Below are positions 1-64,000 of a stretch of DNA of 64,000 nucleotides, in pieces (positions within the stretch are counted from its first letter, which is position 1; every line of letters begins with the position of its first letter). A program made the position numbers and the translations under genes. This DNA is from Takakia lepidozioides (lineage: Eukaryota; Plantae; Bryophyta), in NCBI GenBank assembly GCA_030704615.1, contig CM060732.1:80166001-80230000 (forward strand). The letters are read 5' to 3'. Under the pieces are notes generated by a model. It ran no database searches, was not told the origin of the DNA, and saw nothing but the letters and a program-made list of their open reading frames with translations.

Positions 1-300
1 AATACGGCGAGAACGAGGCAAGTGATGCTTGTTTGCTAAACCTGTAGCCCATGGCCAACCAAGGTAGCTGAACCCAATACTCCAACGATAGCCGAAACCC
101 ATAATGGGTAAAGGATGCAATTTGTGGAGTAGGTGCATTGAAATAAGCACCATGCACCTTGCCACTAACTGTTGCACATCCGTGTGCATGCCCCGCCACC
201 AGTACTGTCCTTGCAGCAAACTATGAGTGCGTCGCACCCCAAAATGTCCCAATTCCTCATGGGCATGGTGTACCAATGCGCTCGTTGTGTTGGATGAGGC
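1..300 (-). pseudogene. Integrase fragment: frameshifted HHCC Zn finger, most of the catalytic core deleted
   Basis: Frameshifted reading LVHHAHEELGHFG..RTHSLLQGQYWWRGMHTDVQQLVARCMV, then LHPLPIMGFGYRWS joined almost directly to QLPWLAMGYRFSKQASLASFSPY (late core). Confidence 0.75.
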
Positions 301-587
301 ACAATCCTCATTCGTCCATCCTCCCATACTCGGAGTAGGTGAGTCCCCTCCCACTTGAACTTTTTGGCTCGTTGTAGGATCCGATCTCTCTCCTTAGCAG
401 TCACACTGGCTGTTGTCTCTCCAGTACAAAGGTAGGCCAACACTGCTGCATCTTCATGTTCATCCTTAGCACCACCAAGCTCCTCACTGATCTCCGGATC
501 GTCATGCACACCATCTACATGACCAATGTTATGGGATGGACCAGCTTGAGCTCCCATTGCTAGGATGCACAAAAAGGCAGATGCATG

Positions 588-2144
588 TCATCCTGGCACC
601 ATCTCCTCATCCGTCTCACCATGCCACCGAGCTCCAGTATCATCATGCTCGCTCGTGCATGGATTATGACTCAATCCATCTGCATCCCGATTGACAATAC
701 CGGCTCGATGTACCACCTGAAAGTCGTATTCTTGAAGCATAAGTGCCCACCGTGCAAGCTTCCCTGTAAGCTTGTCTGACTTCATCAACCACTTCAGTGG
801 TTAGTGATCCGTGACAAGGGTGAAGAGATTGCCATAGAGGTAGCATCTGAGATGTGTCACTGCCCATACCGCAGCTAGACACTCCCCTTCATATGAACTA
901 TACTTCGCCTCGGCATCATTGTTTGAGTGGCTAGCATATGCCACTACAAACTCTCTTCCCTCATCATCCATCTGTGTGAGCACTGCTCCAATCCCCAGCA
1001 TACTCCAATCCGTATGTAGTTGGAAAGGCTGCCCCCGAATAGGCCGCCTCAAAATAGGTGCAGAAGTCAATCGAGCCTTGAGTTCCTCAAAGGCTTCCTC
1101 CTGCTCCTCCTCCCACTGCCACTCCTGACCCACCTTGGTCAACTTAATAAGAGCCTTTGCAATGCTGCTAAATCCCTTGACAAACCGTCGATAGTAGTTT
1201 GCCAACCCCATGAAAGCACGAACTCTGCTAACATCTATGGAGCGTGGAATGCGTGCAATGGCCTCCACCTTCATCTTTTGAACACCCAATCCTCTAGGGT
1301 ATATCATGTGGCCCAGATACTCAATCTGGTTGTGGAAGAACTTGCACTTCCCAGGGTGCAATTTCAACCCATGCGCTCTCAAGCGCTCAAACACCACCTG
1401 AAGGTGTCTCTCATGCTCCTCAACCGTGGCACTAAAGACGATGATGTCATCAATGTAACACCGGGCAAAGTCTAGCCCCGCGAGAATCCTATCCATAACC
1501 CTCTGAAACTCTGCAGGAGCATTCTTCAACCCAAATGGTAGGAAGCGCCATCGGTACAAGCAATCTTTCCCATGTTGGTCAATTCTCCAGAATGTCGTCT
1601 TTTACTTGTCAGCCTCTTTGATTGGCAACTGGTGGTAACCGGATCGCAAGTCCAATGTGCTAAACACCTTCGCATGTCCAATGGCATCAAAGATTTCCTC
1701 TGGAGTTGGCATGGCATATCTATCGGACTTAGTCTGACGATTCACAGGACGATAGTCCCCATACATCCTTCTTTCTGTCCAATTGCCATAGATATCCTTC
1801 TTAGCTGACATCACCGTTGCCGAGGCATAATCCCCGCCTGACAACTCCACCAATCCAACTTCGAACAACTCCATAGTCCGTGACTGGATCAATGACCTCT
1901 CCATGTCACTATACCGGTAGGGCCTTCGAAAGATTGGCGTGTCATTTGTCAAATCAATACGAAACTCCTGGCCCTTCAAACTCCCCAAATCCTTCAAACC
2001 GAAGGCAAAGCAATTTCTATAAGCCCTTAGAAATCGCTGGATCCTCCATCTCTCTCCTCCGGTGACTGTAGGTCCAACATCTGGTTCCCAATTGTCCTCA
2101 GTGACTGCAACCTTGGGTACATCAGGCTTGGGGGGAGGAGACAA
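588..2144 (-). pseudogene. Reverse transcriptase + RNase H of the Gypsy pol, with in-frame stops
   Basis: ORFs 1602..2144, 801..1559 and 588..788 share one frame: FSTLDLRSGYHQ, PFGLKNAPAEFQR, YIDDIIV, FMGLANYYRRF, VTDH*PLKW, LARWALMLQEYDF. Confidence 0.95.
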
Positions 2145-2539
2145 ATCCTTTGATTGCTAGATAGCAACCTCTTGGGCCTTGTCCGCCCAATCTGACTGTG
2201 GCGTAGCCTCCACTTGCTCTGCCATAACCACCTTGAGAACATCCTCTGGGGAAGAAACATTCTCAACCTCTTCAAAAACATTGGCCACCTTGGCCTCCAA
2301 CTGATCCTCTGTGTGTGGCTCTCCCCACTCCTCATATTGTTGCTTGAGAGATCCAAGGACTCTATCTTTCTGCATCTCATCCCACATCCGCCATGGGTGT
2401 TTGCACCCCATGATCTTGTGCTCGCCCCCACTCACTGCCTCAACCGTCCCGGTTGGCAGAGGGGATACAATACCAAATGGGAGTGCAGAAGTAGTTACCA
2501 CCATCTGCAACCTCCGTTGCTCAGCCATGCACAAGCCAA

Positions 2540-3490
2540 TGACCCATGTCAAGCAATTTAGATCCATTGCTTGACCCAACACATGTCGGCGTGATGCCTT
2601 TGACAGAGCTGGCACAGCTGTAGTGCCCGTGGCAAATCCCATTGCCCGCTCTCGCTCATCTGCATTGGGCTCCACCAATTGCTGTAGCACACTGTCCCAA
2701 ATCAACCCAGGACCATTGTCTCGAAAAGCATGAGACAAGGGAAAGCTCATGAGCGTAGGCAAGGCCGCACGTGGCTGCCCCACTCGATTTACCACTGCTA
2801 GAGGTGGATGGTCATCATGTCGCACCCTCTGTGGTTGCCTCCCTTGGTCCAAAATGCCTTCAAGTGTGAGATTGGGTGGCCGTTGAATGGAATCGTATGC
2901 TCTCTTGAGCAGCTCTGGTGGTGCAAGATTGGTCCACCACAATCAAGGTTGATGCGCTCGTGATCCCACCGTTGCTGCATCCAATAGCACCGCCGATCCA
3001 ATCCAAGACCGCACCTGATGCACACTGGCCATAACCCTAGCCCGAGAGTCCCCCATAAGAGGAACATTCTCCAAGATATAGGCTAGAGGTTGCACTTGCC
3101 TCGTCTGCAAGTCACGCAACACTCTCAACATCTCCCAAAACAAATGCGATCGTGCATCATGCAAGCCGTTCCCATGACCTGCGGGATAGTGTCCTTGGCA
3201 AGGCCATCTAGCTATCACCAAGTCAATGGCATCATGCCGGTCCAAATCATCCGCTCCCAGCAAGGTAATGTCTGCTGGCAAGGCCTTTTGATACCCTTGA
3301 ATTGCTGAGAGAGGCAACAACTCAGGGTACCGGTGTGTGAGCAAGGCGATGTGGCGCATAGAAATCCGCCGAGCTATCTCATCCTTCTCCACATACAAGT
3401 ACTTGCGTACTTTAATCCCAGCTTGCAAAACTCCTGCAAGCCCAGTGCTCATGCCTCCAAACAGGTCTAACAAACAAATCCCTGAGTCAG
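2540..3490 (-). pseudogene. DNMT3-like C5 cytosine DNA methyltransferase domain embedded in the retrotransposon pol
   Basis: Motif I LLDLFGGMSTG, motif II YVEKD, motif IV DLVIARWPCQG, motif VI YILENV, motif VIII AHQP*LWWTNL, motif IX ERERAMGF, motif X RRHVLGQAMD, in canonical order and in frame with PR and RT. Confidence 0.92.
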
Positions 3491-3849
3491 GTGGTTGCCA
3501 GGTAATGGGCACTATATCCAAAGGAGCTAACTGAGGAAGTCCAGGTGATGTCACTGAACTCCCCTCACTCACCAATGGATATGCCTCCTGCCATGCTTGG
3601 TGCACACACTCGTCTGCTACTCGATGCAAATTCCTAATTATACCCCACAGTGGAATATGAACCGACACATGAGGAAGCAAATCAGCCTTGTATGCCAATT
3701 GTTTGTCCTCAACAGGTGGTGGCCTATCATCTGCATGACTATTGCCCTCCAAGAGCTCACCACCCCAAGCCACCACCCCTGAGAATGCAGCCAATGTGGG
3801 CATCATGTTCCTATGATCCACCACTACATTCCCAATAAACCGCACTGGG

Positions 3850-4213
3850 AGCAGTGCACGTCGACCATCCCCTGACTGCCATTCCGGCCTGTAGGATGTC
3901 GTTTCCTCCCAGAAGTCCAAAGTAAAGCCCATCGGGTATAACACAGCCCCACCAACAAGCGCATCACTCGCGTCCATAACAATGGCTTTAGCTCTCATGA
4001 CAGAGCCATCTGTAGGATGATCTAACTGCAATCGAATGAAGAGCTCATGGCGTGTAATCCCTCGTGCCTTCTCTAAACCGCCCAAAGATGTCAAATGAAT
4101 TTGGAAAGGACAAGGCTCCAAATCCGCCTCTGTAAGGCCCAAGCCTGCAATTGCTGCTCTCCCCAACATCAATGGCTGTGCTCCCGAGTCCAACAAGACC
4201 CGCAGTGGCCTAT
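3850..4213 (-). pseudogene. Retropepsin-like aspartic protease of the Gypsy element
   Basis: RVLLDSGAQPLMLG ... DALVGGAVLYPMGFTLDF in ORF 2943..4241. Confidence 0.8.
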
Positions 4214-5338
4214 CACTAGAAGCATTCGTGTCATTTACCACTGGGGTAACGACTCATTTTGAGTCGTAAAAGTCAAAAAACTGGGATCGACTGGAAGTTA
4301 CAACAGACTAGTTACAACAGACGTGGTAGTTGGGTTGGACATCCAATGATTGGAGTGGTAAAGGACGCAGACGCGCGAACAACTGCTCAGCGATTAATGC
4401 GATTAATGCTGAAGAACCACGTGGCGTAACCAGGCGGGCCGCCCGTGTGTCTGACCTTTTGGGCTGACTTTGACTTTTCCCTCCGGATGAGTGGACTGAC
4501 TCACCCGGGGCGCGGTGACACATGGACGCGGACGTGGATGCGGACGTGGATGCCGATGTGGCGGCGCCGCGACGAGCGGCAATGCTGCCGCGTGGCCACG
4601 GGCCCAAGACGCCACATCGCAGTCGGCCACATCACTTGGAGTGCTGCATGTGACGTCGCAACAGCCACTGGCGAAGTCAACTGCACAACTTCCGGCAGAC
4701 GAATCCACGGGGACCACGTGGAGAGTGTGTGGGTCGACGTGGCGTCGTCCCCACGCAATGGCAGTGACGGGTACGACTGCTAGTGGAAAGACGCAGAGTG
4801 CTTGTGCCATCTCGGGACTGCTTTGGCCAACTCCGCTGCCACTGTGCTAGTTGGTTGCACTACAGTAGGAAAGCACGAAAAATGAGCACTTGTAGTGGTT
4901 TGTGTGAGTTTCCAACTGACCTGCATTCTAAGCTGAAAATATGGTTCTGATGCATTCTACTGGTTTTAGTGGTTCACCCATATGCAGGGGGAATTGAGAA
5001 GCAATGATACTGGGCGAGACTGAGAACACAGACCACGATGCATGCACAACATCACGCTAATGAACCAAATAGACGAGGCAACAGGGAGACCAAAGACCAT
5101 CACACATACACATAGAAGGTGGACGGACACGACGACAAGTCAGGAAATGTGATATTACATTCAAATTAGAGACCGTCACGGCACACCTGCATATGAGCAA
5201 GACTAAATGCCAACATACATGGTTGCCGGACATCACTTAAACTGTCATGGCCCAAATGTTCAAAACTGGTAACGTGAGTATCATACACACTTCTATGAGT
5301 ATCATTACACACCCAACAGGGACTACAAACATGAAATG

Positions 5339-8300
5339 TCACTTGATACTTTCACCTTTCCTCATACTCTTCTCTGGCCACAGAGTCACCGTGCCTTTCA
5401 CGTGCGCTAGTGTGGTCTGGGGGGGGGCATCGTCCACATTTGGGCAAGGCAATGTAACACTTGGAAGCATGATCTCGTGGACTTTCACCTTGTACCACCC
5501 GGATCGAATGTCCTTGCAGTGGAACTTGTCAACCCCGGCTATTCCCACCACTTCCGCCTTGGCGGCGGCTGTCTTTGACCGCTTGTCATGGGGGTTCAGG
5601 AGAAACACAGGATCTGATATCTGCAGACACCAACATCAGGGTCCACTCAGCAACAAACATAGCAATGACAGGGTGAAAGTCAAGCGCAGCTGGGCATGGA
5701 AACGATCTTGGTTGCCACAATACTGAATCAGCAGCCAATTCACGGTGTACCAACGTACCTTGAAGCGAAGCTCGTCGCTGAGGGTGGCAACTGAGGAAAG
5801 CTGCCCACGTGTCTTCAACTGCAGCAGCAAAAAGAGGTTTAGTCAGACGGATAAGAATAACATGAACTCTGGTGGTTGCAATGGTATAAACACACCTCCA
5901 CGGAGCAAGCTAACAAACACCCTGCTCAGACCCTAGCACTACAACTTCCTGGCAAAAATAACCCTACTAAAAACCAGCCAGGCAAAGCAAGGAGCCATGA
6001 ATGCATGCCTGGGGAACCACGTCCTGCTGCGATGATGGTGCCGGGGACAGCCCACTCCTCTTGCTCACCTGCAATGAATACACATTGCAACGCTTCAGGA
6101 AGTGTATCCATAAAGGAAACCAACCAAGTAAGTTTGCGGAGAGGGGCTGGGAACAACCATACCTTGGGCGCTGCCTCCTCATGCCGGGGGGGGAATCCGG
6201 AATGCTGCCGCCGTAGCACTATGGTCGTAGGCGCAGGACCCACCTTCTTCACATTCGACCCCACTGCCACTCCCTGTACATGTGGTCCCTGCAAAACATA
6301 TAGTGCCAGCCTTGCGTGAGAGGGCATCCGGGGGGAACAAAACAAACATGGACTTTGGCTTCGATGTCATGTTGCAAACAGTAAGGTTAGTTTCACCTGC
6401 ATGGGCGCAGAAGTACTTCCCCCAACGACCCCATCCTCTCCCACATTCAAGCTGCCAGTCGGGGTCAGCTTCCGCGTGCTTGTGAAGACACGCACATCCT
6501 TGGAGCAAAACAAATCTTGGCAGTAGGGCCAGACTGTTTCTAAAAGGTAGTCTGAATCGGGCCCCTCACTGACATTGCCAGTGACATCAAACGACAATGG
6601 ATGGACCATGTTCAAAGGGGAGTTCCCCCTCCCCTTGTGTGGTGAATCATCCACTAGGAGGGTGTTGGATTCGTTAAATCCAGAAAATTCCGACCACACC
6701 CTCGACAGTCTCTTCTGTAAGTTCTGTACGGCAGGCCCTTTTGTGGGGTGTGGCTCTGTCAAGGGGTCACACTCCTCTTGTGACCACACAAAGAGGGGAG
6801 AACCCTTGACCCCCTGCATGACCACTTTGAAGATGTCTGCAACATTCCCCTTGGAAGCACAGGACCATATCCCAACGTAGAAATACCGGAAGAGAAGGTT
6901 TAAAAACTCGCAGACCTGGGGCCTTGGGAAAACATACTTGTTGGTGGTCAACACCCATGGCCAATGACGCCTCGGGTTGGGCTGAAAGTTAGGAATAGAG
7001 TGGCACAGGATCCCGTTCAGGTCTAGAACAATTAGTTTCGACTTTTCTATGAAAGGAGCTTTTGAAGGGGTGTCACGGGGTCTCACCTCAGTGGGTTGGG
7101 AGACAACAGTCACCCCGGAGGGCAAAGTTTCGGTCCCCCTGCAGCCTGGACCAGGCAAACTACCACCCTCTCCCCCTACAGCTTCCCCTTTTCCCCCATC
7201 ATGAGCAATGACCCCCCATCGTCCATGTCATCCCCACCAACTTGCTGGACCTCTCCCTCTTCAACGAGTGGACCCTGCCCCCCACTGTGAATATCATCAA
7301 CAACAGCCCGGACCTCTGTCACATCCCTACCCACTACAATTACTTCCTCCTTGTCAGGTACAATGGTCGCAGCAGGGGGGTCTTCCATAATGCCACCCGT
7401 CACACCCCCTTTTTGCCCCATCATGAGTTCCACTATCTTCTTCAGTTGTGCTTCCATTCCCCTCTCCCGCTCCGCAGAGAGAGCCGCAAGCCTCTCCAGG
7501 GCCCCGATGCGGGCTGCCATTGAGTTCCCCGCTCCCTACGCATACAAACACCCACCCGTACTGTTAAAAACCAGAAGAAGAGGCCGAATGTGCAGGATTT
7601 CAGGCATTCGGAGATGGCTAGGTTTGGCATAACACCCCTCGTGTACCATGCGTGGGGGCCCCACATACCCACCAAATCTTAGTACAACAACAGATTCATG
7701 AATGGAAACCGGACTTCAAAACATACCTGGCTCAAAACAGACTCTGATGGGGTGCCAGTCGCAGCGTTCTTGCACTCCGCCCCGAGCTCGGACAGTGACG
7801 GGCTCCGCGCTTTGCGTCTTTTCTGTATTTGCCCATCCACACACTGTCAGTACAAAATGCCAGGAGCATATGGACAAAGCACTGCCCTGCATATCACATA
7901 ACAACTAATTCTGCACAAGCAATAAAACCCACTCGTGGGTGTCTCTTCCATCAGAACATGCCACAACGTAAGAGCAATGAGAAGGGGGTGAGGGAGATTA
8001 CCAAACGGGCTGCTTGGCCTGCAACTCCTGCCCGGCCCCAACGCGAGGGGTTCGTGACACAAGCACGCGCTTGCTTCATCCCTTCAGCCTTTGCAAGTCC
8101 ACGAGGGGACTCCCAGTAGGCAACAAGCTTATCCCAATAGGCGGGTTCAGTGTTCATTGGCCTCACACCAGTCTTCGCCCATTTATCTTTCAGTTTTGCT
8201 CTTTCTCCTTTCATTATCTTCCCACATTGCTTCACTATAAAATCACGATTGGCAGGGATAGGTGTGTACTCGTACATTCCATTTATGCCCTCTATTACTG

Positions 8301-10734
8301 TTGACATGGCACTCTGGGACTGCTGGTCAATGTCTTGTACGCTTGAGTCAAGGTAACGCAATGCCAGGCCACGCAAATCACGCTGCCAGTGTTCCTTACC
8401 TTCGCAGCCAGCATTGATGACTCCATTTCCATGCACCTCCACCTTGTGGCGCTTTAGCCCTGCAGCCACCCTTCCCTCTCCATCTCCTTCCCATTGTTTC
8501 ATGGCATGACGTCGTTCCTTCCTCAGCTCTGATGTCCGTTTCCTGCCCCCATGCTCTGGAGCAGCGCCGTCATACGTTGTGGGGGGTGACTGATGTGTGC
8601 CGGAGGGGGGAGGGCCGTATGGAGATGTGGGAGGCCCCCATTGTGACGTGGCAACATCAGGAAGCCAGCGCCACGACCCCGAAGCAGGGGGGGCTCCCCA
8701 TGGTGCACTCTGTTGTGGAGACCATCCGGCAGGGGGTGGGTGCCAAGGTTGGTGTTGGTTGGCATTGTGTGGTGGCTGTGAGTGCTTTGCTGCAGCTTCA
8801 CTCCCCTTCCGCTGCCAAAAACATCCCACACACAAGGTGCATCAGCTGTAGTCCTACTGAACACAACGTCACCAGAGCACAAACCATCCCACAACCACAA
8901 CTATGGATTGGCTGACCTCAAACCCACTCCCCTGCAGCGCAAGTGCCAAAAACTGAAAAGGAGAGGGACAGAATGTCCTCATAACATGTAAGCCCATTCA
9001 TTGGTGAAGAAACAGAATGTGGGCGGGTTCACATCAGTACCACATGAAACTTACCAGGAAACAGAACATCCATCCGGGTTTTGCACATATCCAGTGGACA
9101 TCTATTCACACAATCAGCAAATGGCTGTATGGCGGAGCCCAGCAACGGAGCCCCAAAAGGCCTAAAGACTCTCAATGTTGGTAAACACAGGTGCAGACAC
9201 AATTCAATTGAAAGGATATTGCAGACCTAGCCTCGTTGGAGTTATCAACGCATATAGCAAATGCGTACTCCAACGCAGGTGCAATGACGTGACAAAGCAA
9301 CATTTCCTTGACCTAAAAACTAGTCCCTCTGCACACAGTGGTAGACCTGAAGGTTTTTCCACGATGTCCTCCCCCATGACACAAATTGAAAACATGTTCA
9401 GGGATGTTTTCTGCCTAACTTCATTTTCTGCCCAATCAGATCTCCTCTACGCTGATGATGTTGCCCTTTTGGCACAATCCCCGGTCTTTCTGCAACGCCA
9501 TATCAAAATTTTGGAACAGTTCTGCAAAGACTATGGGATGCAAGTCAATCTTAGCAAGACCAAGATCATGGTCTTCAATGGCCAGGCTGATCGTAGATTC
9601 ATCTTCAACCAGCAGGAAATTGAGATTGTCAAATCATACCGGTACCTAGGTCTGGTTATCCACTCCCCCAAGTTTCACTTTGCAGCCACTGCCTTGGACA
9701 GATTGACTAAAGGTAAGGCGGCCTCCGTCCGCCTTCACGCCAAATGCAAGCAAATACATCTGCGGCATCCCCCGACCAAAAAGTGGTTGTTTGACACCGT
9801 CGTCAGCCCTGCTACCATCAATGGTTGTGAGTTCTGGGCACCTGGTGTCCCTGTCTCCTGGTGGGAAAAGAATTTGGAACCATTACAGTCATCTTTTCTC
9901 CAAGCAATGCTTGGCGCCAGGAGCACAACTCCATCTCAGATCCTAGGTGCAGAGTTCGCATGTGTACCATTGCAATCCGAGGCACAGTTCAGGCTTACAA
10001 TCTTTCTCCATAGATTGCAGGCCCTTCCACCCAAAGGGCTAGTGGCAAGGGCCCTCACAACATCTATGAGGCTCAAAGCTGCAGGTTTCGGGAACTCCTG
10101 GTATGCTCGAGTGTTTATTGAAACGTAACGGACTTTCTACTGCTTTCCTATTACCAATGAACCCACATGAGGTGGACATCACATCCAGACATGACCGCAA
10201 CAGACTCATTCGGAGAGAGCTTATGGAATTACATGTCAAGAGAACTTGGATGCTACCCAATCTCACAACAAAGCTCCACTTCTATCGAGAGACATTCTTG
10301 GTGCTCCGCGATGATAGAATCTTCAGACCAAATTACCTTTCAGCACCCTTACCTCCTTCCCTCTTGAGGGCATTGGGGCGGTTCAGGGTGGGTTCCCACA
10401 ACCTACGGATAGAGACTGGCAGATGGGAAAACCTGCAACGGGAGGACCGCCTATGTCCAGCTTGCATAGGGCGCAGCAAGGAAATTGAAACTGAAGAACA
10501 CTTCTTCTTCTACTGCCCTGTATACTACGACATCCGTTTGAACAACTTTGTGGATATGTGCATCCCAGTTTCAGTTTCAGGAGAACTCAACGCCCAGAAA
10601 ACAAGAACACAAGTAGGGGTAGAACTCACCTCATGCGCAGCGGTTTTGTGCCGTTTGCGCACCTTTTGGAGAGACTCTGCAGATGGAGGTGCAATTTCCT
10701 CCGAACTGTCCTCCACCTCATCGTCGTGGGCCAT
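5339..10734 (-). CDS. CACTA TnpA-like (Ptta/En/Spm- and TNP1-like) multi-exon gene containing an FCP1/NIF phosphatase domain; at least one frameshift
   Basis: Probable first exon MAHDDEVEDS..AAHE|gtgagt (10734..10630). ORF 7951..8835 reads YWDKLVAYWESP..KAEGMKQAR..NPSRWGRAG. Terminal exon 5339..5620 reads AEVVGIAG..FHCKDIRSGWYKVKVHEI..LPCP..VTLWPEK. GT-AG bounded small exons lie between. Confidence 0.7.
6480..7045 (-). CDS. FCP1/SCP-like (NIF) HAD-superfamily phosphatase domain
   Basis: KLIVLDLNGILCH, FPRPQVCEFL..LF..FYVGIWSCA, LFVWSQEEC, KRLSRVW, NTLLVDDSPHK in ORF 6367..7158. Confidence 0.85.
9240..9440 (-). mobile_element. Inverted fragment of a second LINE family (same family as 22610..23330)
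   Basis: The reverse complement GAAAATGAAGTTAGGCAGAAAACATCCCTGAACATG..CATGGGGGAGGACATC closely matches 22771..22840. Confidence 0.7.
9441..10540 (+). mobile_element. Non-LTR retrotransposon (LINE) fragment: RT C-terminal half and C-terminal Zn-finger region, frameshifted
   Basis: LLYADDVALLA, VNLSKTKIMVF, YRYLGL, then RFRVGSHNLRIETGRW..RLCPAC..ETEEHFFFYCPVYYDIR. Confidence 0.9.
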
Positions 10735-12722
10735 GCTATACTGTCAAAATCCAAACTCGAAGACCGCCCACCGCCTCTCCTTCCCTCTCGCACCGACGCC
10801 CATCTGTACCGGATTCAGTCCGAGCCAGGCGGGGGCTCCTTCGCACCGCGGGGCTGGAATGTGCAGAAGTGGGAGGAGGTGATGCTGCCTCGGCGGTCGA
10901 GCGCTTCTTACTAGGCGTGGACATAGACCATGACAAAGATGAAGACGAGCGAGGACATAGACCATGGACCAAGACAAAGACGAGCGAGAAGACCAAGACA
11001 TGCAAAGGAGGAAAGAAGGACAAGGAGGGGAGTGTGATCACACACCCCCCCGATCTGTAGTGAAGATCCGGCCGTTGTTGATTTCAAATATGAACACGTG
11101 TCGTGCATCCGACACTATGGCCTTTTTCGACTTTGAGACGTTAAACCCTAAACCACTTACAATCCCCAGACAACTAGATGTAGTGATTCACACAACTGAC
11201 ATGGATCCGTTAACTTTTTTCGTTCAAAATTAGGCGAAGGAAAACACACTGCAATGATGCCGTGTATGGCTCCGCTTTACATGCATTCTTGGAGAAAATG
11301 CGCATGATGTGTGAGAAGTGAACACAGTGCTCTGCCAAATGATTCAGCAAAAACAAACTCAACTGTAGTGGTTCTCCCATCGCAGAGAAGGGTCCATTCG
11401 ACACCCATCGCAACCATGCCAGGTTGAGGTCTCACACACACACACTACACACCGAGAATTTGCGAACCCACATCAGCTGGGAGAACATGGAAAACAACCG
11501 TGGATCACATGCAAGCATGAATGAGAAATGGGTTTATGTTACATGGGAGATTTTGGTGTACGCAGCGCGACATGCAACTCTGCTACATACTCCATAAGGC
11601 TGTGTCCAAGACACAAGTGGACAGGGGGAGGCCGGTGAGTCTGTACCACAATGGTAATCATACAGCAGGAGGGTACTGCTGCCTCCCACAACGTGCAAAA
11701 GCCGCCGGCTGCAGGATGCTAGGCATGCGAACTCGGGCACACACACCTCCTCCTCTCCACCCACTGCCGTCCCAACCAGTGCAAAACAACCGTGCATGCA
11801 TTGACTGCCCTCTGGCTTTCTCTCCAGCATTTGGGGTCTGCGATCTGCTCACGTAAGTGTCTTTGAATGCGACGATCAAAGGATCCGGTCACTTGCAGTT
11901 GCCGTCTCAAGGGCAGCATTGCAAGAATCAGAAATTAAGTAAGAAAGATGGTGGAAGAAGCTGCAAACAGCAAATGAGTGAAGTGGCAGGGCGATGCTCC
12001 ATTTTTAACATGCTCCCCTTCCCGCCATGGTGATAGAGCCACACAAAATGGAACTCCCTTCCCGCCAACGGTGCAATTTCACGGCAACGGAACGGGATTG
12101 TCCGCCGAAACGTGATTTGGAGATGGCCTAAGACAAGTGGCGCAGGTTCTGGCCTTGTAGTCAGGTTGTTCACACTTCAATGCACACATTTCATACACAT
12201 TCAACCATATGCCCAAGATCACAACGTCTCAATCATCATGAAAATTGAAATTCCACGTACGTCCTCCGATTCCTCACACACACACGAACTGTAGAGACAG
12301 GTCGTTTTCCAGGATGTCGTTGTTTGAGTCGATTTTGGTCATTTTTCTCAGTGTCTTGTTGAAAAGATTCTAGTTATGATGGGAAGCATCGTGATGGCTT
12401 TTTAATGGTTTGCTGTTGAGTGTAACTTTTCATCATGTTGTGGGAATCTACCGGTTGGTATAAAATGTCAACTGTCTTCTCTGCCAAAGGATGTGCGGCT
12501 GAACCTTTCAAAATTGAGATTGCAGGAGGAGGGAATTGACGGTAGTGAAATGGGAGTGGCAGAGCCAAATTGAGGAAATCTCTGCAAAGGAGAATCCGGC
12601 CCCCTGCAACGGCGTGCACAAACAGCATTGAAGAGGCTCCCCAACAAAAATGAGTTCCCCTCGCCCATGCGGAGGACTTCCAATTAATCACCCCTGACAT
12701 AACAGAACACCGAGATGACAGG

Positions 12723-15700
12723 TTGTGGGAAAGAGAAGTGGCACGTGCCCGAGCCCTTGGGCTTTCAAGGATGCCATGCCCATGTGAACGTTGTTTGGGC
12801 ACTACAAGTAGATCTGAGGACGATGTGCGCACACATCTCCTTCACCACAAAAGACATGAAGCATTTCGGGTGTGGATTGGAGATGGACCTGCAGACGAAG
12901 ACGATGAGGAGTGGGCACAATTGGACAATGCACACCCCCGAGGGAGCCATACAGACAGGCCAGACGAGGACTATGTCATGGGCGCAGGACATGAACCAGG
13001 CATGGACGGAGGGTGGAGATTACTCGAATGTTGCAGGAAGCATTCCACATCATGGACGATGCTGAAGAGGGGGACGGCGCTGCGACAACTGGGGATGGTG
13101 ATGACGCAGGAAATGAAGGCATTCACGTGGGGGAAGGCGTGGAAGGAGGTGGAGATGGAGAATTGAATTCTGCACACATGACACCTAGAAGAAGCATGTG
13201 TGCCACTGTACGAGGGATGCAAATCCACAAAGCTTGCTGCCACCATGCTGTTGATGAACCTGTGCACAACCCACGGTGTCTCAGACCATTTTGTGGACGA
13301 GTTGTTCTCTTTGCTTCGGCTGAACTTGCTTCCACAACCAAATGAAATGCCAAAAAGCTGTCACATGGCCAACCAAATGATTGGGAAGCTCGGCCTCAAC
13401 TACGTGAAAATACATGCATGTCCAAAAGGACATGTACTTTTCAGAAGAGAGTACAAGGATGCTATGGAGTGCCCCAAATGCGGTGCAGCCCGATACCATG
13501 ATGTGGGCAGGTTACAACAGCCAGCCAAGGTGTTGAGGCACTTTCCCCTTATCCCCCGTCTATTACGAATGTACAAATGCAAGACCATTAGTGAGCTCAT
13601 GACTTGGCATTCCAGGAATGCCTCAAACGATGGTTTGGTAAGGCATGTCCCAGATTCCCTTGCATGGAAGCATATAGATGCAACTTGGCCCGATTTTGCC
13701 GAGGACCCACGCAATGTGCGATTGGCTGTATCTACGGATGGAGTAAACCCATACGGATCAAAGAGTTGCACATGGTCCACATGGCCCGTGCAGTTGGTGG
13801 CATACAACCTGCCACCATGGTTGACAACAAAGAAATTCTTTGTCATGTTGTCTCTCTTGATTCCAGGCAAGGAGTCCGTGACAAATGCAAACATAGATGT
13901 GTATTTGCAACCATTGATTGAAGAGCTACAGGAACTATGGATTGGAGTTGAAGCTTACGACATTTTGAAACCAGTAGGGCAACGGAGTTTCACCCTCCGT
14001 GCCATACTCATGTGGTCAATCCACGATTTCCCCGCATATGGCCTTGTTGCGGGTTGCAAGACGAAGGGCTACAAAGGGTGCCCCATTTGTGGGCCCTATG
14101 TGGATTCACGGCACTCAAAGCCACTAGGGAAGACAATATACATGGGGCATCGACGTTACCTTGCAAGAAACCACCCCTACCGACGAGCAGGAAGGCACTT
14201 CAATGGATGTGTTGAAAAGAGAATGGCACCAAATGCTGTGACACCGGAGGAGACATTGCAATTTGCAAAGGAGAAAGAGGCGTTCATGGAGATTGGAGGG
14301 AGAGACGGAAGTAGTGCGGATCCAGCCATGGAGCACGGGGTGAAGCGCCGGACAATCCTTTGGGATTTGCCATACTGGAAGGTGCATGAATCCCCCCCCC
14401 CCCCATTCACTCACTTTCTTTCACATTGTGCTTCCTGGAATTACCTTTACTGTCAGGAGTCCTTCCACCAACTCCTAAGTCAGTGTAACTACTATGCAGT
14501 AGATGTTGAAGTCGTACACCTCACTGTGGAGAGGATCGTGGAGTTGTTGAAAGCAGAATGTAGTAACATGGACAACTTCTGCCACATATTCTACTTTTTT
14601 TGCCCATAGAACTTGGTCTCATGGGAGGACATTTGGCATTTCAGAACCTCTTGCAGCGGTACCTCCTGGACCCCATGCATTGTGAGAAGAACTTCTGCGA
14701 GAACATTCTGAAGACTATCTTTGGGGAGAAGGATACGATAAACGTACGAAAGGACATGGAGATTGAAGGGATACGGTCACATCTGTGGCTAAGGCCTGAT
14801 CCAAATAGACCAGGCAAAGTGCTCATGCCAGCAGCATCATACGTCCTGACCAAATCAGAGCAAGAGGATTTTTTGAAGACATTGGGAGCCATGAAAGTGC
14901 CAACCGGATTCTCGGGTGCTTTCCAAAAGCATGCCATAAACAAGAAATGGTCGGGGATGAAGTCACATGATCTACACGTGATGATGCAACAGATTTTGCC
15001 AGTGTGCATTCGGGGTACGATGGCGCCAGGTCCTCGAACAGCCATAATGCGTGTAAGTCGAGTGTTTAGGAAGATTTGTGCGAAGGTGTGGGATCCGAGG
15101 GACATTACATCGTTGCATGAGGATGTGGCTATGACCCTATGTTTGCTGGAGAAAGAATTCCCTCCATCATTCTTTGACGTCATGACGCACTTGCTAGTGC
15201 ATCTTGTAGAGGAGTTGCATGTGTGTGGGCCCGTAGCCAGCCGGTGGATGTACCCCATGGAGAGGTACATGAAGGATCTGAAGGGGTATGTACGCAACAT
15301 GGCACGGCCAGAGGGGAGTATGGCGGAGGGCTACATCCGCGACGAAGCCCTGGGCTTCATGACAGAGTATATGTCTTCATTTGATGCAATACAACGACGG
15401 GTGTGGGACGAGAACGAGGAAGAAGGAGTTGTAGGCGAGGTCCTAGAAGGTGGTGGAACAAAAGCGTGCCATGAGCCCGCGCCTTCGGGATGTGGCACAT
15501 GATTATGTGCTGAACAACACAACAACCATGACACCATGGAGACAGTGGGTGCCAACTTACATCCCTCCTGTGCTATTCTTAATGGTCTTTGTATGCTGGA
15601 ATTACATATATATTGTCACAAGTCATTCCGGCCACTATGGGAGTGGGATCGTGTACTAACATCGTGTACTAACAGTGTGCTTCAGACGACTACAGAGGGT

Positions 15701-16697
15701 GTTTCGTAGATCATGGTTGTTGCTTGCAAGTGATTATGAAGTAGGGTTGCATCACTACAGTGTGCTGAAAGGACACACACTCTGCATTGTGGCATGCATG
15801 TACAGCACGGTGTTGGTCAGGGGACTGAGTTGCAGCTTCTTCATTTGGTTTCTCCAGAAAGTACGCAGCGGAGAAGGTCCGCCTGAAATGGAACGGAGTG
15901 CAATTTGCAAAAGCATGGCGGAGGGCGGTCGTAGGCGCAAATCCCCGGTGGAGTACCCCACAACCAATGGAGGAGCTGCAGCCCTTTACAGTGTGGGTCA
16001 GATCTGCAATTGCAGTGTACGCATCAAGAGAACAGGACCTAGATGAGGGCATGGTGAGTCTGTCATTCTCCCCAGGGTTGATTGCCACTTCGTACCGGTC
16101 AATTGAAAGCATATGGCAATCACTATAGAGTAGACGATGCCAACACCAGCCTCCTGGTGACTTATGACAGCGGAGTGGCATCATTTTTTTGAACAAGAAA
16201 GTAGGAGCTGTGCACGAGATCAGAATCCAATTTCATGCCATGTGCAATATGTAGGAGTGATCAAAGAGATCTTTAAACTAGACTATGGTCTTGTGAAGCC
16301 AATTCTATTCTGTTGTTCTTGGGTAAAAGCCAATATGGTAGGAGAGAATGCCACCATGAAACGGGATGAGTACGGGTTCCTCCTGCTGATTTCAGAAAAA
16401 TGCTAACCACAAGATGAAGAGCCATTCATCTTCTCATCGCAAGTTGAGCAAGTTTTCTTTTCAGATGATACCCATGCGCCGGGAATGGAAGGTGGTTCTC
16501 ACAAGACCCGGGCCAAACGAGTCGTGGCGACGTCCATGATCTGGACCTAGGGGAGAATGCCGACCACGGGTCTGAGGGAACCACGAAATCTACCAGATAC
16601 GGCCGAACCAGTCTCTTTGGAAGGAGCAGTTACCTTTAATGAGGAAGACATTCCAGGGTTGGTAATTACCGCAAGGCAAATTGCAGATGTGGAGTGA
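12723..16697 (+). pseudogene. CACTA Tnp2 transposase (transposase-associated, Transposase_21, DUF4218-like and DUF4216-like regions) with introns and frameshifts
   Basis: MPCPCERC..VRTHLL; HACPKGHVLF..CPKCGAARY; DPRNVRLAVSTDGVNPYG; intron 14382..14644 joins LPYWK|NLLQRYLLDPMHCEKN; FFDVMTHLLVHL..WMYPMERYMKDLKGYVRN..PEGSMAEGY; YVGVIKEIFKLDYG..LFCCSWV. Confidence 0.93.
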
Positions 16698-17554
16698 AGG
16701 GGAAGATTATTTGGATATAGATAGTGAGCCCAGCTGAATCTCAGTGTCCATTAAGCAGCAGCTCATAGACGAGAGCTATGCTAAGGACTCTTACTGTCCT
16801 TAGAACCCATTTTGTACAGTCCTGCAAGCGCGCAAGGGCGAGACAGTTAATAGTATCGATAATGTCCTGGTATGTGGTCCGTACTGTCTTGTGAACAAAC
16901 CTTTTTTTGTTTGCCAATATTGTTCTCTGACATGTGAAGAGAGGATCGTCTTCATGTACGGGAAGTAGACGTGAATGTGTGCATGCATTTTCTGGCCCAG
17001 CTGCATGCTTTCCAGGGACAAAGACCAGTCTCCAAAGGAGCAGGACCGAACGACACCTTTTTGTGCTTCCCCTTGCTTTCCTTCTCACCGTTGTTGCATT
17101 CTCCTACCTGCCCAACAGCAGCACTCTCGAAGCAATAGCATGACATATGTTGCAACATGGTCTTCTTCACCAGCGAATGAGCTTTTTTGCTATATGTACT
17201 GCCGCGTCCACATTAACGTTGATCCCTGCAATCACTTGGCAAGACACCCCAGAGCCGCAAATCCAGCAACCACCACAAACATATCTAACTGATTGTAGTG
17301 ACACGGGAATAGCTCACTTGTAGAGGAATTGAACCTCGAGCCAAATGAATGGCTCTGCCTCTTGTAGCACAAGTGCGATGCAAAAACAAGGAGAGTATAA
17401 AATGAAGAAGCACTTACGAGGTCCCCATCCCTCGGATGGGCTCCCACTTGTGCTCTGGAACTGTGCAGGCCTGACTAGCACCAAATTGCATGAATCCTAA
17501 GCCTGAATGTCAAATGCAGGTTTATGTCGCGATGCAGCACGCCATCATCTAACC

Positions 17555-17760
17555 TGTAGTTTCCAGTTTCACTGGTGTCACAACTGCCTTCAAGTCAACA
17601 TCAAAATTAAGTCCACCTATGCACAAATCGCAGAATGTCTCATGACACCATCTGCCGCCGCTGGTTTGGCATGATATGATTGTAATTCACAACCTTAATG
17701 AACGCTTTCAGCCTTGACCTCTTTGCGATCTTCTTCTGTGACTGCTTCTTCATAATTTAT
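17555..17760 (-). pseudogene. RPL27: Captured fragment of 60S ribosomal protein L27 (copy 1)
   Basis: The minus strand reads MKKQSQKKIAKRSRLKAFIKVVNYNHIMP and, after an intron-like gap, NFDVDLKAVVTPVKLETT. Confidence 0.8.
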
Positions 17761-17995
17761 GAAAGGGAAAAGCAGCTACACATCAAATTCTTGCAAGTAC
17801 AGGGGGGTATTCATGCCTCCTTGGAGAAAGAGTGCCATAAACACAGACACATCCTTAAATGTAAAAATGGAGAAGCGAACGTCTGGTGGCAATAACTGCC
17901 TAAACCAGAATTATACTCCATTCCAGCGCACATGTAAAGGGTCGGATGATAACTCGGAATCCCAGTTGGAGATAATGAGACGAATACATGACTAT

Positions 17996-18230
17996 CTTGC
18001 GAGTTTCAACTTTCTTGGAGGTAGTTTCCAGTTTCTCTGGTGTCACAACTGCCTTCAAGCTGGGTTTAGATGAATTAAGTCCCACTCGCAAATGCAGAAT
18101 GTCTCCCCTCATCTGCGTGGGCAAAATGGGGTTTGGCATGATATGATTGTAGTTCACAAACCAAAGGGCATATTCTTCAGCCTTGACGTCTTTGCGATCT
18201 TCTTCTGTGACGCCTTCTGCATAACTTGTG
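17996..18230 (-). pseudogene. RPL27: Captured fragment of 60S ribosomal protein L27 (copy 2)
   Basis: MQKASQKKIAKTSRLK..VNYNHIMP..LKAVVTPEKLETTSKKVETRK; direct repeat of copy 1. Confidence 0.75.
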
Positions 18231-19040
18231 AAATGGAAAAGCAGCTACACATCAAATTATTGCAATGCCACTCAATGGCACTATGAACGTTTCGAGCATG
18301 CTGTCAGAAAACTAGACGGGCAAAAACCCAATTCAGCAGCCTCACCTTGCGTGGATACTTGGGAATTGATGCCAGAAGGGCATGCCCGTATGCGCGCTCC
18401 ATCGGCCTCTATCCAGCACATTCTGTAAATGATGAATGACCAAGACCCCGATGTCACACCGTTCTGAGAAGCCACTACGCGCGCTCACAGTATACGAAGG
18501 CCTTGCCGTGTCAGGATTTCCATTCCCACGTCCCGCCATGTCCGACGCAGCACTTGCATCCTTGTCTCTGCCAGGTGGAGGCAGCACGTATTAAAATATC
18601 TATTCCCCCAAGGCCACATTTTGTTTACCTCTTTTTGTGAAAGCCACGTCAGCAAATGTGCTGCCGAGTCATGGGTGCAATGAATGCGCAGTGGTTCATG
18701 GAGTCGTTGAGTCGACTACATATTCACTTTAATGAATAAATATCTTTATTCCATTAATCGAATTAGGAAAGAAAATTTGTAGTCGCATGTGCAGTAATTA
18801 CAACCACTTGTAATTTTGGCTTTTTCAAATTTTATGTATTTACGCAATTCGTAAAATAGCCCGGAATTCTGCTACGACTCCGGAGTCGTTGACCCTACTT
18901 CTGTCCGCCGTCTGAAATGCCCCCGTGGGCCCACATTGTCTGTTTCGACTCTCCAGTAGTCCCGTTTACTACCAAGTGGTTCCCGGAGTGGTCGCGGACA
19001 TGCAGTCGAATCGGAAAAGACACGAATGCTTCTAGTGTAT

Positions 19041-19750
19041 ACCTCCTCCCGGCTAGGCCACCCAACTGAAATACATCATCCTGATTGTCCACCAGGACTA
19101 CCCCAGAAGTCACCATACTACACTCAATGGCTGGTCTAGCTGGCAACTCCTGCAACCTTGCAGCTGCCGCTTGCCATGGCGCAGCTGTGGCTGTTTTCAC
19201 CCTTGAATCCAAGGCATCCATGCACTGCACCTGATCCGCTATCCCCGCAGATAGTGCTGATGCATCACCACTCTCACAGAGTGCAGCTGCCAGTCTAAAC
19301 ACTGCAGCTGGCCGCATCCCGGGCATTGCAATTGTCGTGGCAGAAAACAATGGAGCTTGGCAAATTGCCGTAGCCGCCCCCAACAATGTACTGGCTGCAC
19401 CTTGCTTTGCAGTATCACCTACTGGCATTTCCTGAGCCATACCAACTCTCCCCAATGACACTCGTGGCTCTACTTCTGACACACTTGGGCGAGCGGGTGC
19501 CATCGATGGCATAGTTGGCACTGTCTTAGCCAATGTGAAAGATTGTGGAAGCCTTGTCTGCCAACTTGCTTCCTCTTTGTGGATCAAAATCCACATCCGC
19601 TCCTCTGGCTCAGGAACAGCTGTAGAGTCCACATGCAATGGTCCTGCAAGTGCGGCTCCACACATGAAGCCCATACCCATCTGGTCTTCCCTAGGCATAG
19701 GAGGTTGTGTAGGTGGGGCTTGAACCTCAAGCCTTGGAGCTGGCGCAACA
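19041..19750 (-). pseudogene. Gag-to-protease linker region of the Gypsy element, on the far side of the CACTA insertion
   Basis: ORF 18895..19698 reads into the right CACTA TIR; its frame is continuous with the protease once the CACTA element is removed. Confidence 0.75.
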
Positions 19751-20349
19751 TGAGTAGGGTGAATACAAATGATATGGAATTTATTTCATCATGCCCAAGT
19801 AGGACTGCTTGGTGGCATATTGTGATTCTGACAAATTGCAGGTTTGTCTTTATGCCTTGGCTGATGCATGACCTGCCATAATTAATGGCTGAAAAGGTAA
19901 GATGCTGCAACCTGTGGGTCATATCCAAGATGTATGTGTGAAAACGTGTCTTAATAGGGCAGGCTGGACCATGGTACCTTGCCCTTTGCATGACCTCAGC
20001 ATTTTTATGCTCCTTCAATACATGACCTGCTGGTAAGGTATGTGTGCAGGCTGAACCAAGAGGCCTTGCAACCTGCACAAGGGCAACAATATCTTATCTT
20101 GTCCCACACATGAACACATGATTCATTGGCGAAGATGGCCGGATCTCGGGTGTTCAAGATGCTTGCATCCCCTACATGAAAACCCCGCCCTCCCACCCTA
20201 TTTTATCATGATTGATTGGGTGATGTCAACTCATGGAAGCTATGACAAGAATGGAAATGTTAGATGGTGCCCTGTTTTGGGTTGTTTGTCTTTAATTGAC
20301 AATGACCCTAGTGGGTCTTGTCCATGTCTTGACATGACATGAATATCTC

Positions 20350-23300
20350 TCCTCTGGAATGGGGGTTATGGAATTGTTGTCCCGACTTCCATCTCTGAAA
20401 AAATTGAACAAAATTGAAAAAATTGGTTGCAGGGAATTTTGGAGGTTTTCATCCAAAAATACATTTTTTTCCCTAGTGAACATTTCTTCACTAATACCTG
20501 TGAGGTTTGCTTCATCCGAAACATCAAACCGGAATATGGTCTGATTGATTGCAAAAAAAAAACTACCGTCAGTTTTTAATTTTTCAATCCAACCTGGATG
20601 AAAAAAAAACTTCATCTGACAGGACCTAAATACGGGGCAAGACAGGTATAAAAAAGTTTTTATATAAAAACCCCCGATGTTTTTCTTCTAACCTAGATGA
20701 AAAGCGGACTGCATCCGTCTAGTGCAAGTCAGGATGAACGCGCGATGTCTTTTATCTTCCGCGAATGAGAAACTGACAACGTCCGTGGGCATACAGGCTG
20801 GCGGATTGTTTTTCATCCTGAGAAGGATGAATGACGGGCCAGAGCCAGACAGGGGGAAGGAAAAACCCTGGGTAACCCTTAATGTCTTGCTTTTTGTTTT
20901 TTTTACGCCTTGCGAGAGTGCGCGCGATTTGCTGCACAAGGAAACCACTGCAATGATGGCGGAGGTACCACCTGCCTGCTTATGAAGTTTCCTAAGAGCC
21001 CTCCTCTGGATCTTTGATGAATGGCGAGTCTTGGTAGAACAAGGAAAGGTCTCTCTCTCCATCCCTTTATAAACCCTACCTTTTGAGACCAAGTTTTTTT
21101 TTTGGTGCTTGGCAAGCCTTTGTTTTGGTTAAGGTAGCAGTGTTGTGGTGCTGGCGGAGACCTCCCTGCACGGTTAGGCTTGTGGAGAGATGACGACTCT
21201 CCCCAAACTAATAAAAAAAAGGTTCTTTTTCTATTGTCTTGCTTCCCTGCTTTCTTTGGCATTCTCTGCGCTTAGATTGAAGTGTATTTGACCTCGATAG
21301 CAAGTGTGGAAGCCTGATACTCACCTCGTGCATCCTCACTAATTCACAATACGTTGTGGTTGTTTTTGGGACGGGCACAGGTGAGGGCTTCCACTTAATA
21401 GTCTGATGTCTAGGCTGCTGTGGATGCCAAGTGGGATTGCAGAGCAGGGGAAGGATCGCTTGCCAGGGACTCATCTTAAAATGTTGAAAAACTAAACTAC
21501 TCTATGGTTTTTCTTGATCCTACCTCTTTCTTCCTTGATTTTTGAAGAACAGTGTAATGCTTTCTACGATGGGCTATTTCGGCCTTGCCAGTGGAAAACC
21601 TCTGTTTTGTTGTGACAACCAGGTTTATGATGGCGTGTGTGAGAGACACACATCTGTTTTCCAGGCACTAGTTTTCTTGGCTTACCTTATGGTAGTTGGA
21701 AACAAATTGAGAGGCTGCAAGGAACTGTTTGCTACAGCTACTCGGGTACCCCTGTTGGTAAAATGCCCCCAACATGGCTTTGTTAGCTAGATGCTTAGGC
21801 CAGGGTATGTTGAAGTTTCTGCTGTGGATATTCGGACACTGAATGATGAAATATGGCAGCAATATAAATGGTAAGTGGGTTTTTGAGGCAGCCAGGGGTG
21901 GTCAAGTGGAAATACCCCCTAACATGTTGTAATGACATGGTCAAATGTGGAATGATGTGAAGGGTTTGTATGTATATATATTGTCACAGGATGTGTATGC
22001 AGTCCTTTATCCTTACCTTGTTAGGTCATGAACTTTGATTTTCAGCTGTAGCAAGAAATAAAGGTATAGGGGTATTCTGGAAAACTTACTGGACATATCC
22101 ACCTCCCCTATGGGGGCAAGCTGTGCTGCATACCAGTCTAAACAAATACTGGCAGGGCAAGGTATTTTAAATCTGTGATGTCCAAGTGTTCTTTTTGTTT
22201 TCTCTGTTTTCTTAATAAACCCTCCATGACACCCATGGGGTTTGAATAAGTATGCTTGGATTACAGCTTGTGGACAATAAATCTGTATGACCATTTGACC
22301 TGCAACACATCAAGGCCAAAATATGGCCAAGTACCCGCCATCCCACCCAGACCTCTGAATGTGTATCATGATCATGACTGGTGGTCAATCAGCATCAGTG
22401 ACATACTTTTTGGGTTATGAATAATACTGACATGAACACATTACTGTGCATGGATGTAATTCTAGATTTTCTAAGCTTGGTGATTGATGGATGGTGCCAC
22501 TGTTAAGTGGCTGATATGTCTGATTATTCTTCTTATTCATGACAACAACCCTAGGGGTCCTGTCTTTGTCTTGACATGACAAAAAGTATCTTCCTCTCCC
22601 TCTCTCTTTTTAACTTTTTCTCCAAAGGGGTCAACTCTGAGGTTAGGAAAACTATGCTTTGTCGCATTATTAGACCTGCCTTGAAGTACGGATCTGCAAT
22701 ATGGGTTGATAAATCTGACTTAGAGGCTGTAATGTCCAAAGCCATGTCTGTTGCCATGAGATTGTCTGATGAAAATGAAGTTAGGCAAAAAACTTCCCTG
22801 AACTTGTTTCCAGTCAGTGACATGGGGGAGGACATCTTGGATGACCTCAAGGGTCTACCCACTCTCGGCACTAGACTGAAATTTAAACTCAGGGCAGGAA
22901 GCCTACCTTTGAACAACAAACAGAAGCAGAGAGGAAAGAGAGAGTGCAATTGCCCGTTGTGTGGCAATCTTAAGACAATACTCATTTTCTGATACACTGT
23001 CCGGGGTTCTCTCACCAAAGAGACTCTCTCTTCAAATCTATAGAGGGAATTGTGCCTGTACCTCTGTTTACCAACTTTGAAAGTCTCAAGGCTGAGCCAA
23101 AAGCCTAGGCCCTCCTGAGGCCTAGTTATTGGGCAAATCATACACAACAGATTGATGCTTGTGTGAAGGGATTTCTAGAGGATATCTGGAAAACCCAGAT
23201 TAATTCTATATATGAAGGTAAGTCTTACTACCAACGTCAGCCCTGACAGAGGCAGGTTCTGTCCCATTTGTTTCCGCTCAAACTGGGGGAGGGGTCAATG

Positions 23301-25720
23301 GCCACAAGGCTACGGCAAACAACGTCTTATGCGTACAATCTTTTTAACTTTTTCTGCACCCTCTCTCCCTTGTGGTTTGTTTATTTTTGTGAGCAACAAA
23401 AAAGAGAGGGAAAATACTTTTTGTCATGTCAAGACAAAGACAGGACCCCTAGGGTCGTTGTCATGAATAAGAAGAATAATCAGACATATCAGCCACTTAA
23501 CAGTGGCACCATCCATCAATCATCAAGCTTTAGAAAATCCAGAACTACATCCATGCACAATAATGTGTTCATGTCAGTATTATTCATAACCCAAAGAGTA
23601 TGCCACTGATGCTGATTGACCACCAGTCATGATCAGGATATACATTCAGAGGTCTGGGTGGGATGGCGGGTACTTGGCCATAGTTTGGCCTTGATGTGTT
23701 GCAGGTCAAATGGTCATACAGATTTACTGTCCGCAATCTGTAATCCAAGCATACTTATTCAAAACCCATGGGTGTCATGGAGGGTTTTCTTAAGAAATCA
23801 GAGAGAACAAAAAGAACACTTGGACATCACAAATTTTAAATACCTTGCCCTGCCAGTATTGGTTTAGACTGGTCTGTAGCACAACTTGCCCCCACAGGGG
23901 AGGTGGATATGTCTGGTAAGTTTTCCAGACTACCCCTATACCTTTATTTCTTGCTAGAGCTGAAAATCAAAGTTCATGACACAGCAAGGTAAAGATAAAG
24001 GACTACATACACATCCCGTGACAGTATATGATACTGTCAGTACACCCTTCACATCATTCCATATTTGACCATGTCATTACACCATGTCCAGGGGGTATTT
24101 CCACTTGACCACCCTGGCTGCCTCAAAAACCAGTTACCAGTTATATATTGCTGCCATATTTCATTGTCAGCCGAATATCCACAGGCAGAATCTTCACCAT
24201 ACCCTGGCCTAAGCATCTAGCTAACAAAGCCATCCGGGTTGGAATATAACAGGGGCCAACATGGGTACCCGAATAGCTGCAACAAATAGTTCCTTGCAGC
24301 CTCTCAAATTGTTTCCAACTACCATAAGGTAAGCAAAGAAAACTAGTGCCTGGAAAATAGATGGTGTCTCTCACACAAGCCATCATAAACCCGACTGTCA
24401 CAACAAAGCAGAGGTCTTCCACTGGCTGGGCCGAAAATAGCCCATCGTAGAAAGCATGTTCTTCAAAAATAAAGGAATGAAAGAGGTAGGATCAAGAAAA
24501 ACCATAGAGTAGTTTAGTTTTTCAACATTTTAAGATGAGTCCCTGGCAAGCGATTCATTCCCCTGCTCTGCAATCCCACTTGGCATCCAGCAGCACCTAG
24601 ACATCAGAATATTAAGTGGAAGCCCTCACCTGTGCCCGTCCCAAAAACAACCACAACGCATTGTGAGTTAGTGAGGATGCACGAGGTGAGTAGTAGGCTT
24701 CCACACTTGCTATCGAGGTCAAATACACTTCAATCTAAGCGCAGAAAATGCCAAAGGAAACAAGGAAGCAAAATCAACAGAAAAAGAACCTTTTTTTACT
24801 GTTTGGGGGAGAGTCACCATCTCTCCACAAGCCTAACCGTGCAGGGCCAGCAACAACACTGCTACCTTAACCAAAGCAAGATCTTGCCAAGCACAAGAAA
24901 AAAAGAGCTTGGTTTCAAAAGGTAGGGTTTATAAAGGGAGGGAGAGAGACTTCCTTGTGCCACCATTCATCAAAGATCCAGAGGAGGGCTACTAGGGAAA
25001 CGTCCTAGGCATGCAGGTGGTGCCTCCGCCATCACTGCCACGGTTCCCTTGTGCAGCAAAAAAACAGACAACTAAGACAGGGAATCTTCCCTCATCACTA
25101 AGCCACCGCCATCGCCTTAAAGAGCTCGCCCAGGCGTCGCTCACAGGAGCCATAAACACTCAACGATTGGCAGCTCAAGGTATCTACAGCACGAGTACCA
25201 TCGCTCCTCACAAGCTGCCATCGCGCGCGCTTATGCAGCGCAAAAAGAAAGACATTAGGGTTGCGCATGGTTTTCCCCTGCCTGGCCAGTCATCCATCCT
25301 TCTCTGGATGAAAAACATCCGCCAGTCTGTCCGTCCGACGGACGTTGTCCGTTTCTCATTCGTGGAAGATGAAAGACATCGTGCTTTCATCTTGTCTTGC
25401 ACTTCAACGGATGTAGTCCGTATTTCATCTAGGTTAGATGAAAAACATGGGGGATTTTTTATAAAAAAACTGTCTTGCCCTGTATTTAGGTCCTGTCAGA
25501 TGAAGTCTTTTTTTCATCCAGGTTGGATTGAAAAAGTAGAAACTGACGGGAGTTTCACAGGTTTTTTAGTGAAGAAATATTTCACTAAAAATATAGTTTA
25601 TAAAAAAAAAATTGGATAAAGAACATCCAAAATTCCCTGCAACCCAATTTTGCAATTGTTTTCAATTTCCTCAAGGATGGAAGTCGGGACAACAATTCCA
25701 TAAACCCAGTGTCCAGAGGG
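20350..25720. repeat. Large inverted repeat: arms ~20350..22610 and ~23401..25720, spacer ~0.8 kb
   Basis: Collinear reverse-complement matches at the outer ends (GGTTATGGAATTGTTGTCCCGACTTCCATC), the middle (CTGCGCTTAGATTGAAGTGTATTTGACCTCGATAGCAAGTGTGGAAGCC) and the inner ends (ACCCTAGGGGTCCTGTCTTTGTCTTGACATGACAAAAAGTAT). The right arm has a ~150-bp insertion near 25070..25220. Confidence 0.9.
22610..23330 (+). mobile_element. Internally deleted LINE 3' fragment in the spacer of the inverted repeat
   Basis: IIRPALKYGSAIW, KFKLRAGSLPLN..CNCPLCG, then an HFL..CP-like segment and the terminal motif GGGGTCAATGGCCACAAGGCTACGGCAAAC. Confidence 0.7.
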
Positions 25721-25770
25721 AGAGAGAGGGAGAGAGAGGGAGAGTTCAGGAAACAAAATGAGGCCAACTT

Positions 25771-28486
25771 GTGGGTTTGCATGACAGGTGCCAGCTTATG
25801 GGGAAAGAGAAGAAGTCCCCTGCCCCAAAGAAAGGGGCGGACAATCCGTTTGCTCTGCCGGCACGTGTGACACGCCAGGGCGTCTCACGGTTAACCAGCC
25901 TTGTCGACAGCCGCAGCCGGAGGGCTCGTCCGCCCCCTGAGGTCAGTACCCCCCCTCTTGTCCACATCTTGGATACGCCAGGGGCTGGCTCAGCCAGCTC
26001 TCCTATTCGAGAGGTTGTTGCTGAGCCGGATGCTCAGTTGAGCACACCCCCGGCCACCAAGACGGGTGAAATGTACCTTAGCAAGCATATCACCCGTTCG
26101 GGGGGCCCGGTATGGGCAACTTTTGGATGTCACCCCCATAGCAACCCCTTCCTCCGCAGCAAAGGCTGTATTTGCCAAGGCCCAACGTCAGGCTCAAGGG
26201 CCTTTGAAAGCCTCCATTGCTAGCCCATTGTTGTCGATGAGGGAGGAGGAGACGAGGAGGGCCAATGAAGTGGCCAAGATAGCGAAGCGCCCGAAGAAGT
26301 CAAGCCGGGTGAGGGCTTCTACCCTGATACGCATTTGGGGGGGGGGGGAGGAGGTATGGGCCGGTTTGGAGCGGCCTAGCCGATCAGCGACACCGCCCCT
26401 TGAGCCTGAGCGGTCAGCAAAGAAGGGCCTGGACTACGGGGCGCCGCCGCCGGCTATGCTCCACATCTGGAATCTACTTCCAGTGGCGCTCCGGGAGGGG
26501 ATAGAGCGGGCACATCCGGCAACGGGGACTCCTGCCACATCGGGTGACACCGGGGGCGAGTCGGACAAGCTTACAAAGGTACAACTGTCGCACCTTGTTC
26601 CATGTTTTATCCTTTCCTTTGCATGCATGATTTTCTTTGTTGTTTGTTTCTTTTTTGAATTTGGAGGGGTTATTTGTCTTCGGGAGGCAGCAACATGGTT
26701 GATCTCATTGGTGCAGTCCAGTGGGGTTGCCAATGAGGGAGAGCACGTGGTGTTCATGAAGGACCCGAACACCAAAGGTAAGAAGAAGAGGCCTCGACCT
26801 CCCGAGATCCATTTTACCATCAATGAGGGGGCTGCCGAAGAGAGAGAGAGAGAAGGGAGAGGGAGAAAGAGAGAGAGGAAGTAGCGGGGAAGGGGAAGGA
26901 GATGGTTGTGGAGAAGGGGAAGGAAAAGAAGAAGAAGAAGTCCCATGGAGAGGAAGGGATGAGGTGGATTCGATGCAACGTATGTGTGTAATTCACTAAT
27001 TGTTTGGGGGGGGGGGGGGGGTGGGGGTGCATAGGTATCGTGGGATGCACTCATTGCGGGAGAGACTGATGCCGCAAACAAGCCCAAATTTGACCGGGCA
27101 CGCGAAGCAATAACAGTCCGCCTTGACAAGCACGAATCCATACACAAGTGGGGCGCTGGCGGATCCAAGGGTTTTATCTTGTGATTTGTAAGTCGTACTT
27201 CCCTATGGATTTTGTTATGTCTTCTTTCTGGCTCCATCATCACGAAGAACTGACTTTAATTTGTGGCATGTGTAGCAACGCGCGTTTGAGAGGAAGCCAT
27301 CTCCGGTAGAGTACAACTACGCCAAGAAGCATGGTTGGCAATCCCTCATGAAGAACATGGCCAACACGGAGGGGGATGAGTGCACTACAGGGCACTAGTA
27401 TGGATGAGGTTGGGGGTCATGGCTAGGGATTGGATGAGAGATTTGTGGGACTTAGGGAAACGCCACCTCATTTAGGTGCTCTGGCAAAGGGCGCGGAGTC
27501 ATCACGCTCACCAGATAGCTCTGAGTCCTCCACTGAGGATGAGGATGAGGATGACTAGTCCTAGTCCATGTAGGTCCCAGGGTCAGCCTACTGAACCCTT
27601 GTGAGTTTTTCAGCTCATTTCCTATAAATATATTTCCATCTTTCCATCTTCCATCTTAATCATGTGTCGCACCGTCTCACTTCGATTCATGCTTGCTTCA
27701 ATTGTGTATCTGCTAAATCAGAGAAATGGAACTGTAAGGTCTCCCATCCCAAAAAACAAAACAGGCAAAAAAACAAAAAACCACCCCAATTCACCCCAAA
27801 ATCAACCCCAAACCCCCCCCCCCCACCAGGCTGCCCTCGCGACTGCATGACGTCGCCAATGGCAATGTTTGGGCAGGGGTTTGCAAGCCGCGACGGTCGG
27901 GCGTCGCAAAACCCATTTGTGGGCGGCAATGCCCAACACCCCTTGCAACATGTTTTTTTGGTCCGGGGGTCGCAGAGCCCGCCACCCTTCCTACGCCACG
28001 TTTTTTTTTTTTGATAAATATAAAAAACAAAGCGACGCCAAAGCGTCGCAAAAACCCACGCCCGGGCGTGGCGGAGCTTGACTCCTGTTCCTGCTGTTTT
28101 TTTTGCCACGCCCAATAGTCGCTTGCAGCGACACACTGGCGTCGCTTGGCATACCACCGGCTTACGCCACGTGTTTTGGGTTTTATGATGGGACTCCCGG
28201 GCAGACGTCGGCTGGAGGGCCGCGACGGCGAGATGTCGCTCGAAGGAGGCCCCTGCCATCGGTGCGGACGGCCTGAAAAACGACGTCCGGCAGTCGCGGG
28301 AGTTGGGGCGGGGGCTCGCGACCCCATACGTCGCATTTTTGCGACGTCATTTTGGCGATGCCCATGCGACGGCCGGGCGACAGCCGGGCGTCGCAAATTC
28401 TGCACCCGCCCCCTGCTCGAAATCGGCGTTTTCCCGACGCTGCGACGTGGCTCGGGCGTCGCAAATGCCCCCATTTTCCTGTAGTG
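25771..28486 (+). mobile_element. Right part of a second CACTA element with a TnpA-like gene remnant; left end not found
   Basis: Terminus ..CCATTTTCCTGTAGTG at 28486 (reverse complement CACTACAGGAAAATGG). Dense GCGAC/GTCGC subterminal repeats at 27838..28470. Remnant exons WDALIAG..FDRAREA..HKWGAGGSKGF|intron|QRAFERKPSPVE at 27034..27330. Confidence 0.75.
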
Positions 28487-28617
28487 CATAGAGGCAAGTG
28501 TTACTATCAGTCCCCTTTATTCCACTTGATTTAGTGACACTCACCATGCATAGAGTAGAGCAGTTTCATTTGGCGCTGATTCTAGAGTGGTCCAGGAATT
28601 AGCGTGGTCCAGGAGTT

Positions 28618-28844
28618 AAAAGAGGGGGCCAATGTATTAAGGCCACTTGTATTATTTAATGAAATGAAGGGTCCAAAAATTAAGGATTGACTTTCTAGCG
28701 TGGACTTTCTAGATAGTTCTAGATCTAGCTGACTTTTTAGATATTTCTAGTTCTAGTTGACTTTCAAGTTTCTAGATAGTTCTACTAATATGTCGGTCCG
28801 GTGAGAAGCAACTGACTAGTTGCTTGTAACTTGTGTCTTCAACA
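28618..28844 (+). mobile_element. Possible polypurine tract plus short LTR remnant (TG...CA)
   Basis: AAAAGAGGGGGCCAA followed by TGTATT.. at 28633, internal TTCTAG repeats, ending TCTTCAACA at 28844. Confidence 0.35.
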
Positions 28845-29759
28845 TGCTGGCACAGGCACTAGTAGCGTGTCTCACTAGTGGTTTGAGAGCCAGAGCCAGC
28901 GTGAGTAGTTGGTTGCTATGTTGGGGGTCGGGCCAGATATGGCAGGTAGGATCAAAGTGGCTGCAAGAGGGAAAGACAAGGTGGTGGAGGGTGCACATAA
29001 GTTTATAGAGGCAAGTGTTACTATCGGCGTGAGTAGGTATCGACGTCAAATCAGGTCCCCTTTATTCCACTTGTTCACATATTACTATGCATTTTAGTGA
29101 CTGGTGGCTTCTTATATAGCAACCTCCAGTAGGTTGACTCTCGGTTCTCATTTCTGCAACTCTTGCGTTACCCACTTTCAAATTTTCTATACTTTATTAA
29201 TAAAGTTTGACGCTCGACCATCCAACAATTAAAAGAAATCTCAATATGTAACACAGTGAAAGTTCATGGGTTTTCATGACGTGGCCCTTTTTTTGCGCCG
29301 GAATTATCTACCGGCTCAAGCAATACTTCGCCTGAGCTGGGATTCAAGTAGGAATTAAAATCTCTGCCTGCATTTTGGTTAGAAATCAGAAATTATTTTT
29401 GGAGGTAGTAGGAAATCATTCAAGGAACAATGTTCCAATGCCAATTTGGACCCCTATGGCTGAATTACAGGTCATGGTGCTTTTTGACCCCACTGTTTTC
29501 CCATACAAAGCAACCCTATGCAGATTTTGGAATTGTGCTTTGCAAATTTGGGGCAAGATGCTTTAGGTGCCTGTGAATTGGAATGTGGTTGGGGTCTTGC
29601 AAGGAAAAAATATTTTTTCGGACCAAGAGCCTGGTCAAACAATATTTCCCTCTAAAATTGGAGTACACTACAGATTTAGGGCTTACCATTTTGTTATAAT
29701 CCTAATGACACGGTAAAATGGGCTGGAATTTTTACAGCGGGTGCATGAGGTACGTAGCC

Positions 29760-30190
29760 TTCCTTTCATACGGTTCATCCCTGTCGATGTTTGTTAGCTG
29801 GGAGATATACCCTCATCCGTGAGGGTATGTGCTGTTTTGGAGTGGGCCCACCAAAAACAGCCTCGTCCTTCAAGTTTCGCCCCACCATCTCCATCACCCT
29901 TGTGTCACTCCAATTGCCCGGAAATCGGCGGTCTAACTCACGGGCATACGTCCGCTTCGTGCCAAAGTGCTGATCAGCCCACTCGATGTGCAAAGGGAAC
30001 CACCTCAATGCGAGTTCGAAGGTTGGCTTCGTTATAGCCTCCCAGAACGCACCGCAGGGATCACCATGGCAATCTTTGCCAACTCCACGTCCTGTATCGC
30101 CAAGGACATGTTCTTCTTCCCACCCTCTCCCTTCTTTGTAGCCTCCTTCCCCTACTCCTTTGTTACCCCACTGCCCTCCCCCGCATGCAA
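29760..30190 (-). pseudogene. Possible TnpA-like transposon gene fragment
   Basis: WFPLHIEWADQ..K..YARELDRRFPGNW..VMEMVGRNLK weakly resembles the N-terminal part of the 7951..8835 protein. Confidence 0.35.
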
Positions 30191-31043
30191 CATACCCTAG
30201 TATTTGTTGAGCAGATTCCAGGAGTAATGTAGGGACGCATGCGATGCGATTCGTCCTGTCGTGTCTTCAGCGGGTCCCCTGTCAAATCTTCCCCATTCCC
30301 CTTGTCCATACTTGAGAGTGCAAGAGGTTGCTTAGTTGCTAAGCAACGGTGACCAATTTATTAGATGATGCTATTAGGTGATGGAGGCGACGAGGCATAT
30401 GGTTCCATTCTTAATGGGTGGGTAGCATCACCTGGTCCATGTCACCCCAACTTTGGTGATTTGTGTTACTCCATGTCTCGTGTAACCCCTCTTAGTATTT
30501 TTTATACTTAGCCAAATTTGGACTCGATTGGAGTGTAACTCCGTACCATGTCACCCTGATCATATCACCCCCAATCTGTGTCACTCCCATGAAGATTTGA
30601 CATGCCGGAAGCTTGCATACTATGCTGTCAGAGATCTCACATGTGCATCCAATGTTTTTCTTTATTGCTGCATCCATTGGGATCTCTTCCTTTGACCCCA
30701 TGATTTGAAGATACTTCAAAAAAGTCCTACCATCTGTCAGCAGATCATGTTGCCTCTTGAATTCCAAGCTTTCCATTTTTCAAACTCCGATTTCTTTGCA
30801 ATTTTCTCCTTCAACCCTTCTTTTCTTTGAGCTTCTCCACTGCCCTCACTGCCACTTTTAGGGCTGTTACACCCCACACTAGCATTATCTCAAGGGAGGA
30901 AAAAAAAGAAAAAAGAAAAAAGAAAAAAGGAAAAACCCCAAGGATGAGGTGCCTCCCAACAGATGAAAGTACTTGGATGCGGAGTAACGGGGCAGAGCAG
31001 TCATCACCCTGAGCAAAAGACCCGGAGTTTCAGAGGTCGTGCT

Positions 31044-31051
31044 AAACCCTA
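31044..31051 (+). promoter_or_regulatory. Telo-box-like motif (AAACCCTA) ~100 bp upstream of the UTP18 start
   Basis: Motif seen directly; telo boxes are typical of plant ribosome-biogenesis promoters. Confidence 0.45.
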
Positions 31052-31150
31052 GAGCTTGGCTGTGCTGCAAACTGTGGAGGTTTCGAAGATTCACTGCCGG
31101 TCTCTTTTGTCTCACGCTGACCCTAAGTAGCTCTGCTTGCATTCACCAAA

Positions 31151-33919
31151 ATGCAGGCCAGTGAAGAAGCGCCCTCAGGGAAGAAGCGGAAGCGGGACTC
31201 AGCTGGGTTGCGGCTACTCAAGAAGGAGGCTGCGGAAGCATCCCGCCTGCACAGCCTTTTATTTGGGAAGTTGGAAGAGGCAAATAATGTTGGTCAGGAG
31301 ATTGTTGTGGTGAGCTCCTGTTTGGCTGGTCAGCGGGCCGTTTGGAGATGAATTGCTTGGGCTGATAGGACTATGGAGTGGGTTAGATTTTGTAAGAGTG
31401 AACTGAAAGCAACGGACGAGTACATGTTTCAGCCCTTTTAGCTCTTTTGGTCCAAAGCCAAAGGTTGTCCTCTTTCTTGCCCCTTTTCTGTTCCTGTTTG
31501 TGACTTGTCATGGACGGTCTCAGTTATCTTTTCGATGACTTCCCTTTTCCTACTCTTAATTGTCCTCAGAAGATCTCATGGACATATCGTGGATGGCGCT
31601 TTCCTGACACTACTCCGCCGGAGGAGAATCTGGAAGCTTAACTTTCTGCTTGGCCTATGGCTGCCTATGAAACTTTCACCATTGTGAACAATGGAAAGCA
31701 AGTGATACCTTCTTGGGGATGGTTGGACAGCTGGTTCCTGCATAAATCATGAAGCCTACGCCTTGGGTTCTGGGCTTGGTGACTTGGAAGCTTATTGGGC
31801 TCTCAGCACCAGACAATTGCCATAATGTGGGGGGCTTCTGCCAACTGGCGGACAGAAACTCAGCCCTAAGTTGCAATAACAGTTTTGCACAGCCAGCTAC
31901 AATGTGGTCATGGGGAAGTGACTATTGACTTACTGGTTGCTTAGGACAGCATGCTAGAAAACCGGATGAATCCACAACCACCCCAGTTGTTCAATCTGTG
32001 ATACATGGTTATGATCGTATTGCCAGGGACAATTGTATCCCGAAAAGGTGGGGCTGTGACAGGAAAAGAGAGAGCACCTTTAGGCTTGATTTTCCTCCCT
32101 GTTTGCATGATAGGAATTGATCTGGAATACTCATACGTGCGTTTCTCTCAGAAAGCTGCAGATGTTGGAAAGAAGAGGCCAGTCTGGGAAGATGAAGAAG
32201 ATGTCAATACTTCAGTGAGAGTCGCTACAGTAAGCCGGCTTCGAAAGCTGCGGATAGATGATGGAGAGGAAACTCTATCAGGTCAGACATATGCCACAAG
32301 GCTACGGGCACAGCACTCGAAACTCAATCCAGGAACCACATGGGCGGAGCTTCCATGGGAGAGGAAACTGAGAGGAAGAGGTAGCAGTGATGGCAATGAC
32401 ACCATTGATTCAGGTATTGCTGTGCTGATACAATCACAATGGATGGTTTTTGATGTACTCCTGTGATGACCAAGTCATACCATGGTCTGGATATGTGATA
32501 GGCTCTATAGCATTTGGATCCTTTGGCACAGGTTCTTAACAAGGTTGTCAAATGGATATGTTTTCACCTTTAGGAAATCATCATGAGAAATTGAGGCCAA
32601 ACCTTCAAGAGGTCATTGTGTGGATCTTCATTCCATGTATGCGGCCTGATAATGTTGGCGGTAACAGATCCCGTTAAACTGGATTGGGGACTGTGTCTGA
32701 GGTGGTTGAAAGAATGTACTCATAAACGCTGCGTGCTGTAGCTGTGTCTTGTCCAATTACTTATCATTGTGTAACAGGTGAAGCGTCAGGGTTGGAGGAG
32801 GAGGAACAAGATGCAGGTGCCAGGTATCTAGAGGGACTCGGAGGAGAAACGAAGGATGCGTATTTGGCCAGAGACAATGAAGGTTCAGCTTATGGGGCAA
32901 CCTCATTACTACAGTATAGTGAACATGTTGTCAAGAGCAAGTCCCGGCTTCCACAAGGGTTGCTTGAAATATCTCAAATGCGAGATGCAAACAGTGTGGA
33001 GCCCTCGAAAGGTGTTGTCCAATCTGTTGATTTCCACCAGAATGCCCAGCTGCTCTTGACTGCAGGATTCGACAAGAAATTGCGGTTTTTTCAGATTGAT
33101 GGAAAGAGGAACCCCAAAGTTCAGAGCATTTTCTTGCAAGACTTTCCTGTTCACAAAGCAGCTTTTGTTCCAGATGGATCTGGCGTAGTTGCTGCCGGCC
33201 GGCGAAATTTCTTCTTTGTTTATGATTTAGAGGCTGGCCGAGTGGACAGGGTTAATTGTGTTATCGGCCGTGAAGAAAAGAGCCTTGAAAGCTTTGAAGT
33301 CTCGCCGGATAGCAAAGTGGTGGCCATTTTAGGAAATGAGGGCTATATTATTCTTGTCTCTCTCCGAACAAAACAGTCCATTGGCACTCTGAAGATGAAT
33401 GGAAGTGTAAGGGCGGTTTCCTTTGCTGCTGAGGGGCAGGAGTTGGTGACTACTGGGGGAGATGGAGAGGTTTATCACTGGGATTTGAGGTCTCGCCGGT
33501 GTTTCCATAAAGGGCGAGATGAAGGGTGTGTGAAAAGCACAGCGCTGGAAGTGTCTCCCAATAGTCAGTTTTTTGCAACGGGACAAGGAAGTGGGGTTGT
33601 AAATCTCTATAATAGGGATGGGTTTCTGGGAGGAGTGACAAGGCCTTTAAAGGCTGTTATGAACCTTACAACCAGCATCGATGAATTGAAGTTCAATTGT
33701 GACTCACAAATTCTGGCCATCTGTTCTCGAATGAAGAAGGATGCCTTCCGGTTGGTGCATTTGCCGTCATATACAGTGTTCTCAAACTGGCCGTCACCGA
33801 AAACCCCTCTTCAGTATGTCCACTCAATGGCTTTCAGCCCCGGTGGAGGGTATTTTGCTGCTGGAAACGCTGCTGGCAGAGTTCTTCTCTACAGGCTTCA
33901 CCACTATAACTACGCTTGA
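31151..33919 (+). CDS. UTP18: U3 small nucleolar RNA-associated protein 18 (WD40); exons ~31151..31309, 32152..32413, 32778..33919
   Basis: PVWEDEED..RLRKLR..Y..RLRAQHSKLNPGTTWA; DAN..PS..VVQSVDFH..QLLLTAGFDKKLRFFQIDGKRNPK; RLVHLPSYTVFSNWP; FSPGGGYFAAGNAAGRVLLYRLHHY. GT-AG junctions keep the frame. Confidence 0.95.
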
Positions 33920-33931
33920 TTAGACTGTAGG

Positions 33932-33961
33932 TCTCTCTCTCTCTCTCTCTCTCCCTCCTCT
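33932..33961. repeat. (CT)n microsatellite in the UTP18 3' UTR
   Basis: Seen directly. Confidence 0.85.
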
Positions 33962-35611
33962 CCTGGTGTATGCATTTGAGACCATCTAGAGTTGAACTCC
34001 TCTACAAGTGGGACCGGCTTTTAGGGAGGGGGTGCATACAGCTGTTTCTCATGGCATGTCAACTGGCATTTACAAAAGCCTCTCACCATCTAGTTGTTAT
34101 TTCTTTCTATTCATAGTGACGCAGGCCCAATATGTAGTATGCCAATACTTCATTGCAAAGTGATTGATCTTATTTGTAAATCTTTGTCTCACAGTTGTTG
34201 TGATACCAAACTTTATTTACTCACATTTACATTGAATACCATAAGCCCCCACTGATAAAATTATCATCCCTTCGCTCACTCACACTCAAATTTGTTGCAG
34301 GAATGAGTTGCTTTCGACAAGCTGGTCCATAAACAAGCCCAAAACGAAAGGTCAAATGCATAACACCGTATTTGAATCCACAAATGGTTATAGTGGGGCA
34401 GATAGAATTGGACATACAATTCACATATGGCTAGAAAATGACGACAAAATTTCCTATTTAAAGTGAAATCCATCAGTGCTCTGGGAGACAGGCCAGTATT
34501 ACAAGAAGATTCTTGGTCACTGATTGAAGAGGAAAGTAACTTTGTTTATTAACAAACACAATTTGCCACTGTTGACTGGATTCCAAAATCCAAAAGAGTC
34601 ACTAGGGTTCTTCCAGCTTGAAGAAATTTGTGGTCAGCGACTCTACATTTTGGGTTCATGAACTGGTGTAGCTCTGTAGCAGACATCATGATGTCAAGCT
34701 CTGAAGCTGGATGGGCTTTGTAACTAACCATGGCTAGGTGGCAGACCTGCAAAAGGAAAATGACCGAAAGGGGTATATGTTTTTATGAACAGCCAGATGC
34801 CTGTTGGCATCTGACCAAGCATATTACAACATCGATTGGCTAATACCAGTTTTACACTAGAAAGTGGCGGGAAGGAACTGATAGAATCCATCATTCTCCT
34901 ACTAACTATGGCTGAGATGAAATAAATAGGTGAGACAAAGGTTGAAACACTATACAGGGTCAGGGGAGTATGCAAAACAGCATCTTTGGTTGAAGTAAAA
35001 GCTCTCTAAGTGGGATAAACCTTCCCTAGTGAAGTACTAGTCTATTATTGAATGCAATATGGAACATCTCATGGTCCAGTGAATGTCCCCTAACAAGGGG
35101 CCTCACCGTACTTTCCAGATTGCCCCCAAAAAACTTCTCCAAAAATGTTTTCGCTTCTAAGAAGATGCGGCAGCATTTGCCAATGCCCTATGACCAAAAC
35201 TGGGGTAGCCTGACATTATGAAGACTTGAACAGGCATTATGATACAAGTTGAATTTCCCAGCCCAAATGGAGAGTGAAGAATAATACTTGGAACTTCAGA
35301 TCAAGGATTCCTGTAGCTCTGATAGCCTCCTTTCTGTACTCTGTACATAATCCAGAGTTCTTCAAAGGTCTGTGGTGCATAACAAACAATGAATCAATCT
35401 ACCAAAGTTTGAGAAGGAAGATTGACCAGCAGTTGCCAATACAGCCTAGAATGATCCCACCTTCAGTTCAAAGCGATCGAAAAAATGCTGACACTTGCAT
35501 GAAGAAGACATAGCATAAGAAGAAAGGAAAGGGAGGGGGTAAAGGCTGAATGGAGAAACCTTAGATGCAGAGCCTATGAAGCCGTCACAGCTTTTACATC
35601 TCATGACCTTG

Positions 35612-38600
35612 TTATGCCCCATTGGGGACATAGCATCTCCTGGCAGATAACACAGCGGAAGGTTCACTAGGAAAACATCCTTCTTCCAATGCACTTGAAT
35701 GTAAGCTGATCCCTAGAATCTGCTTGATAGACTTTCTCTCTGAACAATGAGATGTGAGATTCTCCTTCAGATCAACATTGGTGGGTTGCATTTGCCTGCC
35801 AACTTCGTCTGAAGCAATGGCCCTGCCAGGCGACAAAGCTATATTGCTGAGAGAGTTTTCCTCCTGGGTCGAGTAATCTGACTCAGAAGTTTCCGTTTCT
35901 TCCTCCATGAATTCTTCTTCACTGTCGGTCTGGTCCTCTGCAGATTCCACATCATTATTTCCTCTCTCCCTTTGGGTCTCCCACCAGTCTAAGAATTTTC
36001 TCTTTCTTTTTGTCCAGGCGCAGATGCCACAGAAGGAAAGGTGCTCAAGGAAAAAGGTAGGCAGTCCGACTAAAAGTTACCCCGTGTAATATTGAGTAGA
36101 AAAGCCCAAACCTGTGCTGTACATTGTGCACTAAATATACAACCTCATAACTAGCATTGCTGGGGGGATTTTTATCTCTGAGGATGAATCTGTTGACTGT
36201 TCCTTGTGAACTTTTGCTATAAAGTACCTTTTGAAGGCCTAGATGTCACATTGAAGAAAGATATTTCTATGGTCCACGGGGGCCCAAAGGGCCTATGGGA
36301 CACAGTAGAGGGAGAGAAAAGGAACTGAAATAATAACATCTGCAGAAAACTCAAAGAGCTTATTGGACACAAGAAAGCAGGAAACAAGAAAGAGAGCGGG
36401 GCCCTCAACAAGCAGCCTAAAAACAACTATCGATTTTGTGTTACAAAAACCTATGGGACACAGTAGAGGGAGAGAAAAGGAACTGAAATAATAACATCTG
36501 CAGAAAACTCTAAGAGCTTATTGGACACAAGAAAGCAGGAAACAAGAAAGAGAGTGGGCCCTCAACAAGCAGCCCAGAAACAATTATCGATTTTGTGTTA
36601 CAAGAATCACATCAGTGGAGGCAAGCATTCGTCTCATCATCCTGCTTATGGAAGTGATTTCAAGTGTTGGCAAATTTCATCACATCCTACATTTCAAAAC
36701 CTAACACGCTGATCTGTAAAGGTTACATCCACAGTACTTTCTCAATATGATCTTTGCACCCATTGCAGCTTGGTGGTGAAAGTGGCTAATGCCTCATGCA
36801 GATATGCTGCCAAGCATTTCTGATCCTCTTATTGGAACACCTCTGTAAGGGTTTTTCTGTCTTAGAATAGGCATAAAAATCAGGTGTATCTTCCCTTCCC
36901 CAAATCTGTTCTCCCCAACCTCTGCTAAACTAAGACTCCTCCTAGGTTAGAAATTGTCCGGTATGTACCACCCAGACAATAGAGACAGTACCATTTCTTG
37001 GTCTCCTCTCCTTCATACTAGATATCCAAAGCAGATACTATGTCTCTTTAGAGACTCCCACTTTTTGGCAGAGGTCTTCAGCTTGGAGGACCAGAAGCGT
37101 CTGACAGCTTACCTGCATAAGACACTTGCCTTCGAGTGATGTTTTTGACCTACTTGTCTCATGGACCCAGTGAGCTTTATAAAGCTCCTTTCTTTTTTCT
37201 TTCTACCCCAATTCATCCTCTTTCTGCTCCATCCAAACTATGTGGGAGGTATGTTTACTGGGCTACGTAAGCAGTCTAATGATCTCTTGTCATCCCATTT
37301 CTCCCATGGCCCTCTAGTGTCCCCCATGACCATTATAATTTCTTCATTCGTTTGGTTTTCCTGAATTGAGAGAAAGACAATAGTTCACTGAGGAATTTTC
37401 CCTTTTGGCAGCTTACCTGCATCAGGCGTCTTTGGGTAACATATGGGTCTTCTGATGTGGTTTTCTTTGTGTTTAACTTTATACTATGGGTCCTCCTGGG
37501 CACCTACATTAGAAAGTTTTTTTGCATTCTCACAGAGGTCAAATAAGTCCTATCACACAATTGTAAACTGGCAGTGTGGCTCTATTCGCCAACAAGGCTA
37601 CATCAAGCACACATGATAACCTTATGTCTTCAGAACCAAGTTCCTGTACATGTGACACAGGATAGTGCAGATCGGATACTTGCCTCCATCTGATGGAAGC
37701 CCCAGCAGTTGGTCTATCTCCTCATCGGTCAATTCTTGACGTGCACTGCATCGCGCTCTATAAAGCCAAAGGACGCACGTTATACCACTCCTCAACCATC
37801 TTAAACTAAGGTGGGTAAACTATAGCTTGCATGAAGAGTGAGTTATTCACATCATCGAATTCTGTACGAGCAGAGTTGCTGTGCTATGGGTTCAGATTTT
37901 GCATATGTTGAGCTGATTGCAGTACAAGCTTGATCACAGCCTTGCTCTAGGTCATATAAACATATGACTGAGAGGACAAAATCAGATACCAATCTGAAAA
38001 GTTCATCACATATTTTCCTTTGTATTGCAAATGTAAAGAACTCTTCCCAAGAACATCCAAAAATAAATAGAAATTTAGGCTGACCTTTTAGAATCGGCAA
38101 CATTGTCAGAACATATCCACCTGGCAGGCACAAAGGTGTCACCAGGAAGTCTTCGCCAGCTCCCACACTCATCGCACTTCACCCATTGGTCCTCATCCCT
38201 GACAATTATGCCAAGATTGTTTGAAACAAGAAATATCTGACAACCAATATAAGTTCTGCTGCATATAGAAGAATGCAGCACTTCATCTTTGGGCAACATT
38301 CATGGTCTTTTGATGTGGGTTTCTTGTTGCTCTACTTTGTCTAAAGGCCCCTCAGGAGCCCATGTGCACATTATCATTTATTTCTTTCTCCCATTTGTTT
38401 CTGATTTTCTTGTCAAAAAGGAGGAACACCCCGGATCAGCCTTTATAACCCAAAACCCTCGATCATGACCCTGGAAACCCAAGAAAAGCCGGCTCTGGCA
38501 GGGCTACTGGGAAGGAAATACACCAAGTGCAATTGATCTCTCTCTACCTTCACCATGTGAACGAACTCTCGTATCCCCCGGTCTGCCCTATGGTGATGTG

Positions 38601-41600
38601 AATGGTTTCCTATAATTCTACCATGCAAAAACAAGAAAAGCAAGAAAAGCTAAATATCCACAGACACTCTTCTGAAGCATACCCTGATGGTTCATTGGTG
38701 AAGAAGGTTCTCTTGGTAAGAACAGGAGGCTCCTGCATGGATACAGCACAAATTAGTGTGCTCAATATCAAAGCCAATAATAGAACTGCCGAAATAAGCC
38801 ATCTCTCTTCTGCAGGACTCTTCCAATGTTCAGGTCAACATGGCCATGGCCAAAATGACCAAATCTGCTTGCAAACCAACTCCACGAATAAAAGGCTCGT
38901 CAAATGGTCACTACATGATACCTGAAACATGACGACAATATGTGAACAAGCTGGGAAAGTACATCCCAACATGGGTCTAGTTCTGTACCTTATATTCTTC
39001 GAACTCATGCCCCTCAATGGTGACAATCGTTGGAACAGCCCCAGGAGATGCCTGGAGCAGCTCCTGAGTCCCTTCCCACTCAACGTATTCCTCCATATTC
39101 ACTCGCAGCCTCTTACCTTTGGAGCCAAGAGAGCCAGAGATCCTATCTACATGCTGCAAGGCCTGTGGTATGGTGACATGTCTCCCTGCCACCTTTTTCT
39201 CTATAAGGGCTTCCCCCAGTGCCAAATGATCTATAACTTTTGTTCGGTGAGCAGGCAAGGAAGGAGAGTCAATCCTTCGCTTTTGCACTCTTTCTGCTTC
39301 AATACAGCCATACCCTGGATCTGTAACATCATCCTGAGCTGAGACCACTGGTTGGACATGAGAAGTGCCTTGCTTTGGCGCCAGTTTGTTGACTGCAGGC
39401 TTGTCATCAATGGTAGAATCTCTATCTTCTGCACTTATGGACAGTGACTCTTTGGGGTCTTCTGCCAACGTGACAGCTCTTGCGACTTTAACTTGCTGCA
39501 CACAAACACATAGTGACATTCTCTCAGAGTGCAGTCCACAACTAGGATATCTGTGCAAAGGTCTTTGGCATCTCAACATAGAGAGACCTGCAACAGCAAG
39601 CCAACTGAGGCTACTGTGACAGAGGAATGAGTGCTCATTATGAGGGATTGAGTCCTGAACCAGTCAATCCACTCAAATATCTACCTCTCCACATGTATAT
39701 CTTGATGACAACTAACCTGCTTACACTCATGCTTTTGTGTTAGCCTACACCAGTACCTTTCTATATCGGTATCTGTTTGTCACAGTGGCAAACATTGTCC
39801 CATACACAATCACAGTCTGGAACAACACACAGTCTCTAGTTGCGTGTGGAGATGACCAGATGAGCTGGTCTATCATGCAGGCAGATACCAGAGGCATAAC
39901 TAAGATAGGTTTTGGAGATCTCTGCACACACCTTTGCCTACAGAAAGATTGTTTGATGGGACTCTTGTGATTAACACAAGGGTCGGACTTCAAGTCCTAT
40001 GGTAAATTCCACATCTCTCGCGCGCCTTACAAGCTGACTTCTGAGTACATTACCCTAAAGTTGGCTTGCAGATCAGATCTTCTGCCCCTCAAACGAGCTG
40101 TCCTTAGCTATTTCCATGTCTCCCTCATTTCAACATGGTTCAGCAATTCAACCCCAAAAACAATTTTAAAGACATTTCGTTTTAATCATGAGCCATTGTT
40201 GTTTGGAAGAATATGTACGAGTGCCAAACCTTAGAAGCCACAGATGATTGTTTACGATACCCCATGATGAGTGTCCCTTCTGGTTCTAACCTGCTGAAAT
40301 AGACTGCACCACCATGTAGACAAATCTGTCAGAGATTATAAGCCACACTAAAGATGTGCCACATCTGGCTTCAGCACCAATATCTTTTGTTAATCACAAT
40401 GTCATTGATTAATCCTCAGGCCGTCACGAAACAGGCCCACACGAAATTGACCCCACTCCTTCAGCTGTACAAGGGGAGGGGTTTCATAATGAAGTCCTAC
40501 TGGGAACCATTGGATAGCCAAATAACTCACCACCATTCAAGATACACGGCCACTATGAATGTGAAAGGGAGGCCTAGCCATTATTGACCTAAAAATCAAC
40601 TCTGCCTAGACAATTATTGGTGGTAAATCATAGGTACTCATGAAACCAAGCTCGGCAACGCTACAATGAATAGTTAGTACCTTTAGATATGGAAGTGGTG
40701 AAGAAGAATAAACTTAATAGGACACAGTAGACAAAGAAGACAAAACACCAAGAAATGAGGGAACTTGACTGTGTGCACAGAGACCATGAGATCAAGCCAT
40801 AGGAAAGAAAAGCTATAGAAGACTACCAACTGAAACACAGCAGAGACAGACCTGTATCACCACCTCGGAGGTTGGATGATTGCACATAGGGGTAGAATTT
40901 TTTGAAGTAATAGATACGGCTTTCCTTGCTGTGCCAGAAACAGAATTCGAAGGACCACTCCTTTCCGAACTGGTCAACAAACTTCATCCACACTCCCCCA
41001 GGCTTTGAGAGGGGAGGAAAATGCTCCTGCAATTACACAAAACATCACAAATAAAAATGTAGTATACTGGACTGGAGCGCGAAGAGAGTGGATGGCTACC
41101 TTATCTGGCAAGGTCTAAGCGGCGACCTAGAGACTATGGTGGTTAGAACAAAGTAAGAGGATGGAAACTTCATAAGAGGAAGAGGAAGAGGAAGGACAAA
41201 CGGCAAAGCGCATACCTCAACCTTTCGCTTAGGGAGAACAAAGTGCCCGGTGCTGCGACAGTCAGTCACACTTGCCACCTTCTCGAAGAGATGTGTCATG
41301 GTTGACCCATTGCTGAGAGGTTTGTCAAGGACAGTGGAACAATCTGGAAATAGGCATATAGCTCCCTGTATGACATTTCAAGGCGACAAGAACAGGCAGC
41401 ATCTTCCTAACATGCTTTCTCATCATGAAACGCAGTCAAACAACGAGTCACATGATTTTCTAATGGCTGGATACCACTGACTTGTGAATCGTAGAGGGTC
41501 CAACTTGGTGATGTGAGGATCATTTATGGACATTGAACGTGGCACAGCTTGACCAGCCCTCCCTTTTGCAGGTGGAAGCTCTGATTGATAAGGCCAGTGC

Positions 41601-42560
41601 AAGGATATCAATGAGCACTTTATAAAATTGGTAAAATAAACAAACAGGAAAGGAGATCTGCCTTGCGCCTACAAAGGCCAACATCGTTACAAGTGAATGC
41701 TCACACCTTACAGTTCAACTGGGCCATGCTTGGCCCAAATGCAAGGGCTACTGGTCTATGATGCTGGGCTGATATAGACAGAGCAACCTAAGCAGAAATC
41801 TTAAGAACCTAGGACCCTCAGATAAATGTCATTTTAACGAATTGAGACAAGATGAAATGCAGTAAAGCCACTACTTTGACATCACTATTTCTTGTTCAAC
41901 TTACCAACTGAAGGTTCTTTTGCACTTGACTCCCTCTCAATCTGGTGGCTAAATTTCCGAGTGCAGCTTGCTCTTACTTTGTGCTTCCCGGTCCCGCCTG
42001 GATTTTCCAAGATGGATCCAATCAACGAGTTTCTGTGGCCGGTACTATGAATACAATCAACAATACAACATTGACCTATTTCGGGGGGAACATCTGGTCC
42101 CTGATTGTGATGGGGAAACGATATAATCCTCACAATTAGCCAGAAAGTAAGCTGGTACTGGACAACAGGAGCCTCATTGTACAGCCCTTCCATGTCTCTC
42201 TGCTTCCCTCAAGGCTAAATGACAAGGTTAGATCATTACCTGGCACTTGCCCAGGTTGTTGGGAAAGTTCCCCACTCTCTACAGAGGATTGCGATACTAC
42301 GGAGACTGTCATAACCGCAGCACTAAAAACTACTCCCCACAACTACTCCCTTGTAAGTCACCGGCTCCCTTCACAGTTGCCTGCGTACTTCCATGAAGTG
42401 CCACATTACAGAAAACTCCTTGATTTGCAGTTGATTTTCGATTGCTTATGGCTTGAGCATGGCTGGCATCGCCTCTGAGCATCCGATCTTGACTTCTGGT
42501 CAGCCCTGGGTGCTCTATCCTGGAATTCTTTCGAAGCTGAAGCTGTGTTTGCTTCTGTGG
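35612..42560 (-). CDS. VAL/HSI2-like B3-domain transcription factor with a CW-type zinc finger (multi-exon; 5' end uncertain)
   Basis: B3 split across exons: HLFEKVASVTD..FVLPKRKVE|EHFPPLSKPGG..DQFGKEWSFEFCFWHSKESRIY..LRGGDT. VAL-type linker WEGTQELLQ..PTIVTIEGHEFEEYK|EPPVLTKRTFF. CW finger DQWVKCDECGSWRRLP..WICSDN|..CSARQEL. Last exon ends at 35612. Confidence 0.8.
36292..36605. repeat. Tandem duplication of ~158 bp in an intron
   Basis: CCTATGGGACACAGTAGAGGGAGAGAAAAGGAACTGAAATAATAACATCTGCAG starts at 36292 and at 36450. Confidence 0.9.
36960..37140 (+). mobile_element. Degenerate LINE 3' fragment in an intron
   Basis: HFLVSSPSY-like segment followed by LFRDSHFLAEVFSLEDQKRLTAYL, resembling a LINE ORF2 tail. 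Confidence 0.4.
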
Positions 42561-43666
42561 TAGTGAAAAGAAAATATAAGTACCTTTATATAAGGGTTGA
42601 GGATCTACATGTCACTGTCTAGTTCTCTTTCTTCATTGTATTACCCACATTACATGCCACAAACGAGCAGCAATTATAAGAGCAGACAGTGTATACACCT
42701 AGCCGATGTGCTGTAGAACATGAGTAGGAAATCTTCCAAACAAAAATTAGATTTTCCTTTCTAGAATCAACAGAATCATCCCTTTAATACAATTCCCAAA
42801 CAGACTTGAGAAGGTAGAACTTCTAGACAGATGAAGATTCTCTTTAGATGTACTGATCTTTTTTAGTGACTTAAATTGAGGCATTATCACAGGCTCCGTG
42901 GGTTGATCTGTAATGTAAGTTTATATTCACTCTAGATATAGTGCTAGTGAAGTTTCACTAGAACCAAAGAGGTTGCTACTGTCCATCTTCGAGCAGTTCA
43001 AATGGGGTTTCATGTGCAATCATCAGGTATTGCTGGACACTAGAAGTGGGCCTTCTTCTCTCTGCAACAGCAAAATGTCTGGCCAGTGTCACTCGCAAGA
43101 AACGTCATAAAAGTATTGGCATTCGTAAATCGGATCTGGATAATCGAACTTCTGGTGATTCTCTTTCAGTATTTAGAGATCTCCCAAAATGCCTACATTG
43201 AAACCAGCCCTATAAGCATCGATTGTCCTTCCGATACGACACTTGTAACATCGACCACATTACCAGGAATGGCTTCTCCATCTGTTTAATAATTCTCGCA
43301 AGATTTGACAGTCTCAAAAGATCCTAAGATACATTGTAGACCGTCTCAACAAACTGACAGCGTTCTGTATGTTTGATGAGGAGGAGGGAAAGAAAGACCA
43401 TAACGAACAAGAAGACTCTTTGTTGCTGAAGGTACACAACATCCACCAGATGAACAAGACACAGCGACTTCATACATAATACAAAAGCACATGTACATGC
43501 AAGAATTTGATACATACTCAATGTAGTCCGAGGAGTTGTCCCAAAGCTATCCAACTCCAGATTGCTTAGTCAATTATCCCCGGTTTACCATAGAGCAGGT
43601 ACAGAGAACAAACGCTAGGTGCAATGCATGTGGCTAGAGGCATATATGTGTGAGAGAGACGGGACT

Positions 43667-43668
<2 letters not shown>

Positions 43669-43749
<81 letters not shown>

Positions 43750-43765
43750 GAGAGAGAGAGGGAGA
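43669..43765. repeat. Compound (GA)n(GT)n(GA)n microsatellite
   Basis: Seen directly. Confidence 0.95.
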
Positions 43766-45357
43766 GTGAATAACAAAGAAAGACCGATTAACGCGAAAAG
43801 AACAATGACAGACTAGTAGACTAGGTACTTGGTAAATGTGGTTATGGTCGAGGATCAAAATCACCTTTGTTTCTACTGAAAAGAGGAGGGAAAGAGCCCG
43901 GTGAAGTTCAAGGCTCGTGGTGCTGAGACGACCAAAAGTACAACCACAGAAAGCACGTTGAGGGGGAGCAAGAACTAAGAAGAACTAGGAGAGGTAGATA
44001 TGGCTAGACACAAGAATGATCACTGATTGTAATAGAAGAGAGGACTGAAGGGACGGAGACAACTTCGAAACTGCGACACATTTGGCGGTCATTACTTAGC
44101 TAGAAACAATTTACGCTAATTGTGCCTAAAAGAGTAAGAGAGGAGAAAGAGAATAGGGAGAAAGTGGAAAACTAGGTGAAAGAAGCAAAGCTGAATGAAA
44201 GAGCATCAACACACGACACTCACTAACACCAGCAAAGAACTATAAACTCAAACACCATCGCTGATCATAGATCGCCGGGAGGTAAGCCACAGCACGAGAG
44301 ACGCCAGCGATGTGCGAGTGCAAAAGAGTGACGAAAGAAGGACAAGTGTGAAGGGCTCGGGAGGGCCAACGGGGGATTCTCCGGGGCACCGAGAAATTCC
44401 CGCGCTCCACCGGCGACCGGCTACGGGCCCGGCCACATTCTGTTATCTGCGCGGCTCGAGCCCTGCAAGGTTTTCCGCTGCCACCGGCACCGGCGTCACG
44501 GGTCACCCTTGCCAACAGCGATGTTGTCTACATGGATGGAAATTGCAGATATGGATGGCGAATGGATGAACAACCGGTTCCGGCGCCCGGCAGTCTGGGG
44601 GGTGCGGGCCCAGGGCAAAGAAACCTTGGAGCTAGGTATCCTTGCTCCTTTCGCACGTGTTAGAAAAGCCTCGGTCGCTAGGCCCGGCCCGGGCCCACGC
44701 ACCGGGCTCGCTTAGGTTTTAATAATAGCAACGTTTACTTGTTTTCTGTATTTCGGTGTTGAGCAAGGCAATTAACCCTAAAATAGGTCTTCATCCAGCC
44801 CACAAGCTGGACAAATGATACATGTAACCTATCTCTGGATAGAGCAGGATGATTTATGATTTTATTCATCCGCCCTGGAAGCCTAGATTGAAGCGCAGGA
44901 AGAGGGTCCGAGAAGAACGTAGAGACGTAGAGACTCTTGAGATATCGGAAAGAGGAAGGGAGAGCCTCCTTGTCTGTGTGCATGTACAGCTTCAATTGTT
45001 AGAGCTTTCATTGTGGCAGTTTCGACTGGAAAGAACCATGATGTTGTTGACCAATGCTCTGTTCCGTTCTGATGCATCTCACGGCTCAGCCTATTTGGTG
45101 GTCTGCTTCTCAGTGTGCCATCCTAGTCTGCATAGCTAAATCTCTTCTGTAGAGGAACTAAGAAGTCGCATCAGATCAAGAGAAAGAAGTGCAATTTGCA
45201 AATAATTATTTGAAGTTAGGGGTCAAAGCTATCGTGTATGACAAATTGCGAGTTTTTCCTCGCCGAAATCTGTTTGTTGCACAATTTTTACATTTTATGA
45301 AGAGCAGGTTATCATTGTGTAGAAAGGAGGGATAGATTGAGGAACACACAGGAGGAA

Positions 45358-48300
45358 ATGCCGTCGGCTGGGGCAGATGGAGGTGTGGAGAAAGGGGTGT
45401 ACGAGGTATTGGGAGAGAGAGCAGTGGACGTGGATCCGACTATTCTGGACTATATTGTCAATGTGCTGAAGGATGAAACATTCGATTTCGGATGGAAAGG
45501 AGAGGGGGCTTTTGAAGCTGTTGGCCCCCTTCTTGTTGACTCGGACTGTGTGAGGGACGAGGATGAAGCCCGAAAGGTGAGGAAACTCTACCTCTTCCCT
45601 TGTGTGAGATTGTCTGCCTTTTTCTTTTCATTAAAAGAAAATCACTTGAGGATAAAGTTTTTCCCGTGCACTCCTCTTACTATTCTTCATGCTCTGGCCT
45701 CAGAGAATGTGGTATGTATAGCTTTACAACCAAGAAAAGCAGAGGTCGCCCTCTATTTCTGGGCCCGCTGCAACGAGCATGTTGGCTGGTGGCTTGTTCT
45801 GACTCACGATCAGCCAGAGAAATTCCACTCTAGGGCTGTAAGAAGGGCTATAAGAAGGGCTTTGCTCTTGGGGTTGCAATAGCCACGGGAAACCTAACCG
45901 AAGGGCCCTTTTAAGAACTCACGTAATATCTTTCTTGGAAACATGATCTATTCTGGAATGATCACTACCACATAATTCTAGCTGTACTTCTTACGAATCT
46001 AATTTCAAAGGTCAACGATTTAGGAGTTGCATGGGCATGTCAACCTCTATGCCGGTTACCGGGACTTTTAAACTTTGAAAGGCCTGCATGTGGCCTACGA
46101 AGAAACTGCTTCAGAGGCATAGATTGCCTCTCTGTATCTCATTGGCAATGTGATGGTATAGTTCAGCACTCAGTCCCTTGCAAATGAAATTCCCCCTCAG
46201 GAAATCACTTCGTCCTGAAGCATCCATCATGCCAGCAAATGACATATGCGGGACTGACATCCGTGCTATTGATTGTATATTTCACACACTCAACAGACAC
46301 AGTTTTCTTGTACCTTTCTTTGTTTGCATGGAACACAGTTTTAGATGGAGCTATTAGCAATCATAATGGTAGGTAGCTTTCTCTGTTTGGCATTGGCTAA
46401 GCTGGAGTTAGTTTACAGGTGATTTTGCTACCAACTAAGCCTTGTGCCCCGATTTGCACCACAAGACAAACTTTCTTCAGTACAGCTTGGTCTATAGGGA
46501 TTGAAGTATTCCTAGGGTATTTCATCCAGTGATTGGTAATTCTCATGGGGGTGCTCCAATACAACATTGCTGCAGTTCTTCATTGAGATGCTGTGAATCA
46601 AGCATGGGCTTTTGAGGGTGTGGCTTGTATGGCAGGTATGTGCAAAGCTTGCAGAAAGATATGGTGCTAGAGGAGGGGACAAAACACAAGAGGGCTTCCG
46701 GAAGATGGCCACACCAGTTCGAATGTCAGATGGATTGCCTCAAGGTGAAATTGCTAGCAAGCCAGAGGAGACACAAGCTCCCCCACAAATCTCAGAGCGG
46801 GATCTCGCTAAGATTGAGCGTCGCAAGAGGAAAGAAGAACGTCAAAGACTGGTATATTTTTCAATTGTTGCTCAAGCCCTCTAGCTGATAATCATATGCG
46901 ACAGGTTGCACTGCCAGACACACACTTCAGGAAAAAGGGTATTGGCCTCAACAACCTTAAAGTTTCTGTAATCAACCTCCTAGTTTCTTGTATGACGTCA
47001 ATGTGGGGCATAACTCAAAACTCACCCATAGCAGGATTTTCGTCTCCTGGGTGCAAGCAGTGTGGCAGTTTAGTTCCGTAGACCATGTGTAGAAATTCCT
47101 CACAACCTGTTTGGGAGGTTTTCTGTTGCCTGGGACAATGTTATTAATTTTAGATGACAGCCACACATTCTGGAAACAATTATAGGACTAAATACCATAG
47201 GGCAGGAAGAAAAAACTTGATCTTCCATCTTCAACCAGTGCATAGTAGGAGCTGGGAAAATCAGTAAGTTCTGGCCAAGCTGACAAAGCAATCAGTCTCT
47301 AATTATGTTCACCTTTTTGGCCAACCTGTTTCCATGGTTGAGCAGGCCGAGTACGAGGCCCACCTAGCAGCAGCACAGGCAGCTAATGAGGGCATGCCAG
47401 TTGTCATGGTGAACCATGGGGGCATGGGAGAGGGAAGTGTCCCAAAGGACATACGAATGGAAAATTTCAGCGTTTCAATGGGGGGCCGCGAGCTCATCAA
47501 TGAGGCAACAGTCACTCTATCTTATGGAAGGCGCTATGGTGGGTATGCTAAGATTCCAGTTAAAGTTCCTGGATTGACAAGAATAAATGTGGGGTGGTTC
47601 AATGTTAGGAGGGATCATTCTACTCCTTGCTACTTCTTTCTCGCATCATCAGGATGTGCGATTCTGTGTTCTTTCATCCTGTGTATGGATTCAATTCACT
47701 TCAGTGATCATACAGTTTGTCTTCTCACATTCAGTGTTGAAATCTCATCTGAGCTTCAAGGAGTAAGAATATCTCCTTCAGGGATTTTCCGGCTAAAAGT
47801 ATCTGCCACCTCCTATTTAAGCATCCAGTGTACACCTGTGACTACAAGTTTGGTCGCATCATGATTAGTCATAGAATTGTCTGATTCCAAACAGTGATGA
47901 CTCCCGAACCCTCTGTATATGTATTGTATCACGTAATCAGAGCTCCGTGGTATGAATACCAGCACCTCTGATCTTAGATGTCTGTACTTAGTCATTTGCA
48001 TCTTTGGGGGTGCAGGTTTGGTGGGGAGGAATGGAACAGGGAAGACCACATTTTTGAAACACATGGCTATGCATGCAATCGATGGCATCCCTCGCAACTG
48101 CCAAATTTTGCATGTGGAGCAAGAGGTGGTGGGTGATGATACAACAGTGCTTCAATGTCTCCTGAGCTCTGACATCGAGCGTACCCAGCTTCTGGAGGAG
48201 GAGGCTCTTTTGGCCTCACAGGTCTACCTTACTCCCCGCTTTCTCTAATGCGTTACCCGACGGCCCAAATTAAAACAGTGGTACTAGTTTGATTCAGCTC

Positions 48301-51300
48301 TTTGCAGTTTGAACAAGTACCGTCCGTGGCACCTTTTTGCAGCTTTCTAGTTTCTTCCCATTATCTTCCTATCTTATGCTCTGTTCACAAGACCCTGTCT
48401 TGTCAGTCTAAACTTTTGTTCATTGTTTGGGGCAGAGAGACGCAGGATCAACGGCTTCAACATCTACAATTTCTCTCATGAAAGCAAATGGTAGTGTGCT
48501 GAGGCAAGTCGAGCTGAGAGATGGCAAAGAAGGCCCAGAGAAGCTGGTGGACAACAGCAAGACAGACAAAGGGGGAGCAGCAAAAGATGCAGTTTCAGAG
48601 AGGCTGGCACAAATTTACAAGCGATTAGAGCAAATTGATGCCTATTCAGCAGAATCAAGGGCTGCATCAATTCTTGCTGTGAGTTGCTCTACCTTACGTT
48701 ATTCTCCTTGAGGTTCCACTAGACTCATGCAACATGAATGTAAGATGTCCCTAAATACAGGTCTTGGAGATGAATGTGATGCGTCCTATTCATTTTCAGG
48801 AGAAGCTTATCTCCTGCTGTACCAGAACTATTCTTTGATCAGGATCAAATTGCCAATTGCATTGCAGGGCTTGAGTTTTACAGCTGACATGCAACGGCAA
48901 CCAACCAAGACATTCTCAGGTGGTTGGCGGATGCGCGTGGCCCTGGCCAGGGCTTTGTTCATTGAGCCTGACCTTCTTCTTCTGGATGAACCCACGGTAA
49001 CCTTGAAATGACTGGTTTGCCTTGATAGTACACATCCTGCATAACCTGCTCTTTCAGTTTGTTGATTTGAACCTGTAGGTGGTCTGCTTGCACCCGCTGA
49101 CCTGACACCCTGAACTGTCATAGTTCTCCTCTCAGTTCTCTATTTAAAATCTCCTCTGACTTGTGTGGGGGAGTGAAGGTCAAATTAGGGTCACAATTAT
49201 TAGGTCCCCGATTGTTTGTTTTTTAAGCAACTTCTTACGACGATTATTTGAATACTACATGGTGAATCATTTCATTTAATCATGAGGTGAACGTGGCTTT
49301 AGGTTGTAAAATATATGCAAGTCTATACTTTGCCAACCCACTTATGCTACACAGTACCTAGGACAGGTGCCTGCTCCTTGAACGTCGTCAAGGAGTATTG
49401 GCTGGATAGATAAGAAATGTTAGTCGGATAGTAGTCATTTTGGGGGATCCTTCCCTTATCTGATGGTGTGTGCTCGCCGCACAGAACCATTTGGACTTGC
49501 ATGCAGTGCTATGGCTGGAGACTTATTTGGTGAAATGGCCGAAGACGCTTATTGTTGTCTCTCACGCTCGCGAGTTCCTCAACTCGGTCTGTGGATCCAG
49601 CTGTTTTTTGTTCTGATTTTGTTGTACATTAGCCATGAAATGCATGGAATGATCAATGATGATACCATGTGTTTGTATGCTTCCAGATGTGACGTCCTTC
49701 AGTTTATTGTTGATTAGATTTTCCTGGATGAACAAAAATTTGATTGTGGAGCTTCTTTGACTTCACTGGCTGTGTGCAAACTTTTCCTGTCTGGACTTTT
49801 ATCCGATCGTTGTCAGTTTTGTATAGAATCACCATAGAAAATGTGCTAAGGAAATGGTCACTTCCATAGTTGCTAGTTTCATATCGCAATATGCTCGTTT
49901 CAAATTCAACGTTCTTGATCACTAAATGATGACAGTAAGGGTGCTGTGTGGTGCAGGTAGTCACTGACATACTGCTTTTGCATGGGCAAAAGATTGTCAC
50001 CTATAAAGGTGATTATGACACCTTTGAGCGTACCCGTGATGAGCGCCTCCGAAATCAACAGAAGGCCTTCGAATCAAATGAACGGACTCGTAGCCACATC
50101 CAGGTGGGCATTTGTCACAGTTCTTAGCTGAGAGTGTCCCATTGTGTTATTTCATGTCTGTTTAGCCTGAATTTGTTCGCTTCTTTACCTCCTGCACACA
50201 TGTTTTCAGTCTTATTTCTGAGTGGCTCTCTTAGTTCCAAATGCGGATGTTGTCATCTACTCCAATCAGAATTAATTAACCATAAACAACCATTGTTTGC
50301 TGTTGAAATTTTTGTTTGCAGGCTTTTGTTGATAAGTTTCGGTACAATGCTAAGCGAGCAGCCCTTGTGCAATCCAGAATCAAGGTACTGAAACTGGCAG
50401 TAGATTAAAGATGGAATCCGCAATGATGACCAGCTGTCTTGCAAACCTCATTATGTGCATAGGCATACCTGTGGTTTTTTCACAGTATGCAAGCAATGCT
50501 CTTTTATGCATTATTTGCTTGTAGATCTCTCAGGAGCTCAACATCGTGTATAGAGAGGTAGAGGGAGATTGAATATTTGCGGCTTTTAGTGCTGTGTCAG
50601 CTATCTAATCTATTATGATGCCATAGGGTGGAATTCCACAGTTTGGTTATTACTTGCTGGAACTTTGATAGCATTCTGAAACAAATGTGGATATGACCAG
50701 GCCTTGGAGCGGATTGGTCATGTCGATGCTGTTGTCAATGATCCAGAGTGAGTGCTTTCTATGTTGCCTTCCGTTTGTTTCTCCTCTATAGCATTTTTAA
50801 ATGAAAAAAGGACGGGTGGCAATGATGTCTCTGACCTGAAGGCTTCGGCAACGCTTTACTTGGTTGTGGTCTTACTTCAGAGATATTCAACATGGATTAA
50901 AGGGGAAGTAGGTTGTGTGTGGTTCCATTGCTCTCCTTTGCAACACAATGAAGTCTTGCATGGGACCCCCTTTTGCCTTCATCAATGGACATGGTGGTCA
51001 ATCCTGAAGTATACTACAGTTTGTGGCCTCTTTGAGTGCTCGTGTGAGGGCTCTCCATTAATATGGCCGTGTTTTGCAGCTACAAGTTTGAGTTCCCAAC
51101 GCCTGAGGACAGACCATCTGCACCGATTATCAGTTTCAGGTAAGCCATATTTTCATTTGTTCATCCTCTGTCTCCCTCTCCTTGGGCTTTTTCAAAAATT
51201 TCTCCTTATATTTCCCTCTATCTCTTGGCCTCCTGTGGACTTGTGAATGGATATTTTCTTTCTTGGCAGTGAATGTTACACAGTTTCTTTCTTTCTTTCA

Positions 51301-54300
51301 TTTCTTATATTGTCTATATAAATTCCACTTGTAGCCAGAAACAGGAGAGGGACACTAGACCAACCTTCATCAAGCAATAACCTCAATCTTGGTAAATGAG
51401 GCCAGAGGCAGCAACCAGAGCAGCCTTCTTAGTGCAGTAAAGCCAGCAGAGAGTGATTGAACTAACCAACGTCGCAGAGTGGGAAGATTGCGACACTTAC
51501 ACCTGATAAGGCCAAGTCAGACGGAGTTTACATGGTGAATGACTGGTAAAACAGCAGTGATCCACACCATGATGTGTTCATTGTCATCACAGGCTATGTC
51601 CAGCTTTTCCCACATATGAACTGCTCTGTATGTTCTGCACTGTATCTTGGCTGATTTGGGCTGTATCTCTGCACCTTCTCAGTGATGCCTCATTTGGTTA
51701 TCCGGGTGGTCCAACTCTGTTTAAGAACCTCAACTTTGGAATTGACCTTGACAGCCGCTTGGCCAGTAAGTACTTCTCTTCACTTTTTTCTTGCAATTGG
51801 CTACAAGCATGTATTTCATGTCCTTGGTCATTTCTCAGCTTGATTTGTTTTGGCCACAGTGGCTGCTGGTAGATGCTGGGAAAAGTACAAGTCTGCCTAG
51901 TCTTTCGGTGGAAGCTTGGAATATAAGAACGTAGCTCAAAATAGCGGCTGAACCAGCTTGTTTGGTGCAGAGCTTCTTATATCAAAGGCTTTTGCAATCC
52001 AAATGTGATACAAGAAGTACGTCGATCAGATTCTCATCTTTCATCCTTTCTGATAAGATTTAACATGTTTGTGCTCACAATGCTTTGACAGTGGTGGGGC
52101 CAAATGGTATCGGGAAGTCAACACTCTTGAAATTGATATCAGGGGAGCTAGAGCCCACTTCAGGGACTGTTTTTTGCTCAGCAAAGGTGATTGTCTCATG
52201 TTGCATGCAGCATCAACAAGTTGTTTTCAAGGGGCGTTTTCTTATATTCTAATCCAATTTTTTCAGTAAAAGAGGATGTGGGAAAATTAGCATTTGACCT
52301 GACTTGGTTGAGAAATTGGGGAGTGTTTGTAGGTTCGGATGGCAGTGTTCAGTCAGCACCATGTTGATGGACTTGATCTCTCCTCAACACCACTTCTTTA
52401 CATGTCTCATCAGTTCCCTGTAAGCCAGCTTACTTCCCCTTAACTTCTGTCTGTTTCTGTGTTTCTGTCTTTTCTCTAACTCTGTTTTTCTCTTCTTTTT
52501 TCTTTTGTTGTACATCCCTCCCCTATATAGCCATGGAGGTGAGCTGCCTCAGTAGGGTAGAACCCCACCACCAACATCAAGAAGATGAGCATCCGTTGGG
52601 ACGATGCCCTCTAGTGTGTAAAGGTCAGGTGAAACATATGCAGACCTATCAAAAGGTCATAACTCTGATGTATGTTCATACCCCTAACGAAGTTCCCCAA
52701 CAGTCTCTGGAGGGCTTTAATGATCTTCTGTTGTATGTGTCATTGTAGGGTGTGCTGGAGCAAAAGCTACGTGCGCATCTGGGGTCCTTTGGTATCACGG
52801 GAAATCTTGCTCTGCAGCCCATGTACACCCTCTCAGGTATATTTTTCTTCTCTCTCTCTCTCTCTGCCCCCAGGCCAGGAAATGGGCAGGACCTCAGATA
52901 GGAACTCGGTCATGAAAACCGCCCTTAAGTTCCACTTCATAATGCCAAGAAAGAGCTAGACAGGCACACTAGATCAGCAACCTGGAGAGGACTGCAAGTT
53001 CTAGCCAATCTCAAGAATACTGACCCATCATTCTTCCAATGTGAAATTACGGGTTTTCTTTCTGTCTAACTCTCTCTCTCTCTGTGACACTACTGGAGTG
53101 AGCCCCTCACAAAGGTAGTATCTGTTCTCTTTTGTTCCGCCCAAACTGGGTATGGGGTCTATGGCCACAATGCTATGGCAAACTCTCTCTCTCTGCACGA
53201 GGCCTTCACCCTTAGACAATCAGTCGAGCCATAGTTTTTTATTCTTGGCTCTGGTTTTGTTTCCTCTCTCATGTCTTCTTCCATTTTGTCCCATAAGCTC
53301 TATGAGCTTTCCGCGGACGTTATAAAGCACCATTTCATTGTGCCAATATCCATTTTCTAATACAATGTCTGGGTCATTAGCGAGTGACCCTCTTCAGGAA
53401 CATCAAGAACAATAGTCCCTGCATCTCTGTTCACCAAGTTTAAAAATCTCAAGGCTGAGCCTAAAGCTCTGGGCCCTGTTGGTCTAATTGTTGGGCACCT
53501 CACTCACAGCAGATTGCTGCTTATGTGAAGGGATTTCTAGAGGAAATCTAAAAAGCCCAAACAAATTGCTGATGTCACAGTTAAGTCCCACGAGTGAGCC
53601 CTTCGCAAAGGTAGTGTCTGTTCCCTTTTGTTCCGCCCAAACTGGGCACTTGATCTGTTGCCAGAAGTCTACAGCAAGTGACCTCCTATGAGTACATTCT
53701 CTCTGTTTTGTTCTACTGTGTGCCATGGACCCTCTGGCCTCCCATGGAAGTAGTAAATTTCATTCATATCTTCTGTCTGTCTCTCTCTGAGAGGCGCGCT
53801 GACTCTCTACTATTTTCAAGGTTTCAGATGTTATGATGGTTTCTTTCGTTGTTCTGCCATTGGAGGATGCTAAGAAAAGGTGTCTTCATTGATATCTACC
53901 TAAAATGCCTCTATACCACTTCACCACAAATTTTGAGAGTGTGGTTCAGCCAAGTAAAGATTCAGGCATTCAAAAGATGTCAGTCTCTGTTGAGTGTCCT
54001 TTGGAAGCCAGGTGTTTCCCATTACTCAAGACTATATCACCATTCAGATGGTTTAAATGCTTCACTTTCAATTTGAGGACTATCAACTATGGGTTTTTTA
54101 CTGTTGATTTTGCAGTGGGTGATTAAACCAGTGGTTGGCTGGGCTTTCTGTGCAGGGGGGCAAAAGAGTAGGGTCGCTTTTGCAAAGATAACATTCAACA
54201 AGCCTCATATTTTACTGCTTGACGAGCCATCCAATCATCTTGTAATTTCTCTCCCATCTCTCCCTTCCTCTCTCTCCTCTCTCTCCCTCCATCCCTCCCA

Positions 54301-55932
54301 TCTCTCCCTTCCCTTTAGAATGTCTGGCATTGCTTTTTCCAGCCAAACAGTCAGATCATTATGGAATCTCCAGTGTGAGATCATGATGAGGGGCTTCATT
54401 ATGGTTGGTTGGGAGGAAAAGAGCAATTTTTTGTTTTTCTTCTTCATTTTTGGGGGTTCAATTACACGCGGTATGGATACTGAAGTTCCTGGTCATTGTA
54501 GAGGCCAGCATACAATACTGCAGGAGAACAGGACGACTGTTGTTTCAGCATAATTTTCCTCAGCCTGGGTCACCTGCCTCAAGTCATCTGAGTCGCTGTT
54601 AGGTATAGCTAGTGTGTTAACTTGGAAAAGCGAGGCACATTAGATGGTCCTGGATCCAGATCTGCACAAATCTATGTTGGGTGCTACTATACAGGAGACT
54701 CGGCTGCAAAGTTGGTTCTTTCACAAATTCACCAATAACTCAGTTTTAAAAAAAAAAGAGAATGTGAACGCTTTGCTTAAGCAAATGTAACTTTGTGGTG
54801 TCACTTGCTACTGCCTTCCAGTGGGAAGGGTGGACACCTTTATGACATCTAACATGTGGTTTGAACCCACAACCACTAGTGAGGCGGCTTGTGCCCTTAC
54901 CACTGGGCTAAATGTTGGTTGTCATCTCGGCTTACTGATGGTCACCCTCGTGGGGTATCATAACTAGCGGTAGCTCTGCGAGCAGCTGGGAATCTGTGCC
55001 ATATGAACATTGTAGAGGTTCCCAGTGTCTCATGGAACTAACATTGTTATAGTTCCTAAGGTTCACCTAGTCAGATGACTTTTCATTCGATGTCTTCTCA
55101 TTTACTGTCTAGTTACTGCTGATATTTTACCCACCTGGATGTCCACAGGATCTGGATGCAGTGGAGGCCCTTATTCAAGGACTGGCACTCTTCCAAGGAG
55201 GTGTACTAATGGTATGTTTGCGTTCGTTCTTCCTTGTGTTCCCTTCGTTGCTCTCAGCTTATTGTGTGTAGTAGTTTCATAGCGAATCTCCGAACAAAAC
55301 CTCCCTTGGACCCAAAAGCTTGTCAGATGTAGTTACTAGGAGATAAGAATAATATAACTGGATATGTACTTCTGCCATTCCCTGCGAACATTAGCTTGCC
55401 GTAGCCTTACAGCCTTTGACCCCGCAGGAAAGTAACCCTCCTGGAGCCGTTTGTGGGGGTCGCACCCACCAGGGTATAGCTTATCCCTGCAGCTCAGCTG
55501 CAGATAGAAAATTATTTTCCGGCAACTGCCATTAAGGTGCTCAGAGAGGCACTTGTCCGCATGCAAACTTGACAGCCCAGTTGCAGGGTGATACATGTAT
55601 AGAGCGGGTTCTTAAGAGACAATCAGACCCCATGTGTAGGAGGCATGAGGTCATATAGGGAGAAAGGCATCATCAGATGATGCTTATTTTGGCCTTACAT
55701 TAAAAGATTCTGCTCCTACTCTGGACAAACTACAGAATGAGATATGTGGCTTTGGAAGACGGTGTAGGTTGAGGGGTGGGATCCTCATTATTAAGTGTGG
55801 CATCTGCAGGTAAGTCATGATGAGCATCTCATATCAGGAAGTGTTGACGAACTGTGGGTTATCAATGATGGAAAGGCCACCCCAATCCATGGGACTTTCA
55901 CCGAATACAAGAAAACTCTCCGAATTGTGTAA
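45358..55932 (+). CDS. ABCF3: ABC transporter F family member 3 (GCN20-like), 18 exons
   Basis: N-terminus VYEVLG..DYIVNVL..FDFG..GEGAF; two NBDs ([24 protein letters not shown]; [27 protein letters not shown]). Exons: 45358-45576, 46636-46851, 47346-47538, 48016-48221, 48436-48678, 48868-48996, 49485-49586, 49957-50103, 50322-50384, 50701-50747, 51080-51139, 51683-51765, 52092-52186, 52333-52419, 52749-52836, 54156-54241, 55149-55211, 55810-55932. Confidence 0.95.
53090..53700 (+). mobile_element. Two LINE 3'-end fragments in an ABCF3 intron (family of 22610..23330)
   Basis: TCTCAAGGCTGAGCC..GTGAAGGGATTTCTAGAGGA matches 23083..23182; GGGGTCTATGGCCACAATGCTATGGCAAAC matches 23291..23320. Confidence 0.7.
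54748..54920 (-). mobile_element. tRNA-derived SINE with a poly(T) tail
   Basis: On the minus strand: A box TAGCCCAGTGG, B box GGTTCAAACC, body ..GACACCACAAAGTTAC.., terminal T10. Related copies occur elsewhere in the window. Confidence 0.7.
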
Positions 55933-57593
55933 CGGACGACTTCTCATTCTCAGGCCCTCAAGGTGTCTTCTCTACTGTCCAGAGTTTCTAATCAAAAGCC
56001 TATTCCATTCCATTCGAGGCGCACTAAAAGTGAGGTATTTTAGTTTTGATTTCTAGTACATGAATTCATGTCAAATTGGAAGTTGATTGTTGCCTTGTCT
56101 TGACTTGGTTGTTTGCCATGACTCCAATGTTGCTGGGTGAACTTCCCACTGCCGGATGGTTCGCCAATCAGTCCTAATAAATAGTAAGGTACCACACCCG
56201 ATCAGTTTTTTTGTGAAAGGAGTACAAATATCGCTAACCACTCCATGTGTCCCCTTTCTTTGTGTTCCACAGATTTCTGGTTTGGTTCTAAGGAAAATCC
56301 TGGAGGGCAGGGACCCATTGATTTAGAATAGTCTAAAAAGTTCGGCTAGGCCTAGAGGGGCGTACACAATTTCAATCCTGGGAATGGCTTGTATTTTTAG
56401 CCTTTCGACTTCCTCCCTTCACTTCTACTAGTTCTTAGGAGGCATAATCATTTGGTGTTGTTAGGGAAGAGGCAGTTCTCTCAGAAGAGATTTCTTGGTC
56501 CCTAAGATTTCTAATTGCATAATTCTTCATGTAATTGAGAGTATAAAAGGACAATAATCTTTTGGTGGGGCAGATTGCATTTACCTTAATGGTGTCCCAA
56601 TTCATCCGAAGTGATGGATGCAGTGTTTTTTTTTTTTCTGGCTAAAAATTCGTCAGATTTCGACCTGGAAAATGGGTTGGCCACTCGTGCGAAGGAATTA
56701 TGGGAGGGGGGCTAAAATCCAAAAAACCTCGCCTAAAAGCAACTAGAGTTTAATATTAGAAGCCTGATTTTGCCATGTGGCTTAGAAGCGTGCCACCTGT
56801 CATATAGCCATTTTTCTAACCCTGGCACCTCGTTATTATTGCCACATGGGCTCTAGGAAGAATTCACATGTGGCCCCTATGGCGATTTTGGAAATGAAAA
56901 AGAATACGCATCCATCATGGATGTGAGAATTAATAGAATGGATGAACAAACAGAACTGTTTAGTTGGCATTGTCTTGAAAGCAAATTTTCTTTTTCAAGA
57001 AGAAAAATCACTCGATACTACTATGATCAGTACGAATACTTCGATCAGTATATTTTCTCTTCTTGTCAACAAATCAACCATCAAAATTGTTAATCTCATA
57101 AGAAAAGGGGTGAAAAAACCATCTTCATGGTCTTTTCGTGGACGGTCGCCATCCATTGTCATCACAAGTGGTGGACAAGAGCATTGGCAGTTGAGGTTGA
57201 AAAAAGCATATTTGTTTTTATACATTGGTATCAAACACCTACCTCTCATCAGTCAAACCACAGCCTACTATAAGTATTTTCTTTAGAGCCCTCGAATTCC
57301 ATCTTTATGATTTGTAATACTTTCATTGTTTTTGGTGCAGAAGCATACAGTGTACCAGACAATTCACACTTTATGGAAGGTGTGGAGGCCGGTGAACTGC
57401 CGCTACAAAAAACATGGGCTATGGTAGTACAAATAGTCCATACACACATAGTCGTTCTGAACTGAACTGTGGGTGGGGGTGTGCATGTGGAAATAGCGAC
57501 GTGCACTAGGTCAACAGGTTTCACCCATCACTCTTCACTTGAACAACATTGGAGAAGGTCACTCCACCAGCTATGAGTGGAGATTAAAATTTT

Positions 57594-57770
57594 AAAAAAA
57601 TGTGGACTCTTGCATGAGCAAACTTGACTTATGGTGTCAGTGACCCCAAAGGACTATTGCCTTCCGATTGGAAAGTAGACACCTTTATGACATCCAACAC
57701 ACATATATGGTTTTCAACCCACAACCACTCTCTAGTGACATGGTTGTATGTTCCAATCAGTGACTTAGTG
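57594..57770 (-). mobile_element. Degenerate copy of the same SINE
   Basis: Shares ACTTATGGTGTC..TGCCTTCC..GACACCTTTATGACATC..AACCCACAACCACT with 54785..54880, preceded by an A-tract. Confidence 0.65.
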
Positions 57771-58499
57771 GAGATTCAATGTATTGATTATTGTTTGAGA
57801 AAATATTCAAAGTTCACAATCAGTTCATATATTTTTTTTTGTCAGTTTAGGGTTTCCTCACATCAATGGATATCAAGAGGTTATTTGTTGGCCCTGCCCG
57901 ACTGGTAGGGACTAGGCATCAAGTTGGCCAAAGTGACCTTAAGCATAGATCATGGGTTGTTCCTATGAAAATTAATGGGAACATGAAAGTTTTTAGTTCC
58001 CAGTTGGGCACATGTTACACTCACTTTTCATTCTTTTTGTTGGCCTTGAGCAGTGACTACATTAGTATGCATGCATCATGAAGTGCCTTATACCTTGGGA
58101 CCCCAGCTGGGCACATGCTCCTTATATTTTTGATGTGTTTCATTCATGGCTGATTGTCTATGTATATTCATCTATTCATAGATCAAATGATAATATGTGA
58201 GCCCACCCCCGGAAGTGGCAGCACCCACACGGGGAAGAGGCTCTTATTTACGCTAGCTTCGGCTTGCGTCATATATATATATATAGATATATCCATCCCA
58301 AGTGATCATAGGTTCCTCATGTTCTTTATGTGTTCTACTCAAGCCCACAATGCCATTTCTTTTTTTCCCCTCATTGCCAAAAGGGCAGGTAATAAGTTGT
58401 GAATGAGGACATATCTAATATGAAGATATATATGTAATATGCTATAATAAATAGTACATATATTTTAGTGTTTTTATTTAATTTTTGATTTTTTTAACG

Positions 58500-59200
58500 A
58501 TACGGGCATGGCCTAATTGAAGCATTCGCTTCTTCTGCCACTCAGTCTGTATGTTGGCGCCAATTTCTCTTCTTGATAGAAGAAGACCGATTTTGGGTTC
58601 TGGTCTTTCCACATGCGGACACTCTCCGCATCGTTGGCATGTTTTTTGAACGTTTGTCACGCCCTTTTCTCGGCCAGGTTGCGCACATCCTGCTCCAGCA
58701 AAAAATCGTCCCGTGTCCATGCATCCCCCAACTCGGTGTTGTTCATGACGTGCTCTTTATGTTCCATCATGATTTGGGCAACTAACAGGCCTCGGCACAG
58801 ACACTCCATGATCCATGGTTTCAATTCCTTGCTAATGTGTGGTGCATAGGCATGGCGAATGTTCCTGAACTCAACGGACTTCCCATGACAGGCATTCCCT
58901 TTCGCGTCTGTATGCTCCATATTGTTGTAGTACATGAGGACACAAATGTCGGGGGCGAGATAGCATTGCTGGACCTTGAAATAGCACTGGCAACCACGCT
59001 TGTAAGACTCTCCATATTTCGACTTCTTTCTCCTTGGGCCTTTATGAGGGTGAGATGTTCTAGCACCCACAAGAGGTCCTCCACGTTTCAGTTTGGGATC
59101 CTCCACTATCGCATTGTTGGTGCGCTTGTCATCTGGACCGTAGCAGCATTGATACTTGGACATAAAAATCACAATGGATATCCATCGACTTCTGGAAGCA
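58500..59200 (-). pseudogene. MULE-related (SWIM zinc-finger type) transposase, N-terminal fragment
   Basis: CCYGPDD..SYKRGCQCYF..H..GNACHG..APHIS..TRDDFL..DVRNL, then after a stop KKHANDAESVRMW..NPKSVFFYQE. Confidence 0.75.
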
Positions 59201-60269
59201 TAAAATCACAGAACGTGGGTACGAAAAATGGCAACAGATATGCAATCAGACTACAAAAGGACGATGAGGATGGAGCACACATGATAATGTTCAGAGAACT
59301 ACTGGCTCTCGGCTCTTTTAGCATGCCGGGTTGCACTTTAGTATGCTTGGCAAACAGAAGGCAATAACCCTTCAAGATTGATAAGACACCATAAGTTACG
59401 CTTGCTTCGACAAGGGTCTTCATTTGTGTTACATATGTTATAAGCTTAATCCATCATACAATATCTCAAAACACAAAAATATTTAAAGAGAGAATACACA
59501 ACAGTAAAATATCATACATTAAATAAATTAAATAACCACAAGTGCTATCTAAACTGAATTGAAATCCAACCTTATTACATTCAACGTTTTAATCCATCAA
59601 TTGAAAACTTGCAATAAATTGGTTCATGGTACTACTATAATGTAAGCATGGTATGGATGTTTACTTTTCATTTGTATATTATCTTCTTGAATCAGCTGTT
59701 TATGTCATACATCTATCAATTTATTAATAACTTCATTCAATCGATCTTATCTTTATAATTTTCTGATGTAAATCACGTCATTCGACTTACCAATCGATGT
59801 TGCATGAATGGGATTGTGCAACTTCACAAGTTAAATGGCTCAATATTCCACGATTTATTATTATTATTAATACCTGAATTAATTTTAATTATGTTATATA
59901 TTAAGTTTGGTCCGGATTTAAGCCAAAAGTCCGGAATTACTTAAAATAGTGTTTTACTATTAATTTATGATATTAAATAGAATGTTGTTAGTGATGGCAT
60001 AGTGTAGGGGCCACGTGTTGAGTAATGCTGTTGCTGATTTGATATGCCAAGGCTGTCCATTCTAGAACATGTAATCTTTCAATTGGACAGAGCATGAACA
60101 TGTCGTGATAATTTCCATTTCTTGATGATATTTGTCAACAGGTTGAATATCATCCAACCATGGTTACTCATTAAATTATTATTCTACACGACTTTTAATT
60201 GTTTTGTATTTTAACGTCTTTGCTAGTTGCGCAATGGCTCCTCTTTTGTGAACAGAGATATGTGTTTTC

Positions 60270-60980
60270 ATCTACAATTAGTTGAAACACTCATAAGATT
60301 ATGCAGTTATAAAATTTCATCGTCTTCTATGGTCACTTTGTCATCCATTGTTTTTCATCACTTGTACTATCAAAGAGGTGTGAATTGGGAAAGGTACAAC
60401 ATGATCAAACTGATTTCTGCATTGATGCTTAGTCAGACTCTGTCATCCGGATATCAACAGCATGATATCAACCAGATATCAATGTATCCGGACCTGGAAC
60501 TAACATTTTCTAGGATCCGGGTTAGATGCATAACCGGAGGATATGAGAATATGAAAAAAAGTAAAAAGAAATCTACACCCGATGTAATACCCGGCGGATA
60601 TCTGGCTAGTCCTCTTGCAAGGAGGAGCCAATAAAAGAGAGGGAAAAAGATAAAACTCTCAAAGTTATTGTTTTAAAACTATACACAATTATTAACAATC
60701 ATTTCCGCCCTCAAGGCCCACTTGCTGAGCCTGGTGTTTCCTTGGAGAAAAAAAAGGAAAAAAGAAAACAATCCGCTAACCGCGTAATGGCTTCTCCTTT
60801 GTCAATTGCCATATATAATTTCATCCAAAGCTTACTTGAACCACTCATAAAATTAGGCACTTATGTCACCTTATAAATTTCATCCTCTTCCGTGGTAGCT
60901 TTCATCCATTATTTTCAAAAACCAAGGAGGTGTTAAATGGGGAAGGTACAACATGATCAAATTGTTTCATGTAGAGATGC
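60270..60980. repeat. Dispersed direct repeat of ~150 bp (about 60270..60430 and 60830..60980)
   Basis: Both copies contain TATAAA(A)TTTCATC..TCATCCATT..GAGGTGT..GAAGGTACAACATGATCAAA. Confidence 0.6.
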
Positions 60981-61165
60981 ATAGGAAGTGAGGTGCCAAC
61001 AAGGCATGAGATACACGGAGGCCCTGCCATTGTTTTACTGATATGAAGTTTTATGGAATGATGCTAGGGCTAACAAGGTGTGACATACACTTAAGCCCTG
61101 TTGTTGACTAATTCGGTATTTAATAGCAGTGCATATACCGTGCACATATCAGTCTTTCACCTATA

Positions 61166-63070
61166 TTAGGGTAGCATGTGCCGTTGGCACAAGTATCCAA
61201 TGTCATCTAAGCCCAAGTGCAAGATCTCCTATGTATTCCAATGCGTCTCCTATGTCCAGCCCCAAGTGCGACCTCTAGGGTAGCATGTGCCGTTGGCCCA
61301 AGTGTCTAGTGTCATCTAAGTCCAAGTGCAATCCCCTATGTATCCAAGTGTGTCTACTATGTCGAGGCCCTTGTGTGAAGAATTGAAATCTAGGCCCAAG
61401 TGCAATCTCCTATGTATCCAAGTGCGTCTCCCATGTAGAGGCCCAAGTGTGACCTCCAATGTCCAATGTCATCTAAGTTTAAGTGCAATCCCTATCTAAT
61501 CAATTTTTTTTTTCCAGAGAGCCTACGACCAAATTTGAACCGGAGACCTTTCCCTTGACATCTCTCCTATCGAGGCTCCAATCATTGTCCCAGAAAAGCC
61601 CACTTTGCTATTTTCACGAATTTTCTGCAACCAAAGGTACTTGAAATTCCATATCTCCCACACCGCAGGTCCAAAAATCATCGAGGGCTTTCCAACGGTA
61701 CCAAGCACCAACGTTGGGGCCCCTCGATTTGGGACATCTCAACGTGACAAAACAAACACACAAACAAACAAATCGCCTCGCTTCATATATTGACTAGGGT
61801 AGCCTGTGCCGTTGGCCCAAGTATCCAATGTCATCTAATCATTTTTTTTTCTAGAGAGCCTACGACCAGATTTGAACCGTAGACCTTTCCCTTGATATCT
61901 CTTCTGTCGAGGCTCCAATCATTGTCCAAGGAAAGTCACTTTGCTATTTTTTCGTGAGTTTTCAGCGACCCAAAGTACTTGGAATTCCATAGCTCCCACA
62001 CTGTAAGTCCAAAAATCCTGAGACCAAGCCCGTGCATCCCTCCTCGTCGAGGGCTTTCCAATGGTACTAAGCACAAGGGCTGGGGCCTCCCGATTCGGGA
62101 CATCTCAACGTGAAACAAAACAAACGTCTCGCTTCATAGATTGACTGGGGTAGCCTGTGTCGTTGGCCCAAATGTCCAATTTGTCATCCAAGTCCAAGTG
62201 CATCAATATATGAAGCAAGTCATATCTAATTAATTTTTTTCCACAGAGTCTACGACCAAACCAAGTGCAATTTTCTATGTATCCCAGTGCATCTCCTATG
62301 TTGAGGCCCAAGTGCGACCTCTAGTGTAGCCTATGTTGTTGGCCCAAGTGTGAAGAATTGAAATCTAAGACCAAGTGCAATTTCCAATGTATCCAAGTGT
62401 CTCCTATGTCGAGGCCCATCTAAGCCCAAGTGCAATCTTCTATTCATGTATCCAAGTGCATCTCCCATGTAGAGGCCAAATCTATTTTTTTCCATGAATT
62501 TAATGAGTAGTAATATATCCAATCATTATTGATATAGGGTAGCTTGTGCCGTAAGTTGGCACCCAAGTGTCCAATGTCATCTAAGTCTATTTTTATTTTT
62601 ATTTTCCCACAGAGCCTACGACCAGATTTGAACCGTAGACCTTTCCCTTGATATCTCTCCTGTCGAGGCTCCAACCATTGTCCCAGGAATGCCCACTTTG
62701 CTATTTTTCGTGAATTTCCAGCGACCCAAAGTACTTGAAATTCCACATCTCCCACACCGCAGGTCCAAAAATCACGAGACCAAGCCCGTGCACCCCTCCT
62801 CGTCGAGGGCTTTCCAATGGTACCAAGCACGAGGGTGGGGTCCTCGCGGTTTGGGACATCTCAACGTGACAAAACAAAACAAACAAAATAAAACAAATGT
62901 CTCGCTTTGACCTATACTAAGGTAGCTTGTGCCGTTGGCCCAAGTGTCCAATGTCATCTAAGTCCAAGTGTAATCCCCTATGTATCAAAGTGTGTCTCCT
63001 ATGTCGAGGCCCAAATGCAACCTCTAGGGTAGCCTTTGCCGTTGGCCTAAGTGTCCAATGTCATCTAAGT
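61166..63070 (-). mobile_element. Tandem array of a non-autonomous Helitron-like element
   Basis: Minus-strand units start TCAATATATGAAGC..(TTTG)n and end with a TGTGCCAACGGCACA-type hairpin + CTACCCTAG. Junctions at 61793/61794 (CTAG|TC), 62144/62145 (CCAG|TC) and 62916/62917 (degenerate). Confidence 0.75.
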
Positions 63071-63134
63071 AAAAAAAAAAGTATGACGCCTCCCGAACGG
63101 AGCGTAACTTATGGTGTCTCTTCACCACAAGGGC

Positions 63135-63480
63135 TACTATGGCCCGTATCGTTGCATGCGATGCAACCTTTGGGACAAATCACCACAATGTACTCTTCAT
63201 CCTTTTCACAATTTATCCACTTGCAGAAGTAGTGGATGTACGCACACTGGCAGCATCTGACATTCTGCATTTGAACAGTTCCCATTGTACACGTTGATGG
63301 TCTTCGACGAGTGGCTTAACGGTATACCAGTTGCGTACATCATATGCGCCCGTGAGCGGACAACAGACTTGGTGCCGTGGATGGCAGCCTTGCGAGACTC
63401 TCTCCTCGCAGAAATGCCGGACTGGCGACCCAATGCCTTCATTGTGGACGATGCCGACGCCGAAATAAACGCCATTACGT
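63135..63480 (+). pseudogene. MULE transposase catalytic-domain fragment (two exons)
   Basis: IVACDATFGTN|intron|FPLYTLMVFDEWLNGIPVAYII..W..L..DWRPNAFIVDDADAEINAI|gtaag. Confidence 0.8.
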
Positions 63481-63559
63481 AAGTTTCACGTACCCTCCTA
63501 TACACTTGCGTGCAAGTCCGTCGTCTGCGTCCATTGTCTGTCTCTTCGGCAAGTCCCTT

Positions 63560-64000
63560 GCCATACAACGCAGTCTTGGCTGCAAGTCCGGCCCATTCAT
63601 TTCTGCAAGTCTGCTGGCAAACCAGTCTGCTGATAATGTCCTCTAGCGAAGTCCGCTGGAAGACTCACTTGCGCAAGTATGCTGCAAGGTCAGTCTGCTC
63701 GGGTGTGCTGCCAGCAACGTCTGGGTAAGTCTGCTGCCGGTCTCCTAAAGGCAAGTCTGCTGGTAGGCCAGTCCGCCGGAGGGGACTGTTCGCAAGCAGT
63801 CCGCTGCAAGACTCACGTGCGCGAGTCTGTTGTGACCTCACTTTGGTCGAGCAAGTCCGCTGGTAGGCAGGTCCGCCGGAGGGGACTGTTTGCAAGCAGT
63901 CTGCTGCAAGATTCACGTGCGCAAGTCTGCTGCAACCTCAGTCTAGTCCAGCAAGTCTGCTGGCAGGCAGGTCCGTCGGAGGGGACCGTTTGCAAGCAGT
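63560..64000. repeat. GC-rich tandem repeat, 100-bp period, built from GCAAGTC(C/T)GC sub-repeats; runs off the window
   Basis: GCAAGTCYGCTGGYAGGC..GTCCGYCGGAGGGGAC starts at 63751, 63851 and 63951. Confidence 0.9.

Follow-up and report, generated by a model that had tools for sequence, protein, structure and literature searches.

A dead copy of a Gypsy retrotransposon with a DNMT3-like methyltransferase domain and a conserved stop codon in the moss Takakia lepidozioides

A 64,000-nucleotide stretch of the Takakia lepidozioides genome (hereafter, the window) holds on its minus strand a dead copy of a Gypsy retrotransposon that is present in the host in high copy number. The first open reading frame (ORF) of this element ends in a DNMT3-like cytosine methyltransferase (DNMT) domain and a conserved stop codon. 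The reading that we consider probable is that the enzyme is made at the level of Gag, cut free, packaged and used to methylate the element's own new DNA, with the copying enzymes obtained by readthrough only. DNMT-carrying Gypsy elements were earlier known from a single alga and were read as a local capture, while the data presented here point to an old lineage. Copies of that lineage became numerous in land plants. One of these is the model liverwort Marchantia, for which mutants and methylome tools are available, and the question asked in 2018, of how a captured DNMT might benefit an element, becomes testable. The conserved stop alters the expected enzyme dose, and the split repeats at the ends suggest that the DDE integrase works by a route unusual for its kind. 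In automatic annotation, such copies are also scored as host methyltransferase genes, which may distort bryophyte DNMT inventories.

Layout and decay of the window copy

One minus-strand frame running from 4253 to about 280 carries a protease, the DNMT3-like domain, a reverse transcriptase (RT) and an RNase H, in that order. The features, numbered from the first letter of the window, are:

19038..19722, minus strand: 5′ part of this ORF, displaced (Gag zinc knuckle-protease linker), by tblastn to Marchantia P0007
4214..19037, plus strand: CACTA (En/Spm) DNA transposon of 14,824 bp, with terminal inverted repeats, Transposase_21 and DUF4218
3861..4211, minus strand: aspartic protease, LLDSGA at 4196-4179, 55-61% identity with full-length land-plant relatives
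2508..3482, minus strand: C5 cytosine methyltransferase domain of DNMT3-like type with Pfam, PDB and profile matches, its motifs I-X in canonical order
2151..2159, minus strand: conserved in-frame UAG followed by CAA UCA, end of the Gag-protease-DNMT ORF, type I readthrough context
1302..1994, minus strand: reverse transcriptase (RVT_1), YIDD at 1457-1446, decay stop at 1602-1604
726..1115, minus strand: RNase H (RT_RNaseH and RT_RNaseH_2), decay stop at 801-803
1..587, minus strand: RNase H-integrase linker, H2C2 zinc finger (~283-150) and post-core fragment (82-2), by Pfam, contigs and alignment

The protease has no Pfam match of its own in the Pfam scan, and was assigned by alignment to the full-length land-plant relatives, which align with the Asp_protease_2 regions of Klebsormidium nitens P0236. 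Within the DNMT domain, motifs I (LFGGMSTG, 3464), II (YLYVE, 3401), IV (WPCQG, 3212-3192), VI (ILENV, 3077), VIII (2960), IX (ERERAMGF, 2657) and X (VLGQAMD, 2582) were located. Pfam also recognises DNA_methylase (PF00145; E 2.6e-9, 37.4 bits against a cut-off of 22), RVT_1 (E 3.7e-24), RT_RNaseH_2 (E 4.1e-33) and Integrase_H2C2 (E 5.3e-14), so that both profiles proposed as a check of the original prediction for the methyltransferase and the RT, PF00145 and RVT_1, find their match. The integrase foreseen there is present in part: its H2C2 zinc finger survives, in the next frame past a frameshift near 277, but the catalytic core is deleted near 72-82.

The copy is dead. Its decay stops lie at 588, 801, 1602 and 2943, the last of which (2943-2945, within motif VIII) inactivates the DNMT. 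At 588, 803 and 1604, nearly all covering contigs from four runs read a different letter (among the 40 of 507 places shown). An earlier description of the frame as broken only by point-mutation stops is correct for four of the five, the fifth, at 2157-2159, being a conserved feature of the family. The same description had the frame start at 4213. It does run from protease to RNase H, but 4213 is simply where the CACTA element interrupts the ORF just before the protease, leaving a 3-bp target duplication (4211-4213 and 19038-19040), and the ORF resumes at 19038-19722. This displaced piece matches residues ~463-630 of Marchantia P0007 (tblastn, E 2e-17) and is the sole match to the gag-region profile in the window; gag and the 5′ repeat were not found within the 64 kb. 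Contigs from runs X1, X5 and X9 join 4210 directly to 19038, the empty site, so other copies are free of the CACTA insertion.

In the host the family is abundant: run X1 places 20,934 contig pieces on 4.4 kb, a figure which is not a copy number. Contigs cover the DNMT region throughout. Their summed depth is lower over the DNMT and protease than over the RT, although such depth can neither rank the parts nor reveal DNMT-less copies. Among the contig joints listed, those that skip the DNMT are single contigs each. Runs X9 and X10, whose RNA origin is a guess, contribute low-depth contigs of other copies, which are not evidence of expression.

The DNMT3-like domain and the family that carries it

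By its sequence and by the fold of a relative, the domain is of the DNMT3 type of C5 methyltransferases, predicted to methylate DNA in intact copies. Compared with solved structures (with an X at the stop), the window domain matches DNMT3A (3e-9) ahead of DNMT3B (1e-4), HaeIII (1e-3) and DRM2 (1e-2), and with a 52-row profile of the family the values are 2e-24 for DNMT3A, 2e-9 for DRM2 and 8e-9 for HhaI. The stop-free relative P0001, 70% identical to the window domain, has a fold predicted with a pLDDT of 93.7, for which DNMT3A is the best structural match (E 2e-18, TM 0.84 by target length). Sequence and fold alike place the domain nearer to DNMT3A/B than to DRM, DNMT2 or bacterial enzymes. 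The catalytic Cys is kept in 176/176 aligned rows, and the Glu of motif VI (ENV) in 179/179. Plant host DNMT3 is marked by a C-terminal DUF3444 domain, and DRM by permuted motifs (accessible text of PMC6453930). Since DUF3444 has no Pfam match in the window or in its relatives, and since the motif order is canonical rather than permuted, a host plant DNMT3 or DRM identity is ruled out. The original prediction of a DNMT3-like domain, not permuted in the manner of DRM, is thus borne out by motif order and by the PDB, profile and fold matches.

With the first half of the window DNMT as query, 33 longer proteins were retrieved (E ≤ 1e-8, at most 73% identity). The named ones belong to Marchantia polymorpha, Calypogeia fissa and two Sphagnum species, and share the window-type layout. 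A short-protein homologue search added fragments only, the named ones from Calypogeia and Marchantia, and a viral-contig set gave one distant DNMT (L081, 28%). Physcomitrium, hornworts, ferns and seed plants do not appear among the named matches of the homologue searches, in which most matches are nameless. In a set of 80 metagenome loci (the best of 118, several repeating one insertion and all chosen by their DNMT match), a protease precedes the DNMT in 50 of the 58 with enough upstream room, and an RT follows it in 38 of the 47 with downstream room. The idea that all other copies might lack the domain does not hold: in many of these DNMT-chosen loci it is found together with protease or RT.

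A wider search with the family profile, which spans the protease and linker too, yielded 563 clusters at E ≤ 1e-30, and two layouts can be distinguished among the best 150 of them. In the first, protease-DNMT-RT, the named members come from Klebsormidium nitens, Closterium, Mesostigma and Marchantia, the sequence of the Klebsormidium and Mesostigma members being seen only up to the DNMT; the protease-DNMT part is found in Closterium, Mesostigma and K. nitens. The second, RT-RNase H-DNMT-integrase-PHD, has named members in the chlorophytes Hariotina and Cymbomonas. The K. nitens protein GAQ93235.1 reads zinc knuckle-protease-DNMT and is collinear with Marchantia P0007 through protease, linker and DNMT (29% over 569 aa, E 1e-54). 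K. nitens P0236, in a record marked partial, ends just past the DNMT.

Separate DNMT and RT trees, as had been proposed, were built quickly with IQ-TREE on chosen subsets (44 of 180 DNMT rows and 28 of 80 RT-RNase H rows; unrooted and free of host DNMT3 rows). The two layouts separate in both (SH-aLRT 99 for DNMT, 100 for RT-RNase H). Protease-DNMT elements cluster together in the DNMT tree, with which the RT tree agrees for the rows that have an RT, and the window copy sits among moss and liverwort elements on its own branch. DNMT and RT distances correlate (Mantel r 0.79 over 78 elements, and 0.68 within the 63 of the RT-RNase H-DNMT-integrase-PHD layout). Because the trees split alike and the distances correlate, one captured enzyme has likely travelled for a long time with one RT lineage, its position changing once.

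Between the window and the loci, dN/dS is 0.12 for the DNMT (28 of 38 pairs unsaturated), 0.09 for the RT (5 of 25), 0.17 for the protease and 0.37 for the linker, values for which synonymous sites are near saturation and which two divergent lineages alone drive. Among close decayed copies, pN/pS amounts to 0.62 (0.59-0.68) for the DNMT, 0.37-0.56 for the RT and 0.78-0.82 for the linker, so that, as far as these ratios tell, the constraint on the DNMT is real, though weaker than that on the RT. The expectation of purifying selection, as opposed to neutral evolution, is therefore upheld between lineages, and less strongly among close copies. That a fragment of host DNMT3 was inserted once and then evolved neutrally would agree with the decay of the window copy (four decay stops, a frameshift and a deletion). 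It has next to no probability when set against a layout shared across streptophytes, congruent trees, a dN/dS of 0.12 and the absence of DUF3444 and introns; the layout, trees and dN/dS between lineages refute it. The element belongs to a Gypsy family, with a layout that recurs in Marchantia, Calypogeia and Sphagnum.

A stop codon conserved between the DNMT and RT domains

The DNMT-RT interval is in frame in 35 sequences (34 loci and the window), of which 27 are distinct, and these related copies all have a stop at the same position (27/27). CARYY comes directly after it in 25 of the 27, versus 4 of 392 decay stops of the same elements, the most widely shared decay stop being found in 15 of 71 copies. 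A further eleven loci, which carry indels, were not counted; eight of them show a stop with CAACCC at that offset. The signal is common to three lineages with linkers of 378, 420 and 516 nt, and the frame stays in phase across it. Judged by this comparison, the stop at 2157-2159 is a conserved feature and not decay, and from its presence in all 27 copies together with the CARYY context it follows that the DNMT ends the Gag-protease ORF. A methyltransferase fused into pol between protease and RT, as first proposed, is thus correct as to position but not as to ORF, the domain lying before the stop.

In the window, the stop context UAG CAA UCA is an exact instance of the type I readthrough motif, UAG CAR YYA (PMC3542737, accessible text). 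The full CARYYA occurs in only 2 of the 27 copies, the usual moss context having C at +6, and the stop codon is UAA in 7 of them. Marchantia P0007, P0009 and P0012 and Calypogeia P0013 end 124-126 residues after motif IX, like moss P0026, and five algal or nameless relatives (P0036, P0116, P0255, P0256 and P0220) have no stop at the matching place. Similar readthrough signals in plant LTR elements are said to have been described in 2003, by Gao and by Havecker and Voytas.

Readthrough of this stop would likely be needed for RT, RNase H, integrase and PHD to be made. Could splicing that removes the stop, or reinitiation, produce them instead, with the DNMT still at the Gag level? In some Marchantia gene models (P0011, P0023) the DNMT is indeed continuous with the RT, a portion of the linker being absent, and an AUG lies six bases past the stop in the moss family. 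That AUG is however absent from the window and from L025 and L068, the Marchantia models are automatic predictions from decayed copies, and both the phase kept across three linker lengths and the retained CARYY context speak against such a route, which we hold to be improbable. With readthrough, we infer that land-plant elements would make much Gag-protease-DNMT and little RT-RNase H-integrase; the conserved stop likely makes the DNMT far more plentiful than the copying enzymes.

An abundant DNMT might also act in trans, on host chromatin or on rival elements, as a mobile epigenetic writer, rather than mainly on its own cDNA. A position before the stop predicts the high output that this would take, and host copies are very many, as the contig pieces of run X1 indicate. 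Such a role is nonetheless unlikely, if a shade less so than splicing or reinitiation: the enzyme brings along no targeting domain, CG and CHH methylation is already served in bryophytes by a host DNMT3 (accessible text of PMC6453930), and the K. nitens methylome stays land-plant-like (accessible text of PMC5890265).

Element ends, proposed cycle and known systems

The ends of the window copy lie outside the window, and the terminal structure is known only from relatives ~75% identical to it in the RT, which lie outside its own family. Three of these (L030, L053, L070) are complete, measure ~9.1 kb without nested inserts, and have the layout A-body-B-A-B, a split-repeat arrangement also seen at the 3′ ends of L005, L008, L061 and L077. 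L026 is A-body-B, and L017, L019, L020 and L049 end in B alone. Complete relatives start with TG (TA in one decayed copy), end with CA and are flanked by 4-bp target duplications, exact in five of six testable loci (TCTC, AAGG, AATC, TTCA, CACA). B1 is preceded by a purine tract, and the B1/A2 junction is a near-perfect 14-bp palindrome (seven junctions shown). Relatives carry Integrase_H2C2 and rve, with a PHD finger at the C-terminal end of the integrase (E 9e-12; 12 loci). A DIRS/Ngaro tyrosine-recombinase identity is ruled out by these integrase domains and the 4-bp duplications.

The stretch that follows A1 is complementary to positions 164-179 of A, ~26 bases past a TATA-like box. Of 18 copies, 2 have 16 perfect pairs and 10 have at least 9, against control maxima of 6-8. 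The duplex of 5′ end and primer site reaches -24.6 kcal/mol in the two best copies, and exceeds all 40 controls in five of six copies selected as well kept, L012 being no better than control. By this pairing, the site after repeat A in relatives is likely one of self-priming, for which Tf1/Tcn1 offer a precedent (PMC6317226, accessible text).

In the cycle that we propose, the DNMT of working copies would be translated at the Gag level, then likely cut free and packaged, and readthrough of a few per cent at the conserved stop would supply RT, RNase H and integrase. The 5′ end of the RNA would prime its own reverse transcription, giving a cDNA with normal B-A repeats, [B A]-body-[B A], which would circularise and be cut by the integrase at the palindromic B/A junction. 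A two-repeat circle would yield A-body-B-A-B, and a one-repeat circle A-body-B. The split repeats, 4-bp duplications and palindromic junction suggest such circle integration, to which we give an even chance; recombination of B1 with B2 after insertion would also give the A-body-B form. The DNMT would methylate the cDNA, probably at CG, so new copies may arrive pre-marked like host heterochromatin, and the PHD finger would guide the choice of insertion site.

Active self-methylation of this kind is, on the sequence data, slightly favoured. Contrary to it, a yeast assay of the Klebsormidium domain was negative, CpG content is at background, and the DNMT exceeds the RT in pN/pS among close copies. 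CpG observed/expected is 0.48-0.57 in the element and 0.46-0.59 in the host background; with no depletion beyond the latter there is no signature of self-methylation, and CpG depletion was dropped as an argument. The yeast result and the missing depletion would suit a domain that binds DNA or RNA, or acts as a decoy for host DNMT3 partners, catalysis not being the selected trait. We judge this quite unlikely, given that the catalytic Cys and Glu are invariant among rows merely 30-45% identical. Extending the self-methylating reading to its full history is tentative and less probable than not: a Gypsy clade spanning the green lineage would have kept one DNMT3-like enzyme since before the chlorophyte-streptophyte split, moved it once within the polyprotein, gained a leaky stop in land plants, and loaded its particles with active enzyme to pre-methylate a circular cDNA, which the DDE integrase would insert from the palindromic circle junction, guided by PHD.

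In the open literature searched, no report of land-plant Gypsy-DNMT3 elements was found, in keeping with the original remark that they are not standard there; subscription papers, Repbase and unseen supplementary trees, in which bryophyte copies may occur, fell outside this scope. One supplement of PMC12344493 gave no match, and the accessible parts of 10.1101/363937, PMC7466625, 10.1101/2021.11.30.470311, 10.1101/2022.06.16.496473 and PMC12885004 were also covered. In the accessible text of bioRxiv 10.64898/2026.05.21.726589, "streptophytes (Gypsy-DNMT3)" is cited as earlier work only. The EpiLTRs/DAM-LTRs of that preprint are likewise LTR elements with methyltransferase and chromatin-reader domains, found in Cymbomonas too, but their DNMT is sister to DNMT4 and accompanied by DAM and a chromodomain, whereas here it is DNMT3-like with a PHD finger. 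Phygy of Physcomitrium is also a moss non-chromovirus Gypsy element with a 4-bp duplication and a similar size, 7.7-10 kb against ~9.1 kb, but differs in its NCGN duplications, tRNA-Trp primer site and lack of any listed extra domain (REXdb; PMC6317226, accessible text). A Phygy identity, which would have joined CG-centred insertion to a CG methyltransferase, was rejected: NCGN occurs in 0/5 exact duplications of the relatives, which have no tRNA-Trp primer site, the primer-site region of the best-kept ones pairing with repeat A itself (a judgement made by eye rather than by comparison with tRNAs).

As in tobamoviruses with type I readthrough (PMC3542737, accessible text), the UAG CAA UCA of the window, an exact match, precedes a polymerase; here it stands in a retrotransposon, after protease and DNMT. 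SymbioDIRS-Dnmt3 shares a DNMT3 within a retrotransposon and A-body-B-A-B repeats, and two of its copies methylated CG de novo in yeast (PMC5890265, accessible text). It has a tyrosine recombinase and a DIRS RT, in contrast to the DDE integrase, 4-bp duplications and Gypsy RT found here.

The window element is almost certainly of the KnitGypsy-Dnmt3 kind. KnitGypsy-Dnmt3 was described in K. nitens as an element under purifying selection that combines Gypsy domains and DIRS-like split repeats with a DNMT3-like domain free of introns and of motif permutation (de Mendoza et al., 2018; PMC5890265). In its accessible text, the enzyme gave no methylation in yeast, a result its authors call inconclusive, and the element is reported from K. 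nitens only and read as an acquisition in that lineage; neither Marchantia nor PHD is mentioned in the parts accessible, supplements included. In the window family, too, a DNMT3-like domain without introns sits in a Gypsy protease-RT-RNase H-integrase element, and complete relatives of the window copy are A-body-B-A-B. GAQ93235.1, which we infer to be a KnitGypsy-Dnmt3 copy, falls in the same DNMT group (SH-aLRT 99, in an unrooted tree without host DNMT3). The published element had been mentioned from the start, but its closeness, in layout, DNMT group and the split repeats of relatives, was underrated. Two differences stand out. The elements described here live in land plants at very high copy number, with relatives that span the streptophytes and a sister group in chlorophytes, and the DNMT, published for KnitGypsy-Dnmt3 as part of the same ORF as the RT (accessible text), is here separated from it by the conserved stop.

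Sequences carried within the CACTA element

Three further features lie inside the CACTA transposon that splits the retrotransposon ORF:

6370–7227, minus strand, NIF/FCP1-like phosphatase ORF (PF03031, E 1.7e-13)
9166–10880, plus strand, reverse transcriptase (RT) fragment (RVT_1, E 6e-11)
17556–18265, diverged direct repeat (79%)

Contig depth suggests that the phosphatase ORF is a regular component of this CACTA family. Over the RT fragment, which is probably a nested retroelement, depth exceeds that of the flanking sequence, and the direct repeat attracts high-depth contigs of X9 and X10, two of the sequencing runs aligned to the window.

Other repeats and host-like sequences in the window

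The site where the retrotransposon's gag is absent is adjoined by a fold-back element with long inverted repeats, and other sequences are found further along:

20297–25725, fold-back element
20928–22598 with 23404–25060, inverted repeat pair (90%)
20560–20842 with 25282–25555, inverted repeat pair (86%)
32726–33919, plus strand, WD40 gene without introns, about 397 codons long
54077–54550, plus strand, partial ATP-binding domain of an ABC transporter (E 3e-5)
61150–64000, 100-bp tandem array and complex short repeats, at the window end

The WD40 gene presumably resembles UTP18. The ABC transporter fragment is probably a host-gene exon.

Relatives of the DNMT3-like domain elsewhere

On viral contig L081, a distant DNMT-like match (28%) occupies positions 3152–3730. 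Intact polyproteins of the order RT-RNase H-DNMT3-like-integrase-PHD, of which no description was found in the literature searched, form a large sister group among the homologous proteins (P0035, P0037–P0058 and many of P0107–P0248), its named members being from Hariotina reticulata and Cymbomonas tetramitiformis.

Follow-up and report, generated by a model that had tools for sequence, protein, structure and literature searches.

What would a plant transposon do with a phosphatase-fold domain? This question is raised by a stretch of 64,000 nucleotides from the bryophyte Takakia lepidozioides (hereafter the window), in which a NIF/FCP1-type HAD domain lies inside the accessory gene of a CACTA element. 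Accessory proteins are the known means by which plant DNA transposons overcome silencing by the host. To our knowledge, adoption of a host domain by such proteins has been documented in a few cases only (ULP1 in VANC/KAONASHI and an NDX-like barrel in TnpA), and a literature search returned no report of a phosphatase-fold domain in a CACTA accessory gene.

Results

The gene resides in a complete CACTA (En/Spm) element in which terminal inverted repeats (TIRs), a 3-bp target site duplication (TSD) and a Tnp2/TnpD transposase are all present (Table 1), and this bears out the CACTA setting that an earlier note on this DNA had proposed. Among 10,839 CACT[AG]..[CT]AGTG pairs tested, the pair at 4214/19037 was the sole one that combined 16/16 complementary bases with identical 3-bp flanks. 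The 23-bp TIRs match at 22 of 23 bases, TAT is found on both flanks, and the Ty3-type frame that was split by the insertion stays in register across the site. The first candidate for an element end, CACTAC at 4858, was without a partner. A few 8-mers are common to the regions near both ends (e.g. ACGACTC/GAGTCGT), and no dense subterminal repeat array was detected within the terminal 700 bp. The transposase gene matched PF02992 (E=2.8e-75), PF13960 (E=1e-37), PF13963 (E=9.3e-6) and PF13952 (E=0.059), and its frame contains several breaks and stops in the present assembly. For the possible third gene no informative Pfam match was obtained.

Table 1. Features of the CACTA element and its accessory gene (positions in the window).
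Feature	Position	Strand	Remarks
Whole CACTA element	4214..19037	.	14,824 bp; inside Ty3-type retrotransposon ORF
Left TSD and TIR	4211..4236	+	TSD TAT 4211-4213; TIR 4214-4236, start CACTAG
Exon 8	5339..5620	-	93 aa + stop; small terminal domain, GVDKFH motif
Exon 7	5759..5818	-	20 aa; conserved island 5754-5833 in 84% copy
Exon 6	6009..6068	-	20 aa, inferred; GC donor
Exon 5	6163..6288	-	42 aa, inferred
Exon 4	6397..7535	-	380 codons with extra base; coiled coil (likely), acidic linker, NIF domain
NIF/FCP1-type HAD domain, DxNG subfamily	6490..7038	-	DLNG at 7023-7012
Exon 3	7727..7843	-	39 aa; basic KRRKARSP stretch; small exon alike in L006
Exon 2	8002..8811	-	270 aa; P/W/Q-rich part, then helical part with weak Ptta/En/Spm similarity
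LINE fragment in intron 1	9050..10620 (approximate ends)	+	RVT_1 E=6.3e-11
Exon 1	10630..10734	-	35 aa, ATG start, GT donor; inferred from sequence alone
TnpD transposase gene	12654..16700	+	head-to-head with accessory gene
Possible third gene, spliced	16800..18590	-	kind unassigned; 469-bp internal duplication
Right TIR and TSD	19015..19040	-	TIR 19015-19037; TSD TAT 19038-19040

With the inferred exon 1, the accessory gene begins further upstream than position 8835, to which the earlier description had extended. Contig depth is about 10-fold higher from 9153 on, in the region of the LINE fragment. Exon 2, described earlier as Ptta/En-Spm-like, shows this similarity in a weaker form than stated, its match to PF03004 (E=0.033-0.088, 13-15 bits) lying below the cut-off of 28.7. 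A single-sequence model of the exon was all-helical with low confidence (pLDDT 46), a structure search with this model gave no fold match, and a word-indexed protein search with exon 2 gave 0 matches among 1,336 candidates. The helical region is likely the DNA-binding part of the accessory protein, and the KRRKARSP stretch of exon 3 is a possible nuclear signal. The exon 2 donor at 8002 is the joint in one contig from a sequencing run (X12) and is also found as a phase-0 donor in the distant relative L006, and the layout of exon 4 recurs in L006, P0175 and P0182. In the relative L008, the exon that follows the NIF-like domain on its downstream side is 37% identical to exon 8 (E=3e-12). Presumably, the residue pattern of exon 8 resembles that of TnpA C-terminal domains; the earlier designation of a TNP1-like last exon is weaker than stated in that the exon matches no transposon Pfam family. 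Neither exon 8 nor its L008 homologue gave a clear PDB match (Atlas and PDB searches being taken as leads only) and, with regard to the small beta-barrel at the C-terminus of TnpA (NDX-B-like, PMC13547354; TNP1-like), exon 8 is without a transposon Pfam match or a clear PDB match. The carrier is likely a TnpA-type accessory gene, an assignment based on its position and on the sub-threshold Pfam match.

In the window, a one-base frame change occurs in the G6 run at 7212-7217 (minus strand) of exon 4. The single shift described earlier is therefore found in the assembly, but every covering contig in five of five covering runs carries an extra base at this site (X1, X2, X5, X6 and X7, from four samples and four studies; eight runs were checked, of which X8, X11 and X12 are without coverage). 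The missing base is most likely an assembly error, and exon 4 is thus most likely one open exon of 380 codons. An X5 contig of 1567 nt, 84% identical to the window, contains the 3' half of the NIF domain and exons 7 and 8, in order. In the X12 contig, about 113 nt separate 8002 from 7537, a distance that is 464 in the window and would be about 115 once the introns are spliced out; introns 2-3 are probably removed in this paralog of the window gene, the RNA origin of X11 and X12 being a guess. No single transcript contig spanning from exon 2 to the NIF domain was found among the run contigs, and none of the RNA datasets listed contained the exact window copy. Broken copies were also observed: a 2-base insertion at 6722 breaks the NIF domain in an X6 contig, one X5 copy is without the first half, and the X11/X12 paralog shows a net 40-base difference in exon 2, so that its frame is shifted relative to the window. 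As a separate observation, contig depth at the locus was about 1,660-2,200 in X5 and about 120-130 in X2, versus 15-38 and 8, respectively, for diverged copies, which would fit tens of near-identical copies; depth does not equal copy number, and these values were kept out of the evidence.

The NIF domain matched the full PF03031 profile (1-160 of 160; E=1.7e-13; 51 bits versus a cut-off of 21.8) and is free of stops, in agreement with the uninterrupted domain reported before, and its DLNGIL, RP, IWSCA and LLVDDSPHK stretches are present. Four catalytic-type residues are kept, namely D14, S67 (motif II Ser), K117 (motif III Lys) and D138/D139 (motif IV Asp-Asp), and the general-acid Asp is replaced by Asn. 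The DxDx(T/V) motif with the general-acid Asp is absent from the window, which has DLNGI there. SCP1 requires Asp98 and the pocket residues F106/V118/L155/Y158/R178 (PMC7281111). Three of these five pocket positions were mappable via the profile alignment (V118 and R178 were left out), and the equivalents of F106, L155 and Y158 in the window are Pro, Ser and Asn, respectively. The predicted model of the domain (pLDDT 91.8) has the HAD/FCP (SCP) fold; its best structural matches were SCP2/SCP1 (Z about 20, rmsd 2.4-2.5, 163-167 residues), and Tim50, a non-catalytic binder with this fold, matched with a Z of 18.8. The solved sequence closest to the family profile is that of the UBLCP1 phosphatase (E=1e-16).

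DxNG is the usual motif of a host subfamily, with Asn in 88/91 aligned rows. The window retains the nucleophile Asp together with the motif II Ser/Thr, the motif III Lys and the Asp-Asp pair of motif IV, as do 85-91 of the 91 relatives aligned. Judged from these alignments, DLNG is the standard of the host subfamily and not transposon-specific decay. Almost every host DxNG protein keeps the catalytic-type residues, and the subfamily may thus have an enzymatic activity of an unusual kind. Host members are often automatically named TIM50 or FCP1-homology protein. The window domain is no more than 39% identical to any of the rows compared and lies outside the clade of named moss genes (AU p=0.002, for a group picked after the tree was seen). 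Word-indexed protein searches returned distant DxNG proteins only (7 and 16 matches), and a scan of viral and metagenome contigs with the window protein returned nothing. Transposon Pfam domains were found in 0 of 69 scanned relatives longer than 420 aa (83 such relatives, 14 left out), which says little because the database is poor in spliced plant genes. An origin from giant viruses, to which the first Atlas match and five viral loci pertain, found no support, the identities being 26-32% and the loci not lying near the window in the tree (four of the five loci were used; L005 matched like L004).

Metagenome relatives with about 30% identity have the exon layout of the window. The end of exon 2, exon 3 and the coil-linker-NIF exon are retained in L006, the NIF domain and the terminal exon in L008; with lengths of 1.6-2.8 kb, the contigs are too short to reveal TIRs or TnpD, and for P0045, P0082 and P0156 only the protein sequences were seen. 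In 7/7 relatives (P0045, P0082, P0156 and L006-L009) the nucleophile Asp is replaced by Asn and the second motif-IV Asp is gone. The NIF-like domain is under purifying selection in L006-L008: dN/dS values for the three pairs were 0.15, 0.16 and 0.26, and identity was higher in the domain than in the linker (0.64 vs 0.44, 0.47 vs 0.17, and 0.46 vs 0.13). Between these relatives and the window, synonymous sites are saturated. Stops are present in L006 and L009, and L009 was left out of the dN/dS and tree analyses due to its stops and frame breaks. Trees were built from 77 and 38 rows chosen from about 170, and in one of them the window and six of the seven NVHG relatives form one side of a branch with a support of 98/81; under a mixture model the SH-aLRT value for the joint clade drops to 80, and the branches are long. 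In a coarser tree with all 177 extracted domains, the three proteins grouping with the window were unchanged.

The earlier note had named three outcomes that would speak against it (a sole copy, a domain not spliced in frame, or a neutrally decaying near-copy of a host gene), and none of them occurred. Other copies exist in the runs and distant relatives share the exon layout, the domain is in frame with the extra base of the five covering runs, and it is neither neutral (dN/dS 0.15-0.26) nor a near-copy of the Sphagnum or Ceratodon host genes (at most 39% identity).

Discussion

We consider it about an even call that this CACTA element carries a likely TnpA-type gene whose NIF/HAD domain in exon 4 likely is a binding or recruiting module, not a CTD phosphatase. 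As the domain is selected and the layout kept after catalytic loss in the relatives, it is likely a binding module that aids the transposon, and with the nucleophile lost in all seven relatives and both DxDxT and the SCP1 pocket absent, binding or recruiting is likelier than CTD dephosphorylation. In the mechanism that we propose, the domain would have been captured once, from the host DxNG subfamily, by an ancestral element, probably in bryophytes. The accessory protein, about 900 aa in length, would attach to the element ends with its exon-2 helical region and form oligomers by means of the coiled coil, and a long flexible linker would hold the NIF domain. The latter may bind a nuclear protein of the host, phosphorylated or not, e.g. 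a chromatin or transcription factor, which would lead to activation of the element or to assembly of the transposition complex. In the window lineage, with its nucleophile Asp kept and its general-acid Asp changed to Asn, weak or trapping-type chemistry may persist, and the NVHG lineage would represent a fully dead enzyme. In Arabidopsis, TnpA attaches to the ends of the element, and host demethylases are recruited by it (bioRxiv 10.64898/2026.08.24.746577, section 4) and, by analogy, an anti-silencing role of the NIF-bearing accessory protein is plausible. Only as a tentative suggestion, which we doubt more than we believe, a bryophyte CACTA TnpA-type regulator, of a type otherwise placed in flowering plants only, might long ago have adopted the HAD fold and turned it stepwise into a pseudo-enzyme reader that captures a phosphorylated chromatin or transcription factor of the host at the element ends and so counters silencing.

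It seems rather unlikely to us that a domain of the window type has Mg-dependent phosphatase activity towards a non-CTD substrate (the transposase, a chromatin protein or the end of a nucleic acid), with only the NVHG lineage being a pseudo-enzyme. Such an enzyme would be in keeping with the catalytic-type residues shared by the window and 85-91 of 91 relatives, and with UBLCP1 as the solved sequence nearest to the family profile. However, 88/91 rows have Asn at the general-acid position, the literature matches listed included no functional work on this subfamily, and in the sister lineage the need of the element for the domain outlives catalysis. A purely structural or oligomerisation module of the accessory protein or of the transposition complex, without a host partner, is improbable: the fold retained after loss of the active site in 7/7 relatives and the close structural match to Tim50 are in agreement with it, yet the long variable linker on both sides better suits a tethered, reaching domain, and phosphate- and metal-binding residues persist in the window lineage. 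TnpA has also been modelled in complexes with TnpD (PMC13547354), which speaks for such a module. That the domain acts as Pol II CTD phosphatase, or as CTD binder that modulates transcription, we regard as very improbable. SCP1/SCP2 are the top structural matches and TnpA-type proteins activate transcription, but CTDNEP1, UBLCP1 and Tim50 put the same fold to other jobs, and the link to CTD dephosphorylation drawn in the earlier note is not supported, given the absence of DxDxT, the replaced pocket residues and the conservation of relatives without nucleophile. A neutral, decaying captured passenger (Pack-CACTA type), as broken copies might suggest (the X6 insertion at 6722, the X5 deletion copy, the stops in L006 and L009), is largely refuted and hardly credible given dN/dS values of 0.15-0.26 at saturated synonymous divergence, an exon layout conserved at about 30% protein identity and the absence of a close host parent, and damaged copies are to be expected whatever the transposon family.

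The present element, whose accessory protein may carry a binding or recruiting module, resembles the Arabidopsis elements SPM2, 5, 6 and 9 (PMC13547354) in its CACTA ends, 3-bp TSD and Tnp2-type TnpD, and in its second multi-exon gene with a weakly Ptta/En/Spm-like helical region and a small terminal domain. It differs in the orientation of the genes, head-to-head here and head-to-tail there, and in the inserted NIF/HAD domain; the word 'phosphatase' is absent from the main text of both 2026 TnpA papers (PMC13547354 being one of them). According to the same two papers TnpA-like proteins are specific to flowering plants, whereas the present host is non-flowering. In KAONASHI/VANC-ULP1 of VANDAL (PMC13317346), too, a host enzyme domain is fused to an accessory gene, long conserved and of unknown precise function. 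However, these belong to another superfamily (ULP1 capture is placed in MULEs, PMC13317346), and the cargo there is a SUMO protease, here a HAD phosphatase fold with catalysis lost in one lineage. NIF proteins of the host DxNG subfamily (clusters of Sphagnum KAH8970694.1 and Ceratodon KAG0621609.1) share DxNG, RP, W[ST], K and NTLLxDDSPxK with the window domain, which in contrast is embedded in a transposon gene and is separated from them by its low identity and its place outside the named moss clade. SCP1/CTDSP1, Fcp1, CTDNEP1, UBLCP1 and Tim50 have the same HAD/FCP fold (Z 16-20.5) but only 15-25% identity to the window domain, which is without DxDxT and has the SCP1 pocket replaced.

A phosphatase-fold cargo selected across distant elements would make protein phosphorylation an unexamined front of the silencing conflict, and the enzyme-like and dead versions side by side offer a natural pair for comparison. 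If the carrier is a TnpA, the range of TnpA would extend past flowering plants and a head-to-head layout would be added to those described. If the domain is indeed a pseudo-enzyme reader, it would constitute an undescribed anti-silencing module of transposons and provide a handle on the unstudied DxNG subfamily of plants.

CACTA element and accessory gene

The gene under study lies within a CACTA element whose inverted repeats are flanked on both sides by TAT. When the 10,839 pairs of CACT[AG] ends across the window are compared, only 4214/19037 combines 16 of 16 complementary bases with identical 3-bp flanks. The element interrupts the frame of a Ty3-type retrotransposon. This retrotransposon (801-4210 and 19041-19785, minus strand) has a C-5 cytosine DNA methylase domain adjoining its protease (PF00145, E=2.6e-9); retrotransposons carrying a methyltransferase are known from algae. 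The accessory gene and the gene for the transposase TnpD are arranged head-to-head with about 1.9 kb between them, whereas the main texts of two studies describe TnpD and the accessory protein TnpA as head-to-tail where they are separate (bioRxiv 10.64898/2026.08.24.746577; PMC13547354). A possible third spliced gene contains a 469-bp duplication and has no informative Pfam match.

Features of the CACTA element and its genes
Feature	Position	Strand	Evidence or remark
Inverted repeats	4214-4236 and 19015-19037		start CACTAG; 22/23 bases matching
NIF accessory gene	inside element	minus	
Exon 1	10734-10630	minus	sequence alone
Exon 2	8811-8002	minus	splice signals
Exon 3	7843-7727	minus	splice signals
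Exon 4	7535-6397	minus	splice signals; holds NIF domain
Exon 5	6288-6163	minus	sequence alone
Exon 6	6068-6009	minus	sequence alone
Exon 7	5818-5759	minus	splice signals
Exon 8	5620-5339	minus	splice signals
TnpD	about 12654-16700	plus	PF02992 E=2.8e-75; PF13960 E=1e-37
Possible third spliced gene	16800-18590	minus	inside element; converges on TnpD

Read from splice signals, the accessory gene comprises eight exons encoding a protein of about 899 amino acids. Its introns are all in phase 0; every acceptor is AG, and the donor is GT in six introns and GC in one. Intron 1 harbors a LINE fragment. A contig of sequencing run X1 spans exon 3 into this insertion (9050-9211) at the depth of the rest of the gene, and the insertion is therefore common to the X1 sample. 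An open reading stretch (7227-6367, minus strand) matched Pfam NIF (PF03031) over the full profile with E=1.7e-13, confirming the NIF-type domain recognized in the earlier note. An AlphaFold2 model based on a 91-row alignment reached a pLDDT of 91.8 and matched SCP2, SCP1, Tim50, CTDNEP1, UBLCP1 and Fcp1 with Z of 16-20.5. Exon 2, previously called Ptta/En-Spm-like, does resemble Ptta/En/Spm (PF03004), but only below the cut-off (E=0.033-0.088), and the last exon matched no transposon family in Pfam, so that its TNP1-like label is unverified.

The single shift proposed to join the domain to the upstream frame is present in the window, where the G-run at 7212-7217 has six G, but every covering contig of X1, X2, X5, X6 and X7 carries an extra base there at full depth (five of the eight runs, from four studies; X2 and X5 are one sample, and X1 may be the source of the window itself). 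Contigs of the remaining three runs do not reach this position. At 4737, X1, X2 and X5 have two extra bases relative to the window, which suggests that small assembly errors are present in general; some breaks in TnpD may be of the same kind. One extra base at 5418 was seen in X1 only.

Elsewhere in the window, 32002-33919 and 45300-54600 hold host genes for a WD40 protein, presumably UTP18-like, and for pieces of an ABC-F-like protein (ABC_tran match). Between 20362 and 25707 lies a degenerate palindrome (about 5.3 kb, arms 85-98% complementary) with LINE-like sequence related to 9049-9428 near its center. Within 27887-28486, a CACTAC-type end at 28486 probably belongs to another CACTA element, a non-autonomous one; the four TCGCAAA repeats inside this end resemble the CCVTCGCAAA motif bound by Arabidopsis TnpA-Spm1 (bioRxiv 10.64898/2026.08.24.746577).

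Copies and distant relatives

Further copies exist within the species: contigs 84-89% identical to the window cover the NIF domain in X5, X7, X11 and X12. One X5 contig (1567 nt) runs in order from the 3' half of the domain through exon 7 into exon 8, its introns having diverged. In an X12 contig, possibly RNA, the exon 2 match ends exactly at 8002 and resumes at 7537 after about 113 nt, compared to 464 in the window and about 115 predicted after splicing; if RNA, this is as expected for a paralog from which introns 2 and 3 have been spliced out. No single contig of the runs compared spans exon 2 into the NIF domain. Other observations also complicate the picture: in the X6 contig, two bases inserted at 6722 disrupt the domain; the first half of the domain is missing from one X5 copy; and the X11/X12 paralog shows a net loss of 40 bases in exon 2.

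Searching 1.84 billion representatives yielded 1,648 hits. Among the best 150 listed, the window grouped in trees with proteins P0045 (a cluster of 27 members from many contigs), P0082 and P0156, and four of 291 pattern matches to the alignment of this group were fetched as metagenome loci L006-L009. In L006, an exon end like that of window exon 2, with identical donor phase, is followed by a small exon (RRKRQRSP versus KRRKARSP in the window) and a long coil/linker/NIF-like exon; in L008, the NIF-like domain precedes a terminal exon 37% identical to window exon 8 (E=3e-12). Because this layout is shared, we infer that L006-L009 lie in CACTA elements, their contigs being too short for TnpD or TIRs.

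The window and six relatives (seven rows in all) lie together on the same side of a branch supported at 98/81, and their joint clade received an SH-aLRT of 80 under a mixture model; its sister rows are unnamed proteins. Placement of the window with the clade that includes the named Sphagnum and Ceratodon host genes, a group picked after the tree was seen, was rejected (p-AU 0.002). Fast-evolving DxNG proteins (P0069, P0035, P0027, P0051, P0063, P0080, P0124; P0030, P0049, P0141) branch beside the transposon clade. DxNG-type NIF proteins with 26-32% identity to the window domain are also encoded on five viral contigs (L001-L005), some of which are very large, and the first Atlas match was a cluster with mostly giant-virus members.

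Catalytic residues and possible function

DxNG is the normal motif of the subfamily (Asp14 in 85 and Asn16 in 88 of 91 rows); Lys117 occurs in 91, Asp138 in 90 and Asp139 in 85 rows, and the window retains all five residues. That the domain is an active phosphatase with a substrate other than the CTD is rather unlikely, and a structural module seems improbable. In SCP1, Asp96 serves as the nucleophile with help from Asp98, and the CTD-proline pocket consists of F106, V118, L155, Y158 and R178 (PMC7281111). Counted along the profile alignment, the window has Asn in place of Asp98 and Pro, Ser and Asn in place of F106, L155 and Y158, which leaves the Pol II CTD phosphatase, a reading raised by the earlier note, very unlikely.

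The seven distant relatives carry N[VI]HG for DLNG, mostly WG for WS, and DH, ES or DY for DD; with such residues, established chemistry gives them no way to act as HAD enzymes. Purifying selection nevertheless acts on their domain, and mainly for this reason a binding role is preferred. With dN/dS of 0.15-0.26 among L006-L008 (Nei-Gojobori; synonymous sites are saturated against the window), a neutral passenger is hardly credible.

In titles and abstract starts of mostly open-access literature, with Repbase outside this scope, no report combined CACTA with a phosphatase domain. The word 'phosphatase' is absent from the main texts of bioRxiv 10.64898/2026.08.24.746577 and PMC13547354, whose supplements could hold bryophyte accessory domains, and from the available text of a review describing ULP1 capture in Mutator-like elements (PMC13317346). 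According to the main texts, TnpA consists of a tandem HTH and a C-terminal beta-barrel and occurs only in flowering plants (bioRxiv 10.64898/2026.08.24.746577; PMC13547354); it binds motif clusters at the ends of elements, turns on transcription and depends on host demethylases, which by analogy may offer a parallel for the accessory protein (bioRxiv 10.64898/2026.08.24.746577).

The CACTA element is real, and the NIF/HAD domain in its accessory gene is old and under selection; the frame and conservation of the domain, and the catalytic loss in the sister lineage, are established. For the binding role, to which we give about even weight, the element would have captured a domain of the DxNG host subfamily once, long ago. 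A TnpA-type protein would bind the element ends, and a flexible linker would present the NIF domain to a host nuclear protein, whose binding may aid activation or transposition.
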